Program-made: the position numbers and the translations under genes
Part shown: positions 1-64,000 of the stretch, piece after piece
How the letters are laid out: each line of letters starts with the position of its first letter
Numbering within the stretch: the first letter of the stretch is position 1
Source: Pirellulales bacterium
GTDB taxonomy: Bacteria > Planctomycetota > Planctomycetia > Pirellulales > JACPPG01
DNA: 64,000 nt
Direction of reading: 5' to 3'
NCBI GenBank assembly: GCA_036499395.1
Contig: DASYDW010000063.1
Span: 5,911-69,910 of the forward strand
The notes under the pieces: model-generated
The model's database searches: none
The model's input: the letters and a program-made list of their open reading frames with translations, nothing else
What the model was told of the DNA's origin: nothing

Positions 1-79
1 GGTCACCGTTCTTCGCCTGCTCAACCAGCTCCGCATCAGCCGAATCATTCCCAACGCTTTCAATAAATGGATTGAACAC
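1..79 (-). CDS. ECF-type sigma-70 family sigma factor, N-terminal 26 codons only (gene runs off the left edge)
   Basis: The minus frame reads (GTG)FNPFIESVGNDSADAELVEQAKNGD. This is the DAELVxxAxxGD opening typical of ECF sigma region 2. AGGAG lies 7 nt upstream of the GTG at 77-79. Very little sequence is visible. Confidence 0.35.
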   Translation of the reverse strand, partial: MFNPFIESVGNDSADAELVEQAKNGD

Positions 80-683
80 GACTTGGCTCCTCGGTCCGGG
101 GCACAGTCATACTAGGCAGTGGACACAATGTCCCATCCCTTGGACACGCTCCAAGGACGAATGTGACAGTCCAGTAGAAGAAATCACGGAGTAGCCGACA
201 GTTTTCCCTGTCATGCCTTCTGACCGGCAGAAGGATTACCGGTGACACCTTCACGGGCTGATCGGCGGCAGTATTGGCAATAGACACCAGCCACCCTATC
301 GTTCCTAGGACACGGAGTTTCATGGAACTCGCGGAGCGAGTAGGGTGTCCATGCAATCGCCGATCGGGTACCTCTCGAGGCTCAATTGGGCGTTGTCCTT
401 TCCGGCTCAGGAAGTCGGTTCATTACTTACCTCGCGAATGCACCTGCAGACATAATGCGGATGAAGGGCAATGATCCTGGTCCGGGCGGTCTAGAGCGCT
501 TAAAAGACAATCATTGGTTCTTGATTTGCACTCTACGGGGCAATTCCTGCGCTGCATGTGCAACGGGCATCGGTCTTTTTTGCGGCCATCGCAAAGTCCT
601 TTTTTCCGATGGCGGCAACCACTATTTGAGTCTAAAATCTGGTTGACGCACCGTTTCCTAACAGCCTGCGAGTGACCCATTCG

Positions 684-887
684 ATGCCTTTTTGTCAATG
701 TCCCAAGTGCAAATCTGTGTTCACAGTCCAGGTCGCTGATACGAAGGCCTGGTACGCTGAAAAGTGGCCTAACTACTCGACGAACGAAGTCGTTCCAGAA
801 GTTTGTCCAACATGCTCACAGAAGGCGATGGATCGGATGACGGAGATGGGCAGCGACCAGAGGCTTCCTCCATTTGGCCGGACCTAA
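684..887 (+). CDS. small zinc-ribbon-like hypothetical protein
   Basis: 67-aa ORF with two CxxC pairs (CPKC ... CPTC). The ATG at 684 is preferred over the GTG at 672. No family recognised. Confidence 0.3.
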   Translation: MPFCQCPKCKSVFTVQVADTKAWYAEKWPNYSTNEVVPEVCPTCSQKAMDRMTEMGSDQRLPPFGRT

Positions 888-1114
888 CGTCGGCCTTGAC
901 AAGGCAGCGGCACCAGACCGGTATCTCGCCAATCTCGTCTTGATAATGGCGCCGACAACATGAGGGCGTTCACTCGACCACTGCGCTAAGTGACCCGCTG
1001 ACATGGTCGCTGTGACGGCACCTTCGATCGGCTCACTGAATTTTGGCAGATCGATCGATCAAATTTGACCTGCCCCCTTCAAACGAGTCCATCGACGGCG
1101 CGATAATCCGTTGG

Positions 1115-1216
1115 AGAGGACGCAAGCGAAGGAGGGCGACCGATGCCACGAGGTCAGAAGTCCCGGCAGAAGCGATCATCGCGAAGTTGCGTGAGGCGGA
1201 CGTAGAGCTCGCAGGG
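1115..1216 (+). mobile_element. short relic of an IS3-family transposase OrfA N-terminus
   Basis: The frame reads RGRKRRRATDATRSEVPAEAIIAKLREADVELAG. This resembles the K/RRRxTxEQIIxKLREAEVxLxxG opening of IS3-type OrfA proteins. The similarity stops after about 30 aa, and no DDE part or inverted repeats are seen. Confidence 0.25.
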
Positions 1217-1258
1217 ATTCTCATTATTCGGTCCGACAGACGAAAAAGGGAAATTCGA

Positions 1259-1888
1259 TCACCAAGCAATTCCGCGGATGCCATACATCACGGCAAACGT
1301 CAGATACCCAATAATTACCCCAGCGACGGTCTGCATGAGAGTGTGGCGACGCAGATAGACGCGTGCCCAAGCAATAAGTGGTACAAGCGGTGCGTAGCGG
1401 AGTGCCGCACTGCCCAAGACAAACGTTGCAAATGTGATTAGGCCCGCCATCGCCGCAGTATGAATGCTGATTTTCCAACTCAAGGTGATCGCAAATAGGA
1501 GGAAGGTCTCTACGAAAACGGCTAGCAATGCGACAAATAGGATCGTCGGTGCATGCAGGGCATGTAATAGTATCAATCCGCACAAAGCAGCACACAAGCT
1601 GACCACGAATGGTACCGTCCGTTGATGTCGCTCGGACAAATGAACGTCAGACACACGATTCGTGGTGACCAGCCAAAGGACATAGCCGAGCGGCGGTGGT
1701 ACAGCGATCAGAAAGTACAACAACGCGAAACGGTAAGCCCCTGACATTCCCGTGGCCATAACGCCCAAGATGAGGAAGGGAATTCCCAAGACTGCCGGAT
1801 TAAAAACATCCGAAATGATCCTGGCAATTCCGTGCAAGGAAATAAGTGGGCGTGCGTCCGAGCCAGTGAATCGATATGTGTTCGCCAT
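1259..1888 (-). CDS. PAP2-like (phosphatidic acid phosphatase type 2 superfamily) integral membrane protein
   Basis: 209-aa ORF that is hydrophobic throughout. It has SIHTA (SxH-like) and RVYLRRHTLMQ (RxxxxxH-like) segments in PAP2 order. The final Asp of the canonical motif is not present. Confidence 0.5.
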   Translation of the reverse strand: MANTYRFTGSDARPLISLHGIARIISDVFNPAVLGIPFLILGVMATGMSGAYRFALLYFLIAVPPPLGYVLWLVTTNRVSDVHLSERHQRTVPFVVSLCAALCGLILLHALHAPTILFVALLAVFVETFLLFAITLSWKISIHTAAMAGLITFATFVLGSAALRYAPLVPLIAWARVYLRRHTLMQTVAGVIIGYLTFAVMYGIRGIAW

Positions 1889-1932
1889 ATAAGTATCTCG
1901 ATGTATGGCGACAATCCTGGCCGTCGCCTGTT

Positions 1933-3348
1933 TTAAGATTGAAGTTCGAGAGTCATGCGAAGATGGTCGACGTAGGAATTCAAAAGGGCGCGTTGCTGTA
2001 ATGGAGTGAAAATTTGCGGATCGCAGCGAGCCCCGATCGAGAGCCGACCCGCGTAAGAATGGGCCGAAAACGAAACGCGCGTGTCCGGCCGGATAGGGCC
2101 AGCCCCCGCGCCACTTTCCAGAATCAGGTCGCCCGCGAGTTTATGCCGATCTGTGGACGGTAACGGCATAGAATCGAAGGCCGAACCCAGATTTGTAAAA
2201 ACGGCCGTCGCGAACGCCCATCGACGATTCAACGACCAGCGCACGAAGGCAGGGAAGCGACAAAGCAGCCTCAGCCCTGCTTCGTAATACAGACCAAGAT
2301 TGTCGCGCTTAATCGTCGCCATGTTCAGCGAAATGCTCTTTAATAGCTGCTCTCGACCGGCGCAAGCCGACGCGAATCGAGTGATGAAGGCATAACTGAA
2401 CACGTTCGCCGCCGGCATCCGGCTGTCTTCGCGTCGCCGCATATTGGTCGGAATCATAATCCGCAATGGCCCACGTTCTTCGGATGTGCCGCGGTTCCAG
2501 GCTGCGAGCATCAAAAAGAAATCACGCAGCAATAGATCGTTGACCATGACGGAGTGCTTGGACGCGACGCGAGACAGGGCCGTTGTCTCGTCTTCGGTGA
2601 GATGTTCGACCAAAAAGTCGGTGGGCAAGCTCGGTGCGAGGTGATCGTTCTTGTCCGCTCCCGGTTGATCGCTAACCAAGGCGGCTGGACGAATGCTCAA
2701 GGGAAGATGGACGCGCAGCGTCCGCCACAGATCCACCATCTTCCATTTTCTGCGAAAGAGGTGGTGCCGATCTCGTTCTCGAAGTAACTCGTTGTTTAAA
2801 GTACGCCACGAGGGAGCGCCAGCCGTTTCTGCAGAAAAATGTGCATAGGCGACGAATACGTCGGAAATGAATTGGAACGCACCCAGCCCATCGACGGCCC
2901 TATGACGAAAGGCGAATAATAAAACCACACGGGTGCCATTTACGCGAACGTGCAACTGCACGCCAGCCTTCGAGGCCGAGTCAAATCGGGCAAACGAATC
3001 TTGAATTCGCCCGTCTTCGATTCTGGGCTCCACGCTCTGCTCAAAGATCACGCACTGTGGTTCACCGGCCGACCAGTAGGGCCATCCTTTGTCTTCTCCC
3101 TGGACTCGCGAGGCTAGAATTGGATGGCGAATCTGGGCCAGGGCAAATGCCTTTTCCAGCGCTTCCTGATCCAATTCTCCGGCCGCGATGACTTCTATGG
3201 GAATGACCCCCTGATACGCAGGCCGGTCATCACACAGGAAAAAGAATTCAAAGGGGGTCAGGTTTAGGGGAAATAACGAGGTCGGACTGACGCTTTTTGG
3301 GTCTGATTCAGGCTGAGGTCGGGTTGTTAGGGGCTCTTTAAGAGACAT
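1933..3348 (-). CDS. stand-alone condensation-domain-like acyltransferase (HxxxDG family)
   Basis: FRHRAVDGLGAFQF matches the (H)HxxxDG catalytic motif of NRPS C / PapA / wax-synthase-type acyltransferases at the expected distance from the N-terminus. The internal ATG (MSLKEPL) was chosen as start; the upstream part of the ORF looks non-coding. Confidence 0.6.
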   Translation of the reverse strand: MSLKEPLTTRPQPESDPKSVSPTSLFPLNLTPFEFFFLCDDRPAYQGVIPIEVIAAGELDQEALEKAFALAQIRHPILASRVQGEDKGWPYWSAGEPQCVIFEQSVEPRIEDGRIQDSFARFDSASKAGVQLHVRVNGTRVVLLFAFRHRAVDGLGAFQFISDVFVAYAHFSAETAGAPSWRTLNNELLRERDRHHLFRRKWKMVDLWRTLRVHLPLSIRPAALVSDQPGADKNDHLAPSLPTDFLVEHLTEDETTALSRVASKHSVMVNDLLLRDFFLMLAAWNRGTSEERGPLRIMIPTNMRRREDSRMPAANVFSYAFITRFASACAGREQLLKSISLNMATIKRDNLGLYYEAGLRLLCRFPAFVRWSLNRRWAFATAVFTNLGSAFDSMPLPSTDRHKLAGDLILESGAGAGPIRPDTRVSFSAHSYAGRLSIGARCDPQIFTPLQQRALLNSYVDHLRMTLELQS

Positions 3349-3756
3349 GAGGATGTGACAAGGGGACTCGTCCTCCACGCTGATGCATTTTAGCTGTGTA
3401 CATCGCACTGCTTTCGAGGGCCGGCGCTTGCATTTGGTGATGTCGCGAATGGCATACCACAAATGGCGAATGTTTGAAAATTACGCAAATAACCAGAGGA
3501 CAATTACCGCCGAAGTGCAAGATACACGGAACTGTGCCTGGCGGTCGATCAGTTAGCCGGTGGCCGCGATCGCGTCCAGGACGCTGAATTGAGCTGATTT
3601 TAACACGATATGGTCGTCCCGCTGTCGCATTGACTGCCGAACGCCGAATCGCGCGTGCTATTTATCGCGATCGACTATTTCTATCGGATGCCTAGGATGC
3701 AGTGCGGAAGGAGAGTCATCGTAAGTCAGCTTTCATCGAGTTAGCCAGGCACAATC

Positions 3757-4077
3757 ATGACGAAACAAGTTTCCGCAACGATCCCCCATTCGCTCGGCAA
3801 GGAAGAGGCGCGCCGCCGGCTACAAGAAGGTTTCGCTAGGATTCGGCAGCAGCTCAGCGGTGGCCTGGCAGGAATGCTCGCATTTCATGACCGGTGGGAC
3901 GGCGACCGCCTGTATTTTGAGGGAGGCGCCATCGGGCAAAAAATCAGCGGCCGGTTGGACGTTCTCGCAGACTCAGTTCAGATTCAGTTGGATCTTCCGA
4001 ACGTACTCGCCCTGATCGCCGAGCAATTCACCGGTCGGCTGAAAAAAGAGACTCAAGTGCTCTTAGAGAACAAATAA
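3757..4077 (+). CDS. small protein resembling the putative polyhydroxyalkanoic-acid system protein family (PHA_gran_rgn-like)
   Basis: 106 aa. The opening is IPHSLGKEEARRRLQEGF and the tail is GRLDVLADSVQIQLDLPNVLALIAEQFTGRLKKE. Both follow the pattern remembered for that roughly 90-100-aa family. Not verified by search. Confidence 0.4.
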   Translation: MTKQVSATIPHSLGKEEARRRLQEGFARIRQQLSGGLAGMLAFHDRWDGDRLYFEGGAIGQKISGRLDVLADSVQIQLDLPNVLALIAEQFTGRLKKETQVLLENK

Positions 4078-4275
4078 GGCGATTGCGCAATTGCTTCGGC
4101 AAATACCAAGCAATGGACCATCGCTGTCTCCCCGCCGTAACCGGCAGGACATCATTAATGCAATCCTCTCAGTCCGATGCTACCAGTCAGTTAACGCGGA
4201 TAGGAATTTCGAGCCCGCACCTAGAATTTGTCGCTGCAAATGTCGAGAAACCTGCCGTGCGAACGTAGCGAGACG

Positions 4276-6198
4276 TTACAACACGGCCTCGGCGCCGATT
4301 TCGATCACGCGTTCCGCGGGCAAGTGAAAATACATCGGAGCGGCATTCGCATTCCGCGACATCCACGAGAACAGCTTCTCACGCCAATTGTAGAAGATCG
4401 AGGTATGCTTCGACACCGCGGTCTCGCGACCGACAAAGTAGCTCAACGTCGAGAGATCGAGCCCGGACGTTAAGGGCAGCAAATCTTGTGGGACGTTCGG
4501 TTCGTCCTTGAAGCCGTAGGTGAGAACGGCGCGGGTGATGTCCTCACGAACCTTTTCGGTTTCGAGCCGTTCCCGCGGCGGCACAAAGGGGCGCGCCGCG
4601 GTTTCGACGGTCACGATAAGATTCCGCTCGTGCAAAACGTGATTGTGCAGCACATTGTTCTGCAGAGCCAACGGTGTGCATGTCCGCGTACTTGCCATAA
4701 AAATGGCCGTGCCGTCGACCCGGGTCGGAGGATCGGCCTCGAGCCCCGCGATGAAAGACTCGAGTGAGGGCCTGGCAGGATGAATGCGCGCCGCGAGTCG
4801 TTGTCGGCCATCGTGCCAGGTGCTCATCAACAGGTACACCGTGGCTGCAATCAGCAAAGGAAACCAGCCGCCATGCGCGACCTTGATAAGATTGGCGCTA
4901 AAGAACGACAGGTCGATGATCAGAAAGAATCCGGCCAGTAGGATTGCCACACCTACAGGCCATTTCCAGTGATCTTTGATCAGCACGAAGAACAAGATGG
5001 TGGTGATCACCATGGTGATCGTAATCGCCACGCCGTAGGCAGCAGCCAGATTGGTAGAATTGTGAAACCCCAAGACCAGCGCAATTGTCGCGAACATCAA
5101 CATCCAATTGACCGTGGGAATATAGATTTGGCCAATGTGCTCGGATGACGTGTGTTCGATGCGCAGCGGAGGGCAATAGCCAAGTTGAATGGCCTGCAAT
5201 GTCAGTGAGAATGCGCCGGTAATGATCGCTTGCGAGGCAATGACGGCCGCCCCTGTCGCAATCGCGATCAAAGGGTACAGGGCCCAGTCCGGAGCCATCC
5301 AAAAAAATGGATTCTTCGCGGCCGAAGGATCGTTCATCAATAATGATCCTTGGCCAAAATAATTCAGTAGCAAGGCTGGGAACACCAACGTGAACCAAGA
5401 GATGCGAATTGGCAATTTTCCGAAATGGCCAATATCCGCATAGAGCGCTTCACCGCCGGTCACCACCAGAAACACCGTCCCGAGAACGATGAAGCCGGCC
5501 TTGCCATTCTGCTGAAAAAAGCTCCAGGCGTGACTGGGATCGATAGCGCCCAGGATGTCTGGACGCTGGGCGATATGCCAGATGCCGAGCGCGCCGATCA
5601 ACACGAACCAAGCAAACATCAAAGGTCCAAACAGGGCGCCAACCGTCGCCGTCCCCCGGGCTTGCAGGCAGAAAAGACCGACCAAGATCACCACGGCGAT
5701 CAGTTCGACGTAGGGCCCGAAGACAGGCGTGGCCAGTTCGAGCCCTTCGACAGCGCTCAGGACCGAAATCGCTGGAGTGATCATGCCATCCGCGTACAGG
5801 AACGTGGCTCCCGCCAGACCGAGTACGACGATGATCCCTCGCCGGGGGCTGGTCTTCATACGGGGATTTAGCATGGCCACAAGCGCTAAGATGCCTCCTT
5901 CACCTTGATTGTCCGCTCTCAGGATGAACACGAGATACTTGAGCGAAATGATCAGCGTCAGCGCCCAGAAGATGAGCGACAACATTCCCAAGATATTCCC
6001 CGGCGACACTTCCAAGGCGTGGGCGCCGTGAAAGCATTCCCGGATCGCATAAAGCGGGCTGGTGCCGATGTCGCCAAAAACCACGCCCAAGGCCGCGATA
6101 GCGAGTATGAACCAGCGGCTGTTCGTTTCTGCGCGACTGTCGCGGGGTGCCTTTGCGTGGCGACTGCCTGGGAGATCATTCAAATCCGTCGCCATCAT
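4276..6198 (-). CDS. kup: KUP/HAK/KT family potassium uptake transporter
   Basis: Has the hallmark GVVFGDIGTSPLYA motif, about 12 hydrophobic segments and a soluble C-terminal domain. Length is about 640 aa. Start uncertain: the ATG pair at 6193-6198 or the ORF start at 6252. Confidence 0.92.
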   Translation of the reverse strand: MMATDLNDLPGSRHAKAPRDSRAETNSRWFILAIAALGVVFGDIGTSPLYAIRECFHGAHALEVSPGNILGMLSLIFWALTLIISLKYLVFILRADNQGEGGILALVAMLNPRMKTSPRRGIIVVLGLAGATFLYADGMITPAISVLSAVEGLELATPVFGPYVELIAVVILVGLFCLQARGTATVGALFGPLMFAWFVLIGALGIWHIAQRPDILGAIDPSHAWSFFQQNGKAGFIVLGTVFLVVTGGEALYADIGHFGKLPIRISWFTLVFPALLLNYFGQGSLLMNDPSAAKNPFFWMAPDWALYPLIAIATGAAVIASQAIITGAFSLTLQAIQLGYCPPLRIEHTSSEHIGQIYIPTVNWMLMFATIALVLGFHNSTNLAAAYGVAITITMVITTILFFVLIKDHWKWPVGVAILLAGFFLIIDLSFFSANLIKVAHGGWFPLLIAATVYLLMSTWHDGRQRLAARIHPARPSLESFIAGLEADPPTRVDGTAIFMASTRTCTPLALQNNVLHNHVLHERNLIVTVETAARPFVPPRERLETEKVREDITRAVLTYGFKDEPNVPQDLLPLTSGLDLSTLSYFVGRETAVSKHTSIFYNWREKLFSWMSRNANAAPMYFHLPAERVIEIGAEAVL

Positions 6199-6382
6199 TC
6201 GGTCAGACCTTCGCGTTTTTAAGCATGCGTGCGGTGAGATATGGTCGACCATCGCCCTGGCCGGGCGACAAACCGGAATTGCCAGAGACAGAACTGCGGT
6301 CGGTCAAGGATTTCAAGAATAACTCGCAGTGTCAAAACATTCCGAGGATCGGTTGGCATCAGCAAATAGCGATGCATAGAAC

Positions 6383-9300
6383 TTAGCTGACGCGAATTTC
6401 CACTTTGTGAGTTATTCCATCGTCGACGAGCGGCAAAAAGAGTTCCGGTTGTTCGATCCCATCGAGAATGACGCGGTCGACGACGATCCCGCTGCCGCCG
6501 TTCCAGATCGTGATTTCAAAGTTCGTTTCATGGAAGCGGTAATAAACTTTGATCGAAGGCCAGCCGGCCGGCAGACAGGGCGCGAAATACAACTTGTTTA
6601 CGTCCAATCGCAAACCCAGCAGTGATTCGGTGATCAGGCGATACATCCAGCCGGCTGAACCGGTGTACCAGGTCCATCCACCTCGCCCCACATGGGGAGT
6701 AACTGCATACACGTCCGCCGCAATTACGTAGGGCTCGACTTTGTAGGTAGCGATTCCCGGCGGCGTGGAACCGTGGTTAACGGGATTGATTAACGACAGC
6801 AATTCCCACGCCCGGTTGCGATCCCCCAAGGCTGCAAACGCCATCACGGTCCAGATCGCGGCATGGGTGTACTGGCCGCCGTTCTCACGGACGCCTGGCA
6901 GATAGCCCCTGATATAGCCAGGATCCAGCGGTGACTTATCGAACGGGGGTTGGAACAACTGAATCAACGACGCGTCACGCCGCACCAGCCGGTCGTTGAC
7001 CGCGGCCATCGCTTGACGACACCTCGCCAAATCCCCGGCGCCAGACAGAACGGCCCAACTCTGAGGGATCGAATCAATCTGGCATTCCAGGTTGGTCGCT
7101 GAGCCCAGCGGCTCGCCGTTATCGAAATAGGCCCGTCGATACCATTGGCCGTCCCAGGCGTTGGCTTCGATGTGTTTCGTCAACTCGACCGCCTGCGCCT
7201 CGCACTTTTCCGCAAATGTCTGATCGGCGCGCTGGCGAGCAATGTCAGCGAATTCCTTCAAAACATTGACCAGGAAGAATGCCAGCCAGACACTTTCGCC
7301 CTGCCCTTTTTCGCCGACCAGATTCATTCCGTCGTTCCAGTCGCCGCAGCCCATCAAGGGTAATCCGTGTCGGCCGAAGCGCAGGCCATTCTCAATCGCC
7401 CGGACGCAATGTTCGTAGAGCGTGGCCGACTGGTCGGAATGGCTTGGCAAGTCGTAGTACGCTTCCTCCTCGGGCTTGAGCGCTCGACCTTCAATGTATG
7501 GAATACGTTCGTCGAGAACGCCGGTGTCACCGATTTGCTTTACGTAACGGCAGGTCGCCAAGGGCAACCAGAGAAAGTCGTCGGAAAAATGCGTCCGGAC
7601 ACCACGTCCCGTTGGTGGGTGCCACCAGTGCTGAACGTCACCTTGAGGAAACTGGTGTGCCGCGGCGCGCAGTAGATGCTCGCGAATCAGTCGTGGCTCG
7701 GTATGGACCAAAGCCATAACGTCTTGCAGTTGATCGCGAAATCCAAACGCACCGCCCGATTGGTAGTAACCACTTCGTCCCCAAAAGCGACAGGCCAAGG
7801 TCTGATAGAGCAGCCAACCATTGGTAAGAGCGTTAATTCCGGGATCGGGTGTTTCTACGTAGACTGCCCCCAACGTGCGTTGCCAGTACTGCCATACCGC
7901 TTGCAGCGCCTTGTGTGCCGGATCAACTCCCCGGAATCGCTGGATCTGCGTGCGTGCGTCGTCGATGTTTGCCGCGGCGCCTAGGCGGAAGACGATTTCG
8001 CGCTCTTCACCTGCCGCGAGTACGAACTGCGTTTGCAACACTCCGCACGGATCAAGCCCGGCGCCGAGTTTTCCGGAAAGACGGTCGCGGCTCATAGCCG
8101 CGGGGTTAGCGTAGGAGCCGTTCCGCCCGATGAACTCAGTGCGATCGCCGGTATACGATCGCGCCGGCTCACTGATATCGAGATAAGCAACCCGTCCGGG
8201 AAACTCCGAATTGTAGGAATTTCGGGCCAGCAAAGCGCTCGTGCCCTTGTCGATTTCAGTCACCACGTGCATCAGCGATTTGTGACGCAGGTCGCCCAAG
8301 ATCCACTCGATGCAACAAGTCGCCGATAGCCGACGTGTCTCCTGCGACGTATTGCGCAGCTTGAGCGAATAGAACTTTACCGGCGCATCCAGCGCGACGA
8401 ACAAAGTCAACTCGGACGAAACACCGTCTTCGATCGTCTCAAAGACACTGTAACCAAAACCGTGTCGCGTCACATAGCTATTGTTGCCCGGCGCAGGCAG
8501 TGGCGTCGCCGACCAGAACCGACCGCTGTCCTCGTCGCGGAGATAAAGCGCCTCGCCGCAGCGATCGGTCACCGGATCGTTGTACCAGGGGGTAAGTCGA
8601 AATTCATGCGCGTTTTCGAACCAGGTATATCCGCTTCCGCTTTCGGTCACGACCGTGCCGAACTCGGCATTCGCTAAGACGTTCGACCATGGGGCCGGCG
8701 TGCGTTGCGCGGCGCTGGTCGTGATAACGTATTCCCGACCATCGGGAGTAAATCCCCCCAATCCGTTCGCGTAAATCAGATCGCGATGCGGCAGGCGTGG
8801 CTGCGAATCAGCGGCATTTGTCCGCACTCGTGTCGAAATCAGCGACGGCATCGTCGGTTCACGGCTGCCGCGCCGTTCGATTTGATCTGACAGCGTCCCG
8901 GCCGTGTCGGTCAGTACGATGCGCGCCGCGGTCTCGAGCAGAATCCGATCTTCCTCGGACATCAGCTCGGGCCGTCGAACGAAAATCCCGCCAGGGCGAT
9001 CGACGAGATTGGCTTCCGTGCTATTGCCGATGATGTGCATGATCTCATCGTGCAATTCTTGGCGGTAGCCCGACTGGTCTTCATTCCAAATGACCAGATC
9101 GACGACTAACCCTTTGAAGCGCCAGTAGGCATGGGCACGGACGAGCTGCTCGACGAAATGAATCTTCTTCTGATCACTGAGCCGTAACAAAATAATCGGC
9201 AGATCGCCCGAAATGCCATGTCCCCATAGACCAGATTGGCCCCGCGTATTCTTGGCGAGTATGTTTACGTTCGCGCGCCGGGTGCTGCTGGCATAAATGA

Positions 9301-12300
9301 CAGCGCTTGCCAGGCGCCCATAGAGTTGAGCCTCGGCCTCGCTCGCATTTAGTTGCTGCAGAACGACTTGACTGTGCGTCCACGCCAAATCGATGAGCCG
9401 GTCGGCCAAATGGCGATCGTGATATTTCTCGATCAAACCGATTGCTACGTCGCGAGTTTCGGCGGCGCCACTGACAATGTCGACCACGGCGGTTTCACCG
9501 GGCTCAATCGTCAGAGTGGCTCGAATCGCCACGATGGGATCGAGAACGGGGCCCTCACTGTTCGAAAGCGGGGCCGCCCGTGTCATCACCTGCGGATTGC
9601 GCACGTTGTGAGCGCGGCCCAGAAACTTGGCTTTGTCGGTTTCAAACGACGTCGAGCCCACCGTCCGACCGTGAACCGACATCAGATGAAGCATCCAGGG
9701 GGGATGTTCGCTGTGCGAACGAGGGCGGCGAGTGCAAAGGATGGCGTCGCGCTCGCGTACGATCTCGGTTTGCACAAATAAATTACTGAACGCCGGATGC
9801 GTCGCATCAGACTCCGCCGAGGCCAAAACCACTTCCGCATAGGTCGTCAGTTCAATGGTCCGCGGATGTCGCGAACGATTGGAAATATTGACGCGGCGCA
9901 GCTCGACGTCGTCCTCGGGGGATACCGCCACTTCAGTGTACGTGTCCAGATCGAAGTCGCGGCGTCGGAACTCGGCACGCGACTGGGGAAATATCGCCTT
10001 GTAAGATGTCGCCGACTCGAGCGTTGGCTGGTACGTAACTGACCACACCTCATTCGAGGTGACATCACGCAAGTAGCAGAAAGTTCCTGAGTCATCTTGC
10101 GCGATGTCCTCGCGCCAGCGCGTGATCGCGATGTCCCTCCAGCGGCTGTACCCGCTGCCGGCATTCGTGATCATTACATGATAGCGCCCATTGGAAAGTA
10201 GATGTACTTCAGGCGCCTGCGTATTCGGTGTGTTCAGGACGCGCATCAGCACATCGCGGACAACCTCTGGTCGGGAGGCGTCGTCGTTCTCTGCGGATCG
10301 CGGAAATACGGGAATGGTTTTGGGAACGCGCTCGTGCAAGAGCAACTCTGTCGCCTGAAACGGCGCATAGGATTCAAATCGCCGCTGCATCGGTCGCTTC
10401 AATAGTTCGTAGGCAAACGCCAAGAAGCTCATGCCCTGATGATGCGCCATGAACGATCGTACGACGCTGTACGGTTGCCCTCGCCCAACGCGGGCGGTCG
10501 TATAATCCAACGCTTCGTAGAATCCATATCGCCCTTCGATCCCCAATTCGGCAAGGCGGCGTAGATTCGCGCAAGAGGCATTGGGATCCACCATCAGCGC
10601 CATCGCGGACGCGTATGGCGCGATGACAAGGTCGTCCGCAAGACCTCGTTTGAAGCCCAAACCGGGCACCCCAAATGCGCGGTACTGGTAATTCAATTGA
10701 GCGTCGGTGGCGTTGTATCCCGATTCGGAAATGCCCCACAGGACGTGGCGACTGTTTCCGTAAGTAATTTGTCTGGCCACCGCCCCTTTGTACGTTTGAT
10801 CGAGCAGGCTGTCGGCAAACGTGGGCATTACCAAGAGCGGCATCAGATATTCGAACATCGACCCGCTCCACGAGAGCAGCGTCGGTTCTCCATTCACGCC
10901 GGTCAGCAATCGCCCCAGTGCAAACCAATGCTCCTGCGGCAGTTGACCCTGCGCGATTGCCACGTAGCTTGCCAGGCGTGCTTCCGAGGCTAGTAAGTCA
11001 TAGAAACTTGCATCACGCCGGTATTCAGTGACGTTGAACCCGATGGCCAGCAGTTTTCGCGACGAATCGTAGAGAAACTCGAAGTCGGCGGTACTCAGGT
11101 CTAGGCATGCTTCGGCCAATTGCTCGCACGTGTCCATGCGCAACTTGGCCTCGCGACTTATCTCGCCCACAAGGCGTTTCAACTCAGCCAGCTTCTCGTG
11201 ATCGTTTTGCGTTGAAACCGAAGTGTCAGTGAGCAGCTTGGCCAACTCCTCTTCGAGCGCCGCCACGCGACGCCATGTAAACGGGCCTGCATCGGGGGAA
11301 ATGGCCGCCTGCAAAGCATTCGAAAAGCTACTCCCCAAAGCACCGTCGCTCGACGGTTGTTTAGGATGCAGCAAGCTCGCCAGCGGCGCGAGCCAACTTA
11401 CATCGTCGAGCCAGCTACGGACCTGCCGCCGTAAAGCACCGGACCACCAGCGAACTTCCTCGTCGGGATGCTTTTCCAATTCGGCCAGATCCGCACATTC
11501 GTCAATCCCCCGAAGCAACGTCATGCGGGCCGAAAAGTTGGGTGGTGCATTCAATAATTGTGCTTCGAGTGTCCCAAGCTCTCGGCATGCACGATCGCTG
11601 TCACGGCTCAAGACGCCGGCTTCGTGCGACGTCGATCCGCTACTCGAACGTATTGCCTTAACGAGCACTCGTAACGTAGCGCCTAACCCGTGCATCGCAC
11701 CTAGGGGGAGTACGTCATGATCAGCGATCTGCAGCAGTCCCTCACGGAGAACAAGCAGATGGCCCACAAGATTGCCGCTGTCTACTGTCGAGACGTATCG
11801 CGGCAAGAGTGGGGCGAGAGTGCGGGTGTCGTACCAGTTGAAAAAGTGTCCTTCATATCGCTCAAGCCGCCTTAACGTCGCAAAGGTGTTAGTGGTTCGC
11901 TCCGCCATCTCCTGAGGCGCGATAAAACCAAAATCATATGCAGTCAGATTCGACAGCAGCGCCAAGCCGATATTTGTCGGAGACGTGCGATGCGCGATGA
12001 CCGCGGCCGGGTAGTCCTGAAAGTTATCGGGCGGCAACCAGTTATCTTCGGCGCTTACGAACGTCTCGAAGAATCGCCAGGTCTTCCGCGATAACTCGGC
12101 CAGGAAACGCTCATCATCAGCGGTCAATCGTCCGGTCGTGCTGGGCAGCGGTCGGCTCAACCACCAGGCTACAACCGGAGACACAATCCACAGCACCAGC
12201 ACGGGAGCCGCCGCCGCCATGGCGCCTGGGCGATATCGCATCAGATACCCGGCGAGCAGCCCCGCCAGCACTGGGCCGAACCACATTGCGACAAGCAAGC

Positions 12301-15226
12301 CAAACAGATGAGGACGGGCGCTTCGTTCGACATCACTCGAAGTCCGCCACTGCAGCAGGTTGCGCTTCGTGATAAATAGTCGGGTTACAGTCCGGACCAC
12401 GGCATCGCTGCTGTAGTAGGCCTCGTCCGGCAAAAATGTTAAGGCACATAGCGCCTGGATCATCCGCAGCCCCAGCGATCGCAAGGTATCGCGCGCGTGC
12501 AGCGGCCAGGAAAGGTCGGTTGGCTTCTTGAGAAATTCGACGAAGATTCGCAGCAGTACTGGCGTCAGCAAGATCAAGGCCACAAAGAACGTCCAAAACG
12601 CTGCCGTTCCCAATGGAACTAGCCAGTACAACGACAGCAGCAGCACGAGCGAGATCGGTACAAAGCTACGGCGAAGATTGTCCAGGATTTTCCAGCGCGA
12701 TAGCGCGGAAAGTGGATTAGCTACTAGGCCGCCCTGCGGCTTTGGTACCCACGGCAACGCCCACATCAGAATTTGCCAATCGCCGCGAATCCAGCGATGG
12801 CGTCGGCTGACATCGACGCCGTAGTGGGCGGGATACGTCTCGAACAACTCGATATCGCTGACCAGGCCGGAGCGGGCATGGCAGCCCTCGAGCAAGTCGT
12901 GGCTGAGAATCAAATTGTCAGGAAAACGTCCGCCCAGGAATCGCTCAAAGGCGTCGACGTCATAGATCCCTTTGCCGATGAACGACCCTTCGTGGAATAA
13001 ATCTTGATAGACATCCGAAACGCTCCCGGTATAAGGATCAATTCCTGCCTGGCCACCAAAGATGCGCACCAGCCATGATCGTCGAGCACTCGCGAGGCTT
13101 AACGACACGCGCGGCTGCAGAATGCAGTACCCGTCGCTAATGAGTCCGCTGCTGCTGTCGACGCACGGACGGTTAAGAGGATGCGCCATCGTCGCAATGA
13201 GCCGTCGCGCCGCCTCTCTAGGTAACTGAGTATCGGAATCCAGAGTGATGACGTATCTCACCTCGCCTATTGACGCGGTGTCGCCAACGACTACGGTAAA
13301 TCGCGAGTTATCGTTACCGCGCAGGAAGGCGTTCAAGTCACCGAGCTTGCCGCGTTTCCTCTCGTACCCCATCCAGGTTCGCTCTTGGGAATTCCATCGG
13401 CGCGGTCGATGGAAGAGGAAGAAGATGTCGCTGCGATCGCCTTTGTATTTGTTATTTAAAGCCTCAATCTCTTGGCGAGCCTGGTCGATTAATGCCTGAT
13501 CTTCCGGCAGTGTCTCGGTGGGCGCATCTTTCAAATCCGTGAGCAGAGCGAAATGGATTCGCTCGTCGCGATTCGCCAGATAACGAACTTCGAGAGATTC
13601 GATAAGATCATGCACGCCGTCGGGGCTCGTCAGCATGGTCGGTATCGCAACCAGCGTACGACTATCCGCCGGGACGCCCTCCGAGAAATCCATCCGCGGC
13701 AACGTACGCGGCGCCGTCCACAGTGTTGCCAGCCAATTGACAACTGCCACGCCTAACTGCGACGTGCCGAGGAGAACTAACACGGCCGTCGTCAACAGTA
13801 ACAGTCCGCTCGCACCATTGCCGTAGGCATAGGCCAACGCGCAGGCTGAAAACGTCGCAGTGATCGTCGCGATGGCGCCCAGGTATAAAGGGAGCGGGTA
13901 TCGGCGACCAAACCGACTGATCATCTGCCTTAGCGTCCGGCGAGCGTATGTCTCCTTCTCGAGTATTGGCAATCCTCGATCAATCAGGAAATAGCCGACG
14001 TGGGCCGACCGGTCGTGGACTCCTCTTTCATCCGCGCAGCGTTGAGCCAATCGAGACGCTTTCAACGCGACTTGCCATTCGGGCAAACCACTCGACTTCG
14101 CGACTTGTTCGACCGCGTGGCGATATTGATCACGAGTCGCGAAATCCATCTCCTCGTAGACATCCGAATAACTTTGTAAGTCTTGGATAATGCGGCGGTA
14201 ATAGGCGGCATCGTCTGACGAGTCGCCAAATGCCTCCAGCGGATAACCTCTCAGTATTTGCTCGACAATGCTCAGCAGTTCGACGAAGGCACGCCAGTCG
14301 ACGGCTCCTAAGAAGCGAAGACTGCTGACACTGTTGCCGATCGACACTTGATCGGCGGCCTGCTGCTGTCCCTCGCTCTGCATCAGCTGATCAATCGTGA
14401 CATTGCGCTCGGCGAGCCGCTCCTCGAGCCATAGCAATGGCAAAGCCATGGCGTGGCTGCGTTCCTGAAGGCGGCGCGCAAGTTCGGCGACGAACTCGCT
14501 ATCCATCGCCGGGGCCGCGCGCGTCATGTCGGCCATAACAACCACGATTCCGGCCGGATCCGCTTCGGCCGCGATATTCATCCGATCGGCCCAGGCGTTG
14601 GCCTCGTCTCGGTACAGTCGAGCCGCGGTCATCCGTGCCACCACCCGGCGCAAGTTCTCGACCAGCGCCAGGCGAAGCATAATAGGAATCGCCCACAATT
14701 CGCCGAGCGTCAGCGGATTGACCGTTTGATAGGCGGCGACGAGTGAAACCAGGCTTTCCGAAGTGACCCGCCCATCGACGTGCGAGATCAGTTCCTGCAT
14801 CAGGTCGTAGACGCGCGGAAAGCCGGCCAGTGGACCCACGGTCAGTCGCGGGAGCTCAGTGCTGTAATCCTTGGGAAGATGGCGCCGGGCTATACGGATC
14901 TGATCTTCAACGAGGTAATAGTTGTCCAGCAGCCATTCATCTGCCGGAGACGTACGGCGCTTTGCTGCAACGGCCGAAACGACGCGGCGATACCCTTCGT
15001 TGAGAACCGCTTCGTTTTCCTGCAGTCTGCCGAGAAGCCGGTCTGGTCCAGGGCGTGCGTCGACCTCGTGCGATGCGGCAACTGTCTTGGCATGCTGTTC
15101 CAGTTGCTCGGTGCTGAGTAGCTCCGCTCGCAAGGGGGCCTCTTCGGCGAGGCCCTGCTTATTCCTTATCTTCGGATTGGCGAGATCAGTTAACTGCCGC
15201 GATAAACCACGATACCAGCTCGCCAA
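6383..15226 (-). CDS. cgs: cyclic beta-1,2-glucan synthase (GT84 glycosyltransferase plus GH94 phosphorylase-like C-terminal domain)
   Basis: Single 2947-codon ORF with a TTG start. It has a central GT-A signature (ITLDSDTQLP ... RRHRWIRGDWQ) flanked by TM segments. The C-terminal roughly 1000 aa are cellobiose-phosphorylase-like. Size and layout match Cgs/ChvB/NdvB. Confidence 0.9.
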   Translation of the reverse strand: MASWYRGLSRQLTDLANPKIRNKQGLAEEAPLRAELLSTEQLEQHAKTVAASHEVDARPGPDRLLGRLQENEAVLNEGYRRVVSAVAAKRRTSPADEWLLDNYYLVEDQIRIARRHLPKDYSTELPRLTVGPLAGFPRVYDLMQELISHVDGRVTSESLVSLVAAYQTVNPLTLGELWAIPIMLRLALVENLRRVVARMTAARLYRDEANAWADRMNIAAEADPAGIVVVMADMTRAAPAMDSEFVAELARRLQERSHAMALPLLWLEERLAERNVTIDQLMQSEGQQQAADQVSIGNSVSSLRFLGAVDWRAFVELLSIVEQILRGYPLEAFGDSSDDAAYYRRIIQDLQSYSDVYEEMDFATRDQYRHAVEQVAKSSGLPEWQVALKASRLAQRCADERGVHDRSAHVGYFLIDRGLPILEKETYARRTLRQMISRFGRRYPLPLYLGAIATITATFSACALAYAYGNGASGLLLLTTAVLVLLGTSQLGVAVVNWLATLWTAPRTLPRMDFSEGVPADSRTLVAIPTMLTSPDGVHDLIESLEVRYLANRDERIHFALLTDLKDAPTETLPEDQALIDQARQEIEALNNKYKGDRSDIFFLFHRPRRWNSQERTWMGYERKRGKLGDLNAFLRGNDNSRFTVVVGDTASIGEVRYVITLDSDTQLPREAARRLIATMAHPLNRPCVDSSSGLISDGYCILQPRVSLSLASARRSWLVRIFGGQAGIDPYTGSVSDVYQDLFHEGSFIGKGIYDVDAFERFLGGRFPDNLILSHDLLEGCHARSGLVSDIELFETYPAHYGVDVSRRHRWIRGDWQILMWALPWVPKPQGGLVANPLSALSRWKILDNLRRSFVPISLVLLLSLYWLVPLGTAAFWTFFVALILLTPVLLRIFVEFLKKPTDLSWPLHARDTLRSLGLRMIQALCALTFLPDEAYYSSDAVVRTVTRLFITKRNLLQWRTSSDVERSARPHLFGLLVAMWFGPVLAGLLAGYLMRYRPGAMAAAAPVLVLWIVSPVVAWWLSRPLPSTTGRLTADDERFLAELSRKTWRFFETFVSAEDNWLPPDNFQDYPAAVIAHRTSPTNIGLALLSNLTAYDFGFIAPQEMAERTTNTFATLRRLERYEGHFFNWYDTRTLAPLLPRYVSTVDSGNLVGHLLVLREGLLQIADHDVLPLGAMHGLGATLRVLVKAIRSSSGSTSHEAGVLSRDSDRACRELGTLEAQLLNAPPNFSARMTLLRGIDECADLAELEKHPDEEVRWWSGALRRQVRSWLDDVSWLAPLASLLHPKQPSSDGALGSSFSNALQAAISPDAGPFTWRRVAALEEELAKLLTDTSVSTQNDHEKLAELKRLVGEISREAKLRMDTCEQLAEACLDLSTADFEFLYDSSRKLLAIGFNVTEYRRDASFYDLLASEARLASYVAIAQGQLPQEHWFALGRLLTGVNGEPTLLSWSGSMFEYLMPLLVMPTFADSLLDQTYKGAVARQITYGNSRHVLWGISESGYNATDAQLNYQYRAFGVPGLGFKRGLADDLVIAPYASAMALMVDPNASCANLRRLAELGIEGRYGFYEALDYTTARVGRGQPYSVVRSFMAHHQGMSFLAFAYELLKRPMQRRFESYAPFQATELLLHERVPKTIPVFPRSAENDDASRPEVVRDVLMRVLNTPNTQAPEVHLLSNGRYHVMITNAGSGYSRWRDIAITRWREDIAQDDSGTFCYLRDVTSNEVWSVTYQPTLESATSYKAIFPQSRAEFRRRDFDLDTYTEVAVSPEDDVELRRVNISNRSRHPRTIELTTYAEVVLASAESDATHPAFSNLFVQTEIVRERDAILCTRRPRSHSEHPPWMLHLMSVHGRTVGSTSFETDKAKFLGRAHNVRNPQVMTRAAPLSNSEGPVLDPIVAIRATLTIEPGETAVVDIVSGAAETRDVAIGLIEKYHDRHLADRLIDLAWTHSQVVLQQLNASEAEAQLYGRLASAVIYASSTRRANVNILAKNTRGQSGLWGHGISGDLPIILLRLSDQKKIHFVEQLVRAHAYWRFKGLVVDLVIWNEDQSGYRQELHDEIMHIIGNSTEANLVDRPGGIFVRRPELMSEEDRILLETAARIVLTDTAGTLSDQIERRGSREPTMPSLISTRVRTNAADSQPRLPHRDLIYANGLGGFTPDGREYVITTSAAQRTPAPWSNVLANAEFGTVVTESGSGYTWFENAHEFRLTPWYNDPVTDRCGEALYLRDEDSGRFWSATPLPAPGNNSYVTRHGFGYSVFETIEDGVSSELTLFVALDAPVKFYSLKLRNTSQETRRLSATCCIEWILGDLRHKSLMHVVTEIDKGTSALLARNSYNSEFPGRVAYLDISEPARSYTGDRTEFIGRNGSYANPAAMSRDRLSGKLGAGLDPCGVLQTQFVLAAGEEREIVFRLGAAANIDDARTQIQRFRGVDPAHKALQAVWQYWQRTLGAVYVETPDPGINALTNGWLLYQTLACRFWGRSGYYQSGGAFGFRDQLQDVMALVHTEPRLIREHLLRAAAHQFPQGDVQHWWHPPTGRGVRTHFSDDFLWLPLATCRYVKQIGDTGVLDERIPYIEGRALKPEEEAYYDLPSHSDQSATLYEHCVRAIENGLRFGRHGLPLMGCGDWNDGMNLVGEKGQGESVWLAFFLVNVLKEFADIARQRADQTFAEKCEAQAVELTKHIEANAWDGQWYRRAYFDNGEPLGSATNLECQIDSIPQSWAVLSGAGDLARCRQAMAAVNDRLVRRDASLIQLFQPPFDKSPLDPGYIRGYLPGVRENGGQYTHAAIWTVMAFAALGDRNRAWELLSLINPVNHGSTPPGIATYKVEPYVIAADVYAVTPHVGRGGWTWYTGSAGWMYRLITESLLGLRLDVNKLYFAPCLPAGWPSIKVYYRFHETNFEITIWNGGSGIVVDRVILDGIEQPELFLPLVDDGITHKVEIRVS

Positions 15227-15514
15227 TGGCTTTTACTCCATGTGTCTATTTGCAGACGCGAACACGCTCGGCACGCTGCAGTAGTATATAGGCTTCCGCC
15301 CGGGCAGCCGTTTGTGATCGAAATCCGCACTCGCGCTTCGCGAAGCTCGCCAATAATTCGTTGTATGACCGACTGCCAGGGTGGACGCTGAACGCGCAGA
15401 ACGACTTACACCTCGCTCCGGTCAAATGACGTGTCTGGGGCGTCCTTTATCCGGTACCACATTTGCTACGCGATCCTTGTGCCATTCCGAGGAACTTCGA
15501 AATTGAGCCGTTTT

Positions 15515-15979
15515 ATGGACGTCAGCTTGCAAATCGCGATCGCCGATGATGACCGCTCTAGCCGAGCAATTCTCCGGCAAATCCTGCAAAAGCTGGGGCA
15601 TACCATCGTGGCTGAGGTCGACAGCGGCTGGTCGCTCGTCGAGCAGTGCGCAGTCACCAACCCCGACGTCGTGATCACGGATAACCGGATGGCGGATATA
15701 AGCGGACTCGACGCTGCGGCCGAGATCTGCCGTCACAGGCAGCTTCCGATCATTTTAGTTTCCGCGTTTTGCGACCCGGATTTGGTGCGCATTGCTGAGC
15801 AAAAGCACGTTTCCATGTACTTGGTGAAACCCATTCACGAAGCGCACGTTGCCGCGGCCTTGTCTCGCTGCATTGCTCAGCGAGATGCTAGCGGCTTTTT
15901 GGAGGAGCCCGGCGCAGTCATCCTGCAATCGTCTGAAGTGGCCGACAGTCGCTCAAGGTTAGTGCCTCGCGACCGCTGA
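15515..15979 (+). CDS. single-domain response regulator (REC) with short C-terminal tail
   Basis: IAIADDD acidic pocket, VVITDNRM phospho-acceptor Asp and YLVKP conserved Lys. The ATG at 15515 (MDVSLQ) was chosen. Divergent from cgs. Confidence 0.8.
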   Translation: MDVSLQIAIADDDRSSRAILRQILQKLGHTIVAEVDSGWSLVEQCAVTNPDVVITDNRMADISGLDAAAEICRHRQLPIILVSAFCDPDLVRIAEQKHVSMYLVKPIHEAHVAAALSRCIAQRDASGFLEEPGAVILQSSEVADSRSRLVPRDR

Positions 15980-16026
15980 ATCGTGGCAAGCGCCGGCAGC
16001 ATGGGGGACCGTCTAGATTCGTTTTC

Positions 16027-16834
16027 CTACCGCCGACCTTTGTCGCTGCTCTGCTCTTCCGCGAGTCCGATTTCATCGATCGAGTGCGATGATGTATCTT
16101 GCGATTGGAGCTTCTCGAAACGATCGTGGAGGCGCACGATCTCTGCTTTGCTCAGGTCCTCAATATTGATCAGGCGTGGGCTTGCCTTGTGCAATGCTGC
16201 GAGTGGCTCGTTGACTTTGAGATGAAGAGCCATGCCGTCCTTCGTCTGCGACCGCTGCAAAAGGAACAGCAGATGCGTCGATGATGCGCACATCCAGTAA
16301 GCCTTCCTGACCAGATGGCTCTGGTTTCTTGTTTTTTCGAATGCAGTCAGATGAATAGATGATTTCCGCAGCGATCTGGTAGCGATGTTTAAAAGTCGTG
16401 GTTTTGGATTTCTCCTTCTGTGACACCGTTTGCTCAATATCACCGTTCCAAGTAAAAGCCGGATCCATCTTCAGAATCCCTTCGGTCCCAATGATTTGGT
16501 ATTCAGAGACCTTTGTCTCGCCAAATCCGCACAAAAATGTCGCCAACCGATCCTTCGGGAAGCGCAACGCAGCTCACACCGCCTCGGGCACTTCCTTAAA
16601 GCGGCGATCTTTACTGCGAATGGCGAAAGCCGTTACCTCTTCGGGCTCGGCTTTAAAAACGTAGCGAGCGGCATTCAGGCAGTGGATAACTCCGAAAGAT
16701 CGGCACGATTCGACACCGTCGCGCCTAAACAGAGACGACTTGCGCAAGATGCCGTTTCGCACGTCTGATAGGAATGATGCTGGCCCGGTCTGCATTACGA
16801 TGAGGCAGGAATTCGTAGTCGGAACGAAGGAGTA
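16027..16834 (-). pseudogene. Gfo/Idh/MocA-family oxidoreductase remnant (5'-truncated, in-frame stop, frameshift)
   Basis: The C-terminal-domain pattern GVIHCLNAARYVFKAEPEEV and LRFPKDRLATFLCGFG...YQIIGTEGILKMDPAF is split by an in-frame TGA at 16574-16576. A frame change near 16270 follows (EGLLDVRIIDA continues in another frame). No Rossmann N-terminal domain lies upstream. Confidence 0.7.
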
Positions 16835-17148
16835 CTACTGCTTTTTGCGCGCAGTGCGGTTGTAAGGAGGCCGAAAAGAAACTTCGCTTACCCTGCTCCG
16901 GAATGCACCAAAGTGCAGAGTAGAATCCTGCAGCGTCTTAGTACCTAGTTTCTGCCGGCGAGTGCTCTGTCGTTTGCACCTACGAGGGCGCCTCGAAAGT
17001 TGTTGACGCTGGAACGACCGCAAACCCCTCATCAAAAAAAACGGGCAAGTTGTTGATCGTGAAAGAATTAAACCTGCAGACGCACGTAGAAGGATAATCT
17101 GCCCGCGACAACGGTCATTATTTGGCAATCCATTTGTTGAGGACAACT

Positions 17149-19392
17149 ATGCGAGTGTGGCCGGGACGACCTTACCCCCTTGGTGCGACGTGGGACGGAA
17201 ACGGCGTCAACTTTGCACTCTTCTCAGAATGCGCCACCAAAATAGAGTTGTGCCTATTTCATTCGGCCGAAGACTCCCAGGAGTTTGAGCGCATCCCCGT
17301 CGTAGAGCGTCGAGACCTGGTCTGGCATTGTTATCTACCCGACATTCGTCCTGGCCAACTCTACGGATATCGTGTCCACGGTCCGTATGAACCCGAGCAT
17401 GGGCATCGCTTCAATCCGCACAAGATTGTGTTGGATCCTTACGCAAAGGGCATCGGACGCGACGTGCGCTGGTGCGATGAGATGTGGGGGTACAAGATCG
17501 GCGACCCTCAAGAGGACTTGTCGTTTGACGATCGTGACAACGCGCATGCGGCACCATTGGCGGTCGTGATCGATCCGGCCTTTACCTGGGGCGATGATCG
17601 CCCTCCTCAACGGCCGTGGCATGAGACGATTATTTATGAGGTGCATGTAAAGGGGTTTACCCAGCTACATCCGGGGGTGCCGGAGGAGTTACGCGGCACT
17701 TATGCCGGACTTACCTCACCGGCCGCCCTTGATCATCTGAAAAGCTTGGGAGTTACAGCCGTTGAACTACTCCCGGTCTATCAGCGCATTGATGATCGCC
17801 ATCTGGTCGACAAAGGTCTTTGCAATTATTGGGGCTATAACACGCTGGCTTTCATGGCGCCTGACCAGCATTATGCATTGGCGAAAACCGCAGAAGACGC
17901 CGTCAAAGAATTCAAGACGATGGTCCGCGGTCTGCATGCGGCGGGCATCGAGGTTTTGCTCGATGTCGTCTACAACCATACGGCGGAGGGGAATCAAATG
18001 GGCCCCACTCTGTCGTTCCGTGGAATCGACAATGCATCCTATTATCGCGTCTCGCCGGAGGATCCGCGTTACTACATGGATTTCACCGGCTGTGGAAATG
18101 GCTTCAACATGCGAGCGCCGCGGGTTCTGCAGTTAATTATGGACAGTCTTCGGTACTGGGTTACCGAGATGCATGTGGACGGGTTTCGGTTTGATCTCGC
18201 GAGTGCCCTGGCCCGGGAGCTGTTCGAGGTGGACAAGCTCGGGGCATTTTTTGACATCCTGCATCAAGACCCCGTGCTGTCTCAAGTCAAGTTAATCGCC
18301 GAACCGTGGGATCTGGGCTCCGGCGGCTATCAGGTCGGAAACTTCCCCTCTCAATGGTCCGAATGGAACGGTCGCTATCGCGATAATGTCCGCCGTTTTT
18401 GGAAAGGGGATAGTAAAACGCTGTCGGAGTTCGCCACGCGCATCTGCGGCTCGGCTGATTTATACGAATGGAGCAGCCGCAGACCCTACGCGAGTATCAA
18501 CTTTGTCACCTGCCACGACGGTTTCAATCTTCATGATCTCGTGAGCTACAACGAGAAGCACAATGAAGCCAACGGCGAAGACAATCGTGACGGGGCGAAC
18601 GACAACGAAAGCTGGAACTGCGGCGCGGAGGGTCCGACGGAGGATGTCGCGATCAATCAGCTCCGCGAGCAGCAGAAGAGAAATTTGCTGGCCACGCTGT
18701 TTCTCAGTCAAGGCGTTCCGATGCTTTTGGCAGGCGATGAACTCGGAAAGACACAGAATGGCAATAACAATTGCTACTGCCAGGATTCAGAAATCTCCTG
18801 GTTGCAATGGGAATTGGACGACGAGCAAAAGCAACAACTCGACTTTGTACGAGGCCTAGTAGCGATCCGCAAGACTCAGCCTGTGTTTCGTCGTCAAAAG
18901 TACTTTCAAGGGAGATCCATTCGTGGCCAAGAAGGGGTCGTTTCGGACGTTGGTTGGATCGGCACTGACGGCAAACCGGTAACCGATGAAGTGTGGAACG
19001 CCGACTTTGTGAAATGCATTGGTTTACGACTGGATGGCAAATTGATCGACGAAGTCGACGAACAGGGAGTGCCGATCGAAGGCGATACCGTGCTCTTACT
19101 CTTGAACGCGCATCATGAGAGCATCTTGTTCACGCTCCCGACACCGGTCGCTGACGCGTTCTGGGAACCGATGATGGACACTGCTCAGTTTCCCGGAAGA
19201 CTGTCGGATACAAAGGGCGGAACACGGTACGAAATACTCGCTCGCTCAATGGCTTTGTTGCGGCTGGCCTCGCCCACGATTGTGGAGAAGCAAAAGGAAG
19301 GGTTTGTCGCGGCCGAAATCATCGCCGAGGCCGCGATGGAAACCGCAACCACTCTGCCGGCAGGTAGCACAACAAAAACATCCAGCCAATAA
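17149..19392 (+). CDS. glgX: glycogen debranching enzyme (isoamylase, GH13)
   Basis: Opens MRVWPGRPYPLGATWDGNGVNFALFSE. GH13 catalytic regions are present: VYNHTAEG, DGFRFDLA, IAEPWD, FVTCHDGF. Confidence 0.93.
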   Translation: MRVWPGRPYPLGATWDGNGVNFALFSECATKIELCLFHSAEDSQEFERIPVVERRDLVWHCYLPDIRPGQLYGYRVHGPYEPEHGHRFNPHKIVLDPYAKGIGRDVRWCDEMWGYKIGDPQEDLSFDDRDNAHAAPLAVVIDPAFTWGDDRPPQRPWHETIIYEVHVKGFTQLHPGVPEELRGTYAGLTSPAALDHLKSLGVTAVELLPVYQRIDDRHLVDKGLCNYWGYNTLAFMAPDQHYALAKTAEDAVKEFKTMVRGLHAAGIEVLLDVVYNHTAEGNQMGPTLSFRGIDNASYYRVSPEDPRYYMDFTGCGNGFNMRAPRVLQLIMDSLRYWVTEMHVDGFRFDLASALARELFEVDKLGAFFDILHQDPVLSQVKLIAEPWDLGSGGYQVGNFPSQWSEWNGRYRDNVRRFWKGDSKTLSEFATRICGSADLYEWSSRRPYASINFVTCHDGFNLHDLVSYNEKHNEANGEDNRDGANDNESWNCGAEGPTEDVAINQLREQQKRNLLATLFLSQGVPMLLAGDELGKTQNGNNNCYCQDSEISWLQWELDDEQKQQLDFVRGLVAIRKTQPVFRRQKYFQGRSIRGQEGVVSDVGWIGTDGKPVTDEVWNADFVKCIGLRLDGKLIDEVDEQGVPIEGDTVLLLLNAHHESILFTLPTPVADAFWEPMMDTAQFPGRLSDTKGGTRYEILARSMALLRLASPTIVEKQKEGFVAAEIIAEAAMETATTLPAGSTTKTSSQ

Positions 19393-19642
19393 TCGTCAAG
19401 CTACGGATGTGGGCCGTGGACGACGATCTGATGGCCGACGTTGGCTGGTCGCTCGGGCCGTTGGTCGCAATCCGTCAGAGTTGAAGTAGGAAGTGGCCAT
19501 ACAATCTCTGCGGAGTGGTTGGCAAATTGTCTGGGGCCAACGATACGTCCGGTAAAAGGCAGATAGCTGCGGCGAGATCCGAAACGATGAGAGGCCAATC
19601 AGAATGGCGCTCTTTTATTTCCGGATAGACGCTCGCGACAAA

Positions 19643-20755
19643 TCAAGAGTTCAAATCCGCGAGGATTTCTTCGGCCATCTCGTGGTACTCGTCCACGAGT
19701 TTCTTGCCGAAGGTGTAGGTTAGACCCGCCCCAGCCGCGACGGCGAGGGCCTGGCCGGCGAACGGGATGAATTTTGCAAACGTTTTCGGCACTTCGTGTT
19801 TGCCGATAGTCTTCAAGATGCCGACGATGGCCGACTCGGTACCATACTTCAGAGTTAATGCGACCGTCTTTTGTAATACGGCACGCCCATCCGGTCCTTT
19901 CAGCAGAGTTTTCCAATACTCTTCTTGCTCCTTGGTCAAACTATAAATCTCAGCGACCTCGCGCGAGAGCCTGCGAAGAATTCCGAGATCGACGGTTACA
20001 TCAAGGCCGACTACAGGATTGAGGCCATTGAGCGCCGCCATGCCTGCATACCAGGCCGTGAAGCGCATGGCATTCTCACGCTTCCTCAGCAGTGCCTCTT
20101 TGCTCCAGGCGGCGAGATCGTTTTCCAGCCGCAATCTCTTCATTCCATCGAACGAGTCTTGAATATCTTTCAACAAAGTCGGCAAGTCGAAGTGCGCCGG
20201 ATGCCGAGCAGACACCATGTACACCTTCTGTACGTCCAAAGGTGCCAGGTTCTCCCTGATGTTGTTCTCGATGGCCGCTTTGCTCTCCGCTTCGGTCAGA
20301 TTATGTCCGTCGTACGCGGCGTCAGCCAGTACAAGATCGAACTTATTCCGCACGAGAAAACACGGCTTCTTCAGTTCATTTCTGATTTGGGAGTATACGA
20401 TCTTGTCGTCCTGAAAGAATCGCAACTCGGTGACGAAGATGAATAGGTCATGGTCGCTCAGATTGAGTTTTTTGATGTAATCCTTGGTCGGAAAGCGCTC
20501 CTTGCCACATCCAGGAAGATCGACCAAGACCAGACCACGATGAAAATATTCGTGAGGCTCAACAGTCGTTTCCTTTGCAAAGCCAACAGCAGCGAGTTTT
20601 TCGCCAGTGATGGCGTTGATGAGGGACGACTTGCCTACTCCACTGCGGCCCACGAAGCCGCATTTGACCTTGGTGAGTTCGTACTCTTCTTTTTGACGGG
20701 CAAAGTCGCTGAGCAGCTTGGCGATGCCCGTTTCGTTGTCCTTCTGAGTTGGCAT
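19643..20755 (-). CDS. P-loop GTPase (IIGP/MMR_HSR1-like) with C-terminal DUF697-like amphipathic or membrane-associated domain
   Basis: G1 GRSGVGKSS, G3 DLPG, G4 NKFD. The C-terminal FIPFAGQALAVAAGAGLTYTFGKKLVDEY resembles DUF697/YcjF-type tails. Confidence 0.7.
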   Translation of the reverse strand: MPTQKDNETGIAKLLSDFARQKEEYELTKVKCGFVGRSGVGKSSLINAITGEKLAAVGFAKETTVEPHEYFHRGLVLVDLPGCGKERFPTKDYIKKLNLSDHDLFIFVTELRFFQDDKIVYSQIRNELKKPCFLVRNKFDLVLADAAYDGHNLTEAESKAAIENNIRENLAPLDVQKVYMVSARHPAHFDLPTLLKDIQDSFDGMKRLRLENDLAAWSKEALLRKRENAMRFTAWYAGMAALNGLNPVVGLDVTVDLGILRRLSREVAEIYSLTKEQEEYWKTLLKGPDGRAVLQKTVALTLKYGTESAIVGILKTIGKHEVPKTFAKFIPFAGQALAVAAGAGLTYTFGKKLVDEYHEMAEEILADLNS

Positions 20756-20799
20756 CGCACTTCTCGTTCTGCTGATTGAAATGTCGCTACCGCATGCGG

Positions 20800-21249
20800 C
20801 TACGCATCGGGCACGTCATCCGGATGGCCAACTATCCACCAAGCGACATTCGCTGCTTCCGATTCCCCGAGATGAACGCCATGCTTTTCAAGCGTCCGCT
20901 GCACAACTCGGCCTAGCTCAATAAACGCCTCTTCTCGCACGGAATCTAACAATCCTGGTACGGAGATCGCGAATCGTACCGCATCAGCTTCTGCAGCCGT
21001 GGGGCGAGGTTCACGTTTCTCCGCCGCTTGATCGACACGATTTTTGAGTGTTGCTGCCGGACGAATACCTGCTCCGAGTGACCGTTTTGGCTTGGCCATT
21101 CTCGTCGGTGCACGCTCGCTCGCCGACTTCGAACGTCTGGCCAATTTGGTGGGCTTGGTGACTTTGGCCTTGCCGTTTGCCCGGGTGGCCGACCCAACAT
21201 GTTTGTTCTTCGCCATTCGCGCACCGGAATTGTTTGAGGTGTTGGGCAA
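20800..21249 (-). CDS. hypothetical protein with highly basic Lys/Arg/Ala-rich N-terminal half
   Basis: 149-codon ORF ending 44 nt upstream of the GTPase gene on the same strand. No motif recognised. Start uncertain (alternative ATG at 21216). Confidence 0.4.
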   Translation of the reverse strand: MPNTSNNSGARMAKNKHVGSATRANGKAKVTKPTKLARRSKSASERAPTRMAKPKRSLGAGIRPAATLKNRVDQAAEKREPRPTAAEADAVRFAISVPGLLDSVREEAFIELGRVVQRTLEKHGVHLGESEAANVAWWIVGHPDDVPDA

Positions 21250-21826
21250 ATGCCGCTGTGTGCGACGACAGAAGCTTTACATGAGACCCTAGCGGCTATT
21301 CTATCCCACAATCCCTGCTTCGTTGTTACCAACTACCATTTGGTTGAGACCTATCTCGATGGACGTCCCTCCTCAGCGGTCTGGGAAATGCATTCGTGCA
21401 AGTCGAAATCCAAAATCTACGACTAACGGGGCTCAAAAGCGATCGCTCTCGCTACAGATTGGACGCTGCACTACCACTTCGCCCGCTGCAAAGGAGCATT
21501 TTCGAAATGACGCCATCGCATCAAAAGACCAAAGCTGATGATGCGTCGCGAAGTAGAGGGCGTTGATTTCGGGTTTGGTCAGGTGGTTTGCTGGTAATTC
21601 CACAGCGCAATGATGGCTTCGGTCACGCGCTCATGAGCACCAATGACGTTCGAGCAGAGTGGGAAAGTAAGAGTCTCAAGGACGCATTGCTCGATGCGTT
21701 AGAATAGCGGAACTTTATCGCAAAACGGTTGTTTACGTCCGGCGGTCACAGGTATATGACTTATCGACCGAGACTCGTGGGTTGAGGTGAGGCACGCGAG
21801 GGGCTCAAAGCTAGGGCCAAATGCGA

Positions 21827-23245
21827 TCAAGCGCCCTCCGAATTGGCATCGTTGTGTTCAAGCTCATATTGGCGGATTTTGTCAAAGAGTTGACGTCGAC
21901 TGATTCCCAACGTTTTGGCTGCCTTCGTGCGGTTCCATTCGCATTGGTCCAACGCTTGTTCAATGACACGGCGTTCTGTCTCAGCCAGGATCTGCCGCAA
22001 GGACAGGGATTCGTTGGCTACTTGACCTCCTTCCGAGGCGATCGATTGTGACTTCTTCGTTACGGTAGGAATATCGTCCGCCAATATGACCCGACCTCTG
22101 GTCAGCGCGGCCGCTCGCGACAAGACGTTTTGTAATTCCCGAACGTTCCCTTCCCAAGTGGCTTCGCAAAGCTTGCTACAAGCCTCCTGCGAGAGGGCGA
22201 GCTGGGGCCAGTGGTACTTGCGGGCCAGATGGCGAACAAAATGCTCGGCGAGCAGGGGGATATCGTCAGGACGATCGCGAAGCGGAGGAAGGGAAACGCA
22301 GACGACATTAAGCCGATACAACAGGTCCTCGCGAAAGCTGCCTGCCGCAATCATATCGGAAAGGTCTTGGTGGGTCGCGGAGATCACCCGCACGTCGACT
22401 GAAATTACATCGTTGCCCCCGACGCGTTCAAATTGGCCAGTTTGCAATACCCGTAAAAGCTTGGCCTGCAGGTCGATATCGAGATCACCAATCTCGTCCA
22501 GAAACAACGTCCCTTGATGGGCCTGCTCGAATCGGCCGATACGCTGCGCGACCGCACCGGTGAACGCTCCCCGTTCATGGCCGAAAAGTTCGCTCTCCAG
22601 CAGAGTTGGACTAAGTGCCGCGCAATTTACTTTGACAAAGGGCTTTGCTGCACGAAGCGAGTTTTTATGGATAGCGCTGGCGACTAATTCCTTGCCCGTG
22701 CCGCTTTCGCCCAGGATCAGTACTGCTTCCGATGTCGTTGCAGTGCGTCCGATGGTTTTGAACACTTGCAGCATCGCTGGCGTGCGGCCGATGAATTCTT
22801 CATCGGACTCAGGTTCGGTAACACGTGGCCGCTCTTCAAGCGAACGCAGCTGGTCGAGCAATGCCTGCTGCTTGAGAGCTCGGCGCACCGTGAACAGAAC
22901 CTCGTCCAGATCGAACGGCTTGGTGATATAGTCGAAGGCGCCGAGCTTCATGGCTTCAATGGCTGCTTGGCTGCCACCGAAGGCGGTAATCACGATCACC
23001 GGGATGTCTTCCAGTTGATCCTCGAAATCGCGCAACAACTCCAAACCGGTGTGTCCCGGCATCTTGAGGTCCAATAGCGCTAAGGTGATTTTGCCCGTCG
23101 ATAGAACTTCGGACGCCTGCCGGCCATCGCTCGCCTCGAGCACTTGATAGCCTTCGGAACGGAGTAGGACTGCTAGGTTTGTGCGGATGGTCGTATCGTC
23201 ATCCGCAACAAGTATGGTGGTTTTCGACGCGCGCTGATTCGTCAT
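21827..23245 (-). CDS. sigma-54-dependent response regulator (NtrC family: REC, AAA+, Fis-type HTH)
   Basis: REC (ILVADDD ... LLDLKMPG), Walker A GESGTGKE, GAFTGA sigma-54 contact loop, and C-terminal HTH TKAAKTLGISRRQLFDKI. Its ATG overlaps the kinase stop by 4 nt (ATGA at 23242-23245). Confidence 0.92.
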   Translation of the reverse strand: MTNQRASKTTILVADDDTTIRTNLAVLLRSEGYQVLEASDGRQASEVLSTGKITLALLDLKMPGHTGLELLRDFEDQLEDIPVIVITAFGGSQAAIEAMKLGAFDYITKPFDLDEVLFTVRRALKQQALLDQLRSLEERPRVTEPESDEEFIGRTPAMLQVFKTIGRTATTSEAVLILGESGTGKELVASAIHKNSLRAAKPFVKVNCAALSPTLLESELFGHERGAFTGAVAQRIGRFEQAHQGTLFLDEIGDLDIDLQAKLLRVLQTGQFERVGGNDVISVDVRVISATHQDLSDMIAAGSFREDLLYRLNVVCVSLPPLRDRPDDIPLLAEHFVRHLARKYHWPQLALSQEACSKLCEATWEGNVRELQNVLSRAAALTRGRVILADDIPTVTKKSQSIASEGGQVANESLSLRQILAETERRVIEQALDQCEWNRTKAAKTLGISRRQLFDKIRQYELEHNDANSEGA

Positions 23246-24705
23246 TTCTGGCCTGATCGAAGAGGAAGCGTTACGCGAAACGTGGTTCCCGGCTCGGGGG
23301 AAGCCACGTATTCGACACTTCCGCCGTTTTGAATAATGATTTCTCTGCACAGCGCCAAGCCGAGCCCCGTGCCCATGGGTCTGGTTGTAAAGAAGGGTTC
23401 GAACAAATGGCGTCGACTCTCGGCCGAAATCCCCTCCCCACTGTCCTGAAATTCGATAACGTAGTGCTTGCCGTCAGCTTGTCGGGCACTGCTCACCAGA
23501 ACGCGGCCACCGTTAGGCATCGCTTGCAACGCGTTTTGGAGCAAGTTGACGAACACCTGCCGCAGGCCGGTAGGCGATCCGTTGACAATTATTTCGCCGG
23601 AAGCAAGTCGCCAGTCGATTGTGACCTGCTGTTCGACAGCCTGGGCCGCAAGCAGCTCTGCAGTTTCATGCAATAGGTTGTGAATCTCGACCGGTTTCCG
23701 GTCCGAGTGGTCGGCGCGAGAAAAATGAAGCAACTGCGAGATGGTCTGATTTAACTGGTCCACGGCACCCACCACGGCATGTAAGGATTGAGGAGTGCGC
23801 GTCTCGTCGGGAAGCCGCTCCCATAACTGGACGGTCGATCGAATGGCCGCCAGCGGATTACGCAACTCGTGGGCAACACCTGCCAGGAGCTTACCCAGTG
23901 CGGCAAGGTGCTCCGACCGGCGGAGATCTTCTTTTAACCTTGCTTCCTGCTCGCGTTGCGTTCGCACAGTTCGGCCCAAACTGATCAAGAGTGCCGCCGC
24001 CAGTATCAATCCGCCAATCGCCATTGCCGTGGATGCCTGATAGCGACGCACTTGATTGCCGAGTTGCCGCGGGTCGACGAGGCGGTACATCAGCCATGTT
24101 GCCAGTCGTGCGGGACGTTCGGCGCCGACTGGCTCTGTCACAATCATGACTCGGCTAGCTTCCACGTCGCGAACCGACAGGCGAGTGTCGCCTGGTGCAC
24201 TCATCAAGCTCTCTCGTGCTTGCAAGCGAATGTAGGGCGCCTCCAGCGGCGGCGGGTCACTCTTGTTGGGCTCTCGCCCCGGGTGATGATGCGTGGGAAA
24301 TGCATAGCCCAAAAAGCGGTCGACCTGATCGTCGACGTAAAATCCTCCTTCGATGTCGGGAAAGTTCCGCAGGACTTGCGTCGTCAACTCGCCCAAGCGT
24401 CGATTGTAGTCGTCGATGGATTCGGCGCTTTGCAGCTGCGGGCTTCCCAAGCGTGCTGCCTCTTCCGCCATTCGATGACTGGCTTCCTGCAATTGCGCTT
24501 GTACTTCTCTTTCTCGCTGAGGGCTGCTGCGCGTCACGAACGCATCGAACGCCAAGAGAGCGAGCGATGCCGCCACCACTGTTGCCAGCAGCACAGCTTG
24601 CGTGCGTACAGTCCAGAATCGTCGTATCGAGAAGTGACTCACAAAAGTTCCGGCATCGGCGGCCAAGACTAGATGCATACCCCGGAAGCGAACAACAAAT
24701 ACCAT
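23242..24705 (-). CDS. sensor histidine kinase (HisKA plus HATPase_c), partner of the NtrC-like regulator
   Basis: H-box HELRNPLAAIRSTVQL, plus the N, G1 (QDSGEGI) and G2 (GTGLGLALC) boxes. Two TM segments flank a periplasmic region. Start uncertain. Confidence 0.88.
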   Translation of the reverse strand: MVFVVRFRGMHLVLAADAGTFVSHFSIRRFWTVRTQAVLLATVVAASLALLAFDAFVTRSSPQREREVQAQLQEASHRMAEEAARLGSPQLQSAESIDDYNRRLGELTTQVLRNFPDIEGGFYVDDQVDRFLGYAFPTHHHPGREPNKSDPPPLEAPYIRLQARESLMSAPGDTRLSVRDVEASRVMIVTEPVGAERPARLATWLMYRLVDPRQLGNQVRRYQASTAMAIGGLILAAALLISLGRTVRTQREQEARLKEDLRRSEHLAALGKLLAGVAHELRNPLAAIRSTVQLWERLPDETRTPQSLHAVVGAVDQLNQTISQLLHFSRADHSDRKPVEIHNLLHETAELLAAQAVEQQVTIDWRLASGEIIVNGSPTGLRQVFVNLLQNALQAMPNGGRVLVSSARQADGKHYVIEFQDSGEGISAESRRHLFEPFFTTRPMGTGLGLALCREIIIQNGGSVEYVASPEPGTTFRVTLPLRSGQK

Positions 24706-24852
24706 ACCACGCCAACGACGAGCCGATTAATGGTCCCGCACGACTGAAAGTGGGCAGAGATCTGCTCACGGAAGCGGGGGGTTTCTGCCCACATCGCGAT
24801 TTGGAACGCACGTCGTTCCTCTCGGCTGGTTGCCCCAGCGTATTTGTCAACT

Positions 24853-24864
24853 TGCCGCGAACTC
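24853..24864 (+). repeat. 12-bp direct repeat TGCCGCGAACTC, copy 1 (possible activator site)
   Basis: An identical 12-mer recurs 90 bp downstream in the HK/secreted-protein intergenic region. Confidence 0.3.
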
Positions 24865-24942
24865 AAAGTGCAAGGCCAACAAGTGCCGTACTTGATGTAC
24901 TTTTCGACGTGTGCCGACCGTGTCGTTCGCAAGGTGAACACA

Positions 24943-24954
24943 TGCCGCGAACTC
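24943..24954 (+). repeat. 12-bp direct repeat TGCCGCGAACTC, copy 2
   Basis: Exact copy of 24853-24864. It ends 14 bp upstream of the candidate -24 element. Confidence 0.3.
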
Positions 24955-24968
24955 GCCTTCGCATGCTT

Positions 24969-24984
24969 TGGCATTGCGTTCGCT
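24969..24984 (+). promoter_or_regulatory. candidate sigma-54 (-24/-12) promoter
   Basis: TGGCAT-TGCGT-TCGCT against the consensus TGGCAC-N5-TTGCW. The invariant GG and GC are present at the correct spacing. It lies about 75 nt upstream of the ATG at 25060 and next to an NtrC-family activator operon. Confidence 0.4.
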
Positions 24985-25059
24985 ATTGTCGCAGAGCGTC
25001 AGATCAACTTGGTGCCGGCGACGGTGCAGGCGCTACATTTTTCAAGAAGGAGACTCATC

Positions 25060-25800
25060 ATGTTATGGAACTGGAAGTTAGCTCTTCTATCCGCTGCGTT
25101 TGGCCTGTTCGGCACCATCGCCTGGGGCCAGACGTCCAACACCTCAGTTCGCGGAGAAATCAAGAGCTTCACGACAGCGCCAAAGGGAGAGACCGATGGC
25201 GCGATGTTGACAGACGGGAGCTACATCCATTGGCCTCCGCACGTCGGCGAACGGATCGCAGCGATCCTCAAGGTCGGTGATCGGCTTGAATCTGAGGGCC
25301 GTTGGGAAAACGGTCCTGAAGGCGATCGACGATTTGAGGCCGAGCGCGTTATCAACACCAAGACGAATGAACGAGTCGAGATTGATGGACCGCGCCGAGG
25401 GGCACGGCCGGATGCGAAACCGCGTCGTGGCGATACCAGTACCAAGGTCGGTCGCATTAAGGAAGTGACTACGGCACCCAAGGGTGAGGTTGACGGTGCG
25501 CTGCTGAAGGACGGCACGACGCTGCATTGGCCACCTCACCTTGAAGGACGTTTTCGGACGGTGGCAGCAGTCGGGGCCGAAGTACGGGCTGTCGGCAGGG
25601 ATGAAACCACTCCCAGGGGCGATTCGCACTTCGAAGTTCAGTCCCTAACGAATCTGGATACCGATCAAACAGCCGCCAATGATGATGAGCCCGCACCACC
25701 GCGCGGACCGAGGGCAAACCGGGACGAGCGGCTGCGCGACTTGCAGCAACAGCTCGACCGCATCCAGCGAGAGATCGTCGATCTGCGACGCGCGGACTAG
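25060..25800 (+). CDS. secreted protein with two tandem ~100-aa repeats and a C-terminal coiled-coil-like tail (unknown function)
   Basis: AAGGAG lies 8 nt upstream of the ATG. Signal peptide MLWNWKLALLSAAFGLFGTIAWG. The repeats are IKSFTTAPKGETDGAMLTDGSYIHWPPH... and IKEVTTAPKGEVDGALLKDGTTLHWPPH... Confidence 0.7.
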   Translation: MLWNWKLALLSAAFGLFGTIAWGQTSNTSVRGEIKSFTTAPKGETDGAMLTDGSYIHWPPHVGERIAAILKVGDRLESEGRWENGPEGDRRFEAERVINTKTNERVEIDGPRRGARPDAKPRRGDTSTKVGRIKEVTTAPKGEVDGALLKDGTTLHWPPHLEGRFRTVAAVGAEVRAVGRDETTPRGDSHFEVQSLTNLDTDQTAANDDEPAPPRGPRANRDERLRDLQQQLDRIQREIVDLRRAD

Positions 25801-25824
25801 CGCCGAGAACTATTGTCTCATGAT

Positions 25825-25875
25825 GCGACGTGTTGCGCGCAGGGAACCTAGCTCGCAAACGTCGCGTTTTGCTTT
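25825..25875 (+). terminator. candidate intrinsic terminator
   Basis: GCGACGT-g-TTGCG ... CGCAA-ACGTCGC forms an interrupted 12-bp stem. It is followed by GTTTTGCTTT and starts 25 nt after the stop at 25800. Confidence 0.45.
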
Positions 25876-25915
25876 CCTCCCGGAACTAAGAATGTGTGGA
25901 GACGAGATCAACCCC

Positions 25916-26266
25916 ATGAATCTGAAAGTCATACTCGCGGTAGTGGGGATGCTGTGCCTGTCAAACGTGTTCATGACGTTTGCCTGGTACGGCCACCTTA
26001 AGGATCTCGCCCATCGCCCGTGGTACGTCGCGGTACTGGTGAGCTGGTTGATTGCGTTTTTCGAGTACCTCGTGCAGGTGCCGGCCAATCGTTTCGGCGA
26101 CGCTCATCAAATCAACCTCGGTCAACTGAAAATTCTGCAGGAGATTGTCACGCTATCAGTTTTCGTGCCCTTTGCCATCTTCTATATGCACAAGCCGCTG
26201 AACTGGAACTTCCTTTACGCAGGATTCTGTCTGTGCGGCGCGGTGTATTTTGTTTTTCGAAGCTGA
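25916..26266 (+). CDS. small DMT-superfamily membrane protein (DUF486-like)
   Basis: 116 aa with 4 hydrophobic segments and an FMTFAWYGHLK motif as remembered for DUF486. The long N-terminal extension in the ORF track was discarded. Confidence 0.6.
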   Translation: MNLKVILAVVGMLCLSNVFMTFAWYGHLKDLAHRPWYVAVLVSWLIAFFEYLVQVPANRFGDAHQINLGQLKILQEIVTLSVFVPFAIFYMHKPLNWNFLYAGFCLCGAVYFVFRS

Positions 26267-26274
26267 GAACCAGC

Positions 26275-27606
26275 ATGTCTCTTAAGACTCAAAATGCCCA
26301 CCAACATTCGGATGACCCAGCCATGGCTGGGGAGAAAGAGCCTTTCGGCGACGCCATCAATCCCGCAGCACAAGCAAAATCCAGAGGCAGCGAACGGGCG
26401 CTTGACGCAACCGCATTTTTTCTTGCAGATGTTGCCGACGGCTTAGGGCCATTCCTGGTGATCGACTTAACCAGCCGCCGGGGCTGGAGTGCCTCTCAAG
26501 CCGGGCTGGCGATGGCGATGCTTTTGGTTGGCACGGTCGCCATGCAAACTTTTACCGGTAGCTGGATCGATCGCACGCGTCACAAAACTATGGCGATTGC
26601 CATGGCGTGTTGCATCGTGGCTGCTGCCACGGTGGGGCTCTATTTCTCGACGACACCTTCAATCGTTTACGGCCTGCAAGCCTTGACCGGCGTGATGGTG
26701 ACTGTGTTTCCACCTGCACTGGCAGCAATCAGCTTGGGGCTGGTCGGTCGCAATCGCCTGGCCGCTCGCATAGGTCGCAACGAAGCTTGTTTTCACGCAG
26801 GCAATGTGACAGCGGCATTCCTGGCCATTGCGACCAACTACCTGTGGGGAACCATCGGTATCTTTTGCAGCGTGGCAGCGATGGCGATCGCCAGCGCGGT
26901 GAGCGCGCATTTCATCGACAACTCACAGATCGACCATGAATTGGCCCGTGGAGCAGATGATGGCGGCGGCAGTCCGTCTATCCTTCCCTGGCGAAGCGTC
27001 GCCACCGACCAGCGAATCCAATGGTTTGTTCTCGCCGTAGTCCTGTTCCATTTCGCCAACGCAGCCATGCTGCCGCTGGTGGGTCAGAAAGTAGGACACT
27101 CCAATCAAAACGCCGCACAATCGATGATGGCAATATGCATTATCGTTGCCCAGATTGTGATGGTGCCCATCGCATTCTTGGCCAGCCACTTTGCCATCCT
27201 AGGTCGTCGCAAAGTATTTCTGGTCGGTTTTCTTATCCTGCCGATTCGTGGTCTGCTCTACACGCTAACCGATTCGCCAAGCTGTTTGATTGCTATTCAA
27301 GTGCTCGACGGCATTGGTGCAGGCATCTTCGGTGTGGTCGCCGTCCTCATGGTGGCTGACCTGACTCGTGGCACGGGCCGGTTCAACTTCGCTCAAGGCC
27401 TGATGGCGACCGCAATCGGCTTGGGAGCGGCGGCCAGTCAGTTCCTGGCAGGGATAGTCGTCGACCGCCTCGGTTTCGATGCCGGATTCCTGTTCTTGAG
27501 CGGGATCGCCGTACTAGCTGTCGCGGTGTTCCTCTTCAAAGTGCCAGAAACGTCTCCGCACTTACGACGGACGGCGTCACTTACGGATGGTCGTTTACCA
27601 GACTAG
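26275..27606 (+). CDS. MFS transporter
   Basis: About 12 hydrophobic segments. An MFS motif-A-like GSWIDRTRHK lies between TM2 and TM3. The ATG at 26275 is 8 nt after the preceding stop. Confidence 0.8.
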   Translation: MSLKTQNAHQHSDDPAMAGEKEPFGDAINPAAQAKSRGSERALDATAFFLADVADGLGPFLVIDLTSRRGWSASQAGLAMAMLLVGTVAMQTFTGSWIDRTRHKTMAIAMACCIVAAATVGLYFSTTPSIVYGLQALTGVMVTVFPPALAAISLGLVGRNRLAARIGRNEACFHAGNVTAAFLAIATNYLWGTIGIFCSVAAMAIASAVSAHFIDNSQIDHELARGADDGGGSPSILPWRSVATDQRIQWFVLAVVLFHFANAAMLPLVGQKVGHSNQNAAQSMMAICIIVAQIVMVPIAFLASHFAILGRRKVFLVGFLILPIRGLLYTLTDSPSCLIAIQVLDGIGAGIFGVVAVLMVADLTRGTGRFNFAQGLMATAIGLGAAASQFLAGIVVDRLGFDAGFLFLSGIAVLAVAVFLFKVPETSPHLRRTASLTDGRLPD

Positions 27607-27938
27607 TTGCTATCGAGGGGCCGGCGAGAAGCTATTCGCGGAAACCATCCGCCTAATTCTATAGCGTGGTCGCTTCGGATCCAAAATGGGCGGTCAGCAG
27701 TCGCACGTTGAGCGGCGGCGCAAAAATCTGCAGCGCGCCAGTGCTTAAAAAAGGCCGTTGAATGGGCCACGAATTGGCAGTTGTCGGTATATTTCCCCAG
27801 GATCGCCCTCATTCGTGCGGATCTCCGTCCATGCTAGCTTTTGTGCGTGAGATACGCCAATTGGCTTATACGCCATTTGGCACGCGAGGTGCAGTGACGC
27901 CAAGTGGAGTTCGAGAATTCGCGAAGGAGGAAAAAGCC

Positions 27939-28178
27939 ATGACCCGTACCAATAATAAAGGTAACCGAAAGAAACCGATTAGTCGGGTTTTGCGGAAGAC
28001 AATCCGAGACAAAGGACTCACCGCTTACGCGACCGCAAAACAAGCGGGCGTATCGGTGGACGCAGTTCAACGATTTTTGAAGGACCAACGCGGTTTGTCC
28101 CTGGAGACGGTGGACAAACTTGCCGGGGCGCTCGATCTAACGCTCTGCGATGACGACACGAACACGGGGACGACTTGA
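27939..28178 (+). CDS. small helix-turn-helix DNA-binding protein
   Basis: GAAGGAGG lies upstream of the ATG. LTAYATAKQAGVSVDAVQRFLKDQRGLSLETVDKLAGAL looks like an XRE-type HTH. Confidence 0.5.
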   Translation: MTRTNNKGNRKKPISRVLRKTIRDKGLTAYATAKQAGVSVDAVQRFLKDQRGLSLETVDKLAGALDLTLCDDDTNTGTT

Positions 28179-28186
28179 CTGTCTTA

Positions 28187-28216
28187 ATCCGCCGTTGACT
28201 GGGTCAGATGGCGGAT
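28187..28216 (+). other. stem-loop just downstream of the HTH gene
   Basis: ATCCGCC..TGAC-tgg-GTCA..GGCGGAT inverted repeat. No T-run follows, so its function is unclear. Confidence 0.25.
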
Positions 28217-28279
28217 GGGCTGTCGACCGTCGTGCAATAATCGTGATCGAGGATGATTAATCGTAAGGCTCGTTAATCA

Positions 28280-30169
28280 ATGGCCCAGATGTTCGACGCA
28301 AGCCTCTTCCGTATACTCATCGAGCATAGTTTCGACGCCATCACCACGATTACGCGTGACGGGAGGGCCTCATACGTGAGCCCTGTCATTACGCGCGTTC
28401 TCGGTTACTCTCCCGATGAATTTCTAACCTTTGACGCCTTTGAGATCGTCCATCCCGACGATCGAAAGGCAGCAGCCGATCGCTTTACCGAGCTAGTTGC
28501 AACGCCAAATAGTTCACAGACTACAGTTAATCGGGTTAGACACAAAGATGGGTCTTGGAGGTGGATCGAGACAGTCGCGTCGAACCATCTCGATACGCCA
28601 CACGTCGATGCGATAATCGCAAGTTGTCGAGACGTCACCGAACGAAGGCAAGCAACTGAGGCGGTCCGTCAGGCGGAGGAAAAGTTTCGCAGTATCGTTG
28701 AAAGTGCGACGGAGTTTGCAATTTTCACCACCGATCTTAATGGCAATGTGAATAGCTGGAATTCTGGTGCAAGTCGACTTCTTGGCTATGACGAATCCGA
28801 AGTAATCGGACGGAGTTGCCGAATCTTCTTTTCGCCTGAGGATAATGAGCGAGACAAAGCTGAAGCGGAAATGCACGATGCTCTAGTGCAAGGGCGCGGG
28901 AGAGATGAGCGATGGCACGTAAGGAAGGACGGAAGTCAATTCTGGGGCAGTGGCTGGATGATGCCGCTTCGAGACGAAGCGGGGAGCGTTCGCGGATATC
29001 TAAAGATCTTTCGTGACATGACTCGCACTAAACTAGCCGAAGAGGCTTTGAAAGAAGCTAGTCGAAGAAAAGACGACTTCTTGGCGATCCTTGCCCACGA
29101 GCTTAGAAATCCGCTGGCGGCGATTAGCAATGCTGCTTTGCTCCTACAGATGCCAGCGGATGACCGGACAAGCGAATGGGCTCCAGATATGATCTCTCGG
29201 CAAACGAAATACTTATCGCGGCTCCTTGACGATCTGCTTGACGTATCGCGGATTACAAGAGGAAAGTTACGACTTAAAAATGAACGGCTGGACCTCTCGC
29301 CGGTCATTGCAAAGGCAATTGAAACGGTCAGGCCTCTCGTTGAAGAGAAGAGACATAGCCTCGCTTTTACCGTTTCGGCGGGTGGAATATCTGTCGTGGG
29401 CGATCCCGTGCGGATCGAGCAAGTATTCGTGAATCTGCTTTCGAACGCTGCGAAATACACTGACGAAGGAGGCAGCATCTCGGTCATTGCACAGAAGGAC
29501 GAAATGGCCACCATTGTCGTCCGGGATAACGGCATCGGAATCTCCGCTGATATGCTAACTCGGATTTTCGAACCCTTTGCTCAGGCAGAACAATCGCTCG
29601 ACCGTTCGCAAGGCGGATTGGGTATTGGATTGACGTTGGCCAGGTCACTGATCGACTTGCACGGGGGGACGATCTCCGTAAAGAGCGAAGGAGCAGGCCG
29701 AGGGAGCGAATTTGCGATCCGTCTTCCGTTGGCGAGTAGCGAGAATGACCCGGAAACGTTACCCGCGAACCAAACACTTCTACCGCCCAAAAGGACGTAT
29801 CGCGTTCTTGTTGTCGACGACAACCAAGACTCTGCCGTCTCGCTAGCAACTCTGCTCAAAGTCCGAGGATATGAGACGAACATCGCTTACGACGGACCGG
29901 CCGCAATCGAGCTCGCGCGATCATTTGGTCCCGATGCGATCTTGTTGGATATCGGACTTCCCAACATTGACGGTTACGAGGTTGCTAGGCAGATCCGAAA
30001 CAGTGAACGAGGAAAGTCAATGTTTTTAATCGCGATCTCCGGCTACGGCCAAGAACAGGACCGCCGCCGCTCCAAAGAAGCTGGGTTTGACCATCACTTT
30101 GTCAAACCGGTCGACTTTACGTCGCTGTCTAGCTTGTTGTCGGAACGTGTTCCGAACGTTCCCAAGTAG
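28280..30169 (+). CDS. hybrid sensor histidine kinase (2x PAS, HisKA, HATPase_c, REC)
   Basis: Two PAS-like blocks, H-box HELRNPLAAISNAA, DNGIGI, GGLGIGLTLARSL, then a receiver domain (VLVVDDNQD ... LLDIGLPNIDG ... FVKP). Confidence 0.92.
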   Translation: MAQMFDASLFRILIEHSFDAITTITRDGRASYVSPVITRVLGYSPDEFLTFDAFEIVHPDDRKAAADRFTELVATPNSSQTTVNRVRHKDGSWRWIETVASNHLDTPHVDAIIASCRDVTERRQATEAVRQAEEKFRSIVESATEFAIFTTDLNGNVNSWNSGASRLLGYDESEVIGRSCRIFFSPEDNERDKAEAEMHDALVQGRGRDERWHVRKDGSQFWGSGWMMPLRDEAGSVRGYLKIFRDMTRTKLAEEALKEASRRKDDFLAILAHELRNPLAAISNAALLLQMPADDRTSEWAPDMISRQTKYLSRLLDDLLDVSRITRGKLRLKNERLDLSPVIAKAIETVRPLVEEKRHSLAFTVSAGGISVVGDPVRIEQVFVNLLSNAAKYTDEGGSISVIAQKDEMATIVVRDNGIGISADMLTRIFEPFAQAEQSLDRSQGGLGIGLTLARSLIDLHGGTISVKSEGAGRGSEFAIRLPLASSENDPETLPANQTLLPPKRTYRVLVVDDNQDSAVSLATLLKVRGYETNIAYDGPAAIELARSFGPDAILLDIGLPNIDGYEVARQIRNSERGKSMFLIAISGYGQEQDRRRSKEAGFDHHFVKPVDFTSLSSLLSERVPNVPK

Positions 30170-30521
30170 TGAGGTCGGCAACCAAATCGGCCTGCGAGCG
30201 CCTAAGCCGTTGCCAGTAAATGCCGCGCCGCTTCGAGTTGTAAGTCCGGAGATTCGCAACAAGCTCGGCCTTGAAGCAGGCCAGATAATGCACAAGAAGT
30301 GCCCCCCGGTTGGGCAGTAGTGACGCGACACGATCGCCTTGAAGGAGGCCCAACGCCAAATACTGTCCTGCCAGCCGAGTCGAAGCTTGGTCCAGTTCGC
30401 GCCACGACCAAGTCCGTTCCAGCGAGATCAACGCTGGCCCGTCCGGTTTGCTTTTTAAGCCGACATCAAGCAGACTCGCGAGCTTGACCGGCCGTTCTAA
30501 AACGGCTCCGACAATCGCCAC
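30129..30521 (-). pseudogene. N-terminal fragment of an AMP-dependent acyl-CoA synthetase/ligase
   Basis: PALISLERTWSWRELDQASTRLAGQYLALGLLQGDRVASLLPNRGALLVHYLACFKAELVA is the classic first ~100 aa of the ANL superfamily. The ORF stops after 130 aa, before the A3 (P-loop) motif. Its last 41 nt overlap the 3' end of the hybrid kinase gene. Confidence 0.65.
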
Positions 30522-30942
30522 AAGAACTCCTTCACATTAAGCCTTCGTCGATAAAAAGTGGACCGCCGCAACATGTTAATAATTTGCACTAATGCCAACT
30601 AAGATGGCCAAGGGCTTGGGCTATACCGCTGTCAGCACTTCAATCGTGAAAACGATCATCGCGAAACTGCCGCGAGGCAAATAATTCAGGCCAACTCGTC
30701 AGAATTGGTTTAACCAATGCGACCGCAGTAGGTTGCACATGATCGGTCGCCCGATGATTCGGGAGGAAATCTCCTTCCGCTCTTGAATCAACAATAGTTC
30801 GGCGTTTTTGCCTTACTAATATGCTTCGGTCACATCGACCGGTGGCACTAAAGTCACCTGCTTTGGACCGGCGGAAGCGACAATGCCTCAAGAACCGCGC
30901 CGGGTGCTGTCCCTGGGAACACGAACTTGCTGGAAAGTTGCT

Positions 30943-31842
30943 ATGGGCATAAATATCGAGTGGCCGCAAAAGCAGCGCGAGTTGCACAACCATCACTTCG
31001 ACTCGACGATCTGGAACGAGTTCTCGTTCCGCGACGACGACATCATCATCGGGACCTACGCGAAGGCCGGCACGACTTGGATGCAGCAGATCGTTGCGCA
31101 ATTGCTATTCAACGGCGAGCCGGCGTTGGAAGTCGCCGAAATGTCCCCCTGGCTCGACCTCCGCGTGCCGCCAAAGGAGATCAAGCTGCCCGTGGTCGAG
31201 GCGCAAACTCACCGCCGCTTCATCAAGACGCATCTTCCCGTCGATGCGCTGCAGTTCTCGCCGGCGGCGAAGTATCTTTACATCGCGCGTGACGGTCGCG
31301 ATGTGGTGTGGAGCATGTACAACCACCATGCCAATGCCAATCGATCCTGGTACGAGGCTCTGAACGATACGCCGGGACGCGTCGGACCGCCGATCGAACC
31401 GCCGCCGGACGACGTTCGCCAGTATTGGCGAGATTGGATGACGCGCGATGGGCATCCGTTCTGGCCTTTTTGGGAAAACATTCGCAGCTGGTGGGAGATC
31501 CGCCATCTTCCCAACGTGAAGCTCGTGCATTTCACAAACCTCAAGCTCGACATGCCGACAGAGATTCGCCGGGTCGCGGAGTTTCTTGAGATTCCGATCA
31601 ACGAATCGTGTTGGGACGCGATCCTTGAGCACTGCTCTTTTGACTGGATGAAGAAGAACGCGACGAAGTGCGTCCCGCTGGGAGGAGCGTTCTGGGACGC
31701 TGGGGCCGAGGTCTTCATCAACAAGGGGGTCAACGGGCGATGGAGTGACATCTTGACGGCCGAGGAGTCAGCCGAGTACGAGCATCGCGCCGAAGCCGAA
31801 CTTGGACTTGAATGCGCACGCTGGCTTGCGACCGGTAGGTAG
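30943..31842 (+). CDS. PAPS-dependent sulfotransferase (Sulfotransfer_1 type)
   Basis: 5'-PSB loop YAKAGTTWMQQIV and 3'-PB region YIARDGRDVVWSMYNH. Length is about 299 aa. Confidence 0.85.
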   Translation: MGINIEWPQKQRELHNHHFDSTIWNEFSFRDDDIIIGTYAKAGTTWMQQIVAQLLFNGEPALEVAEMSPWLDLRVPPKEIKLPVVEAQTHRRFIKTHLPVDALQFSPAAKYLYIARDGRDVVWSMYNHHANANRSWYEALNDTPGRVGPPIEPPPDDVRQYWRDWMTRDGHPFWPFWENIRSWWEIRHLPNVKLVHFTNLKLDMPTEIRRVAEFLEIPINESCWDAILEHCSFDWMKKNATKCVPLGGAFWDAGAEVFINKGVNGRWSDILTAEESAEYEHRAEAELGLECARWLATGR

Positions 31843-32101
31843 ATCCTCCGATGGCGTGCCCACTTCGGTCACATCGACCGAGGCACCGAAACGACTCAAT
31901 GAGGCCGAGCTAGTAATCGTTCCTTTGCCGGTGCTCGCAGCAAGGCCAGATCCACGGCAACTCATGGTCGCGTACGATTCCAAAATACGGATGCGTTTTC
32001 GGAGAACTCAGACCGTCTCGTTAAACGGTTGTGTTTCTGACTCGGTCCACGAATCGCGTCATCAAACGGTGCTTTTCTCGGAGACCATGTAAACGTATGA
32101 G

Positions 32102-32497
32102 TTAATCGGACCCCCGAACATCGCACAACGCTCTGGTTCGGAGTTTGTCGGAGACGGCGACTAGCCATTTCGTCCCGCATTGATCGTGTTTCGGAGCGAA
32201 ATTGGGCTCGTCCACGCCCAGCAGTTGCTCGACCTCGGCGCGGAATCGCACCATTTCGTCGTTCTTCGGATCGTTCTTCTCCATCCACTCGACGGCCTGT
32301 TCGAATAGCCGCCGGTCAGGGATATCTCGCCGCTGCCGAGACGTTTCCGAATCCGCTGGTTCCGAATTCCGCAGGCATCGGTTCGAGCCCGTTTGGCCGG
32401 ATGAACGTGCAGAGTCATGCCGAAGAGCTGCAGAAGGCAGGTGCGGCGGGGATGCCGTGGGTGGTCGACCTATCTTACGAAGCGTTGGCTGGTACAT
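32102..32497 (-). CDS. hypothetical protein (weak call)
   Basis: 131-codon ORF. Only the C-terminal half (RRLFEQAVEWMEKNDPKNDEMVRFRAEVEQLLG...) looks protein-like. No motif recognised. Confidence 0.25.
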   Translation of the reverse strand: MYQPTLRKIGRPPTASPPHLPSAALRHDSARSSGQTGSNRCLRNSEPADSETSRQRRDIPDRRLFEQAVEWMEKNDPKNDEMVRFRAEVEQLLGVDEPNFAPKHDQCGTKWLVAVSDKLRTRALCDVRGSD

Positions 32498-32880
32498 ACA
32501 ATTTTTTCGAGCTTCAATGCATCACGCTCGGTGCGAACGCTCGTTCTTTTCCCGAGCCCCTTCGATCTTCTTATCCAAATGCTTGGTTTTGCGCAGTTCT
32601 TTGTGCGCCTTTCGCTGCAATTCCTCGACATGCATTTCGCTGACACCGAACGGCAGACAGCTTACCGATTCATGCGACCCGCGTCCCATTTGACCGAATG
32701 GAGTTAGAGCCTTAGAGTACCCGCTACTCGATCAGTCCGTTAATCGGATCGCGTTTTGCCGACTCGACCGTCGAGTTCGCTGGCTTGAGGATCGTTCGCC
32801 GCTGGCCCACCCCGGCAGCCTCGGCCGCCGGTGCCACTGTGCGGTGATATCGTGGTCGACTAATACGCCGAAGAGCACCC

Positions 32881-34011
32881 ATGCGGTTTTTCACCTTCGT
32901 CATCAAAAACCTCGTGCGGCGACGATTTCGATCACTACTGACCATCGCCGGCATTGGATTGGCCGTGGGGGCCATGATCGCACTGGTCGGTATATCGCGC
33001 GGCTTTGTCGACTCGTTCCTGGAATTGTATCAAGGACGAGGCATCGACCTGGTCGTCGTGCGGTCCGGCGTCGCCGAGCGCTTGACGAGCGCCCTGGACG
33101 AATCTCTCGGCGACAAGATCCGCCAGTTACCGGGAGTGAAGCAGGTAGCCGGTGTGATGATGGATGTGATGTCGTTTCCCGAACTCAATTTATTCGGCGT
33201 GCCGATCGTGGGATGGGAGCCTGACGCGTTCATGTTCGATAATCTGAAACTGGTATCAGGCCGATCGCCGACGGCCGACGATGGCCGAGTAGTAATGCTG
33301 GGAAACATTCTGGCGAAGAACATGGGCAAGACGACCGGTGACACGCTCGACGTTCTCGAGGACGAACCGTTTCAGATCATCGGCGTCTTCGAAAGCCTCA
33401 GCATGGTGGAAAACGGGTCGATGATCGTGACGCTCGCTGAATTGCAAAGATTGATGGATCGCCGTGGGCGGGTGAATATGCTTAATGTAATTGCCGAAAA
33501 TCGCTTTGACGAAGGATCGCTCGAGCAGCTACGGAGCGCGATCACGGCCGTGGCTCCCGGACTGTCGGCCATGACGACCGAGAATTTCGTCACCAGCGAT
33601 ACGCAGATTCGGGCGGCCCGGGGCATGGCGTGGATGACGTCGCTAGTTGCACTGTTGATCGGCTCGGTCGGAGTGCTGAATACAATGGTGATGTCGGTCT
33701 TCGAGCGGACTCAGGAGATCGGCATCCTACGTGCCCTGGGTTGGCGCAAGTCGCGCGTTGTGCGGATGATTTTGTTGGAAGCGATTCTGTTGAGCCTGGG
33801 CGGAGCGTTATTGGGGGCCGCAGGCGCCGTCGGCCTAACGCGGATGCTGAGTCGGGTGCCGGCGTTCAGCGGCTCGATCGCCAGTCACATTCCGCTGCCC
33901 GTCATTGCTCAAGGATTTTTGATCGCGCTATTCTTGGGATTGATTGGCGGACTTTATCCCGCGGTCTATGGCGCGCGGCTGCAGCCTACCGAGGCGATCC
34001 GACATGAATAA
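32881..34011 (+). CDS. ABC transporter permease, FtsX/MacB-LolC type (N-terminal TM, periplasmic domain, 3 C-terminal TMs)
   Basis: Opens MRFFTFVIKNLVRRRFRSLLTIAGIGLAVGAMIALV. The C-terminal FtsX block is EIGILRALGWRKSRVVRMILLEA ... YPAVYGARLQPTEAIRHE. Length 376 aa. Confidence 0.88.
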   Translation: MRFFTFVIKNLVRRRFRSLLTIAGIGLAVGAMIALVGISRGFVDSFLELYQGRGIDLVVVRSGVAERLTSALDESLGDKIRQLPGVKQVAGVMMDVMSFPELNLFGVPIVGWEPDAFMFDNLKLVSGRSPTADDGRVVMLGNILAKNMGKTTGDTLDVLEDEPFQIIGVFESLSMVENGSMIVTLAELQRLMDRRGRVNMLNVIAENRFDEGSLEQLRSAITAVAPGLSAMTTENFVTSDTQIRAARGMAWMTSLVALLIGSVGVLNTMVMSVFERTQEIGILRALGWRKSRVVRMILLEAILLSLGGALLGAAGAVGLTRMLSRVPAFSGSIASHIPLPVIAQGFLIALFLGLIGGLYPAVYGARLQPTEAIRHE

Positions 34012-34687
34012 TCCATCAACCAACGGTGATTTCCTCCGTACCAGCGGACTGACCAAGGATTACCCTGATGGCAAAGTCACGGCCCTCACAGACGTGAACC
34101 TGGTGATCCCGCGCGGACAGTACGCGGCCATCGTCGGGCCGAGCGGTTGCGGCAAGTCGACGCTGTTGAACCTGCTCGGCGCACTCGACCGGCCCACCTC
34201 AGGAGACGTTTATTTCGAGGGACGGTCGTTCGCCGCGATTGGGGACCTGGATCAGTTCCGCGCCCTGAAGCTCGGTTTCGTTTTTCAGTCGTTTTATCTG
34301 CTACCGATTTTGACCGCGCGCGAGAACGTGCAGATTCCAATGTTTGAAGGTTCACTGGGTGCGGCCGACCGGGCCGCGAGAGCCGGGGAGTTGCTGGAGT
34401 TGGTCGGTATGTCGCATCGGGCCCACCATCTGCCAAAGCAATTGTCGGTCGGCGAACGCCAAAGGGTGGCCATTGCCCGCGCCTTAGCGAATGCTCCTGA
34501 GTTGCTGCTGGCGGATGAACCGACGGGCAATCTGGATTCAAAGGCCGCGCAGGGTATTTGCGACATGTTCGAGCACCTGCACCGCGAACGCGGCATGACC
34601 CTGGTCCTGGTGACGCACGACCAGAACGTCGCTGATCGGGCCGAGCGCATCATTCGCATGCGCGACGGTCGCGTACTCGAGGCATAA
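34004..34687 (+). CDS. ABC transporter ATP-binding protein (MacB/LolD type)
   Basis: Walker A GPSGCGKST, signature LSVGERQRVAIARAL, Walker B LLLADEPT, H-loop VTHD. It overlaps the permease stop by 8 nt. Confidence 0.92.
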   Translation: MNNPSTNGDFLRTSGLTKDYPDGKVTALTDVNLVIPRGQYAAIVGPSGCGKSTLLNLLGALDRPTSGDVYFEGRSFAAIGDLDQFRALKLGFVFQSFYLLPILTARENVQIPMFEGSLGAADRAARAGELLELVGMSHRAHHLPKQLSVGERQRVAIARALANAPELLLADEPTGNLDSKAAQGICDMFEHLHRERGMTLVLVTHDQNVADRAERIIRMRDGRVLEA

Positions 34688-34749
34688 ATCGCAGAGCCGG
34701 CGCGAGGAGGCTTTCGAATATCCCGGGACAATCGGCTATTGCTGCGCAA

Positions 34750-35817
34750 TTGCGTTGGCGCGGTCCGCCGTTTTTGTTAATCATGGGGGGCGCTCCGTGG
34801 CTACCCGCCCTCGACAATTGTTGCGAGATATTGCCTTTGTTCCGTCGAACCAGACTCCTTCTGCGCAGGCTTTCCCCCTTGGTGGGAATCGTCGTTCTGG
34901 CCGCGGTAGCCCGTCCGGCGGCCGGGGCAGATTCGGCCGTTGCCAGTAGTGGATACGACCTCCGCGAGCAATCGCTGCCGAGCATTCGCGCCGGCACGGT
35001 TATCGGCGCTGCGGCTCCTAAGAATTGGTCGCACCTGGTTATCAAAAGCCAGCCTCGCGTCGCGCAGGGCGATGTCAACGATGTATCGCAACTCACACTG
35101 TCGCTGGCGCGATTGCTGTCGGTCAGTATTGTCGCGAATATCGAGGCGAACGACGTGGGAAAGCATCCGCATTATGTGCTCGACCGCGTCGCCCTCGGTC
35201 TGGGAACGCGAATCGGTGGTCGGGACGTGATCATCAATAGCGACACGCAGTCGCAACTCGGCGCCAACCTAAGTTTGCTGGCCCGCACCGTGCTCAGTAG
35301 CACCGAGGCCGAGATGCAATTAATCAGGCAGGTGCTGCGGTCGCAGACCTTGCTGATCTTTGACGTACCCACGATCGCGTTGCTGCAATCGGAACATCAG
35401 CAGATGATCGTCCGTCACGCGCTGATCGTGGATGGGGCGAACGGCCAGTTGAACACGCTGGTCTGGCTCATCGACAAAAGTGACGCGGGGGAATATGCCC
35501 AGGCCGTCGGCACCATGAGTTTGCTCGCGCCCAACACTCTGGAAGACCGACTGCTGAGCGTTGATGCCAACGAATTCACCCTAGGAATTCCTTCGAGCAA
35601 GGCGATCGCGATGGTCCGCATCCCACCGGGAAAGCCAATTGCCATTGCTCCACCATTGCTCCCCTTCGCCTCGGCCCCCCGTTTTACCGATGAGAGCGCG
35701 CGGCAACTCGACGCCGGATTGCGGGACTTGATCCGCCAGGCACAGCGCGACCGAGCGACGGTTCGTGAAAACCCTGGTCCTCCGGCCGCCAACTCAGCCC
35801 GCCCTCGCGGCAAATAA
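34750..35817 (+). CDS. secreted or periplasmic hypothetical protein
   Basis: 355-codon ORF with a signal-like segment RRLSPLVGIVVLAAVARPAAGA. No recognisable motif. Same strand as, and directly after, the ABC ATPase. Start uncertain. Confidence 0.55.
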   Translation: MRWRGPPFLLIMGGAPWLPALDNCCEILPLFRRTRLLLRRLSPLVGIVVLAAVARPAAGADSAVASSGYDLREQSLPSIRAGTVIGAAAPKNWSHLVIKSQPRVAQGDVNDVSQLTLSLARLLSVSIVANIEANDVGKHPHYVLDRVALGLGTRIGGRDVIINSDTQSQLGANLSLLARTVLSSTEAEMQLIRQVLRSQTLLIFDVPTIALLQSEHQQMIVRHALIVDGANGQLNTLVWLIDKSDAGEYAQAVGTMSLLAPNTLEDRLLSVDANEFTLGIPSSKAIAMVRIPPGKPIAIAPPLLPFASAPRFTDESARQLDAGLRDLIRQAQRDRATVRENPGPPAANSARPRGK

Positions 35818-35839
35818 CATTTCCTCGAGTCACACCACG

Positions 35840-36727
35840 ATGTTTGTTCCAACGCTATTGCTCGCGTCGCTCTTGCTGGGCGCCGCGCACGACGACAATC
35901 CGATCCTGAAGCAGTTGGTCGACGCAGGTGTACCGGTCGGCTCGGGGGCACCGCTGAAACTACCGCCGCCCACGTTGCCCGATGGCCTGGACGCGGCCGC
36001 GCAGAAAAAAGCCATACAAGGAATTGCCGACGCCAACCATCCGGTCGATGCTTTGTTGCGTAAGTCGATTGTGTCGCCGTTTCAGCTGATCATTCGTAGC
36101 GAAGGGAATGCCACGGGCGACGTAACCGGTAAGCGAGTCGACATCTGGTGCGTCGTTTACGGAGACCTGTCGACCATCACCAAAGAGGGGTTCCTGGAGG
36201 AGCGGTTCTCGCTCGGATCGAAGGGAGAAAGCAACAACAAGCCCGCTGCGAAGTCCGTAATTCTATCCGCCGAGGAGTTGAAGAAGCGCAACATCCAGAT
36301 CGCGACCGCGGCTGACGCGAAAGAGGGTTTTGCATACGCCAGCTTTTCGCTCTTCGACCGTGTGCAGATTAGCGGGACGGGCCACGTGTATCAGACGCGG
36401 ACGAAGACGTCGGTCCTGATGGCCTCACTCCTGGCGCCTGGCTTTGCTGACGACGCGGACTTTGCCAACCGCTGGGCGGCCATCGATCGTGACAAGGAAG
36501 GGAATTTCAAGGTCGGCGCGCCGCATCCCTACGCAGGCTATGGATCGTACGTAAAGGTGACCGAGCTGATCGAACCGTCAGGGGCCCTGTTTGTGGAATA
36601 CCACTTGGTCTTCGACGAACCGAAAGCCTGGTTCAGCGGGGCGAATCTGCTGCGCTCGAAGCTACCACTGATGGTGCAAGACAATATTCGCAAGTTTCGC
36701 CGCGAAGTGGCAAGCGAGGCGCACTAG
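35840..36727 (+). CDS. secreted hypothetical protein
   Basis: Signal peptide MFVPTLLLASLLLGAAHD. 295 aa with no recognisable motif. Last gene of the plus-strand ABC operon. Confidence 0.6.
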   Translation: MFVPTLLLASLLLGAAHDDNPILKQLVDAGVPVGSGAPLKLPPPTLPDGLDAAAQKKAIQGIADANHPVDALLRKSIVSPFQLIIRSEGNATGDVTGKRVDIWCVVYGDLSTITKEGFLEERFSLGSKGESNNKPAAKSVILSAEELKKRNIQIATAADAKEGFAYASFSLFDRVQISGTGHVYQTRTKTSVLMASLLAPGFADDADFANRWAAIDRDKEGNFKVGAPHPYAGYGSYVKVTELIEPSGALFVEYHLVFDEPKAWFSGANLLRSKLPLMVQDNIRKFRREVASEAH

Positions 36728-36779
36728 AACGGAAGCTACGGCAGGAACAACGTGTTGCAGGCGATAGCCTCGGGACGCC

Positions 36780-37910
36780 TCAGTCGTGTCGTAGCGCGGC
36801 CGTGGGAAGAAGTCGCGCGCTGCGATAGGCTGGGTAGGCCGCCCCTACGAGCCCTACCATCAAAGCCAAAATCCACCCTTCGACCATGACGCGCCAGGGG
36901 ACCGTTCCATCGACTACTCCACTGGCAACGGGCAAGGTGCTCAGGAGCTTCGTCAAGCCGACGGCGCCAAGCGTTCCGATTGCCGCTCCGATCAAACTGA
37001 CGAGTAGCGATTCCGACAGGATCATGCGGACGATGCGTCCTTGACGCCAACCGATCGCGCGAAGGATGCCGATCTCACGCGTCCGCTCCAGTACCGTCAT
37101 GAACATGGTATTCAGCACGCCGATCGTCCCGACGATCAGGCCAATGAGCGCCGTCAGCCACGCCATCCCTTGCACGGCGCGGATCTGCGAAATGCCCGCC
37201 ACGTGATCCTTAATACTCATAGCGGTCAGTCCGGGACTGACCGCTTCTATATCCTTGGCGACGCGTTCAATTAGCGCGACGTTATTGGGTTCGGCAACGC
37301 TGACGGCAAAGCCGGTCACCTGGCCCGGCCGATCCATGAGTCGCTGCAAGTCGGCAAGCGCAATGACCATCGAGCTGTTGTCGAAGACATTGTGACTTTC
37401 ATAGATGCCGACGATGTTGAACTTTTCCAAAGCATAAAGTTCGATCGAATCGCCGAGTTTCTTGCCGAGGTTCTCGGCCAGCGTTCGCCCGATCAGCAAA
37501 GCCTGGCGATCGTCGCCCTGCAGGGCGCGCCCTTCAACGACGTTGAGGTTGCCGACGAGCCGCGACGAGGGCTGCAAGCCGCGCAACGGAACGCCGTACA
37601 GGTTCTGCTCTTCGAACGAGACAACGTCCAAGAGCGTAGGGATCACATCGACTATGTCAGGAACGGAGCGGATCTTATCGCCGATTTCGATGTCCAGGCC
37701 GCTATTTATCCGCTCTTGCACGCCGGTGCGAACGACGATCATGTCGATGCCGGCCCCCAGGTAGACGTCGAGGAAAGACGCCACAAAGCTGTCGGCGATT
37801 CCCACCAGCGCCACCATGGACCCGATCGCCACTGCCACGGCGATCACCGTCAACGCCGAACGCAACCAGCGACGCGTCACGTTGCGCCAGACGAGCGTGA
37901 ACAAATGCAT
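36780..37910 (-). CDS. ABC transporter permease, FtsX/MacB-LolC type, paralog of 32881-34011
   Basis: GGAGG lies 9 nt upstream of the ATG. Opens MHLFTLVWRNVTRRWLRSALTVIAVAVAIGSMVALV. It aligns along its whole length with the plus-strand permease, and both are exactly 376 aa. It starts 118 nt downstream of the NRPS stop on the same strand. Confidence 0.88.
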   Translation of the reverse strand: MHLFTLVWRNVTRRWLRSALTVIAVAVAIGSMVALVGIADSFVASFLDVYLGAGIDMIVVRTGVQERINSGLDIEIGDKIRSVPDIVDVIPTLLDVVSFEEQNLYGVPLRGLQPSSRLVGNLNVVEGRALQGDDRQALLIGRTLAENLGKKLGDSIELYALEKFNIVGIYESHNVFDNSSMVIALADLQRLMDRPGQVTGFAVSVAEPNNVALIERVAKDIEAVSPGLTAMSIKDHVAGISQIRAVQGMAWLTALIGLIVGTIGVLNTMFMTVLERTREIGILRAIGWRQGRIVRMILSESLLVSLIGAAIGTLGAVGLTKLLSTLPVASGVVDGTVPWRVMVEGWILALMVGLVGAAYPAYRSARLLPTAALRHD

Positions 37911-38028
37911 GAGAGGGGCACCTCCAAGACGGACCAAGACCGTGACTATCCCTGTCGCGGTCCGGTAGGTCAAGAGGCCATCGGTGCGATGCCGTCCTGC
38001 GCTGTTCAAACCGACTGAGCCTCGCGAA

Positions 38029-41000
38029 TCACGACTGCATCGTCAGATCCGGATCGATTCCGCGGGCTTCTTTGGCGGACAGCGGCGTCATCGCCGGCGC
38101 GCCATCAATTTCGAACTGCTTGCTGGCCCGCGCCAGCTGGCGACGCAACCGTTGTGCCAAGGTTCGCACGTGTGGTTCACGCATCATCGTCAGATGGTCG
38201 CCGGGAACCGTGCGGCTGCGCAGGTCTTCGGTCACATGATTTTCCCAAGAGGATGCTGCTGTCGGGACCTCGTCGCGGGGCCGCTCTTCGGCTTTCAACA
38301 GAGCGACGGGCCCCTGGTAGGATTGCGGACGAAACGCCAGCCAGGCGCGGCAATTCGCTTCGAACACTTCGTAGTGCCGCTCGATTTCCCAGCGATCCGC
38401 ACCCGGTTGAACTAGGCCGGCTCCCTCGATCTGGCGGCCAAAAAGAACTAGCTTCTCGGAGCGGGAGAGTGCCCGAATTTGGTCCGGCAGCATTTGCTCG
38501 ACGGAAGGAAACATCGACATCAACGCGGCAAAGGCGTCATCGCCTTCCTCTTGCGAATTGTCCTGCGCCGCCTGCGAGTCAATCAGCACCACTAGCGGCA
38601 CCTGCTCGCGAACATGGGCCAATTGCCGCGCCATTTCGTACGCCACGAGCCCGCCAAAGGACCAGCCTGCCAGGTAATAGGGGCCCTCGGGTTGGATCGT
38701 CCGGATTGCCTGAATGTAATCGCGGGCCATCGCTTCGACCGTCTCGTGAAAGGCTTCATGGCGAGCCAGGCCGCGCGACTCGAGCGCGTAAACCGGCTGA
38801 TCCGCGCCCAAGTGATGCGCCAAGGCGTAGTACGGAAAAGCGCTGCCGCCGGCCGGATGAACGCAGAATAGCGGCGGGCGATAGCCGGTTCGGCGAATCG
38901 CCACGAGCGGCGAACCACGATGCCGTGCCGCAGCCGCGCGCACCACCGCCGCCATCGTCGCGATCGTGGTGGCCGTGGCCATCTCGCTCGGCAGAAGGAC
39001 GATGTCGTTTCTCGCGGTGAATTTTGCCAGACATTGGTGGGCCGACTGCTGGCCGTCTCCCAGTCCGACGAGATTGTCTTCGACACCCAGCGGGCTGAGT
39101 CCCAACGTTTCCTGGCAAATATCGGTGAGCTCTGCTTCCAAGGCATTGCGGGGCGCGACATACCGGGAGAGGGCCGCTTCTCGCAGCGATGCGACGGACG
39201 CGCAGTCGACAATCATGTTGCGGAGGGCGTCGAGGAAGGCGCCTATCACGCGTTCGACCGTCTCGCGTTGATGTAACCCTTCGCAGTAGGTCCAGTCAAA
39301 GCGCAATTGGCCCCCCACGATCACGCCATTAATTTCCAGCAAATGCGTGCGATGCTGCCGCGACGAGCGCATCGAGCCGACCGACTCGCTTGCCGTGCGC
39401 AGCCGTCCGCCGGAATTCGCAAGCTGGTCGACCTGGCCGAGATAGTTGAAGGCGATCTCGGGTTGCGGCAGTGTCGCGAGCGCAGTGGTCACGGTTTCGT
39501 CCTGGCACAAGTACTTGAGCGTTCCGAATCCGATACCACGGCGAGGAATGTCCCGCAGCTGCGCTTCCATAGAGCTCACAGCGCGGCGGACGTCGGTTGT
39601 TTGATCAAGGCAGAGTCGAACCGGGAAGACACTTGTGAACCAGCCAACGGTACGCGACAGATCGACGTCGTCGAACAGGTCCTCGCGGCCGTGCCCTTCC
39701 AGATCGACCAGTAACGAATCTTCGCCGGTCCACTTCTGGAACGCTTGGGACAGGGCCGTCAGCAGGATGCTATTCAAGGGCGCGCGGTACGCGCGAGAAA
39801 CATCTTCCAGGAGCCGTCGCGTTTCGTCCACCGCGAGTGACGCCGATACAGTACGGGCGGAAGCGATCGAATTCTCCTCGCATCCCTTGTAAGCATGACC
39901 ATTGCTACCGGATTGTGTGTGGCCATTTCTCGTGTGCGAGGAAGTGGACGAAGCGGCGCCTTGGACCGGCAGGCGATCGACGGGGAGGTGCTTAAACGGA
40001 GCTTCCGCCAGCCGGAGCCAATAGTCGAGCTCCTCGCGAACCAGTGCCGACTGAGCGTACTCGATCAACCGCTCCGACCATCGCTGATACGAGGTCGTCT
40101 TGGCGTTCAAGCAGGGCGCCTCGCCGCGGCTGAGCTGCTGATAGATCAGATGCAAATCCTCGAGTAGGATGCGCCACGAGAAGGCATCCACCGCCAAGTG
40201 ATGAATGACGAATAGCAATCGACTCGGGCGTGCCGGACCAAGGTCGATCAGGCACACACGCACGAGCGGTCCCTCGGCCAGGTTCAAGCTCGCTTGCAAC
40301 TGCGTGGCAACGGCTTCGATCGCGTTCGGCTCCTCGCTGGTCGGAACTCCGGCAAGATCCACGCGGCAGTAGAGCTCGGCCTTATCGCTGGCGTCATTGG
40401 ATTGTTTCCAACCATTCTTCTCGCGAACAAAGCGCAGACGCAGAGCGTCGTGGTGCGCGACGAGATGCTCCACCGAGGCCTGCAGAAAGGAGGGTTCCAG
40501 GCGATCGTCGACTTCGAGCATGACCGCCTGGTTGAAGTGCTCAGGCGCGGCGAGTCGTTGTTCGAAGAACCAATGCTGAATGGGGGTTAACGGGACCGGC
40601 CCCACAACAGCTTCCTGTGCTGCTGCGGTGGCAAGGATCGGCACGGCCACGGTCGCCTGCTCGGCAACGGTTTGATGCTCGAATAACTGGCGTGGCGTCA
40701 GGCGCAATCCGACGCGTGCGGCGCGCGAGATGACTTGCATACTCAGGAGTGAGTCGCCGCCAAGTTCGAAGAAATTGTCGTGAATTCCGACCCGCTCCAA
40801 ACCGATCACGCCGGCCCAAATATCGGCCAGGGTCACTTCGACGTCGGTACTCGGGGCTACGTAGCATTGGTCGAGCACGGGACGGCTGCGATCGATCCCG
40901 GGCAAGCTATTCCGATCGACCTTACCGTTGGGGCTTACCGGCAGAGCCGGCAGCGCGACGAAAGTGGACGGGATCATATAGTCGGGAAGATGCGACTTGA

Positions 41001-44000
41001 TGAACTGATGCAGTTCCGTGGTCGTGGGCGCCGGAAGTTCGCCTGTGCCGACGTAGGCCACCAGCCGCTTTTCGCCCGATTCCTGTTCGCGCACGACAAC
41101 GACTGCTTCGCGGATTGCGGGGTGCGCGGTCAGCGCCGCTTCAATTTCTGGCAACTCGATGCGGAAACCGCGAACCTTGACTTGATCGTCGATTCGCCCC
41201 AGGAATTCCAGCTTGCCGTCAGCCCGGTAGCGAGCCAGGTCGCCCGTGCGGTACAGACGTCCGCCGGATCGACCGCTGAAACGATCGGGCAAGAACTTTT
41301 CAGCCGTCAGCTCGGGGCGATTCAGGTAGCCACGCGCCACGCCGACACCGCCGATATAGATCTCGCCGGGCATGCCATGCGGCACTGGTTCGAGGTGCCG
41401 ATCAAGCAAGTACACATTGACGTTGGCGAAGGGGCGGCCCAGGGCGGGCGCGCGTCCCTCGCCCGCATGGCATTCCCCTTCGGTTGCGCCTACCGTTGCT
41501 TCGGTGGGGCCGTAACCGTTGATCATTCTCCGGCCCGGCGCCCAACGATCGACCAATTTCGCTGAGCAGGCCTCGCCGGCGACGACCAACGTGCTCAAAT
41601 GTGGCAGAGGGGCGGCAGGCAATACCGACAAGACCGACGGTGGCAGGATGACAAACGTGATGCGATGATCGTCGAGCAACCGGACTAGATCAGGTCCTGG
41701 TATCAACGCGTCCTCGGGCGCCATGTATACCGATCCACCCACGGCTAACGTGGCAAAGATCTCCAGGACCGAGGCGTCGAAGTTGGGCGAAGCGAATTGC
41801 AATGTTCGACGTTCGCTGCCAGGACCGATCCATCGTGCGGCCACGGCCACGGCATTGCACACGCCACGGTGCTCGATGAGTGCACCCTTGGGCTGCCCGG
41901 TGGATCCGGAAGTGTAAATCACATAGGCCAGATTATTGGCAGTGGCCGTCCGTTGGGGATTCTCGGTCGACGCGGAGCAATCGCCTGCCGTTTCGTCGGC
42001 GAACACCATCCGGGTATTTTGCGCGGCGAAAACCGTGGCGAGTTCACGGGAGGTGACGACTACGTCGAGCTGTGCGTCGCGGAGGATCAGGTCGAGCCGC
42101 GCGGCGGGGTAATGTGGATCGAGCGGCACATAGGCGCCCCCCGCTTTGAGAATACCCAGCATGCCGGCCACTAGCTCGACCGATCGATTGAGGCAGATGC
42201 CGACCAAGACGTCGGGGCCGACACCCATCGTGCAGAGGCGATGCGCCAATCTGTTGGCCCGCTCGTTGAGCTGACGGTAAGTGAGCACCTGCTCTTGGAA
42301 ACAAAGGGCGACGGCATCGGGGTTTTCTTCCACCTTGCGCTCGAACAATTCATGAACGCACACGTCGTCGGCAAATCGGATCCGTTCGCCTGCTGCCGCG
42401 GCGAGCAGACGTTGGCGGTCATGCATACCTACCAGCGTGAGCTTCGAGATCGGATTGTCCGGTGCGGTGACCGCGGCGCCCAACAGCGTTTGGAAGGATT
42501 CGAGCAGGTGTTCGACGTTCTCCTGATCAAATAGATCCGTATTATATTCCAGCCCACCAACGAGTCGGCCGGCCTCTTGCCTGAGCGAGAGGGTAAGGTC
42601 ATGCCGCGCTGTGCCATTGTGAACTTCTTGGAAGGTCAAGTTCGGTCCGGTGAATTCGAGCGGCGCGTTCTGCAGGATGAGTGCCGCCTGGTAGAGCGGT
42701 GAGTGGCTCAGTACCCGCCGCGGCGCAAACGCCTCGACCAATCGCTCGAACGGAAGGTCCTGATGCTCGTACGCTTCCAGGGTGACCTGTCGTGTCCGTG
42801 CTAGCAGGTCGCGGAACGTCGGATCGCCTGACAGGTCGCCGCGCATCACAAGAGTGTTGACGAAAAAGCCGATCAGCCCTTCCACCTCTGGTCGGGTTCG
42901 ATGGGCAACGGCCGTGCCCACGCTGATGTCGGCTTGGCCCGTATAGCGCGAGAGAAGCGTCTGAAACGCCGCGAGCAGCGTCATATACAGCGTCGCCTGC
43001 TGCTCACGGCTAAACTGCTCCACCGCTTGCGACAGGGAGAGCGGTAGGCTCACGGGAAGGAGCGCGCCGTGAAACGTCTGCAGCGCCACACGCGGTCGAT
43101 CAGTCGGCATCGCGAGCACTGCAGGCCCGTCTTCCAGCTTGCCTCGCCAGTATTCGAACTGCGGGCTAAGCGCATCGTCGGTGCATGTTGTCCGCTGCCA
43201 GGCGGCGAAATCGGCGTATTGAATATCGAGGTCCGCCAGTGGTGATCGTTGACCGTTGGAAAAGGCCTCATAGATCAATAGAAGTTCGCGGAGAAAAACA
43301 CCCATCGACCAGCCATCGGAGATGATGTGGTGCATCGCCAACAGCAGCACGTGCTCGTCTGCCGTCAAATGCAGGTGCGTCACGTTCCACAGCGGGCCGG
43401 TCGCCAGGTCGAAGCGTTGCCGCGCCGCGGCCGATGAGATGCGCTCGACCTCGGCAGCGCGATTCATCGTGTCGAGTTCGCGTAAATCAAATTGCGCGAT
43501 CGGAACGGCGCCCAACGAGCTTACGCGTTGCTGCGGCAGTCCGCCCGCATCCACAAACGTCGTGCGAAGCGATGCATGGCGGCGAGCAATTTCCGCAAGG
43601 CTCTTTTCCAGCAGCGCCGTCTGCAGGTCGCCGCGGAAGCGCGCTGAAAGACAGAGGTTGTTTACCGGTACTTCCGGCAGCAATTGGTCGACAAACCACA
43701 ACCGCTGCTGCCCAAACGAGAGCGGCGAATCGTCCCGCTGATCGGCAGGGACGATCTTCGTAGGGCTTGCCGCGGAAGGGGTGGCGTAGTTCCGTTCAAC
43801 GACAGGGGCCAACTCGGCGACCGTGGGATGAGCAAACAACTCGCGCAGCGGCAGAGTGACGCCGCAAGCCGCCGAGACGCGCGACATGAGTTGCGTCGCC
43901 AGCAGTGAATGGCCACCGAAATCGAAGAAGTTGTCGTGGATTCCCAGGTCGTCCTGGCGAAGCACTTCGACCCAGATCTTCAGCAGCGTTCGCTCGGTAT

Positions 44001-45798
44001 CGGTGCGTGGGGGGACTGCTTCTCGCCCCTCGGCTCCGCCGCTGCTATTGTCGCACCGGCTGGCGTTCCATTGTGTCACGACCGCCAGATGGTCACTCAG
44101 ATAATCATCGCGGCAGGATCGGCGGCGGATCTTGCCGCTGGTCGTTTTACCGATGGTGCCGGCCTTGATCAGCACGATGGCTTCGACTGGCAGGTCGTGC
44201 TCAGCGAGTATTGCGCCACGTATCGACCTTACGATCTCGTTGAGATCGAGTTGCTTGGGACGGGTGACTTCCTGCACGACGACGAGCCGTTCTTGACCGT
44301 CGCGTTCCATCGAGAACGCCGCCCCGCCATCGATCTTTAAGGCCGGGTTGCAGGCCCAAATGGTGCGCTCGATGTCTTGCGGATAATAGTTCCGGCCACA
44401 GATGATAATCAGGTCCTTGAGTCGGCCGGTGACATACAGCTCGCCGGCATGCAAGAACCCCAAGTCGCCGGTGCGCAAAAACGGACCATCACCGGAGTCC
44501 GCCAGGCGAGCCGCGAACGTGCTCCGCGTCTCCTCGGGACGATTCCAATAGCCCTGCGCCACGCCGGGGCCGCGTACCCAGATTTCTCCTACGCGATCGG
44601 ATGCGGCGCGCGTGAGCGTTTGCGGATCGACGATCACGACCTCGGTTTCCTCGATCGCGGGACCACAGCTTGCCAGGGTTCGTGAATTCGATTTCCCATT
44701 CAAATTGGCAACGACCTGATTCTCCTCCAGATTCGTTGCACAAAAGTCACCGACGGTGTAGAGACTTTCGTGGTCTCCGCCAGTGACGCCCAAGGTGGCT
44801 TCGGCCAGCCCGTAACAGGGAACGAACGCCGTCGGGCGAAAGCCACAGGGGGCGAAGGTCTGAGTGAATCGCTCCAACGTGTCGCGACGAACCGGCTCGG
44901 CGCCATTGAGGATGACTGCCAGGCTGGTCAGATCGAGGGCTTTGATCTCCGCGGGCAGTACCGTTCGCGAGCAAAGATCGAAGGCAAAATTCGGGGCGCC
45001 GGTGATTGTGCCACGATAGCGGGAAATCGCCTCGAGCCACCGAATGGGCCGTTGCATGAAGTCTAGCGGCGACATGGAAATCGTCTGTCGGCCAGCATAC
45101 ATCGGCAGGAGCACGCCACCGATCAAACCAAAGTCGTGGTAGGCGGGCAGCCAAGTAACGCCAACGACGCCTTGGCTCTGGCCGCGGTCGATCTTCGCCA
45201 CGTTGTAGAGCAGGTTGGCGTGGCTCACCATCACACCGCGCGGCGTACCGGTTGAGCCGGAGGTGTATTGCAATAACCCCAGTGTCGTAGAGGTAATCGT
45301 CGGCGGCGTCCAATCGTCTTCGCACCCGACAGGGAGTGCGTCGGTGGCCAATATCATGCGAATCGAGGGACCGATCGTCACGAGTGCCTGGACCCAAGTC
45401 AGACTGTTCGCCGTGCCGAGCACCGCAACGGCCTGTGCGTCGTTGCACACGGCCTGCAGCCGGGGAAGCGTGCGATCCATGCGCAATGGATCAGGCGGAT
45501 AGAGCGGTACCGGTGTCACGCCGGCGTATAAGCAACCAAAGAATGCGGCAATGTAGTCAAGCCCTGGCGGATACAACAACAAGGCCCGGCCGCCGGTGGC
45601 GCCCGCGGCATTCAATCGCACCGCGATGCGGCGCGCGATCACGTCCAACTGACCGTAAGTGAGATTGAGCTCGTCTCGTTCGCCGTCAGTCAGGAACGTA
45701 TAAGCGATCTGATCCGCTTGGAGGTTTGCCCGGTAGCGGCACATTTCCAGAAACGTTTCCACTTCTGGAATCGGTAAGTCCCTCGATAACTCCGACAT
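38029..45798 (-). CDS. non-ribosomal peptide synthetase, single amino-acid module with lipo-initiation: FAAL-T-C-A-T-E-T*(degenerate)-TE
   Basis: One uninterrupted ORF. Domain motifs are listed in the domain features below. The ATG at 45798 (MSELSRD) is preferred; an alternative TTG lies at 45816. Confidence 0.93.
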   Translation of the reverse strand: MSELSRDLPIPEVETFLEMCRYRANLQADQIAYTFLTDGERDELNLTYGQLDVIARRIAVRLNAAGATGGRALLLYPPGLDYIAAFFGCLYAGVTPVPLYPPDPLRMDRTLPRLQAVCNDAQAVAVLGTANSLTWVQALVTIGPSIRMILATDALPVGCEDDWTPPTITSTTLGLLQYTSGSTGTPRGVMVSHANLLYNVAKIDRGQSQGVVGVTWLPAYHDFGLIGGVLLPMYAGRQTISMSPLDFMQRPIRWLEAISRYRGTITGAPNFAFDLCSRTVLPAEIKALDLTSLAVILNGAEPVRRDTLERFTQTFAPCGFRPTAFVPCYGLAEATLGVTGGDHESLYTVGDFCATNLEENQVVANLNGKSNSRTLASCGPAIEETEVVIVDPQTLTRAASDRVGEIWVRGPGVAQGYWNRPEETRSTFAARLADSGDGPFLRTGDLGFLHAGELYVTGRLKDLIIICGRNYYPQDIERTIWACNPALKIDGGAAFSMERDGQERLVVVQEVTRPKQLDLNEIVRSIRGAILAEHDLPVEAIVLIKAGTIGKTTSGKIRRRSCRDDYLSDHLAVVTQWNASRCDNSSGGAEGREAVPPRTDTERTLLKIWVEVLRQDDLGIHDNFFDFGGHSLLATQLMSRVSAACGVTLPLRELFAHPTVAELAPVVERNYATPSAASPTKIVPADQRDDSPLSFGQQRLWFVDQLLPEVPVNNLCLSARFRGDLQTALLEKSLAEIARRHASLRTTFVDAGGLPQQRVSSLGAVPIAQFDLRELDTMNRAAEVERISSAAARQRFDLATGPLWNVTHLHLTADEHVLLLAMHHIISDGWSMGVFLRELLLIYEAFSNGQRSPLADLDIQYADFAAWQRTTCTDDALSPQFEYWRGKLEDGPAVLAMPTDRPRVALQTFHGALLPVSLPLSLSQAVEQFSREQQATLYMTLLAAFQTLLSRYTGQADISVGTAVAHRTRPEVEGLIGFFVNTLVMRGDLSGDPTFRDLLARTRQVTLEAYEHQDLPFERLVEAFAPRRVLSHSPLYQAALILQNAPLEFTGPNLTFQEVHNGTARHDLTLSLRQEAGRLVGGLEYNTDLFDQENVEHLLESFQTLLGAAVTAPDNPISKLTLVGMHDRQRLLAAAAGERIRFADDVCVHELFERKVEENPDAVALCFQEQVLTYRQLNERANRLAHRLCTMGVGPDVLVGICLNRSVELVAGMLGILKAGGAYVPLDPHYPAARLDLILRDAQLDVVVTSRELATVFAAQNTRMVFADETAGDCSASTENPQRTATANNLAYVIYTSGSTGQPKGALIEHRGVCNAVAVAARWIGPGSERRTLQFASPNFDASVLEIFATLAVGGSVYMAPEDALIPGPDLVRLLDDHRITFVILPPSVLSVLPAAPLPHLSTLVVAGEACSAKLVDRWAPGRRMINGYGPTEATVGATEGECHAGEGRAPALGRPFANVNVYLLDRHLEPVPHGMPGEIYIGGVGVARGYLNRPELTAEKFLPDRFSGRSGGRLYRTGDLARYRADGKLEFLGRIDDQVKVRGFRIELPEIEAALTAHPAIREAVVVVREQESGEKRLVAYVGTGELPAPTTTELHQFIKSHLPDYMIPSTFVALPALPVSPNGKVDRNSLPGIDRSRPVLDQCYVAPSTDVEVTLADIWAGVIGLERVGIHDNFFELGGDSLLSMQVISRAARVGLRLTPRQLFEHQTVAEQATVAVPILATAAAQEAVVGPVPLTPIQHWFFEQRLAAPEHFNQAVMLEVDDRLEPSFLQASVEHLVAHHDALRLRFVREKNGWKQSNDASDKAELYCRVDLAGVPTSEEPNAIEAVATQLQASLNLAEGPLVRVCLIDLGPARPSRLLFVIHHLAVDAFSWRILLEDLHLIYQQLSRGEAPCLNAKTTSYQRWSERLIEYAQSALVREELDYWLRLAEAPFKHLPVDRLPVQGAASSTSSHTRNGHTQSGSNGHAYKGCEENSIASARTVSASLAVDETRRLLEDVSRAYRAPLNSILLTALSQAFQKWTGEDSLLVDLEGHGREDLFDDVDLSRTVGWFTSVFPVRLCLDQTTDVRRAVSSMEAQLRDIPRRGIGFGTLKYLCQDETVTTALATLPQPEIAFNYLGQVDQLANSGGRLRTASESVGSMRSSRQHRTHLLEINGVIVGGQLRFDWTYCEGLHQRETVERVIGAFLDALRNMIVDCASVASLREAALSRYVAPRNALEAELTDICQETLGLSPLGVEDNLVGLGDGQQSAHQCLAKFTARNDIVLLPSEMATATTIATMAAVVRAAAARHRGSPLVAIRRTGYRPPLFCVHPAGGSAFPYYALAHHLGADQPVYALESRGLARHEAFHETVEAMARDYIQAIRTIQPEGPYYLAGWSFGGLVAYEMARQLAHVREQVPLVVLIDSQAAQDNSQEEGDDAFAALMSMFPSVEQMLPDQIRALSRSEKLVLFGRQIEGAGLVQPGADRWEIERHYEVFEANCRAWLAFRPQSYQGPVALLKAEERPRDEVPTAASSWENHVTEDLRSRTVPGDHLTMMREPHVRTLAQRLRRQLARASKQFEIDGAPAMTPLSAKEARGIDPDLTMQS
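38137..38874 (-). other. NRPS domain: type I thioesterase
   Basis: PLFCVHPAGGSAFPY, GWSFGG nucleophile elbow (Ser codon 2386, 38659-38661), and a late GDHLTMM His region. Confidence 0.88.
38941..39162 (-). other. NRPS domain: degenerate carrier-like domain lacking the phosphopantetheine serine
   Basis: YVAPRNALEAELTDICQETLGLSPLGVEDNLVGLGDGQQSAHQCL aligns without gaps to the YVAPxxxxExxLxxIWxxxLGxxxxGxxDNFFxLGGDSLxAxQL consensus. The core GGDS is replaced by GDGQ (39046-39060). Confidence 0.7.
39202..40602 (-). other. NRPS domain: epimerization (E) domain
   Basis: PLTPIQHWFF, HHLAVDAFSWRIL (HH at 40198-40203), EGHGRE (39682-39699), RTVGWFTSVFPV. These motifs together separate E domains from ordinary C domains. 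The domain contains a Ser/Thr/His/Gly-rich low-complexity insert. Confidence 0.8.
40627..40854 (-). other. NRPS domain: peptidyl carrier protein 2
   Basis: IHDNFFELGGDSLLSMQV, with Ser codon 1689 (40750-40752). Confidence 0.88.
40909..42363 (-). other. NRPS domain: amino-acid adenylation domain
   Basis: LTYRQLNERANRLA, LAYVIYTSGSTGQPKG, FDASVLEIF, NGYGPTEATV, GEIYIGGVGVARGYLNRPELT, YRTGDLARY, KVRGFRIELPEIE, NGKVDR. Confidence 0.9.
42412..43734 (-). other. NRPS domain: condensation domain (probable starter/lipid-accepting C)
   Basis: SFGQQRLWFVDQL (C1) and MHHIISDGWS (C3; the HH pair is at 43327-43332). Confidence 0.85.
43771..43998 (-). other. NRPS domain: carrier protein 1 (acyl carrier)
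   Basis: IHDNFFDFGGHSLLATQL. The phosphopantetheine Ser is codon 637 counted from the TTG ORF start at 45816 (43906-43908). Confidence 0.85.
44032..45798 (-). other. NRPS domain: fatty acyl-AMP ligase (FAAL)-type adenylation domain
   Basis: TFLEMCRYRANLQADQIAYTFL opening, QYTSGSTGTPRGVMVSHANL, YGLAEATL, FLRTGDLGF, GKIRR. It is followed directly by a carrier domain, not a CoA-ligase context. Confidence 0.8.
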
Positions 45799-47491
45799 GC
45801 TCAGCCCTTTGCCCAATCTTCAATCGCATCGCGAAGCATTTAAAGGAAGGTCGCGATCCATGAAATACGACCGCCTGACGTCGACCGGGCGGTCTAATGA
45901 CCAGTGCCGGACGAGGTCGAATTTGCAGGCGACGTGCCTGAAACAGGCGTGCATTCAAGAAAGCGCAGTCCAACCCTATATGTTACTATTGTCTTTCCCC
46001 GTCTAGACATTAGTACAGTGGCTCCGCACCGCCTCCCAGGCTACCTTGCCGCAAAACGACCCTCAAGTAAAAACCCCAAGAGGCCAGGCGTTTCTGCGTG
46101 CTACACTGGTCCGATTTTGTCCCCTATTCCGGCCAGTTCGAAGGGATACCGTTCACTAATGGCGGTCCGGCATCCCGAAAAATGGCCACTCGAAGGGGAA
46201 ATACTTCTTCGATAAAAATGAGTTGAACAGCCCACTCAGTAGCCGGCGCTGAAATTGCACTAATCGAATCGGTGGGACCGCAGCGATGGGCGCCGGTCAG
46301 AAATTATCCATGCATACTGAGTGGTGCGCCACTGCCGCGAACTACTTCTCCGATTTGCTTCGGTCCGACACACCGACGCAGTGGTGCGAAAACAAAGTCC
46401 GGTATCCGCCCATCCGGCACAGTCGAAGCGCATGAATCGTTTCAGAAAACGACCAAATAACGAGACGAGTAAAGTACCAACGTCCGCCGTTATCGAATGC
46501 TGCAAACGGACAAGCGGTCCGGTTGTGCTCGGACGGCAATGACATCACCGGAACGAGCAGTTGCGGAAAGTTGTCATTTCTAAGACTGCTCCGTTTTAGG
46601 AACCTTTGATAGGACCCATTGGTGTGCTGCTGCGACTAAATTAGAGTTTCGCGTTCGCTCCGTTTCACCGCATTGACCCGAATGGGCGGTATTGGGGAAA
46701 AACGCGCGGCCGACCCGCCATACGCCAGGCGCTTCGAACGCTTCCTCGCCATTTCCACATACGCAGGCCGTACTTGATGCGATTTGCAATCTTCGCGCCC
46801 TTGACGATGCCGACGGCATCGGCGACGGATTTTTTGGTCAGACAGTGCCTCCGATTACATCCATCACAACAAGAGATCGGAACCTTCGGGCAAAGAAGGG
46901 CTGCTCGATGTGCGGATAATCGATGGTCTGCGACGCTCCTATCTTGGGTATCGCACGATCAAGCTGCAGCCCCTGGCCAGAGTGCAGCGTCCGTATCGCG
47001 GCTAGCCCATTAAGAGACGCCCTACGAGAAAGCCCGCGCCGGTGAAGGCCCCTCCTCCTTCGAAAAAGTTGGAACTGTAACGCAGCATCATGGCGGTCAC
47101 GAATCGGGCCGGAACGGCGCTGTTTGCATCCGCGGATTTGTTGCGGATGAATTTCCGTGGAAATGCCAGGAAGGCGATTGGTATTAGTTGCCGTGCGACT
47201 CGTCGTGTTTGCGAGTGAAAGTCGCTGACGGCCATGTTCTCTGGCTCTCATTTGTTCAAGGCAGATGGGGGGCTTATCGCCGGTGCGTCGCGCATTGCCC
47301 GCGCTATGTAGTTGCCGTCGTGACAAGTCCCCCCTATGTGCGACGAGTTGCGCGCAAATCCTGCGTTGTGACTTGTTTCTGCGCTGCGCGATGTTTACAA
47401 CGTGCGCCTACCAACTGCGCTACATCGAGTGCAAAGCCTGGCGAACAGTCTTCGCAGGTCTTGGTAACCGCGGCTTTCTAAGGGGGCATCC

Positions 47492-50400
47492 GTGGGTGAA
47501 AATTCTGGCTGGTCGTCCACCAACGTCTTGCTGCCCGGCGCGATTGCGCTGGCCTTGGCGATCACAAGCTACTTGACCTATGAGCCGACGCTGACATCCG
47601 TTCGACCGGCGGCACGTACGGTCCACGGGATTCCCCCGCCACCGACCCCGGATGGGATGGAGGCGTTCTATTCGCGATTGTGGGAAGACCCCCTGCTGAC
47701 CTCGTACAACAACCAGACAGCCAAAGGTGACGCGAACGCAAAGGATGACGCAAAACCGCAGCCGACTTATACAGCTGGTCCGGTGCCGTTGAACGAAGAC
47801 TGGGATGCGGCCTACAAGGACACCTTCACGAAGATTCTGAAGAAAAGTCACGGCAGCCTGCTATGCGTGCCCGTACTCGTTCCTGGCGGACCGTATGCGG
47901 ACGACGGCGAAGCGCGGATGCGAACCCGTTACGCGATCCAGATGGGGCTCGCCCGCGCGGGCTATGAGCTGGCCTTTCCGATGCAAATGAGCTACGTCGA
48001 CGTACCTGTGACCGTCGACATCGACGACGTCCCCGTACAAGTGTGTGCGAAACGATTTCGCGTTCCGGTGAAAATCTTTAGCTTTCGCTCGGAATCAAAG
48101 AAGGACAAAGGCAAGAATCAGCCTGACTTTGTCGTCGTCTTGTGGATTAACGAAGACGAAGCAGGTAGCCGGCTATTGAACGTGGTCGACCAGGTAGTCG
48201 CTGCGCTGTTCAGGCCAAAACGGCGCAGCGAAAGCGTGCGCGACCAGTTTCGCGCTGATCGCGAGTGGCGCGCGCGGATGAGCGTCCGCGTGATCGGGCC
48301 CTCCTCGTCCGACGGCCTGCGAAAAATCTACTTAGAGCAGCGCAGCACCCACCCGCATAAGACCGAGCCGCAGATCCCGCTCGCCGGCTTTCGCGACCCA
48401 AAGATTTATTCGCCGCGCGCCACGATTTCACACGATGAGCTGGAAGAGTTGGTAAACGAGCAACTCGCGATTCGGCAAGCGTCAAGCGGCAACAACGCCC
48501 GAGCCGAGATGAAGACGGCGACCTCGGTCGCTGTGTTTCCTCCCATCATTCGCACGATCGGCGATGACAACGTGCTGATCGAGGCGTTGATTGGCGAGCT
48601 AAAGCGGCGTAATCATTGGCTGCCGCCACCGGAATGCGACTGCAAAGTCGCACCAACGCAGCCGGACGACCATTATGGCGCGAAGAGGGAGCGAACCGGC
48701 GACAGGCAGAAGGGTGGGGCCATCGTGCTGGTCTCCGAGCAAGACACTCTCTATGGCCGGACATTTTCCAGGTTGCTCGATGACCGTCGTCCGGGCCACT
48801 CGCTCTACAGATACTCGTTCTTTCGCGGCCTCGACGGCGCGATACCCGGCGATCGAGCACCGGCGATCGAGTCCGAGCTACATAGCCTGTTGGATCGCGC
48901 GCAACATCCTGTGACAAGCCAAGACGGCGACAACGAGCCTCGCCCGACCGGCAAGGGACAAGCCGATTATCTGCGGCGGCTGGAATCGAAGTTAGTTGAT
49001 TTGGACGACCGAGAATGGGAACACGGCATCGCAGCCATTGGCGTTGTGGGCACTGACCAGTACGACAAGTTACTATTCCTGCGCGCGCTACGGCGACAAT
49101 TCCCGCGCGCCGTCTTCTTCACCACCGATCTCGACGCGGACTTCGCACATCCTAGCGAGCGTTTGACAACCCGCAACGTCGTCGTGGCATCGCATTTTGG
49201 CTTGCAGCTGAGTTCAGCGTTGCAGTGGGATGTACCGCCGTTTCGCGATTGCTACCAGACGTCGACTTTTTTCGCGGCCTTATTGGCGCTCGGCCCGAAA
49301 GCGGTCGATGATCTGCCGGAATCCGTGAAGAACAATCCGTGGGGCGAGCACGGAAACAGCACAGATGCGGAACACTTGAAACCATTGGTTTATGAAATCG
49401 GTCTGGACGGGCCGTACCAGTTGACGATCCCCCAAGGCCCGTACGAAACCGACGGCCAAACTCAGGTTCAGCCGGATAGCCCACGGAGCTTTTTGCCGTC
49501 GTCGCGCCGCTTGGCGGCATTGTTAATGGCGACCGTGTCGCTAGTAATGCTTCTGATCGTGAGCTTCACGTGGCCGCGTCGGCTGATTCGGTCAGAACGT
49601 ACCAAGAGCTTTGCGACATTTCTAGTCGCGCTCGGCGGGATGACGATTGGTTTTGTGACACTATTCTTGGTTCTATGGGCACTGGAGTTGTTTGATCATC
49701 ACCGTGACGACGGTGAGCCCTTTTCATGGAACCGGGGCATTAGTCTATGGCCGACGATCTTGATTCAACTCTTGGCGGGCGTGACGGCGTTTGTCTTGTT
49801 CTTGTCCAGTTGCAATGACCTGAAGAAGCTACGTAACCACTTCTGGAAATGGGCCAACCCGGTTCTCCCCAAGGACTCTAAGCCGCCAACATCTGGTCAG
49901 GCGTTTCGAAATATGTCGTGGCAGGAAAGGGCCGCCTATGTCTGGGACGACGTTCTGACGTTTAATTGGCATGCCCAGGCTGCTGACGAAATCTATTCTG
50001 CCCGCAAGCTGTGCGCCGAATACGTCGAACGATCGCAATGGTGGCATCGGATGCTGCGCGTCGTGCCACAGGTGGCGTTATTCGTGGCGTTTACGATCTG
50101 CTTGTTTCAAATTACCGCACTCCCCACACGTCCCTTTCGTGGCTGGCTGTGCTATCGGGCTTCTTCCATTGCAATTCTTGTGGCTTTGTTTTCACCGGTC
50201 GTACTATCCTTCTTCATGATCGACGCGATGCAACTGTGCCGGCGTTATATTCGCCTGTTGGAGCAGGCCACTCCCGACTGGCAGAACCGCGAGTTCAGCG
50301 ACCTGATGAAGGCCAGGGTATTTCCGTCAACTGGGGACGACCAACAGTCGGCGAATGCTGAACTCACGCCGAATGACGCCGAGCAAAAGCCGAGTGATGG

Positions 50401-50872
50401 CAAGCACAAGCCGGGTGACGCCGAGCAACTCACCAGGAAATTGTTCACGGTGCATGTGATTGCGGATTCCTCGCACGTCGTGGGCAAGCTGATCTTGTAT
50501 CCGTTCATTGTCGTGTTCCTGCTCTTTATCGCGCGCAGCCCGATGTTCGATTATCTGACTCTGGGCGCAGGATTGATCACGATATGGGTGTTGTTGCTTG
50601 CCGGAGCCGCGATGGCCAGCATCTCGATGCGCGTGACCGCGGCTCACACGCGTGACGGAATCCTGGCGCAGTTACGCAATGAATTGGCAGGATGCTCCGA
50701 CACGCGGCAATGCGACATGATCAAGCAGACCATCAAGGACATTGCCGACGAACAACAGGGGGCCTTCCGCCATTGGTCCAGCGACCCGGTCTTCGGTGCG
50801 CTTGTAATCCTGCTCGGCGGCGGCGGCAGCCTGGTGGCGATCGAGCAGTTGCTCCCCTGGATGCTGATGTAG
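47492..50872 (+). CDS. large orphan polytopic membrane protein (N-terminal TM, ~600-aa extracytoplasmic-looking alpha/beta region, ~8 C-terminal TMs)
   Basis: GTG start with AAGGGGG 6 nt upstream. The 1126-codon ORF has one N-terminal and about eight C-terminal hydrophobic segments. No catalytic motif recognised. Confidence 0.65.
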   Translation: MGENSGWSSTNVLLPGAIALALAITSYLTYEPTLTSVRPAARTVHGIPPPPTPDGMEAFYSRLWEDPLLTSYNNQTAKGDANAKDDAKPQPTYTAGPVPLNEDWDAAYKDTFTKILKKSHGSLLCVPVLVPGGPYADDGEARMRTRYAIQMGLARAGYELAFPMQMSYVDVPVTVDIDDVPVQVCAKRFRVPVKIFSFRSESKKDKGKNQPDFVVVLWINEDEAGSRLLNVVDQVVAALFRPKRRSESVRDQFRADREWRARMSVRVIGPSSSDGLRKIYLEQRSTHPHKTEPQIPLAGFRDPKIYSPRATISHDELEELVNEQLAIRQASSGNNARAEMKTATSVAVFPPIIRTIGDDNVLIEALIGELKRRNHWLPPPECDCKVAPTQPDDHYGAKRERTGDRQKGGAIVLVSEQDTLYGRTFSRLLDDRRPGHSLYRYSFFRGLDGAIPGDRAPAIESELHSLLDRAQHPVTSQDGDNEPRPTGKGQADYLRRLESKLVDLDDREWEHGIAAIGVVGTDQYDKLLFLRALRRQFPRAVFFTTDLDADFAHPSERLTTRNVVVASHFGLQLSSALQWDVPPFRDCYQTSTFFAALLALGPKAVDDLPESVKNNPWGEHGNSTDAEHLKPLVYEIGLDGPYQLTIPQGPYETDGQTQVQPDSPRSFLPSSRRLAALLMATVSLVMLLIVSFTWPRRLIRSERTKSFATFLVALGGMTIGFVTLFLVLWALELFDHHRDDGEPFSWNRGISLWPTILIQLLAGVTAFVLFLSSCNDLKKLRNHFWKWANPVLPKDSKPPTSGQAFRNMSWQERAAYVWDDVLTFNWHAQAADEIYSARKLCAEYVERSQWWHRMLRVVPQVALFVAFTICLFQITALPTRPFRGWLCYRASSIAILVALFSPVVLSFFMIDAMQLCRRYIRLLEQATPDWQNREFSDLMKARVFPSTGDDQQSANAELTPNDAEQKPSDGKHKPGDAEQLTRKLFTVHVIADSSHVVGKLILYPFIVVFLLFIARSPMFDYLTLGAGLITIWVLLLAGAAMASISMRVTAAHTRDGILAQLRNELAGCSDTRQCDMIKQTIKDIADEQQGAFRHWSSDPVFGALVILLGGGGSLVAIEQLLPWMLM
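50366..50428 (+). repeat. 3 x 21-bp in-frame tandem repeat (heptads TPNDAEQ / KPSDGKH / KPGDAEQ)
   Basis: Read directly from acgccgaatgacgccgagcaa / aagccgagtgatggcaagcac / aagccgggtgacgccgagcaa, inside a loop of the large membrane protein. Confidence 0.8.
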
Positions 50873-50908
50873 CGATCGCTCGAGCAACAGCGCCCAAAGC
50901 TGCCCGTG

Positions 50909-52507
50909 CTACGGCCGGCTGCGCCGGTGCTCGCGCAACTCGGCAAGCTCTTTTTGCATGTCTTGCACTTTCTCCGGCATCTGCGCTGCCAAATTATGTT
51001 TTTCGCCCGGATCGTCCGCCAGGTTCACCAGCATCGGCTCGCGATCGGGCTTGCCACCGTAGCCGGCCTGGCTGGATTGCAAAAGCTTCCACGGTCCGTC
51101 GCGCAGCGCCAGGACACCCGGATAGCCGCCCGTGTGATGCACCAGCTTGTCGCGCACGGCGCTGGGCTTGCCCAACAGCGCCGGCAGAGCGTTGTAGCTG
51201 TCCGGTGCTTCGTCGTCAGTCAATGTCCGGCCCAAAAGCGCCGCGCATGTGGCGAAGAGATCGACGTGGCAGATCAATTGATCCGAGACACCCACGGGCA
51301 CATGCCCCGGCCAGCGGGCAATGAACGGAACGCGATGGCCCCCCTCGAACAAACTCCCCTTGAAGCCGCGCCAGTCACCGTTGGGGCGCTTTGCGCCGAG
51401 ATCGCCTGCGGCCCCGTCCTGATAACCGTCATCGAGAACGCCGCCGTTATCGCTGGTGAAGATAACCAGCGTGTCCTTGGCAAGATCGGCGCGCTCGAGC
51501 GAGGCCAGGATTTCGCCCACCGATCCATCGAGCTGCATAATCACGTCGCCGCGCGCGCCGTGGCCGCTACGATCGGCATAGCGCGGGTGCGGGACGCGCG
51601 GCACGTGAATGTCATGCGTACAGAAGTACAAAAAGAACGGTCGATTGCGCTCGCGCTCGATGAATTGCACGGCCGCGCGTGTCAACACGTCCGCCATTTC
51701 GGTGTCGACCCACCGCGCGGACTTTCCGCCCGACATATACCCAATGCGGCTGATGCCGTTGACGATCGTATTGTCATGCCCGTGGCTGGGCAGGATCGTC
51801 ATCAGCTCGGGGTTGGCCTTGCCGGTGGGATCGTTGCCGATCGGCGTGCCGTAGCTGACTTGGATCGGATCATTTGGGTCGTAACCAACGACACGACGAT
51901 CCTCGACGTAAACACATGGCGTGCGATCGCCTGTGGCCGGCACGCCGAAAAAACTGCTGAAACCAATTTCGAGAGGGCCGGGCTTGATCTCGCGGTTGTA
52001 GTCGGTCTGGCCCGTGATGGTGCCGTCCGGCAATCGCTCGCCGCCAAGCCCCAGGTGCCACTTGCCGACGGCGGCGGCCTCGTAGCCCGACGCTTGAAAG
52101 CGTATGGCCAGCGTAGTCCCGGAAACCGGAATGCATAGCGGCGAGACGCCGCTTAAGATCCCTGCGGCCGGCTTGTGCCGCCAGGCGTATTGGCCGGTAA
52201 GCAACGCATAGCGCGTCGGGGTGCAGACCGACGAGGGGGAGTGCGCGTCGGTGAAACGCCGCCCCGCGCGCGCCAGCCGATCGATGTGCGGAGTTTCGAC
52301 CTCGGTCGCCCCGTAACAGCCCAAGTCTCCGTAGCCGACATCGTCGGCCAGAATAATGATGACGTTCGGTCTGCCCGATGGCTCCGCGAAACAGGCCTGA
52401 TTTACACCGCCGAATGACGAAAGTCCGCAAACCCAGCCAATGATTAGCAAAGTGAATCTGCCTAGCCAATATCGGACGGACGAGCTGATGACGGAATTGG
52501 AAAGCAT
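50909..52507 (-). CDS. arylsulfatase A-family sulfatase (formylglycine-dependent), secreted
   Basis: SSVCTPTRYALLTGQY (CxPxR), GKWHLG and N-terminal DDVGYGDLGCYG. The signal peptide follows the ATG at 52507. This ATG, unlike the upstream TTG at 52537, is conserved in the second copy of the 98-bp cassette. Confidence 0.92.
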   Translation of the reverse strand: MLSNSVISSSVRYWLGRFTLLIIGWVCGLSSFGGVNQACFAEPSGRPNVIIILADDVGYGDLGCYGATEVETPHIDRLARAGRRFTDAHSPSSVCTPTRYALLTGQYAWRHKPAAGILSGVSPLCIPVSGTTLAIRFQASGYEAAAVGKWHLGLGGERLPDGTITGQTDYNREIKPGPLEIGFSSFFGVPATGDRTPCVYVEDRRVVGYDPNDPIQVSYGTPIGNDPTGKANPELMTILPSHGHDNTIVNGISRIGYMSGGKSARWVDTEMADVLTRAAVQFIERERNRPFFLYFCTHDIHVPRVPHPRYADRSGHGARGDVIMQLDGSVGEILASLERADLAKDTLVIFTSDNGGVLDDGYQDGAAGDLGAKRPNGDWRGFKGSLFEGGHRVPFIARWPGHVPVGVSDQLICHVDLFATCAALLGRTLTDDEAPDSYNALPALLGKPSAVRDKLVHHTGGYPGVLALRDGPWKLLQSSQAGYGGKPDREPMLVNLADDPGEKHNLAAQMPEKVQDMQKELAELREHRRSRP

Positions 52508-52594
52508 GGGCCGTCTCACGGGATGTATGTCGGACAAGTTGTTGGAATTCGACGGTTAGTATCAATCGCCGCACGGCAAGGGTCAACGATTCAT
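52497..52594 (-). repeat. 98-bp promoter/leader/start-codon cassette, copy A (drives the sulfatase gene)
   Basis: 94 of 98 positions are identical to 58858-58955 in the same orientation. On the minus strand it contains TTGACC (52581-52586), a 17-nt spacer, GATACT (52558-52563), a ~50-nt leader and ATGCTTTCCAA. Confidence 0.85.
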
Positions 52595-53454
52595 GACAAG
52601 ACGCCGCAAAATGGACAGAAGACCACGAGCGCAGCCGGTGGCGCCCTGGGGGCCCATGTTGGAATTACGGCCCTCTTGGGCGTGAGCCCGCCGTTCGATC
52701 TGCAGTTCAGCGCACTGCTGGGCACGATTCACGGCGATGTGATCCTCGGTCATTCTGAGGCTCACCCTACCGCGGTGCCCGAGCCGAGCAGAAAGTTGGC
52801 TGGATGCGCAGCGGACAAAGGAGCAACGTGACTCACCGCTCTTAAACTACCGTTCAAGTTCCTCGCGAACGACGGAAGTCATTTGCAAATTTCTTGCCGA
52901 ATTTTCAGCGGAGCGGAATGTCACAAAGGCACAGAGCTGGGTCTGGACACTCAGCTCTGCGCCGTCCCTTAACGGCTCTCTCTCGAGTGTTGTTGTGGCA
53001 AGTGTTTCTGAAAGCTCGTCGCGACTTGTAGTTGGGCAACCACGGGTCGACGTTGCGAGTTGCCGCGAGAATTAACTCGCGGCGAAGCGTATATCGCCAG
53101 GCGGATCGAAGTCAGGAAATGCCGGGGGCGCGAATCGCGATTGAGCGATCGCTTCCGACCTGCCCCGCCGTTGAGACAGCAGAGTCTACAACATCCCAGA
53201 CAAGTGTGGAAACCACTTGGGTTTTTGAGCGTCCAATTTAACCACCGAGTTACGATACCGCGAGAATCAATCAGATACGCTCAGTTTGGTGTGCCGCAAG
53301 TAGACAAGCCGCGGCCGCCCCAGAAAGTCGTCATTTCTAGGATCGCGCCATCCGAGGAATGTTTCCTGCCTCGCATGCGGGAAGTGATGAAGTCGTCGCG
53401 TGACACTCATCGCCGCGCCAAGAGATTCCTGGAATCGTTCGACTGGGAATCAAT

Positions 53455-53817
53455 CTAGAAATGGCAGCCACTTCTCAAGTACAGTGCAACGGCGCCAGCG
53501 AGCACAAGTAAGATCGCTGATGGTTCAGGGACAGTCGTCGAACCGCCAGAAGTATGCAGCCAATTCGACGAAACTAATGCAAGATCCTGACCATGGGAAT
53601 GACCCCCACCAAGAGTTGCAGCGATTTTGTGCTGGCACGACGGATCTCCGCTTCGGTCGCGATGAGCGTTAGGTCGGTCAAGAGAGCGGCGCCGGGGGGA
53701 TCGACTTCTGACTTTAATAGCTCGCACGTGGCCGAGGGCTCGATAGCACGCCTCGCTCTGGCCGATCAGCTTGCTCAGCAGTATTGCTGAGGTTACGGAC
53801 AAGCTAACGACAGGCAA
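53455..53817 (-). pseudogene. C-terminal remnant of a dockerin-repeat / PEP-CTERM-anchored protein
   Basis: The ORF ends ...GQDLALVSSNWLHTSGGSTTVPEPSAILLVLAGAVALYLRSGCHF. That is the tail of a dockerin-type repeat followed by a PEP-CTERM sorting signal (VPEPS, TM, basic). The upstream part is Arg-rich nonsense. Confidence 0.55.
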
Positions 53818-53824
53818 TAATGTC

Positions 53825-54406
53825 TCAGCGTAATTCGCGAATTACCCGGACTGGATTGCCCACGGCCAGCACATTCGGCGGCAGATCATGCACGACCACG
53901 GCGCCGGCGCCGACCACGGTGTTTTCACCGATCGTTACGCCTGGGCAGACGATTACGCCGCCGCCGAGCCAGACGTTGTTGCCGATCGTTATCGGCTGAG
54001 AACCTTCCCATTTGGCCCGCCGCGGTCCTGCTTCGAGCGGATGGGTCGGCGTCAGTAGTTGCACGTTTGGGCCGATCTGCACGTCTTCGCCAATCGTGAT
54101 GCGGCCGACGTCAAGCGCCATAAGCCCGCAATTGGCAAATGATCGCGCGCCGACGAAAATGTTATAGCCGTAGTCGCAATAAAACGGTGGTCGGATCACG
54201 GTACCGGCACCAACGCTGCCCAGCAGTTCGAGCAGAATGCGATCGCGTTTACCTTGATCCTCGGCCGGCGTCGCGTTGTATTGGGCGAAGAGGTCCGCAG
54301 CGAGGTTTCCTTCGCGGATCAATTGTGGATCGTCACAGATGTACTGATCCCCGGCTAGCATGCGCTCGCGATTCGTTCGACCATCAGGAGTAAACCGTTT
54401 ATCCAT
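53825..54406 (-). CDS. maa: maltose/galactoside O-acetyltransferase-like hexapeptide-repeat acetyltransferase
   Basis: N-terminal Mac-type region (RERMLAGDQYICDDPQLIRE...FAQYN) followed by left-handed beta-helix hexapeptide repeats (NVWLGGGVIVCPGVTIGENTVVGAGAVV). Confidence 0.88.
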   Translation of the reverse strand: MDKRFTPDGRTNRERMLAGDQYICDDPQLIREGNLAADLFAQYNATPAEDQGKRDRILLELLGSVGAGTVIRPPFYCDYGYNIFVGARSFANCGLMALDVGRITIGEDVQIGPNVQLLTPTHPLEAGPRRAKWEGSQPITIGNNVWLGGGVIVCPGVTIGENTVVGAGAVVVHDLPPNVLAVGNPVRVIRELR

Positions 54407-55036
54407 GGCGACTGCTGCTAATGAATTGATGACTTGCTCTGTCGAGAACTTGGGCGTGTTCTGAGAACCATTTCCTTTAGGGTGATTACTCGCAGGAGGA
54501 TTTCACGGTATTGGCTCCCGTACGATCTTGCCCTTAGCGCCGCTAGTAGGAGTCGCTTGAGCATACTGTCGACGGTTTCGCCTTGCCATCGTTGTCTTTG
54601 TCCCTAGCGCGTCAAAGTGTAGCGCAGGACAACTTTGGCCATTTGCTTGGGCTGTCGATTCCTCGACCATCGGCCCTCGCAGTGAAGAGTGGTCACCACG
54701 CGTTTCAAATTGCGCAGGCATTTGTCGAGAGGGGCCTATCGAAGTCGGGGGACACACCCCGATCACACCGACCGAACACCGCTCGACAGGTTCTCAAGTC
54801 GAACTAACTGGACGCGATCATTGAGCGCCAAATGACACGCCCCTCTGGTGCGCTAGGGCAAACTGGAGACTCGTCTCAACCGCCTGCTCAAAATCTACAG
54901 CAAAATGGCCTCGCTCGATTGGAGCATGTGGCCTGTGCGTAGTATGCTGCACGCCAACGCCCCGGCCCAACCCGCCGCGATGGCTCACGAACCTGCGTTT
55001 TTCAACACTCACCATCTACTGCCACGATCTTGCGCC

Positions 55037-57637
55037 ATGTGTAACGGTCGCCGTATGATCATTCGACATCTTGCCGCTTGCATTTTGATCCTGAGCCTCA
55101 CTGCCGCCGGCTGCGGCAAATCGGCCAGCGAAACTTTTGAGGCGTCGCCTAAATTGCCAAGTAAGTCGGCCGAGCCCTCCGCGAACCGTGCCGATAACGG
55201 CGTCGGTGCGACACCAACGGGTACGCCAATCGACCCGACACCAGCCGGTTCGAGAATCGCCCCTGCCGCGCCGCCTGCACCGAAAGATCCGCCTCCCACG
55301 GCCGAACAAATCGCTCGCTGGACGCCACCGTCGTTCGAGCCGTTGCAACTTCTCGCCGTCCGCCAGTGGAAAAAGACGAGCTTCACCTCGCGCCTCGCTG
55401 CGGCGCTTGACGGCACCCACTACCTCGTTGCCGGTTCGCGCGTCTTGCTCTGGTCGCTAACCGACGACGCGCCCGAACACGTATTCCTCGATCATACTGC
55501 CGATGACACGGACCACGGGCTCAAAGCTATGGCCGTTTCACCCGACGGCAGGTGGTTCGCAGCCGGTGATTCGAAGGGCACATTGCGAATCTGGAGTCTA
55601 GAAGATCGTAAAGAGCTCGTCTCGAAGCAGCTCTACCGCAATGGCATCCAGCACATCGCCATTTCGCCTGATGTCACTGAGATCGCTACTATCGCCTACG
55701 ACAGCGACGTGACGATTTGGACCGCCGACAAGCTCGAGCAAAAGCGGAAGTTCGAAGTCACGTCGCGCGGTGTTGAGCGTATTGAGTACGTCGCCCCGAA
55801 CCTGCTGGCCGTTGCGGGCGAGTCCACGGCGATGTGGAACACCACTACCGGCGACAAAGCGCACGACCTGCCGGCCGGTCGCTACAACTTCGCGCTGGCC
55901 CGCACGCCTGACGGCGCGAAATTCGTCTACGGCGCGAATGAGGTGCTCAGCATCTGGGACATCGCCGCGGCCAAGCCCGACGCGATGATTATCCGCGGCG
56001 TCGGCGGCAACGTGTCGCTCTCCGTTTCGTCCGACGGCAAAACTCTTGCGACGACCGACGGCCGCTCAGTCGACCTTTGGAGTCTCTTGGACGGCCGACG
56101 CTTACAGTCGATGCAAGGATTCGGCGGGACAATCGTCGGCGTCAGTTGGCTGCCGACGACCAATCTGCTCGCGGTCGCATCCGACAGCGGCATCACGCGC
56201 ATTTGGGGGACGCCGGCCCAGGGCGAATCACTCGGCCTCAAGCCGCTCGACACAACGGTTGCGATGCCTGATGCCAATTCCAAAGATCCTGCTACTCCCG
56301 AGCAACTCCTCCAGGTCATCAACTGGCGCACGTTCCCATCGCTGCCGGAGAGCGTATCCAATGTGCAAAACCCGACCGATTTGAGCGGCGTTGCCCCTAT
56401 CGCCGTTCCTGAAGCCCGCGCGTTTTACCGTTACTTCCTGACGAAGGGGGGTTGGAGCGAATCGCCGCCAGACCCGAACAATTCGAGTTCGGTCGAGTTC
56501 CACAAGGGCGGTTCGACAATCACCGCGTACTTCTATGACGCCGGCGAGGGCAAGACGAACTTCAACCTTCACCACGCCGGCAATTTTGATGTGCGGTGGA
56601 CGCCAAAGGCTGACGCGGCGGCCATCAAGATAGTTCACGAAAACGCCGCATCGAGCTCGTATCGTGCGAAGGCCGGCATTCTGCAACTCGAGACATCGCT
56701 CTTGCGCAAACTACACGACGCCGGGTGGACGGCGTACGCGCGGCTCAACAGCTCCTTCCACGAGGAGCCCAACAAACGCGATTTCGAGTTCCTCAGAAAT
56801 GGGGCCACACTCCGCATCTCCATCGGCAAATTTCCTGACGGCACCGAAGAAACATACACCATTCAACAATCGCTAGTCTCGAACAACTCATGGGCGCCCC
56901 CTCCCCCGGACGCTGGCTTCATCGAGTTCGACGGCTCAACTGAGCCGATGCTGATCGCCATCACTAAAATGAACTTGTCTGCCGCGCGCGAGTTCTACGA
57001 CAGCGAAATGACCTCCCGCGGTTGGCTTACGCAAGAAATCGGCCGCTCGCTCCGAGACGAGCAAAACTGGCTCCGCTATCTGCGTGGCCAGTGCGACCTG
57101 ACGGTGAGCTTGACCGATTTGACCGATGGCCGCGTGTTGGTGCGCATCGGAAACGCCTCTGGCTCGATATGGGAGGCCGCACGGCATAAGAAAGACCAAC
57201 CAGAAGAGCCTGCAGCCGCCGGCCTCCAAGCCGCCGATTTCCCGCTGCTCAACACTACGAAGACGGGCAAATTTGACCCGCTCGGCAAGACAATCCAAGT
57301 GCAGCTCGACGGTTCGACCCTAGCCAACGCCGCCGAGGTCTACACGAAGGCGCTCAGCGAACTCGGCTGGAAGGCCGAGACAGATGGCATCCACGATGAA
57401 GAGTACACCTTTTTCCATTTCAACAAAGACGATCAAGAAATCTCGTTCCGCGCTCGCAGGCAAGACGGCGCGGCCATCGTGAGCTGCGACGGAAACGGCC
57501 TGCTTTGGACCAAGGAACTTCCCGGCGGCAAGCAAGTCGTGTCCTACGAAGCCTGGCTGCGCCAAAGTAAGCTGCCGCCAAGCTTGGAGTTTCTCGAGCG
57601 GTACGAAACAGAGATGAAGGCCATCACTGGTATTTGA
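55037..57637 (+). CDS. lipoprotein with N-terminal WD40 beta-propeller and four C-terminal ~100-aa repeats
   Basis: Lipobox-like LSLTAAGC. WD-type blades are present (GTLRIWSLED, SDVTIWTADK, VLSIWDIAAA, SVDLWSLLDG, ITRIWGTP). Four repeats with an FY/VYxxxLxxxGW signature follow. Start is 55037 or 55055. Confidence 0.75.
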   Translation: MCNGRRMIIRHLAACILILSLTAAGCGKSASETFEASPKLPSKSAEPSANRADNGVGATPTGTPIDPTPAGSRIAPAAPPAPKDPPPTAEQIARWTPPSFEPLQLLAVRQWKKTSFTSRLAAALDGTHYLVAGSRVLLWSLTDDAPEHVFLDHTADDTDHGLKAMAVSPDGRWFAAGDSKGTLRIWSLEDRKELVSKQLYRNGIQHIAISPDVTEIATIAYDSDVTIWTADKLEQKRKFEVTSRGVERIEYVAPNLLAVAGESTAMWNTTTGDKAHDLPAGRYNFALARTPDGAKFVYGANEVLSIWDIAAAKPDAMIIRGVGGNVSLSVSSDGKTLATTDGRSVDLWSLLDGRRLQSMQGFGGTIVGVSWLPTTNLLAVASDSGITRIWGTPAQGESLGLKPLDTTVAMPDANSKDPATPEQLLQVINWRTFPSLPESVSNVQNPTDLSGVAPIAVPEARAFYRYFLTKGGWSESPPDPNNSSSVEFHKGGSTITAYFYDAGEGKTNFNLHHAGNFDVRWTPKADAAAIKIVHENAASSSYRAKAGILQLETSLLRKLHDAGWTAYARLNSSFHEEPNKRDFEFLRNGATLRISIGKFPDGTEETYTIQQSLVSNNSWAPPPPDAGFIEFDGSTEPMLIAITKMNLSAAREFYDSEMTSRGWLTQEIGRSLRDEQNWLRYLRGQCDLTVSLTDLTDGRVLVRIGNASGSIWEAARHKKDQPEEPAAAGLQAADFPLLNTTKTGKFDPLGKTIQVQLDGSTLANAAEVYTKALSELGWKAETDGIHDEEYTFFHFNKDDQEISFRARRQDGAAIVSCDGNGLLWTKELPGGKQVVSYEAWLRQSKLPPSLEFLERYETEMKAITGI

Positions 57638-57675
57638 TCTGCTGGTGCCGCCTTGAACTTTGAATACTCAGATGC

Positions 57676-58619
57676 TCACCACGGGCGCCGGTTCCGGCCG
57701 CGGCAGCCCGCGACGTTGAGCCAATCGAAATCGCCGTCTTCGCCTGGTGTCGAAGGCATATCTTCGATCGCAGCTGGTTCATCGAGGGCGATCAGGCCCC
57801 CCAAAGATGAAGCTAGGCGATCCACGGCCTGCGCATGAGTCGTGATTGCGCTTGCTGCGGAATCTGGTACTGGCGCGATCGCCGGCGCGGCGCCGAGCAC
57901 TGTTTTTGCTCCCTTCGAGACACTCGGCACATTCCACGAGTCACGGACGGTAATCGCGGTGCTGCTGATACTCGTCGGCCCGGCGGCGATGTCATTATTC
58001 GTTGTGGGGCCGGCGCTTGGCACGGCAGATGGCTGAGTGATGCTGTTCGCCGTGGCGGCGACGATCGTAGAGGCGTTGACCGTTGCCACAGGTTTGACCT
58101 CGATCACAGATGGCGATTGAACGCTCACGAGCGACTGTGCTCCAGCCGACGACGTCGTCGTTTTCAACCAGTTAGAAGAGATCAGGGCAATGTCTTGGGC
58201 ATTCACAATTCCATCACTGTTCACGTCGCCCGGATTGTTCGCTCCGGTTTGCAACCAGCGAGATGAGACGACAGCAAGGTCCTGCATGTTGACAATGCCA
58301 TCGTGGGTGAGATCGCCAGGCGGCAGGCTTGTTCCATTGAGTTGGATCGCGGGGCCGCCGATGGCACGAATCTCGTTGTTCTTCGCCAGGTCGTTGTCTC
58401 CTCTGCCGCCGTCGATGAAGTGCAGATAGAGATTGCCGACATTCGCCATCCCAGTGCCCGTCGTATCTGGTAACTGGCGGGAACGCCGTTAAAGGATGGG
58501 CTGATCGAGAACGAGCTAACCCAGGTTCCACCGATTATTTGATAACTGCCTGGCCCAGCGGCAACGAAGCTGTTATTGCCAGGGCCACCGAGCATCAGCC
58601 CACCACGGCTGGCAATCAT
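57676..58619 (-). pseudogene. dockerin-repeat (EF-hand-like DxDGxVNxxD) secreted protein, apparently frameshifted
   Basis: Two dockerin-type repeats: GDLTHDGIVNMQDLAVVSSRWL and GDVNSDGIVNAQDIALISSNWL. The N-terminal part (58221-58619 frame, ...SFNGVPASYQIR) continues in a different frame (DTTGTGMANVGNLYLHF...) near 58450-58470. There is no signal peptide on either piece. Confidence 0.55.
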
Positions 58620-58857
58620 CGTCGCGCCGATGTCAAGCAGATTCTTGAAGGTCCGCTCGAAGTGCAGTTCGACGACGTCGGCATTTTCGACTGACGCCGC
58701 TGAACGACAATCGCTAGGTCACTGCGCCCCAACTTGCTTGGCCTTGGCAACTGTGATGACCATATCGTGCATACTCGATGCGCAACAATTTAAGCGTGGC
58801 CGATGAATCCATGCCATTCCAGAACTAGATTCAAGCCCCCGTTCAGTCGTATCCCGC

Positions 58858-58955
58858 TTGGAAAGCATGGGCCGTCTCACGGGACGTATTTCGGAACAGT
58901 TGTTGGAATTCGACGGTTAGTATCAATCGCCGCACGGCAAGGGTCAACGATTCAT
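58858..58955 (-). repeat. 98-bp promoter/leader/start-codon cassette, copy B (upstream of the decayed dockerin gene)
   Basis: Same TTGACC (58942-58947), 17-nt spacer and GATACT (58919-58924) as copy A. Similarity to copy A ends abruptly on both sides. Confidence 0.85.
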
Positions 58956-59107
58956 TGCCAGCATCGAGACATCCCAAACCCAACACGTCTTATCCCTTAT
59001 CAGCATGTTCCCGGTGATCGATCATGTACGGTACGATGAAGGCGGCCGTCCGCTCGTTCGAAGGCACTCGTCCGCATGGAAACATTTTTCTGTAAGAGGA
59101 ATTCCAT

Positions 59108-59719
59108 ATGCGTAGGTCGATAATCCTGTTCCTAGGGCTTGGCATGATGGCGACACTGCTGCCGCGTTCATTGGCGGTCGCGGGCGAGAAGGATCGGCCC
59201 CGCGTTTCCGACTTCAAGGTCGTCACATTTGGGACGGACGAGGCCGCGAATATCGAACGATTGGCTGAATTGGCGGCTGACGGATGGGAGTACGTCGGAC
59301 CACTCAATCCTGGAACGGTTGCCTTTCGCAAAGTTGCCACGAAGGCCGCGGCCAGGGACATGGCCAAATTGTCAGGCGTCTGGATCAATGTCTACACCGA
59401 ACAAAATGGAATCCGTGACACCCCCGACTCTCGGCATGTCTTCGTCGGCAACCGATATTTTGTGATCGACGGCGAGACCGTCACCGAGGACGGCACGTTC
59501 GTGATCGATGTTTCTGGGCCCGTCAACAAGATTGACTACAAGTGTGTTCGCGGAGCTTATGCAGGACTCACATGGCGCGGAGTGTACGAGTTGGACGGAA
59601 ATACGTTTCGACATTTCGGCCCCTGGGGAACCAATAACTGGAAGAACCGGCCCGTGGCCATGGCCACGCAAACCGATGCGACCACATTCCTGCGGGTTAT
59701 GAGACGTGAGGCGCCCTAG
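59108..59719 (+). CDS. secreted protein with Planctomycetes-type TIGR03067-like domain
   Basis: Signal peptide MRRSIILFLGLGMMATLLPRSLAVAG. The C-terminal half LSGVWINVYTEQNGIRD...GTFVIDVSGPVNKIDY...WRGVYELDGNTFRHF...RPVAM follows the TIGR03067 pattern (LxGxW ... GxYxLxGdxL ... RP). Confidence 0.65.
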   Translation: MRRSIILFLGLGMMATLLPRSLAVAGEKDRPRVSDFKVVTFGTDEAANIERLAELAADGWEYVGPLNPGTVAFRKVATKAAARDMAKLSGVWINVYTEQNGIRDTPDSRHVFVGNRYFVIDGETVTEDGTFVIDVSGPVNKIDYKCVRGAYAGLTWRGVYELDGNTFRHFGPWGTNNWKNRPVAMATQTDATTFLRVMRREAP

Positions 59720-60027
59720 CATAGGCCGAACAGTTCCGTGCATGGGATCGGAAATTCGCCCTAACGAGAGATGGGCGATTGAAGCAGATCTCGGACGGCG
59801 CGGCATTTTTCAACGGAATCTTTTCCACGCTGTCGAGAATGATCTGACTGCAGAGCGTGAACGCGCGACGGCCCTGCTGCACCGCACCGTCGAAATGGTT
59901 TGGCCGTGCAGCAAAGCGGGACCCGCTTCATCGGGGCGGCATGAAGCGCAGATCCCGAACGCCCGGCCTTCACGCTCAAAGTCTATTGGACAGAGAGTGC
60001 CGATTGCATCAACCAGAGGAGTTTTGC

Positions 60028-60321
60028 ATGAGCATTGCGGAGCACGAGACAGCGAACGCCGCGGCAATTGCGGTCGAGGAACTGGTCGATATCATCGAGA
60101 GGATCGAGCGGCTGGAAACGAAAAAAGCTTCGATCGGCGCGGATATACGCGACATCTACGTTGAGGCAAAAGGTGCCGGCTTTGACGTGAAGGCGCTCCG
60201 CGAGATTATCAAGATCCGCAAAATCGACGCCCACAAGCGCGAGGAACAAGAGACGGTGCTCGAGGTCTACAAACGGGCGCTGGGCATGGACTCGGATCTG
60301 GACGCGGAAGAAGCCGCGTAA
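60028..60321 (+). CDS. GapR-like DUF2312 (UPF0335) small DNA-binding protein
   Basis: AGAGGAG lies upstream of the ATG. 97 aa. ELVDIIERIERLETKKASIGADIRDIYVEAKGAGFDVKALREIIKIRKIDAHKREEQETVLEVYKRALG matches the DUF2312 hallmark (ERIERLE ... YAEAKGxGFDxKxLRxxxxxRK ... YxxALG). Confidence 0.8.
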   Translation: MSIAEHETANAAAIAVEELVDIIERIERLETKKASIGADIRDIYVEAKGAGFDVKALREIIKIRKIDAHKREEQETVLEVYKRALGMDSDLDAEEAA

Positions 60322-60431
60322 CTGACGAGCTTCCGCGTGACGTCTCGCCCACTCCTGACAACGGAGCGAGGCCCGATCAAGTAGCAAGACACTTCCCTGG
60401 CTCACCCTCCCATTTCGGCGGGGGGGGCATC

Positions 60432-60469
60432 AACCGCGATTTCGGCGTTATAGGCCGGACGCGGTTTTT
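60432..60469 (+). terminator. candidate intrinsic terminator after the GapR-like gene
   Basis: ACCGCG-att-tCGGC-gttatag-GCCGga-CGCGGT followed by TTTTTT (60464-60469). Confidence 0.5.
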
Positions 60470-60943
60470 TCATTTACGGTGAAAACTTTTGCGCGACGTC
60501 GAGTTCGAAGAGCGCGAACAACGTTCGTTGAGCCGCTCATCTGACAATTGACGGTCGTGTCTTAAAGCGATGTTTCCTTCGGGCGCGCGCGAATCTGCAC
60601 CAGTGACACGCCATCTGGCCGATTGTCATCGAATGGACGAATGAACTTGCCTACCAACCGATTAGCGCCCCAAGGCCCGTCACCTAATCCAAAGGCAGCC
60701 GTACACCCTCTAAAAACTCAGAGCACTGCCGAGGGCACAAAAGGACCCCAGCGTCATTAATTCGCATCCCAGTAAAGTTCCCCGAATACGACTGAACAAC
60801 AAAACAACTACTAATGAAACGACGCGATGCTTTTGGATATGTTCCATTACCGCGTGTCCGAAACTGGACTCGTACGCTGTCGGCGGCGATAATTTTTAAT
60901 CGAGGCGGTTCGGAGCAGAGAATTTGCGAACAGAGGCGAATCG

Positions 60944-63847
60944 ATGAAAGATTTTGCCGGGACATATACAAGGTTCGGAATCTGGCTGGCAGCGGCGTTG
61001 TGCGTCGTTGCTGCCTGGCACTCGCCAGGAGTGGCCGCGGAAGGAGAGCCGCAACTGAGCATGTCGCTCGTCTGTCTCAACGCGGAAGAGCCTGATACCA
61101 GCGGCATCGAGTCTAGCAGCAAGTTGTTCCTTCGCGAACTATTGCGGCAAGCCGTGCTCATGGCAGTCCGCGACGAGGTCGGCCAGGGGACGCGCGATCG
61201 CGTGCTGCGCGAAGACTTTCCCGACGGAGCGCAGGTCTTTGGTGTCAAAACATCGCACAACGAGTCGCGACATTGGCAAATGAAGATCCTCGCGCCCGGC
61301 AACGGCAACGATGTGCTATTCGAACGGCGTCTCGAAATTCCGCCCGCCGAGCCAGGCACGATCGACTACCTGGCGCATGTAGCCTTGGCCGAGGAACTGG
61401 TCCGCACCGACCTGAAGAAATTCTGGCAGCAACGATTTGCCGACGGCAAAGCGAACGGCACGGACGCAAGCAAAAATGTTCCGCCGGAAACTGCGCGCGA
61501 CGTCGAACAAATGAACTGCGTCTCGCAAATTTCAGCGCTACGCGACCTGCACGAATTACATCGCACGCAGGGCGAGTCGCCCGCGACGATGGCTGCCCTG
61601 ATTCGGGCCTACGCGCACCTGGGTCAACTGACGATGCTGCATTGGAACGCCTCGCATTGCGTTTACCAAACGCGCTCGCTGCTCTACGCCCAGCGGTGGT
61701 GCGCCCGTGAGCCGCGTTCGGCACTCGCGATTTGGCATCGCGCTTATGCGCTGGCCCTGGCGGGCTTGCATCAGCAGGCGCTATTGGATTTGAAGACGGC
61801 CGAGGAGCTCGCGAAAAACGCAGGCGATCCCAAGCAGGCTGCGCGCCCGGGCTGGGTGCCGATGATCGAGGGCCTTTGCCGGTACGACATTGATAGCCTG
61901 TACGAAGCCACGAAAAAGGACGGGCCATACATGCAGCTCGCTTGGCTGTGCACCTACCTGGCGGTCGAACCGGGCGCCGACGCCGAGAATGAACGTCTCA
62001 CCATCGGCTTCGAAGCGTTGAAGGGCGTGCCAGAATGCCTGCGGATCTCGGCCTCGATGTCGAGCACCGAGGGATACGACGCCAAGCACCGCGTGACCAA
62101 GCACGGTGTAAAGACCGTGACTTCGGCCTGGCGAACGCGACTCTTGGGCATGAACGGTTTGCCGGACGCGGTGCGACTAACGGCCGACAAGATTACGCCG
62201 GCCCCCGAGGATTACATCTTTGGCCGTGGGACCGATGTTCCAGGGCTATTCGCCGATGTGCGCCCCGTCGTCGAGGCGTGTGTTGCAGCCGGCGGCGCCG
62301 ATCGGGGCGAACCCTCGATGGCGGCCCTCGGTCGGCTGCTGGAAGACATGACGTTTCTCGAGGTTGCAAACCGTCAGGAGTTCTACGCCGTGGCCTGGGG
62401 ACACGGCCAACTTCCTGATCAGCATATTCAAGCGGCGCTCGATCTCTTTCCGCACCACCCGTACCGGGTTTTCTTCACGTTGGCAGCGATGCATCCCAAA
62501 AATGATGGCCAGAATTACTGGACGCCGCTGGCTGATCTCGATATCGTCGACGCGGATACGAGCCAACGACTGCTCATCGATCGCACTTGGACCAGCCCGT
62601 ACACCCAGCGAATTCAAGGGGCGAGGGCCGTTGATCGGGCACTCGCTCATGCCGACGACGCCGCGTACGCGCTCACGTTCTTTCTGCAGTTCGCCAAGGA
62701 TCATGGGCAGCAAGTCCAGCACGCCGAGACCTTGACGAAAGTCAGCCCCTACTGCCCGTTGGGCATGGCGACCCTGGTCCGCCTGGACTGGGACAAGTAC
62801 GCACAAGGAAAAGAAGCCGAACTTGAAAAGGAATACGCCGACCGGCCACTCGTGCTCGCCGCGCTCGCGCGACAATATCTCAATCGCAACCGGCCTGACG
62901 ATGCACAGCGCGCCCTCGAGGCTTACTTAAAGCTGTCGTCCGGTTGGTGGGCCTACGAAGCGCTGGCCAACATCTATTTGTCGCGTGGGGACGAAGAGCG
63001 TTGGCTATCCACGTTGCTCGCCAGCTTGAATCACGAAGACTTCTTCGGCATGCACGAAGAAGTGCAAGAGAAGCTGACGCGACATTACATGGCCAAAAAA
63101 GAATGGGAGAAAGCGCTCCCCTACGCGGACGCGGGCATTGAATTGGGCGCCGCGTGGGCCCTGGATTGCGCCATCACTTGCCATACAGAGCTGGAGCACT
63201 GGGAAGAAGCCGAGCAATATGCCCGTTTCCACCCGGGACGGATGGAACCCATGGGACCGCGTTGGTACGTTTGGTGCCGCATGACTGGCCATGGAAATCT
63301 GAAGGAAGCGCGCGCCGCGGTGTTTGAATACTACAAGCAACTCGAAGAGCGGGCCACTTCGCAAAACTGGATACCGATCGGCTTTTTCAAGTATGGCGAG
63401 AAGGACAAGGAGGGCGCGCTGAAGGCCTATCGAAATGCGATGAACTTGAGCAAGAGTCCGTTGGCGGCCCTGCTTTCGGCCCTCATTATGGATGAAGACC
63501 ATCGCGATGCCGAACGGGATGAGCTGCTAGCCGGCATCGCCAAGCTGACTCCTCCCGAGGAAAGTCGCAAAGTGATGGTGCGGCTGGCGGCGATCGTTCA
63601 GTCGTCCGTGGCGAATGGCCCGGAGCACAAGCTCGATATCGAGGCAATCGAGAATTTGGCAAATGTTTCGGAGGAAGATTCGCGCGACGAGATTTGCCTG
63701 GTGGCAGGCCAATACTTGGAAAATCGGGGCGAGCGGAAAAAAGCGATCGAGTATTATCGCCGCGCAGCGGCAATCACGGGCTGGAACTTTCCAAAGCTCG
63801 GCGCTGCCATGCGAATGTGGGAACTGGAGCAGCAGAAGGGGCACTAG
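60944..63847 (+). CDS. large secreted TPR/helical-repeat protein (unknown function)
   Basis: 967-codon ORF with signal-like FGIWLAAALCVVAAWHSPGVAA. The C-terminal two thirds have repeated helical A/L/Y/W-rich units typical of TPR/Sel1-like repeats (for example RALEAYLKLSSGWWAYEALANIYLSRGD, KKAIEYYRRAAAITG). Confidence 0.65.
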   Translation: MKDFAGTYTRFGIWLAAALCVVAAWHSPGVAAEGEPQLSMSLVCLNAEEPDTSGIESSSKLFLRELLRQAVLMAVRDEVGQGTRDRVLREDFPDGAQVFGVKTSHNESRHWQMKILAPGNGNDVLFERRLEIPPAEPGTIDYLAHVALAEELVRTDLKKFWQQRFADGKANGTDASKNVPPETARDVEQMNCVSQISALRDLHELHRTQGESPATMAALIRAYAHLGQLTMLHWNASHCVYQTRSLLYAQRWCAREPRSALAIWHRAYALALAGLHQQALLDLKTAEELAKNAGDPKQAARPGWVPMIEGLCRYDIDSLYEATKKDGPYMQLAWLCTYLAVEPGADAENERLTIGFEALKGVPECLRISASMSSTEGYDAKHRVTKHGVKTVTSAWRTRLLGMNGLPDAVRLTADKITPAPEDYIFGRGTDVPGLFADVRPVVEACVAAGGADRGEPSMAALGRLLEDMTFLEVANRQEFYAVAWGHGQLPDQHIQAALDLFPHHPYRVFFTLAAMHPKNDGQNYWTPLADLDIVDADTSQRLLIDRTWTSPYTQRIQGARAVDRALAHADDAAYALTFFLQFAKDHGQQVQHAETLTKVSPYCPLGMATLVRLDWDKYAQGKEAELEKEYADRPLVLAALARQYLNRNRPDDAQRALEAYLKLSSGWWAYEALANIYLSRGDEERWLSTLLASLNHEDFFGMHEEVQEKLTRHYMAKKEWEKALPYADAGIELGAAWALDCAITCHTELEHWEEAEQYARFHPGRMEPMGPRWYVWCRMTGHGNLKEARAAVFEYYKQLEERATSQNWIPIGFFKYGEKDKEGALKAYRNAMNLSKSPLAALLSALIMDEDHRDAERDELLAGIAKLTPPEESRKVMVRLAAIVQSSVANGPEHKLDIEAIENLANVSEEDSRDEICLVAGQYLENRGERKKAIEYYRRAAAITGWNFPKLGAAMRMWELEQQKGH

Positions 63848-63873
63848 ACGCGATTGCACTGCGCTCGCGCCGA

Positions 63874-64000
63874 TTAGCTCCCGTGCGCCTGCACGCTCTC
63901 GTAGGTGCGGGTGACGACGTTCGATTTCGAATTCGTCACCGCAATCTGATACAGATCCTGGCCGCAGGGCGTCGGATACTCACCCGTCAGGCAGGCCTGG
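63874..64000 (-). CDS. purF: C-terminal end of a probable amidophosphoribosyltransferase (partial, runs off the right edge)
   Basis: The minus frame reads ...QACLTGEYPTPCGQDLYQIAVTNSKSNVVTRTYESVQAHGS*. The ACxTGxYPT segment resembles the conserved PurF C-terminus. Only 41 codons are visible. Confidence 0.4.
   Translation of the reverse strand, partial: QACLTGEYPTPCGQDLYQIAVTNSKSNVVTRTYESVQAHGS

Follow-up and report, generated by a model that had tools for sequence, protein, structure and literature searches.

The analysed stretch of DNA (the window) is 64 kb long and is part of a 487-kb contig from a member of the Pirellulales (Planctomycetota). A six-gene cassette is found at 32.85-45.82 kb of the window, and it encodes a FAAL-type NRPS, two ABC permeases (permA and permB), one ABC ATPase and two secreted proteins (unk1 and unk2). 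The features are the following:

32881-34011, plus strand: permA, a 376-aa type VII (MacB/FtsX-fold) ABC permease; gene 1 of the plus-strand operon
34004-34687, plus strand: the single ABC ATPase (NBD), 227 aa; PF00005
~34783-35817, plus strand: unk1, a secreted protein from an unannotated family of ~300 aa; start uncertain
~35840-36727, plus strand: unk2, a secreted protein of 295 aa; predicted START/helix-grip (Bet v 1-like) fold
36728-36779, no strand: convergent intergenic gap of 52 bp, from the unk2 stop to the permB stop
36780-37910, minus strand: permB, a permease of 376 aa paralogous to permA, from an 'orphan' lineage; MacB_PCD+FtsX
37911-38028, minus strand: spacer of 118 nt, from the NRPS stop to the permB start
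38029-45816, minus strand: the NRPS, 2595 aa; FAAL-T-C-A-T-E-(degenerate T)-TE

The end of permA and the start of the ATPase gene overlap by 8 nt. The ORF of unk1 opens at 34750, and the JGI gene call gives a protein of 311 aa. The permB reading frame runs on the minus strand from an ATG at 37910, with a GGAGG 11 nt upstream, to a stop at 36780; the mechanical ORF opens at a TTG at 38009. Terminator-like sites in the 52-bp gap do not go beyond chance. A promoter scan gave two promoter-like sites with 1.7 expected, and the one sigma-70-like match in the spacer between the NRPS and permB is not above chance. The first-pass annotation placed the minus-strand permease downstream of the NRPS and without an ATPase of its own, and this is borne out. 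Only the 118-nt spacer separates the two genes, a tblastn search with the ATPase found no second ABC ATPase in the 64-kb window, and the remaining large ORFs of the window, scanned with Pfam, revealed neither a further ABC ATPase nor a HlyD/MFP protein.

PermA and permB are similar far beyond chance. In a BLASTP alignment 180 of the 376 residues are identical (48%), with 72% positives, no gaps and an E-value of 6e-132. The first-pass description of two convergent 376-aa permeases alignable end to end was thus correct, coordinates included, and the three peptide pairs it quoted are present in the translations. Both are 4-TM permeases that start at TM1 and have no fused NBD. As in other type VII ABC permeases, a large periplasmic MacB_PCD domain lies between TM1 and TM2 (PF12704; 80.2 bits over residues 18-221 of permA and 69.2 bits over residues 18-216 of permB, cut-off 27), while a C-terminal FtsX domain forms TM2-TM4 (PF02687; 68.3 bits in permA and 69.8 bits in permB, cut-off 25.5). 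The closest solved sequence is that of MacB (5gko, E 3e-17). The two are most alike in the cytoplasmic coupling loop, which is 75% identical as against 43% for the periplasmic domain. Only seven fixed differences distinguish the permA and permB clades, all of them conservative, and there is thus no clear specialisation of the LolC/LolE kind.

The ATPase matches PF00005 with 117.5 bits, and its translation contains a Walker A motif (GPSGCGKST), a signature (LSVGERQ), a Walker B motif (LLLADEPT) and an H-loop (THD). It belongs with the NBDs of the LolD/MacB/FtsE group that are cognate to type VII permeases. The top NCBIfam matches are LolD (221 bits, cut-off 308), YbbA (203 bits, cut-off 336), MacB-NBD and FtsE, all under their equivalog cut-offs.

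The plus-strand operon had been described at first pass as encoding a permease, an ATPase and two secreted unknowns, and the Pfam results agree with this. Both unk1 and unk2 have hydrophobic signal-like N-terminal segments, and neither of them matches a Pfam or NCBIfam family or a PDB sequence. The unk1 family comprises 670 cluster representatives at E<=1e-3 in a profile search. Foldseek found no significant PDB match for the AF2 model of unk1 (pLDDT 76), and the protein, as modelled, has no recognisable fold and is here called a novel fold. Relatives of unk1 adjoin unk2 and/or permeases of the family at 13 loci (L004, L008, L013, L018, L027, L029, L032, L037, L040, L117, L119, L121, and L122). 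For unk2, 229 homologues were found, every one annotated as 'hypothetical' and none with a Pfam domain; they are often found by themselves, without a permease gene in the nearest 10 kb. Single-permease systems and a PKS cluster likewise have homologues of unk1 and unk2 beside them (L037, L042, L048, L061, and L119).

The AF2 model of unk2 is a confident one (pLDDT 89.2, pTM 0.86) and predicts a START/helix-grip lipid-binding fold. As in the START/Bet v 1-like (SRPBCC) proteins, the modelled antiparallel sheet (strands within 82-261) wraps a long C-terminal helix (270-294), but unk2 is ~80 residues longer and has a signal-peptide-like N-terminus, from which a periplasmic location is predicted. 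All 13 PDB matches that Foldseek gave at E<=1e-3 are of the START type (StAR, CERT, STARD3/MLN64, and a bacterial 'CERT START' structure), the best being the START domains of StAR, CERT, and STARD3 (E 6.5e-5 to 1e-3, prob 1.0, TM ~0.5 on the target). The TM-scores are about 0.4-0.5, with 8-15% identity and a large rmsd, and none of 43 members of the unk2 family matches START, Polyketide_cyc2 or related Pfam models at E<=1. The likeness predicted by the model is therefore one of fold only.

In the NRPS, Pfam recognizes two AMP-binding domains, one AMP-binding_C, a DIP2-like FAAL C-terminal domain, two PP-binding, two Condensation and one Thioesterase domain. After the FAAL loading domain and its carrier come C-A-T and a TE for release, as in FAAL-initiated synthetases of lipopeptides and lipoamino acids. 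The second 'Condensation' region carries PIQHWF, HHLAVDAFSW, EGHGRE, TVGWFT, and FNYLG, which by the established NRPS core motifs are those of an epimerase, and the T-like stretch that follows this E domain lacks the Ser. From the resulting order, FAAL-T-C-A-T-E-(degenerate T)-TE, the enzyme is a single-module synthetase, and its predicted product is an N-acyl-D-amino-acid-type lipid.

The six-gene block recurs at L001, L002/L003, and L007, where permB is 78-85%, permA 72-79% and the ATPase 83% identical to those of the window. Nothing outside 32.85-45.82 kb is common to these loci and the window, and the flanks differ. Three more distant loci (L004, L008, and L117; ~50% identity) have the same genes and a FAAL-NRPS, but rearranged. 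In these unk1 belongs to the permB transcript and unk2 to that of the A-ATPase genes, so that the accessory genes shuffle between the two convergent operons, which argues for one system. The permA orthologues (72-79% identity in L001, L002, and L007; 54.5% in L004) are always found directly upstream of the ATPase gene, while L117 ends inside that gene and its permA is thus not seen. The NRPS orthologue is 66% identical in L002 and 37-49% identical in L004, L008, and L117. In all seven A/B-type loci (the window, L001, L002/L003, L004, L007, L008, and L117) both permeases (permA unseen in L117), one ATPase, unk1, unk2, and an NRPS starting with FAAL occur together, and the ATPase of the A operon is the only one nearby. 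The co-occurrence of the permeases, the ATPase and the NRPS that the first-pass annotation proposed to look for is thus found at these loci; at L121 and L122, however, unk1-permB lies without a nearby A. The suggestion that permB is under NRPS control fits the close relatives of the window only, as permB is divergent from the NRPS in L004, L008, and L117.

The loci were found either through unk2 or through relatives of permB, and the architecture counts are biased accordingly: 11 of the 29 family loci have two permeases, and single-permease loci with one ATPase, presumably homodimers, are as common (11/29). Every one of the 11 pairs is accompanied by exactly one ATPase and none by two. By default, permeases of the family occur singly, each with one ATPase. 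A tandem permease-ATPase-permease order is a second architecture (L011, L016, L022, L036, L039, and L043), in which the copies before and after the ATPase fall into two clades of their own (93% and 99% bootstrap). Bootstrap support is 98% for the permB clade, to which L004, L117, and L118 belong, and 73% for the permA clade with the L004 copy; the two are not sister clades (3%). Permeases of the B clade never have an ATPase adjacent or in their own operon, while most other clades have one. L121 and L122, both short contigs, contain unk1-permB with neither A nor an ATPase within 2.7-3.5 kb, nothing related is found in the 8 kb downstream in L118, and the P0104 locus displays a convergent permease pair with neither ATPase nor NRPS within 11 kb. 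A permease-ATPase pair with a convergent unk2 forms a self-sufficient module in L042, L048, and L061. A single-permease relative ends a PKS operon in L119, and others adjoin an NRPS in L013 and L040. The systems are patchily distributed, and one MAG can have several paralogous ones, as with L022 and L118, which share a MAG. The commonest extra neighbour in the related loci is an S49/NfeD-like peptidase (13 loci), not a biosynthetic gene.

LolCDE-LolA and YbbAP-TesA are type VII ABC systems in which an extracted hydrophobic molecule is transferred to a partner in the periplasm (PMC12646458, PMC5985334). The cassette resembles LolCDE-LolA in its pair of permease paralogues, each ~400 aa long with four TM segments and a periplasmic domain inserted between the first two, and also in having one separate ATPase gene, no membrane-fusion protein and a proposed soluble periplasmic acceptor, and the Lol models are the best NCBIfam matches for both permeases and the ATPase. 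It differs in that the two permease genes do not share a strand, the cassette is linked to an NRPS, no clear C/E-type asymmetry is seen, and the partners would be a START-like unk2 and a novel-fold unk1 instead of LolA; neither protein matches a LolA family or structure. The permeases score 72.9 and 78.5 bits against the LolC/LolE equivalog cut-off of 362.45 (TIGR02212 and related), and 23-47 bits with the LolC- and LolE-specific models (cut-offs 439-540). Of the LolCDE-like arrangement proposed at first pass the layout therefore stands, while the cut-offs of the LolCE and LolD families are failed. The frequent single-permease relatives resemble LolDF homodimers (PMC13575116, PMC13350855). In the YbbAP-TesA system of E. 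coli, two permease units are fused in the single polypeptide YbbP, whereas here there are two genes, and the periplasmic partner is a GDSL lipid hydrolase where unk2 has a predicted START-like binding fold.

MacB-fold permeases also occur beside NRPS genes in the MacAB-TolC-type pumps (PvdRT-OpmQ and the MacAB homologues of Pseudomonas lipopeptide and phytotoxin clusters), which are presumed to work from the periplasmic side in exporting the amphiphilic product (PMC5985334). The window lacks a MacA/HlyD adaptor and a TolC-like gene, none of the neighbouring ORFs matches a HlyD or biotin-lipoyl family, and no adaptor is among the Foldseek matches of unk1 and unk2. Instead of an N-terminal fusion to the permease, as in MacB, the NBD is a 227-aa protein of its own beside permeases of 376 aa, which score 52-63 bits with the MacB model (cut-off 966), and where MacB is a homodimer, two permease paralogues are encoded here. 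With neither an MFP nor a second ATPase in the window, the cassette is not a tripartite pump. In the DevBCA/HgdBCD systems of heterocystous cyanobacteria, an FtsX-type permease with a separate ATPase exports an envelope glycolipid and has a genetic link to a cluster for PKS or lipid biosynthesis (PMC5985334, Table 2), much as the L119 relative lies at the end of a PKS operon. The cassette, however, has two permeases and no DevB-type MFP, and the devC model gives 20 and 23 bits (cut-off 290.35). Judged by these scores and its gene content, the cassette is not a member of LolCDE, MacAB or DevBCA.

We give about an even chance to the reading that 32.85-45.82 kb is one cassette in which the NRPS is coupled to an A·B·(ATPase)2 complex that hands a lipid to unk2. 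The FAAL-initiated NRPS would make the N-acylated product, permA and permB would most likely be the two transmembrane halves of a LolCDE-like extractor, from which unk2, START-like and predicted to be periplasmic, would receive the product for delivery further on; unk1 would be a second partner, specific to the permease. We infer that A and B pair, which substrate they carry and in which direction, and that it is handed on. The movement of unk1 between the A and B operons, the orphan state of B and the single ATPase of all 11 pairs count in favour of one system. The conserved block, the tandem architecture, the strong similarity of the coupling loops, the predicted fold of unk2, the lack of an MFP in the window and the precedents of LolCDE-LolA and YbbAP-TesA also support this reading, while the solitary unk2 homologues, a START likeness at fold level only and the P0104 locus speak against it. 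Against an A·B pair count the non-sister relationship of the clades, the lack of a clear LolC/LolE-style specialisation, the many single-permease relatives and the occurrence of unk1-permB with no A nearby.

The last points would also suit two homodimers, A2·D2 and B2·D2, that share one pool of ATPase, with unk2 as the partner of A and unk1 as that of B, perhaps in different steps or with different substrates. This is rather unlikely in our view. It agrees with the family default, with the self-sufficient modules containing unk2 (L042, L048, and L061), with the separate unk1-permB bicistron of L121 and L122, and with two clades that are not sisters and display no obvious asymmetric specialisation. 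Yet the two-permease loci hold to exactly one ATPase (11/11), the B lineage has stayed without one across a deep divergence, unk1 changes between the operons, and in LolCDE, the one well-studied precedent for two permease paralogues with one ATPase gene, the permeases heterodimerise (PMC5985334).

PermB might also partner an ATPase encoded elsewhere in the genome, its convergent position then reflecting shared regulation or substrate and not shared subunits. Some permeases of the B clade or related to it (L118, L121, L122, and the P0104 locus) lack an ATPase gene in the stretch visible around them, which implies that trans-acting ATPases are used somewhere in the lineage. At the A/B-type loci, however, the A-operon ATPase is the only one nearby (7/7), the 64-kb window of the 487-kb contig holds no other, and the coupling loop of permB is 75% identical to that of permA, which makes this option improbable. 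A similarly low probability is given to a housekeeping envelope system, engaged in trafficking of lipoproteins or membrane lipids or in protease-linked quality control, where adjacency to the NRPS implies no substrate relationship. Homologues of unk1 and unk2 and permeases of the family are often found without any NRPS, the peptidase mentioned above is the most frequent extra neighbour, and LolCE and LolD are the best NCBIfam matches, but with scores far under the equivalog cut-offs. The NRPS is moreover retained at 7/7 A/B-type loci despite differing flanks and rearrangements, single-permease relatives lie at the end of a PKS operon or beside an NRPS, and the patchy distribution with several paralogous systems in one MAG is not in favour of a housekeeping role.

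The reading of one NRPS-coupled cassette adds no new principle to what is described for the type VII systems. From its sequences, the ABC system would be a Planctomycetota-specific type VII system of the MacB/FtsX fold that works without a membrane-fusion protein, and the cassette as a whole looks like a Lol-like machine that moves a small lipid.

The six genes of the cassette are divided between the two strands of the window, as listed here.

Genes of the cassette
32881-34011, plus strand: permA, a permease of 376 aa with MacB_PCD (PF12704) and FtsX (PF02687) domains above the Pfam thresholds
34004-34687, plus strand: the ABC ATPase, its first 8 nt overlapping with the 3' end of permA
About 34783-35817, plus strand: unk1, following the ATPase gene
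35840-36727, plus strand: unk2, after unk1
37910 (ATG) to 36780 (stop), minus strand: permB, a permease of 376 aa with MacB_PCD (PF12704) and FtsX (PF02687) domains above the Pfam thresholds
38029-45816, minus strand: the NRPS, 2595 aa

The first-pass annotation had described two paralogous 376-aa permeases on opposite strands, one ATPase, two secreted proteins without annotation and an NRPS. This was confirmed in every particular, and the peptide pairs quoted from the permeases (3/3) are present in the proteins. The two permeases align end-to-end without gaps, with 180/376 identities and 72% positives (BLASTP, E 6e-132). The N-termini of both unk1 and unk2 are signal-peptide-like; neither protein has a lipobox cysteine or a match in Pfam or NCBIfam. 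The NRPS stop and the permB start are 118 nt apart. An identical copy of the permB protein is annotated in a Pirellulales MAG, on a contig of 487 kb. No further ABC ATPase, HlyD-type adaptor or TolC-like gene was found in the 64-kb window, and a promoter/terminator scan for transcription units gave site counts equal to the shuffled expectation.

The same six genes are found in the same order in three independent relatives (loci L001, L002/L003 and L007), with NRPS-permB on one strand facing unk2, unk1, the ATPase gene and permA. The permB identity to these loci is 78-85%, and their flanks are unrelated, containing pectate-lyase-like genes, an SBP_bac_10 gene, or an ECF sigma factor and a kinase. 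Tblastn using all window ORFs from 26 to 52 kb showed that the conserved stretch reaches from the permA start to the NRPS start. A wider cluster including the sulfotransferase, a histidine (hybrid) kinase and the 1126-aa ORF was rejected, as none of these are kept beside the cassette in the relatives. Several other genes in the window deserve mention in their own right.

Other features of the window
1259-1888: a PAP2-family gene, adjoining the 508-aa ORF
1933-3462, minus strand: an ORF of 508 aa standing alone, with a weak match to the Condensation domain that stays below the threshold (23 bits, cut-off 30.6)
6383-15226, minus strand: an ORF of 2947 aa that combines two supersandwich domains and one catalytic domain of the GH94 kind with a glucoamylase-like domain
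19643-20755, minus strand: an ORF of 370 aa that matches two families, the interferon-inducible GTPases (IIGP/IRG-like) and MMR_HSR1
30883-31842, plus strand: a sulfotransferase (PF00685), 1 kb upstream of permA
47492-50872, plus strand: an ORF of 1126 aa, no Pfam match
50909-52537, minus strand: a sulfatase, 5 kb beyond the NRPS
60944-63847, plus strand: an ORF of 967 aa, no Pfam match

The 2947-aa ORF, which has nothing to do with the cassette, encodes a giant protein of the glucan phosphorylase/synthase-like kind, and the 508-aa ORF may encode a free-standing member of the C-domain superfamily with acyltransferase function. IIGP/IRG-like proteins belong to a dynamin-like type of GTPase that is uncommon in bacteria. 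The sulfatase, like the sulfotransferase, is not kept beside the cassette in the relatives.

Three more distant loci (L004, L008 and L117) encode permB-like proteins with 49-53% identity and NRPSs with 37-49% identity, together with the ATPase, unk1, unk2 and an NRPS starting with FAAL, again in a convergent layout. PermA is present in L004 and L008, and the L117 contig ends within the ATPase gene. These loci are rearranged: unk1 lies directly upstream of permB with an S49 peptidase gene before it, unk2 remains behind the permA-ATPase genes, and the NRPS, instead of being upstream of the permB operon, is transcribed away from it. Read-through from the NRPS into permB is thus not a conserved property, and the NRPS control initially proposed would apply only to the window and its close relatives. 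The swapping of unk1 between the convergent operons is good evidence that both operons serve one system. The S49/NfeD-like peptidase (PF01343; NfeD1b_N matches weakly) recurs beside the ABC/unk1/unk2 genes in 13 related loci (L004, at 7865-8893, and L005, L008, L011, L013, L016, L036, L037, L039, L042, L043, L117 and L122), and it opens the S49-unk1-permB operon of L004 and L117. None was found in the window or its closest relatives L001, L002 and L007. On the MAG contigs of L001, L005, L006, L008 and L011, which derive from long reads, NRPS, ATPase, unk2 or permease genes are split into neighbouring pieces. Assembly frameshifts, not pseudogenes, are the most likely cause, and the gene calls there thus understate the number of intact genes.

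A neighbour-joining tree of permeases of known context (300 bootstrap replicates) displays a B clade (window, L001, L002, L007, L004, L117 and L118) with 98% support and an A clade, including L004, with 73%. A and B as exclusive sisters obtained 3%, and a recent local duplication was therefore rejected; the support values imply two old lineages, A and B, each conserved separately. The A permeases are closer to single permeases of the permease-ATPase type, and the B permeases to single ones with a divergent ATPase gene. Two permeases also occur in another layout, with both flanking the ATPase gene in a single operon (permease-ATPase-permease) that is usually convergent with unk2; it is found in L011, L016, L022, L036, L039 and L043. 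Its upstream and downstream copies form clades of their own (93 and 99% support), and two-permease/one-ATPase systems thus appear to have arisen at least twice within the family.

Related loci were gathered via unk2 in a genome scan, via B-clade permeases in a metagenome scan, and via individual look-ups. Among the matches listed, only about 10/80 loci of the metagenome scan were close family members. When a family permease was counted at at least 40% identity, 29 loci qualified among the matches listed, of which 11 have two permeases and one ATPase, 11 have one of each, seven have one permease and no ATPase, and none has two of both, counts that are biased by the way the loci were found. The accessory proteins also accompany single-permease systems (L037, L042, L048, L061 and L119), and plain single-permease systems occur in L120 and in L005/L006, the latter with divergent ATPase and adh_short genes. 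In L119 (1-15900) a single permease-ATPase pair forms the last cistrons of a PKS operon (KS-AT-KR, PS-DH, ACP, hydrolase, KR and two methyltransferases) facing an unk1-unk2 operon with a MerR regulator. This arrangement connects the transporters with lipids of the polyketide type in addition to NRPS products.

Pfam and core motifs give the domain order of the NRPS in the window as FAAL - T (FGGHSL) - C (HHIISDG) - A - T (LGGDSL) - E - degenerate T - TE (GWSFG), with motifs assigned by the established NRPS core-motif scheme. The second Condensation match (40000-38029, minus strand; residues about 1730-2320) contains the epimerase motifs PIQHWF, HHLAVDAFSW, EGHGRE, TVGWFT and FNYLG. In the carrier-like stretch between E and TE the phosphopantetheine serine is replaced (…DNLVGLGDGQQ…), and judged from its sequence it is a degenerate T domain. 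The product is most simply predicted to be an N-acyl-D-amino acid or something closely derived from it. Such a compound would be a membrane-resident amphiphile and the sort of molecule that is taken out of the outer leaflet by type VII transporters, as described for LolCDE (PMC8333309) and YbbAP-TesA (PMC12646458). The NRPS of L004 is longer (>3500 aa), which implies that the products differ between lineages.

The unk2 family comprises 229 matches, 'hypothetical' proteins of about 300 aa, and the named ones are from Pirellulales; the genome-scan loci with unk2 are all labelled as Planctomycetota lineages. The AlphaFold2 model of unk2 (pLDDT 89.2, pTM 0.86) is confident and shows an antiparallel sheet followed, at the C-terminus, by a helix of 25 residues. 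When it was compared to the PDB using Foldseek the top 13 matches were all START domains (StAR, CERT, STARD3; E 6.5e-5 to about 1e-3, probability 1.0, TM about 0.5 on target), followed by PYR/PYL and other Bet v 1-like proteins. Sequence-level membership in START-type families was not found, and the predicted structure is START-like at the fold level only. Unk1 is not a paralogue of unk2 (hhalign probability 0.2%). An exhaustive profile search gave 670 cluster representatives of the unk1 family. The unk1 model is moderately confident (pLDDT 76), and Foldseek found nothing significantly similar to it in the PDB (best E 0.4); together with the lack of Pfam or PDB-sequence matches, this gives no support for unk1 being a membrane-fusion adaptor or LolA. 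The tight pairing with permB in most lineages suggests that unk1 is a permease-specific periplasmic partner.

The model that we propose begins with a lipoamino acid or lipopeptide made by the NRPS, which would partition into the cytoplasmic membrane, from which a complex of permA, permB and two copies of the ATPase would lift it by ATP-driven mechanotransmission. Unk2 would then take the lipid into its START-like cavity, while unk1, docked mainly on permB, might assist or confer specificity. Taken as a whole, we consider this scheme about equally likely to be right or wrong. The first-pass claim of a heteromeric, LolCDE-like exporter with its halves on opposite strands is partly upheld: the conserved linkage, the two-to-one genotype and the orphan permB support it, while the heterodimer itself, like the substrate and the hand-off to unk2, is something we infer. 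All B-clade genes seen lack an ATPase in their own operon. To our knowledge a MacB-fold permease cannot work without an NBD, and permB must therefore borrow one. In the A/B-type loci (7/7) the sole nearby candidate is the ATPase behind permA. That permB uses an ATPase encoded elsewhere is improbable in our view. The physical linkage does have exceptions. L121 and L122 contain unk1-permB bicistrons with nothing related in the visible 2.7-3.5 kb on either side, L118 has nothing related within 8 kb downstream and is cut off upstream, and two convergent permease genes with relatives in the B clade lie on an 11-kb contig without ATPase or NRPS. In L121 a sulfatase gene is found directly upstream of the unk1-permB pair.

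The identity between A and B peaks in the cytoplasmic TM2-TM3 coupling loop (75%) and is lowest in the periplasmic domain (43%) and a short periplasmic loop (32%), a pattern compatible with both docking on the same ATPase. Only seven positions, all conservative, show clade-specific fixed differences, giving no support for a divided-labour signature of the LolC/LolE kind. The sequences therefore fit a heterodimer and two homodimers alike, and two homodimers sharing the one ATPase is an unlikely yet serious alternative. A housekeeping envelope function unrelated to the NRPS would suit the family members without such a neighbour; the FAAL-starting NRPS is kept in near and distant A/B-type loci, and we give this reading little credence.

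In layout, without an adaptor and with a periplasmic partner, the cassette resembles LolCDE-LolA and YbbAP-TesA. Membership in either was rejected, as the LolCE models gave 73-78 bits (cut-off 362), LolD 221 (cut-off 308) and YbbA 203 (cut-off 336). MacB and DevC membership was likewise rejected on curated cut-offs. MacB is the nearest solved sequence to the permeases, but the cassette differs from a MacAB-type tripartite pump in having neither an MFP nor a fused NBD. DevBCA is a functional analogue, exporting PKS-linked lipids, although the cassette permease falls below the DevC model. MacAB homologues in Pseudomonas NRPS clusters are a precedent for NRPS-linked type VII exporters, and homodimeric, heterodimeric and fused arrangements have already been listed in the superfamily (PMC5985334). 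The difference between homodimeric LolDF and heterodimeric LolCDE is a documented switch (PMC13575116, PMC13350855), and the two-permease form is thus a variant rather than a new principle. A literature search for planctomycete MacB with NRPS gave nothing relevant. What is new is a branch specific to Planctomycetota, encoded in two convergent halves and linked time and again to genes of the FAAL-NRPS or PKS type, along with two unannotated partner families, one of them START-like.

Type VII ABC systems (MacB, LolCDE, FtsEX, YbbAP) are defined by their periplasmic partners, of which only a handful of types are known to us. The cassette points to two sizeable unannotated families, one with a lipid-carrier fold, travelling with a transporter branch whose ties to NRPS or PKS genes of the lipid type recur. 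A more tentative proposal, which we think somewhat doubtful, is that Planctomycetota have a Lol-like small-lipid route of their own, where a type VII ABC extractor, with one permease or, as in the window, with two paralogous ones from opposite strands, hands NRPS- or PKS-made lipids to the START-fold unk2 and the novel-fold unk1 in the periplasm, often joined by the S49/NfeD-like peptidase in other lineages. If true, it would be the first time that a START-type lipid shuttle of the bacterial periplasm is seen coupled to an ABC transporter, and this one type VII family would provide a natural example of transitions from homodimer to heterodimer occurring repeatedly. At present the cassette is a well-supported genomic association with a proposed mechanism. 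If confirmed, it would give planctomycetal lipoamino acids and lipopeptides a route of export and trafficking, add a new class of partners to the mechanotransmission transporters, and offer a compact natural system in which to study the interconversion of two-permease (LolCE-like) and one-permease (LolF-like) forms.

Follow-up and report, generated by a model that had tools for sequence, protein, structure and literature searches.

The nonribosomal peptide synthetase (NRPS) gene on the minus strand of the window (the whole 64,000-nucleotide stretch of DNA that was analysed) encodes, as judged from its sequence, a genuine third carrier-fold domain, here called T*, in which the attachment serine has been lost. 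We consider it probable that T* is a vestigial, unloadable carrier that came with the thioesterase (TE) in a T-TE pair and persists as a folded spacer, with the second carrier (T2) doing all of the carrying.

Domain organization and gene neighbourhood of the NRPS

The domain order in this lipopeptide-type NRPS is FAAL-T1-C-A-T2-E-T*-TE, and the domains, the two codons of interest and the adjoining genes are as follows.

38029..45816, minus strand: NRPS open reading frame, 2595 aa, with a TTG start and an ATG at codon 7
44077..45777, minus strand: fatty acyl-AMP ligase (FAAL) loading domain, about aa 14-580 (Pfam AMP-binding and AMP-dom_DIP2-like)
43777..44022, minus strand: T1, acyl carrier, aa 599-680, with intact GGHS (Ser637)
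42403..43737, minus strand: condensation (C) domain, aa 694-1138 (Pfam PF00668), with HHIISDG at 829-835
40921..42345, minus strand: adenylation (A) domain, aa 1158-1632 (Pfam PF00501/PF13193)
40612..40866, minus strand: T2, working peptidyl carrier, aa 1651-1735, with intact GGDS (Ser1689)
39202..40584, minus strand: epimerization (E) domain, aa 1745-2205 (Pfam Condensation family), with HHLAVDA at 1872-1878 and EGHGRE at 2040-2045
38941..39162, minus strand: T*, degenerate carrier-fold domain, aa 2219-2292, attachment Ser absent
39049..39051, minus strand: codon CAG for Gln2256, at the phosphopantetheine Ser position, where predicted helix 2 begins
39043..39045, minus strand: codon TCG for Ser2258, a residue that varies across the six orthologues
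38137..38904, minus strand: TE domain, aa 2305-2560, with GWSFGG (Ser2386) and PGDH (His2541)
36780..38009, minus strand: MacB_PCD/FtsX permease, directly downstream of the NRPS and syntenic in loci L001-L003
32881..36727, plus strand: FtsX permease, ABC ATPase and two open reading frames with no Pfam match, an operon convergent with the NRPS

The residue numbering of the earlier note (Ser2258) agrees with the TTG start. Against Pfam, the entire protein yields only two PP-binding domains; T1 scores 66.8 bits with PF00550 (89.3 bits with the T-domain HMM described below) and T2, the best-conserved domain across the orthologues, scores 58.3 bits. With NCBIfam, fatty-acid--AMP ligase models cover aa 14-578 at scores below their curated cut-offs, the A-domain specificity residues were read by hand as D-A-L-S-V-A-G-V-G-K (a tentative reading), and the TE domain matches Pfam PF00975 at 124.6 bits. 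The top PDB sequence matches of the E domain include the E domains of TycA and GrsA and the E-containing PvdL and BacC constructs; together with the EGHGRE motif, these matches speak against the proposal in the earlier note that the E domain could be the C domain of a lost second module.

FAAL would place a fatty acid on T1, and the C domain, which we infer to be a lipo-initiation C domain, would couple this fatty acid to the amino acid loaded on T2 by the A domain. T2 would then deliver the N-acyl-aminoacyl thioester to the E domain for epimerization, and subsequently to the TE for release. T* would have no covalent part in this route, and its ~74 folded residues would serve to space E from TE. 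The domain order points to an N-acyl-D-amino acid as the product of the cluster, which is possibly exported by the adjoining MacB/FtsX-ABC proteins. The convergent FtsX/ABC operon also adjoins the NRPS in L001 and L002; a P450 gene lies directly after the NRPS in L003 only among the loci compared.

Carrier homology and serine loss in T*

The minus-strand translation of 38941-39162 opens YVAPRNALEAELTDICQETLGLSPLGVEDNLVGLGDGQQSAHQCLAKF, and the core codons GGA GAC GGC CAG CAG TCG encode G, D, G, Gln2256, Q and Ser2258, so that the closest Ser is two residues downstream of the Gln, as the earlier note had it. The excised T* has no match in Pfam, even at E<=10; because T1 and T2 score well, we regard T* as strongly degenerate. 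Pfam being silent on this segment, homology was judged by a subfamily HMM and by profile-profile comparison. The HMM draws on 29 canonical T domains, each lying just before a TE, and T* reaches 46.7 bits with it (E 3.6e-14); by BLASTP, T* is related to T2 (E 3e-11, 33% identity) and to T1 (E 3e-9, 32% identity). With hhalign, a profile of four orthologous T* sequences aligns to the 29 canonical T domains with a probability of 99.8% (E 8e-28) over 92 ungapped columns, in a register that puts Gln2256 on their invariant Ser; in the retrieved set, 237 T-domain matches cover this column, and 232 of them have Ser there. The FF and GGxS core motifs are both missing from T*. The gapless fit to the carrier consensus and the replacement of the attachment Ser by Gln, both read earlier from the letters alone, are thus upheld; the comparison with PF00550 that had been recommended gave no match at the threshold above, and the homology instead emerged from the subfamily HMM and hhalign.

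At least five orthologues, all apparently planctomycete, also lack the T* serine. Across the six T* sequences (that of the window included), the residues in the Ser column are Q, P, N, P, P and L, with a different one in each main branch, and those in the Ser2258 column are S, T, A, V, A and A. The T2 GGDS is present also in P0001, P0002 and L005. The six sequences align with at most one gap, of 1 aa. Cys2234 is kept in six of six and Cys2262 in five of six, a paired change from the canonical core Trp and Leu, and the family also keeps an N-terminal segment YVAPR(N/D)ALEAEL..C and an SP(I/L)G loop. Among the best 150 of an exhaustive representative search with the T* profile, only P0001, P0002 and P0121 are of the T* type; this search ranks by summed score, by which giant multi-T NRPSs crowd the list. 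The NRPS genes of L001 and L003 are broken by frameshifts that are probably assembly errors, although these genes may be pseudogenes.

The carrier fold is confidently predicted to persist in T* as a four-helix bundle. The AlphaFold model of T*-TE has a pLDDT of 88.8, with T* blocks at 90-96, and the model of T* alone, with four orthologues as the sole alignment, retains the same helices (pLDDT 83.5, pTM 0.75) and superposes on solved PCPs in Foldseek with a TM of 0.66-0.72 and an rmsd of about 2 Å. Helix 2 begins at Gln2256 in both models. With Gln in place of the Ser that opens helix 2 (and Pro, Asn or Leu in relatives), T* would be unable to receive a phosphopantetheine arm, and we infer that it is not phosphopantetheinylated. 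Taken with the homology, the orthologue-wide loss substantiates the central claim of the earlier note, namely that a third carrier domain has lost its serine.

Constraint on T* and alternative explanations

Evolution is faster in T* than in T2, E or TE, yet the length of T* is preserved. Compared with three orthologues, T2 is 69-81% identical, E 47-58%, TE 48-68% and T* 30-47%; within T*, the helix-1 part is 43-70% identical and the remainder 21-32%. The non-synonymous divergence of T* is ~1.5-4 fold that of the TE. In the fast part of T*, pN is below pS in 15 of 15 pairs; because synonymous sites are saturated (pS 0.47-0.91, with several dS values undefined), this argument for selection is qualitative only. 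The near-absence of gaps, the pN<pS pattern and the AlphaFold fold together fit a passive folded spacer. The kept helix-1 segment and the two cysteines hint at a retained specific contact, which a purely passive spacer would not explain.

One lineage nested within the family has no T*. In L086, the E tail is followed by a 28-aa linker and then the TE, making this form ~70 residues shorter than the T* forms. In one TE tree, the L086 TE nests inside the family, beside L003 (bootstrap 94%; family as a whole 99%), and a clade of the six T* forms on their own receives a bootstrap of 1%. At least one sister lineage can therefore do without T*. In the first TE tree, the TE of the T* family clusters among ordinary x-T-TE thioesterases. 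Because L086 is a 2.9-kb contig on which the downstream gene differs, its enzyme may make a different product or be inactive.

T* might be a pure fossil in free decay, with no spacer role, that persists because a clean in-frame deletion is rare; this is unlikely. Four different residues occupy the Ser column with no new common motif, helices 2-4 have the low identity and T* the raised non-synonymous divergence given above, L086 has deleted the domain, and other NRPSs join E straight to TE, all of which would accord with free decay. However, over a divergence that has saturated synonymous sites, indels and loss of helix periodicity would be expected in 222 nt free of constraint, whereas the six sequences differ by no more than the single one-residue gap; pN<pS throughout the pairs, a confident fold from four orthologues alone, and a helix-1 segment conserved as well as E and TE likewise argue against it. 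T* might instead be an active pseudo-carrier, which docks the TE or E domain as a decoy or gate timing release after epimerization, or recruits a partner in trans; we find this decidedly doubtful. The helix-1 face with Cys2234 and Cys2262 would then be a specific TE/E interface that gates release, or a site for recruiting a partner, and T* a carrier-fold counterpart of the X domain, which we rate just as doubtful. The conserved N-terminal segment and SP(I/L)G loop, the joint replacement of core Trp and Leu by cysteines, and the retention of the fold across the family are all in favour of an active pseudo-carrier. Carrier domains usually dock their partners through helix 2 and the loop after it, and it is this surface that is least conserved in T*; furthermore, nothing took the place of T* when the L086 lineage lost it. 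The P450 gene after the NRPS in L003 and the precedent of the X domain (PMC10510592) also favour a recruiting role, although the P450 is found at one locus only.

That T* works as a carrier through modification away from the canonical position (at Ser2258 or a different Ser, Thr or Cys), or that the loss of Ser is a sequencing or assembly artefact, is extremely improbable. Ser2258 does sit in the first turn of helix 2, at the canonical position +2, and two cysteines are conserved; however, its column is occupied by Ser in the window's sequence alone among the six, and there is no A domain available to load T*. Phosphopantetheinyl transferases (PPTases) recognise a flanking (D/H)S(L/I) context, and this context is missing from T*. 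The loss of Ser is common to five orthologues from independent assemblies of different samples, and a frameshift cannot restore GGDS because the alignment is ungapped on either side. A sequencing error and a shifted attachment site, two of the outcomes by which the earlier note would have been overturned, are therefore all but excluded by the absence of Ser in the orthologues and by the variability at Ser2258.

Comparison with known termination architectures

Among the closest known parallels are the PCP-TE ends of AB3403 (4ZXH), EntF (3TEJ/5JA1) and SrfA-C (2VSQ), with which T*-TE is collinear, beginning at the YVAPR linker and continuing to the TE terminus. T*-TE has sequence matches to the PCP-TE of AB3403, EntF, SrfA-C and Pks13; in phmmer, query residues 528-868 align to AB3403 residues 969-1313, and Foldseek aligns 356 columns of T*-TE to 4ZXH and 353 to 3TEJ. 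The T*-TE junction, SPLVxI(R/Q), is that of a canonical T-TE. Unlike canonical PCP-TE ends, T* lacks the attachment Ser and the FF and GGxS motifs, fails PF00550, and is preceded by an E domain rather than an A domain. T*-TE would have come as a canonical T-TE pair that was then placed directly after E, through recombination or because a C-A that lay between was lost; this would have left T* without a cognate A or C partner. Of the two alternatives in the earlier note, an inactive fossil of a lost second module or a structural adaptor, the fossil is the better supported, through this collinearity, the position of the TE among x-T-TE thioesterases and the deletion of T* in a nested lineage; the casting of E as the C domain of that module is not supported.

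The order PCP-E-TE is known in ACV synthetase (PMC8374128; PMC7147772) and in module 5 of the cystomanamide synthetase CymD (PMC9581180), and natural A-T-E-TE proteins occur among the homologues (P0006, P0013 and P0117). As in all of these, one loaded carrier would serve A, C, E and TE in the NRPS, with E between carrier and TE: the T2 GGDS lies upstream of E, the EGHGRE motif is of the E type, and the GxSxG and His of the TE are all present. In contrast to these systems, where E is joined to TE by a short linker, a 74-residue carrier relic is interposed here, and the distance from EGHGRE to GxSxG is accordingly 341-344 residues in T* forms versus 254-280 in direct E-TE fusions.

The E-C-T-TE modules of P0005, P0007 and P0034 also carry, immediately ahead of the TE, a second T with no A domain of its own, and this T starts YIAPRDSLEQQL...SPVGIQDNLFDLGGHS, resembling T*; unlike T*, it retains GGHS and follows a C domain. 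An origin of T* from such an A-less C-T-TE module is not supported: in the first TE tree, the TEs of these three proteins group apart from the T* family, and they are therefore not direct ancestors.

Dead domains are retained in other NRPSs, including the glycopeptide X domain, an inactive E domain (LgrA) and an inactive first A domain (PyrG) (PMC10510592). T* is like these in that the key residue is lost and the fold kept inside the polypeptide, although they are of the C, E and A types, whereas the dead domain here is a carrier. The X domain is C-like and catalytically dead, and recruits Oxy P450s (PMC10510592); an equivalent recruiting function for T* is an analogy only, with a P450 neighbour in L003 alone. 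No relevant precedent emerged from phrase searches of the literature for T/PCP domains that are inactive, degenerate or Ser-less.

T* is best read as a modest variant of an established type; it shows decay and shrinkage of an NRPS, and neither new chemistry nor a new mechanism. For genome-mining software, in which carrier counts are used to predict module number and product size, T* is a caution: Pfam misses the domain, and a naive motif reader would count one module too many. The canonical T-TE, the Ser-less T* spacer (in six lineages) and the E-TE deletion (in a nested lineage) would form a natural shrinkage series of NRPS termination, useful to NRPS engineers because it marks a junction at which ~70 residues may be present or absent.

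Domain organization of the NRPS

The nonribosomal peptide synthetase (NRPS) gene and its Ser-less, carrier-like domain (T*) occupy the following positions (residue numbers follow the TTG start):

38029-45816, minus strand: NRPS, single ORF of 2595 aa
38941-39162, minus strand: T*, residues 2219-2292 in translation, YVAPRNALEAELTDICQETLGLSPLGVEDNLVGLGDGQQSAHQCLAKFTARNDIVLLPSEMATATTIATMAAVV

Based on Pfam and NCBIfam, the NRPS encodes a fatty acyl-AMP ligase (FAAL), PP-binding (T1), Condensation (C), AMP-binding (A), PP-binding (T2), a second Condensation-family domain, an unannotated stretch, and Thioesterase (TE). HHLAVDA and the epimerase-type motif EGHGRE are both present in the second Condensation-family domain (motif reading), and its best PDB sequence matches include the epimerization (E) domains from TycA and GrsA as well as PvdL and bacitracin synthase constructs that contain E. 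By sequence it is therefore classified as an E domain and not as the C domain of a lost module, and the proposal in the earlier note of a C/E domain left by a module that lost its A domain is not borne out. Both annotated carriers (T1, GGHS, Ser637; T2, GGDS, Ser1689) and the TE (GWSFGG with Ser2386, plus His2541) look intact. The A-domain specificity residues, hand-read against GrsA as D-A-L-S-V-A-G-V-G-K, could not be assigned to a substrate. The ORF as listed begins at TTG (window 45784-45816); the true start could plausibly be an ATG six codons further on, at codon 7 (MSELSRD...).

In the whole protein Pfam counts only two carrier domains, and the excised T* segment has no Pfam match even at E<=10 (T1, 66.8 bits; T2, 58.3 bits). 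BLASTP aligns T* essentially without gaps to T2 (33% identity, E 3e-11) and T1 (32%, E 3e-9); T* scores 46.7 bits (E 3.6e-14) against an HMM built from 29 canonical T domains preceding a TE; and a profile of four orthologous T* sequences matches those 29 domains by hhalign with 99.8% probability (E 8e-28, 92 ungapped columns). The comparison with PF00550 that the earlier note had proposed gives no match with Pfam itself; it is the purpose-built HMM and hhalign that align T* to carrier domains. By sequence comparison T* is identified, well beyond chance, as a carrier-domain homologue. In every alignment Gln2256 (codon CAG, 39049-39051) falls on the phosphopantetheine Ser, which confirms the ungapped, carrier-like segment with Gln for Ser described from the sequence. 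Among the retrieved T-domain matches covering that column, 232 of 237 have Ser; the exceptions are four T* family members and one unrelated protein.

Predicted fold and relatives of the T*-TE region

An AlphaFold2 model of T*-TE (70-sequence alignment) has a mean pLDDT of 88.8, with T* at 90-96, and T* forms four helices, helix 2 starting from model residue 61 (Gln2256). As a control against signal borrowed from canonical T domains, T* was modeled with four orthologues only as alignment (pLDDT 83.5, pTM 0.75), which left the helices unchanged and Gln2256 once more at the beginning of helix 2; this model superposes on solved PCPs (TycA, PvdL, TycC3-Sfp, AB3403, and EntF) with TM 0.66-0.72 and about 2 A rmsd. 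The modeling suggested in the earlier note, run on T*-TE and on T* alone, therefore returned a carrier-like four-helix prediction. The best PDB match of the T*-TE model is the PCP-TE part of AB3403, EntF PCP-TE also matches, and phmmer finds T*-TE collinear with PCP-TE of AB3403, EntF, SrfA-C, and Pks13. Based on these fold matches and this collinearity, T*-TE is assigned as a canonical termination didomain with a putatively dead carrier half.

Other termination architectures occur among the E-domain homologues. In four proteins (P0006, P0013, P0050, and P0117) E is fused directly to TE, with 254-280 residues from EGHGRE to GxSxG vs 341-344 in the T* family (the window NRPS and its T*-bearing orthologues), and three others (P0005, P0007, and P0034) end in an A-less module, T-E-C-T-TE, whose GGHS carrier is intact but which lacks its own adenylation domain. 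The T* family TE sits among ordinary x-T-TE thioesterases, apart from the direct E-TE and E-C-T-TE groups, so that T*-TE more likely derives from a normal termination didomain than from an A-less module. Of the two readings in the earlier note, this position and the didomain assignment favor the inactive fossil. In the TE tree P0013 and P0050 fall into one cluster with P0005 and P0007, suggesting that C-T was deleted independently there. ACV synthetase (A-PCP-C-A-PCP-C-A-PCP-E-TE; PMC8374128; PMC7147772) and cystomanamide module 5 (C-A-PCP-E-TE; PMC9581180) document the PCP-E-TE order, in which the carrier reaches TE across E; therefore, this route needs no special helper.

P0209 (L084 551-1627, Logan SRR32132912) is another, unrelated case of a TE fused to a Ser-less carrier fold. 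This free-standing protein of 358 aa carries Arg at the Ser column of its N-terminal T-like domain, RDDLVEMGMDRGAARDL, and shares only about 30% identity with the window T*-TE. Upstream of its gene is a fragment of a membrane protein; downstream is a small stand-alone ACP that has a DSL motif.

Conservation, rates, and excision of T*

Five T*-bearing orthologues were found among the matches listed (P0001 at locus L002, P0002 at L003, P0121 at L001, and loci L004 and L005, both from one Planctomycetaceae MAG, SRR12456171_bin.23), with 43-60% identity to the window over T*-TE. Where the flanking sequence suffices, the orthologues have the NRPS domain order of the window and a MacB/FtsX permease gene downstream. 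The attachment Ser is absent from all five, answering a question raised in the earlier note; across the six sequences its column holds Q, P, N, P, P, L. Independent assemblies, ungapped alignment on both sides, and the differing replacement residues rule out a sequencing error. The nearest Ser does lie two residues downstream, as first read (Ser2258); its column (S, T, A, V, A, A) rules out a conserved alternative attachment site. Modification of T* at a non-canonical site, or an artefactual Ser loss, is thus scarcely credible. In P0002 the core is half-decayed (FETFGGYN), which points to a presumably canonical ancestor, DxFFxxGGxS. The family is tiny, with only three 50%-identity clusters among the best 150 matches from 1.84 billion representatives.

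The L004 and L005 T*-TE regions differ (59% identity in the TE domain) and are either paralogues or the product of a mixed bin. The orthologous NRPS gene is split into five ORFs in L001 (3359-11143; tblastn shows several frame changes) and into two in L003 (5443-13054), probably through assembly errors or possibly through pseudogenization.

Amino acid identity of window NRPS domains to three orthologues
T2: 69-81%
E: 47-58%
TE: 48-68%
T* overall: 30-47%
T* helix-1 part: 43-70%
T* remainder: 21-32%

Conservation is highest in T2, as would fit a carrier obliged to serve A, C, E, TE, and the PPTase. The six T* sequences contain at most one, single-residue gap, and in the fast part the non-synonymous proportion (0.36-0.59) is below the synonymous proportion in 15/15 pairs; because synonymous sites are saturated, dN/dS is not trustworthy here. 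T* therefore appears relaxed but not free. Cys2234 (window 39109-39123; 6/6 sequences) takes the place of the canonical core Trp in helix 1 (IWE) and Cys2262 (window 39025-39039; 5/6) that of the canonical helix-2 Leu, a paired W/L to C/C change.

A metagenome scan recovered two loci (L085 and L086) with TEs 44-50% identical to the T* family, as close as P0002. In L086, a 2.9-kb contig, the E tail is followed by a 28-residue linker PASEPNVASASDKQPTRVAPSAGHRE, SPLVAIQPRG, and then TE; T* is missing (70-column gap in the MAFFT alignment). In a neighbor-joining tree of the TE domain (100 bootstraps; eight sequences in the family), all eight form one clade in 99% of replicates, L085 and L086 join L003 in 94%, and the six T*-bearing sequences are monophyletic alone in only 1%. 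The simplest reading of this distance tree of one domain is that Ser-less T* would have been present in the family ancestor and later excised in one branch. The gene after TE in L086 (1082-2587) encodes a 501-aa protein, not an FtsX permease, so the cluster context has diverged.

Two MacB_PCD/FtsX permeases, one ABC ATPase, and two ORFs without Pfam match adjoin the NRPS (window 32881-38009); this FtsX/ABC set also adjoins it in L001 and L002, and L003 has only the downstream permease, with a cytochrome P450 gene between it and the NRPS (13240-14697; that orthologous locus only). The set resembles LolCDE and may export a lipoamino-acid product. A sulfotransferase gene (PF00685; window 30883-31842, plus strand), about 1 kb from the FtsX/ABC operon, was not seen among the called genes of L001-L003 and so probably lies outside the cluster. 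Unrelated to the NRPS is a 2947-aa ORF (window 6383-15226, minus strand) with GH94 supersandwich and catalytic domains and a glucoamylase-like domain; it resembles a cyclic beta-1,2-glucan synthase.

Proposed role of T*

We infer that FAAL would adenylate a fatty acid and load it onto T1, the C domain would N-acylate the amino acid loaded onto T2 by A, and T2 would take the thioester to E and then to TE. T* would never be loaded, acting only as a folded spacer inherited with TE; the arrangement would have arisen by C-A loss or recombination, and the product would be an N-acyl-D-amino acid. The N-acyl tyrosines known from planctomycetes come from NasY rather than from an NRPS (PMC12479983). We consider this scheme probable. 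What the comparisons themselves establish is the homology, the conserved Ser loss, the fold as predicted, the rates by domain, and the deletion of T* in a lineage nested within the family. That T* is a relic decaying freely and no longer serving even as a spacer is unlikely, since its length is conserved, pN<pS, and the orthologue-only model still predicts the fold. Two features, the conservation of the helix-1 face and the paired cysteines, hint that T* might have been repurposed as a gate or recruiting pseudo-carrier, by analogy with the glycopeptide X domain (PMC10510592). However, the domain has been deleted naturally in the L086 lineage, and helix 2, the usual carrier docking surface, is poorly conserved, making a repurposed T* improbable.

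Dead C-, E-, and A-type domains are already well known in NRPSs (PMC10510592); exact phrase matching in the open-access literature found no paper describing a Ser-less T domain, which is weak evidence. The T* family, which would not surprise specialists, illustrates neatly how a domain can decay and be excised in nature; it is of use in the engineering of junctions and wherever genome mining counts modules.

Follow-up and report, generated by a model that had tools for sequence, protein, structure and literature searches.

Genes and gene fragments around the two repeat copies

The window, i.e. the whole stretch of 64,000 nucleotides analysed here, carries on its minus strand an intact arylsulfatase gene (50909-52507; 532 aa, signal peptide, PF00884), the 5' end of which lies within a 98-nt repeat. 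This copy A (52497-52594, minus strand) covers positions -87 to +11 of the sulfatase gene, including the ATG and the following 8 nt, and a second copy in the same orientation (copy B, 58858-58955, minus strand, with its ATG at 58868-58866) is located further upstream. The two copies enclose 6,263 bp, in the following referred to as the 6.26-kb block. Directly upstream of copy A, approximately 860 nt contain no recognisable gene (52595-53457), followed by the C-terminal fragment of a dockerin-repeat and PEP-CTERM protein (relic, 53458-53841, minus strand), an intact gene for a sugar (maltose-type) O-acetyltransferase (53825-54406, minus strand) and an intact gene for a WD40/beta-propeller lipoprotein of 860 aa (55055-57637), which lies on the plus strand, opposite to the repeats, and whose product has no close relatives elsewhere. 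Beyond copy B, a 152-nt spacer leads to a divergent 203-aa gene with a TIGR03067 domain (59108-59719, plus strand; spacer and gene together 58956-59719), and this gene, GapR and TPR967 form the conserved-side flank.

The block genes are host-like in GC3 and codon usage, and no foreign composition of the block was found. Searches with Pfam, NCBIfam and PHROGs, covering the called genes and, in the relic stretches, every stop-to-stop piece with a length of 35 aa or more in any frame, revealed no integrase, transposase or recombinase and no remnant of one within the block. Furthermore, no phage signal was found in the block, and it showed no resemblance to plasmid or phage records except for the conserved acetyltransferase.

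JGI, NCBI and Logan independently place the start codon of the sulfatase at the ATG within copy A (52507-52505), confirming the proposal from the sequence-only reading that copy A provides the start codon and the first residues; it contributes the first four codons of this intact gene. For copy B, ORF and homology mapping likewise bore out that decayed dockerin-type sequence lies downstream of it. The ORF that starts at its ATG has 49 codons only (58719-58868, minus strand, stop codon TGA at 58721-58719), and the encoded peptide has no signal peptide and no known homologues. The same frame continues past the TGA and, after approximately 29 unmatched codons, enters a 56-aa fragment from the interior of a family of large secreted proteins (58464-58631, minus strand); recognisable homology begins 79 codons in and ends abruptly on both sides of the fragment. 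This fragment is 65-79% identical to mid-protein segments of proteins of up to 3,239 aa, with 79% to residues 269-324 of a 490-aa homologue. In a different frame, starting 420 nt downstream of the copy B ATG, a 257-aa ORF called as a gene by JGI (57676-58449, minus strand) starts inside the final third of a choice-of-anchor-U domain and continues with two dockerin repeats and a tail of low complexity, without a signal peptide. This ORF is identical in three assemblies and probably represents a relic that has lost its 5' part. There is no gene headed by copy B, only a mosaic of gene fragments behind it.

Extent, identity and copy number of the repeat

Direct reading, alignment and a repeat finder agree that 52497-52594 and 58858-58955 (98 nt each) are identical at 94 of 98 positions in direct orientation, with a start-to-start spacing of 6361 nt. 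The similarity drops immediately at either edge, and the flanks are unrelated. The originally described 98-bp direct duplication, 6.3 kb apart and with sharp edges, was thereby reproduced, also by a second assembler (see below). Both copies share an identical core of 57 nt, for which, allowing up to three mismatches, only two occurrences exist in the window and none in 100 shuffles.

All four differences lie in the leader, as had been noted before, at repeat positions 59, 60, 66 and 71 (minus orientation). In copy A they lie at 52524, 52529, 52535 and 52536 within a 13-nt patch (52524-52536, minus strand), and in copy B at 58885, 58890, 58896 and 58897. They span 13 of 98 nt (P=0.005 for four random sites), the other 85 nt being identical, and separate a putative promoter block (57 nt) from an RBS/start block (27 nt), both of which are perfectly conserved between the copies. 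Clustered differences in an otherwise identical repeat fit a recent event plus one local change. The conservation of the two blocks at this P value could instead mean selection on both copies, including a functional copy B.

Two Logan contigs from SRR11833507, one on the A side (L004) and one on the B side (L008), each carry their own variant set and both start exactly 30 nt (k-1) ahead of the first difference between the copies, and a third contig (L017), coming from the upstream side, stops 30 nt into the identical core. These variant sets and contig ends reproduce the two-copy structure in a second assembler. An assembly artefact, in which a separate molecule or a distant locus was threaded into the chromosome at a shared repeat, appears extremely improbable: although the source is a metagenome assembly and the 57-nt core is a branch point of the k=31 Logan graph, where upstream and downstream flanks cannot be linked, both the core and the 98-nt repeat are shorter than typical reads and large assembly k-mers, the variant patch of each copy is tied to its own downstream flank in two assemblies, and the outer flanks are syntenic with relatives. 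Moreover, a 6.36-kb circle of these genes would carry no replication or mobility function.

Across the window, its flanks and approximately 260 kb of related sequence, two copies only were found; nhmmer yielded no diverged copies, and there was no third copy in the window or the related loci. Additional copies may exist in the other ~420 kb of the source contig or elsewhere in the MAG. Two different sub-patterns of the 98-mer were additionally searched in 185,579 species genomes, the JGI metagenome collection and the IMG/VR viral contigs, again with no match; these collections did not return the source contig itself either and are therefore silent on the remainder of the source genome.

Putative promoter, leader and start codon

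Read on the minus strand, both copies contain TTGACC, a 17-nt spacer and GATACT, followed after approximately 44-50 nt by ATGCTTTCCAA. The putative -35 and -10 elements are located at 52586-52581 and 52563-52558 in copy A, and at 58947-58942 and 58924-58919 in copy B. These sigma-70-type hexamers match the consensus at 9 of 12 positions with a spacing of 17 nt, and the -10 element ends 50 nt ahead of the ATG. Sites of this 9/12 quality occur five times in this 10 kb versus 3.4 times expected in shuffles, which means that the resemblance offers no statistical evidence on its own. From the description of each copy as a near-consensus promoter with leader and start codon, the arrangement of hexamers, leader and ATG stands, and the label near-consensus, with a 9/12 match at about chance frequency, carries no statistical weight by itself. 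A planctomycete promoter consensus was not found in the literature consulted. We infer that the 98 bp represent the 5' control region of this gene, with putative promoter activity.

A cis-regulatory leader RNA (riboswitch or attenuator) found no support, since the 98-mer matched no relevant Rfam family even at E-values up to 10 and has no stable conserved structure. No stable fold was detected on either strand (z-scores -0.8 to +1.9), and the leader folds are no better than those of shuffles and differ between copies A and B. Having these z-scores and no palindromic hairpin unit, the repeat was also rejected as REP/REPIN. Terminal inverted repeats at the ends of the 98-mer and duplications in its flanks were likewise not found; a MITE or other IS-derived miniature element would be expected to have terminal inverted repeats and target-site duplications.

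Comparison with related genomes

The locus is embedded in syntenic flanks, TauE-RoxA-DinB-purF-TPR at one end and the mature sulfatase at the opposite end, and the interval between the purF/TPR flank and the mature sulfatase occurs in three types in four genomes. In one relative (L005), purF and the sulfatase are separated by 67 nt; in two others (L006 and L014), TPR is followed by a 183-aa gene, with or without an ECF sigma factor gene, divergent from the sulfatase at a distance of approximately 0.3 kb; in the source genome the interval measures 8.7 kb. The relatives, with sulfatases 80-81% identical, have neither the 98-mer nor the block. The possibility that the similarity would turn out to be part of a longer duplicated gene fragment once related genomes were compared did not materialise, as the relatives simply lack the sequence. 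In the search for an empty site with a single att copy, these relatives, the closest available, showed an entirely different upstream interval.

Homology to the orthologues begins only ~120-138 nt into the sulfatase ORF, at RPNV..ILADD; nothing in the orthologues, which share 80-81% identity in the mature part, corresponds to the first ~40 codons or to any sequence ahead of them. The other lineages, too, vary in signal peptide and upstream region. Removing one 6361-bp unit in silico produces a compact divergent region, in which the 203-aa gene and the sulfatase are separated by 239 nt, similar to the layout in L014.

Discussion

We give about an even chance to a local two-copy duplication that was made as the block went in upstream of the sulfatase, leaving one working and one orphaned copy. 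According to this proposal, the 98 bp, comprising a putative sigma-70-type promoter (-79 to -51), a 5' UTR of ~44 nt and the start codon plus 8 nt, would have been duplicated once and locally when a 6.26-kb block with the WD40 lipoprotein gene, the acetyltransferase gene and several gene fragments landed between the divergent 203-aa gene and the sulfatase. With a full copy A staying on the sulfatase, this gene would have remained expressible, and the orphan copy B would now face gene debris. The event may have been a single-crossover (Campbell-type) insertion via the shared 98 bp, or a break repair duplicating the target. A Campbell-type event presupposes an earlier second copy, and we know of no standard mechanism that yields a 98-bp target duplication. 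The repeat, its occurrence in two copies throughout the available sequence, the intact gene behind A, the debris behind B and the lack of both repeat and block in relatives were observed directly; promoter activity, the direction of the event and its mechanism are what we infer. No outgroup carries the 98-mer, and either A may be the original and B the orphan, or B the original and A captured. An origin by recombination and a repeat-mediated deletion of the 6.3-kb segment are the most plausible parts of the original interpretation, and the two copies remain substrates for homologous recombination, with a block deletion that would leave a divergent intergenic region of 239 nt.

The opposite direction, in which copy B was the native 5' end of a since-destroyed gene and illegitimate recombination gave the sulfatase both copy A and a new signal-peptide segment, is unlikely but has several observations on its side: the absence of a counterpart for the first ~40 sulfatase codons and their upstream region in the 80-81% identical orthologues, the normal-looking divergent promoter position of copy B 152 nt from the 203-aa gene, and an ATG that is in frame with the downstream fragment except for a single TGA. 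However, this ATG is not followed by a signal peptide, the first homology behind it appears 79 codons in and matches the internal part of large proteins, the novelty of the sulfatase 5' end is not specific because signal peptides and upstream regions vary in other lineages as well, and the signal-peptide segment is untraceable to copy B since the similarity stops 11 nt into the ORF. That both copies are functional and kept by selection or gene conversion, with copy B driving the 49-aa protein, a non-coding transcript or the 257-aa dockerin ORF, seems very doubtful. The confinement of all four differences to the 13-nt patch between perfectly conserved blocks (P=0.005) would agree with it, as would the JGI call of the 257-aa ORF and its identity in three assemblies, yet the clustering is accounted for just as well by a single complex mutation soon after the copies arose in a recent duplication, the 257-aa ORF begins mid-domain, without a signal peptide and 420 nt behind the ATG, relatives of the 49-aa ORF were not detected, and transcription from copy B would enter the WD40 gene in antisense direction.

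That the 98-mer belongs to a family of dispersed repeats or putative mobile promoters, with more copies before other genes elsewhere in the genome, is rather improbable. High-identity upstream pairs before unrelated genes are common in prokaryotes according to the summary in PMC3575422, but two copies in 64 kb plus flanks, only 6.3 kb apart, are not what a random small family would be expected to give, the genome, metagenome and viral collections and the nhmmer search returned no further copies, the 98-mer has no terminal inverted repeats, target duplications or hairpin, and copy B heads no gene. The idea of a portable expression module common to non-homologous genes found no backing in the sequence searched: one copy only serves a gene, and neither a third copy nor a mobile-element hallmark was detected there. 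It is very unlikely that the repeats are attL and attR of a decayed integrative element, inserted in the sulfatase 5' end and bringing a replacement promoter and start. Direct repeats of ~100 bp do bracket a discrete block with decayed genes, and the duplicated segment is exactly what keeps the target gene expressed; against this, no integrase, recombinase or remnant was present in any frame, the cargo consists of ordinary planctomycete surface-protein and acetyltransferase genes of host-like composition, and the block is unlike plasmid and phage records apart from the conserved acetyltransferase, the WD40 protein having no close relatives elsewhere. There is likewise only a slim probability that a self-contained promoter-leader-start cassette is actively copied before genes, or that an unknown integrase-less insertion duplicates ~100 bp of a target 5' end; if either were true, further copies would be expected elsewhere in this Pirellulales genome.

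Integration of prophages or islands is known to duplicate gene ends, e.g. e14 or phage 21 in icd of E. coli, where elements are recognisably mobile, an integrase lies beside one att site and the 3' end of the target is duplicated. The present locus shares the ~100-bp direct repeats flanking a block and a duplicated target-gene end that keeps the gene intact, but here no recombinase is found, the duplication concerns the 5' end (putative promoter and start) and the cargo does not resemble that of such elements. Correia, ERIC and REPIN, listed as promoter-bearing miniature elements in PMC3575422, resemble the 98-mer in being ~100-bp repeats able to carry promoter hexamers and possibly overlapping an ORF start; in contrast, they have terminal inverted repeats or palindromes and target-site duplications, all absent from the 98-mer, and number tens to hundreds per genome, against two copies of the 98-mer in the sequence searched.

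Closer in appearance is promoter reuse by putative mobile promoters (PMPs; Matus-Garcia, Nijveen & van Passel 2012, as summarised in PMC3575422), of which, following that summary, more than 4,000 families exist, mostly pairs with a mean identity of 92%, defined by a minimum of 80% identity across 50 nt or more of upstream regions in a -150 to -50 window. As in PMPs, a similar upstream segment (96% over 98 nt; 94/98) stands beside non-homologous downstream sequence in one genome with two members, similarity ending 11 nt into the ORF between unrelated flanks, and the 98-mer is no IS, tRNA or Rfam RNA. However, copy A extends from -87 to +11 with 38 nt only inside the -150 to -50 window, and no annotated start lies within 150 nt of copy B, which precedes the called dockerin ORF by 409-506 nt and is separated from the 203-aa gene on the opposite strand by at least 153 nt. 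Additionally, PMPs are found at unrelated loci, whereas the copies here bracket one contiguous block and the repeat runs into the coding region. The concept of switched intergenic regions (IGRs) or horizontal regulatory transfer (Oren et al., as presented in PMC5890482) fits in that the region upstream of a syntenic orthologous sulfatase is replaced by non-homologous sequence in the source genome, L005 and L006/L014. As outlined there, the concept describes an IGR swap between strains without a duplicated new IGR a few kb upstream, and the replaced stretch here also takes in signal-peptide codons and up to 8.7 kb of genes.

In conclusion, the repeat resembles a scar left in a variable region by local rearrangement more than a travelling expression cassette, which makes it fairly ordinary. 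It adds one instance to promoter reuse and switched intergenic regions, catalogued thousands of times, and raises no new question; it would weigh more only if copies at unlinked loci showed real mobility. If the reading of a local duplication is right, the locus would provide a natural example of a gene keeping its promoter and start codon despite several kb dropped in front of it, the orphan promoter copy would be raw material for later promoter reuse or block deletion, and the interval between the purF/TPR flank and the sulfatase would be rearrangement-prone in this Pirellulales clade.

Extent, copy number and assembly of the repeat pair

The two 98-nt segments at 52497-52594 (copy A) and 58858-58955 (copy B), both read on the minus strand, agree at 94 of 98 positions, and alignment and a repeat finder alike show the similarity dropping abruptly at both edges, just as the sequence-only reading had described. 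Their identical core of 57 nt occurs only these two times in the window when up to three mismatches are allowed and never in shuffled sequence; the window contains no third copy, and a profile search of approximately 260 kb of sequence found no diverged one. Copies A and B differ at positions 59, 60, 66 and 71 of the 98; these four fall within 13 nt, a clustering with P=0.005 if sites are placed at random, and the other 85 nt are the same. This pattern fits a recent duplication and one later change that was local and possibly complex; gene conversion that homogenised the copies would fit it as well, and selection acting in both copies on the promoter and RBS/start blocks could explain it equally, three readings that two sequences do not separate.

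On the minus strand, each copy carries the previously noted arrangement of TTGACC, a 17-nt spacer, GATACT and a leader of about 44-50 nt that runs into ATGCTTTCCAA. The hexamers agree with the consensus at 9 of 12 positions, but the same scan picks up five such sites in this 10 kb where shuffling would lead one to expect 3.4, so the promoter match alone is not evidence. The literature yielded no usable planctomycete promoter consensus, Rfam held no family matching the repeat at E values up to 10, and no RNA or DNA fold of either strand outperformed shuffled sequence.

In an independent assembly of SRR11833507 (k=31), the contigs are interrupted at the repeat, exactly as a repeat with two contexts would predict. 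The Logan contigs from the sulfatase side (L004) and the dockerin side (L008) both start 30 nt ahead of the first A/B difference, each with its own set of variants, and the contig from the side of the divergent 203-aa gene (L017) ends 30 nt into the identical core. Mis-threading of the assembly is unlikely because both core (57 nt) and repeat (98 nt) are shorter than typical reads and large assembly k-mers. The window is part of the 487-kb contig Ga0376653_0000046 of JGI metagenome 3300036781, attributed by NCBI to a Pirellulales MAG. Exact-protein look-ups with five window proteins returned the same population only (JGI 3300036781 and 3300037258, Logan SRR11833507), and among these matches there was no strain-level variant with an empty site.

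Searching for copies elsewhere, we used the pattern ATCGTTGACC-N17-GATACTAACC, which recovers both window copies yet gave 0 matches in JGI metagenome contigs and 0 in genome contigs (185,579 species genomes); the source contig must therefore be missing from, or masked in, both collections, and these scans test other organisms only, not the remainder of the source genome. The leader 21-mer GTGAGACGGCCCATGCTTTCC had three matches in genome contigs (two in Hyphomicrobiales, one in Terriglobus), which we rejected as chance because their flanks do not match. Viral contigs (IMG/VR) gave 0 matches for both halves of the repeat. The protein-homology search missed sequences known to be in its collection, namely the sulfatase and a 102-aa ORF for a chimeric query that shared 45 and 32 identical residues with them, and TPR967, a TPR-protein gene product of the window, itself (100%), so that its negatives for short or partial matches are not trustworthy.

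Genes behind and between the copies

A 532-aa arylsulfatase (50909-52507, minus strand) with a plausible signal peptide begins at the ATG of copy A, and the JGI, NCBI and Logan gene calls agree on this start, which bears out the earlier assignment. Copy A is followed by an intact gene, whereas copy B is not. The ATG of copy B indeed opens only 49 codons, an ORF without a signal peptide that terminates at TGA, and a further 29 codons beyond it lack any match. Next comes a stretch of 56 residues whose identity to interior parts of large proteins is 65-79% (e.g., residues 269-324 of a 490-aa protein, or the region near residue 800 in proteins of 2,000-3,200 aa), with homology ending abruptly on each side. 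In a different frame from this stretch, a 257-aa ORF called by JGI, likewise without a signal peptide, begins in the last third of a choice-of-anchor-U domain and then runs through two dockerin repeats into a low-complexity tail. What follows copy B is thus a mosaic of gene remnants, and the recognisable fragment did not natively begin at the ATG of copy B. The fragments near copy B are not duplicates of genes elsewhere in the window.

Within the debris, two 27-nt segments (58417-58443 and 58659-58685), 242 nt apart and with 70% identity, each specify an N-x-x-x-x-x-L-H-F strand resembling the one that ends choice-of-anchor-U domains; because they encode the same strand, the debris may hold two partial modules of this domain. 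Two further JGI calls, the 102-aa ORF at 52523-52831 (plus strand), which reads copy A on the plus strand over its first 24 codons, and one of 51 aa at 58539-58694 (plus strand) within the dockerin debris, had no family match and are probably spurious.

The 6.26-kb block between the copies holds two intact genes, encoding an 860-aa WD40 lipoprotein (on the opposite strand) and a sugar O-acetyltransferase, together with a C-terminal dockerin/PEP-CTERM fragment and about 860 nt without anything recognisable. Its GC3 and codon usage are those of the neighbouring genes. No integrase, transposase or phage-like gene was found in any frame of its relic stretches, a PHROGs search of all genes returned nothing relevant, and the ends of block and repeats showed no terminal inverted repeats, flanking target duplications or other structure. 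Compared with plasmids and phages, only the conserved acetyltransferase matched, and no relatives of the WD40 protein were found in metagenomes. The acetyltransferase gene (53825-54406, minus strand) shares 72-74% DNA identity with genes of actinobacterial replicons (Nonomuraea, Streptomyces); so high a value is unusual between phyla this far apart and could reflect strong conservation or an old transfer. Elsewhere, the window contains a 2,595-aa NRPS gene (38029-45816, minus strand; AMP-binding, PP-binding and condensation domains) and an uncharacterised ORF of 2,947 aa (6383-15226, minus strand).

Comparison with related loci

The closest orthologous sulfatases are 80-81% identical to that of the source, and in every relative the homology to the source starts only 120-138 nt into the sulfatase ORF, at the RPNV..ILADD motif past the signal peptide. 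In L005, purF is followed after 67 nt by the sulfatase. L014 (GCA_037975565.1) has the same TauE-RoxA-DinB-purF neighbourhood as the source, followed by two TPR genes and then by the genes for a 183-aa protein and an ECF sigma factor, which lie divergent to the sulfatase across about 317 nt; L006 resembles L014 minus the sigma gene and one TPR gene. The source has TPR967, a GapR gene, the 203-aa TIGR03067-domain gene (59108-59719, plus strand), copy B, the block and copy A. The interval from the purF/TPR flank to the mature sulfatase (52387-63874 in the window, 9934-10088 in L005, 2681-3792 in L006 and 8243-10001 in L014) amounts to 67 nt in L005, 0.3-1.7 kb with the 183-aa gene with or without the ECF sigma gene in L006 and L014, and 8.7 kb in the source. 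We rejected four different sulfatase upstream regions in the four genomes, since the alignment shows that L006 and L014 have a common one, different from those of the source and L005; there are therefore three locus types. No sequence resembling the 98-mer occurs in the relatives.

Several further features of these loci were observed. At 8243-8358 (minus strand) in L014 and 3660-3800 (plus strand) in L006, the signal peptide is encoded in a different frame from the mature part of the sulfatase, and the L014 gene call has a GTG start and no signal peptide; the break is either a real frameshift (pseudogene or relocalised enzyme) or an error common to two assemblies. TPR genes of about 960 aa are present as two tandem paralogues in L014 (10001-15912), but singly in L006 (47-2850) and in the source (60944-63847). 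Because the L006 copy is 88-91% identical to the second L014 gene while its 5' end matches both, the sequences suggest a deletion through recombination between tandem paralogues. The gene for a GapR-like nucleoid-associated protein (60028-60321, plus strand; PF10073, and NF010247 above cut-off), between the 203-aa gene and TPR967, is not at that position in L005, L006 or L014; among its matches is a PHROG of unknown function.

Origin of the repeat pair

A published catalogue of promoter reuse lists over 4,000 families, most of them pairs, in which nearly identical upstream regions precede unrelated genes (PMC3575422), and upstream regions 'switched' between lineages are a described concept (PMC5890482). 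The repeat pair is conceptually alike, and the locus also shows lineage-switched upstream regions (PMC5890482). By position, however, the repeat departs from the operational definition of PMPs, with only 38 nt in the -150 to -50 window and copy B away from an annotated start (PMC3575422); the block, unlike an integrative element, is without a recombinase, and the repeat differs from MITEs and REPs in structure and apparently, with two copies in the window, in copy number. On these grounds, the pair is best classed as an ordinary instance of promoter reuse rather than a member of a specific element family.

The best-supported origin is a single local duplication of the sulfatase 5' control region, which would have arisen as the 6.26-kb block came to separate this region from its gene or, put another way, the 203-aa gene from the sulfatase. 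Copy A would be the working copy and copy B an orphan whose transcript, if any, would cover only debris and run antisense into the WD40 gene. A single crossover via 98 bp of shared sequence, or break repair with target duplication, may have been the mechanism, each giving this geometry. The polarity is one that we infer rather than observe, and the main rival is the reverse event, in which a copy of B was captured by the sulfatase. The sequence-only reading is supported in part: the shared segment and its arrangement stand, but the portable expression module shared by non-homologous genes that it had seen is not supported, only copy A having an intact gene behind it and no third copy turning up in the window or in the collections searched. 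We consider it very unlikely that the 98-mer is a truly mobile cassette of promoter and start, or the product of some unknown insertion mechanism by which the 5' ends of genes are duplicated.

If one repeat unit of 6,361 bp were deleted from the source, the 203-aa gene and the sulfatase would lie divergently across 239 nt, a compact layout like that of L014. As the earlier reading had also suggested, recombination between the repeats, with their perfect 57-nt core, could plausibly delete the block. The stretch from the purF/TPR flank to the mature sulfatase is a variable region with three locus types in four genomes, and the 98-mer, which the relatives lack, belongs to the source lineage's version of this interval.
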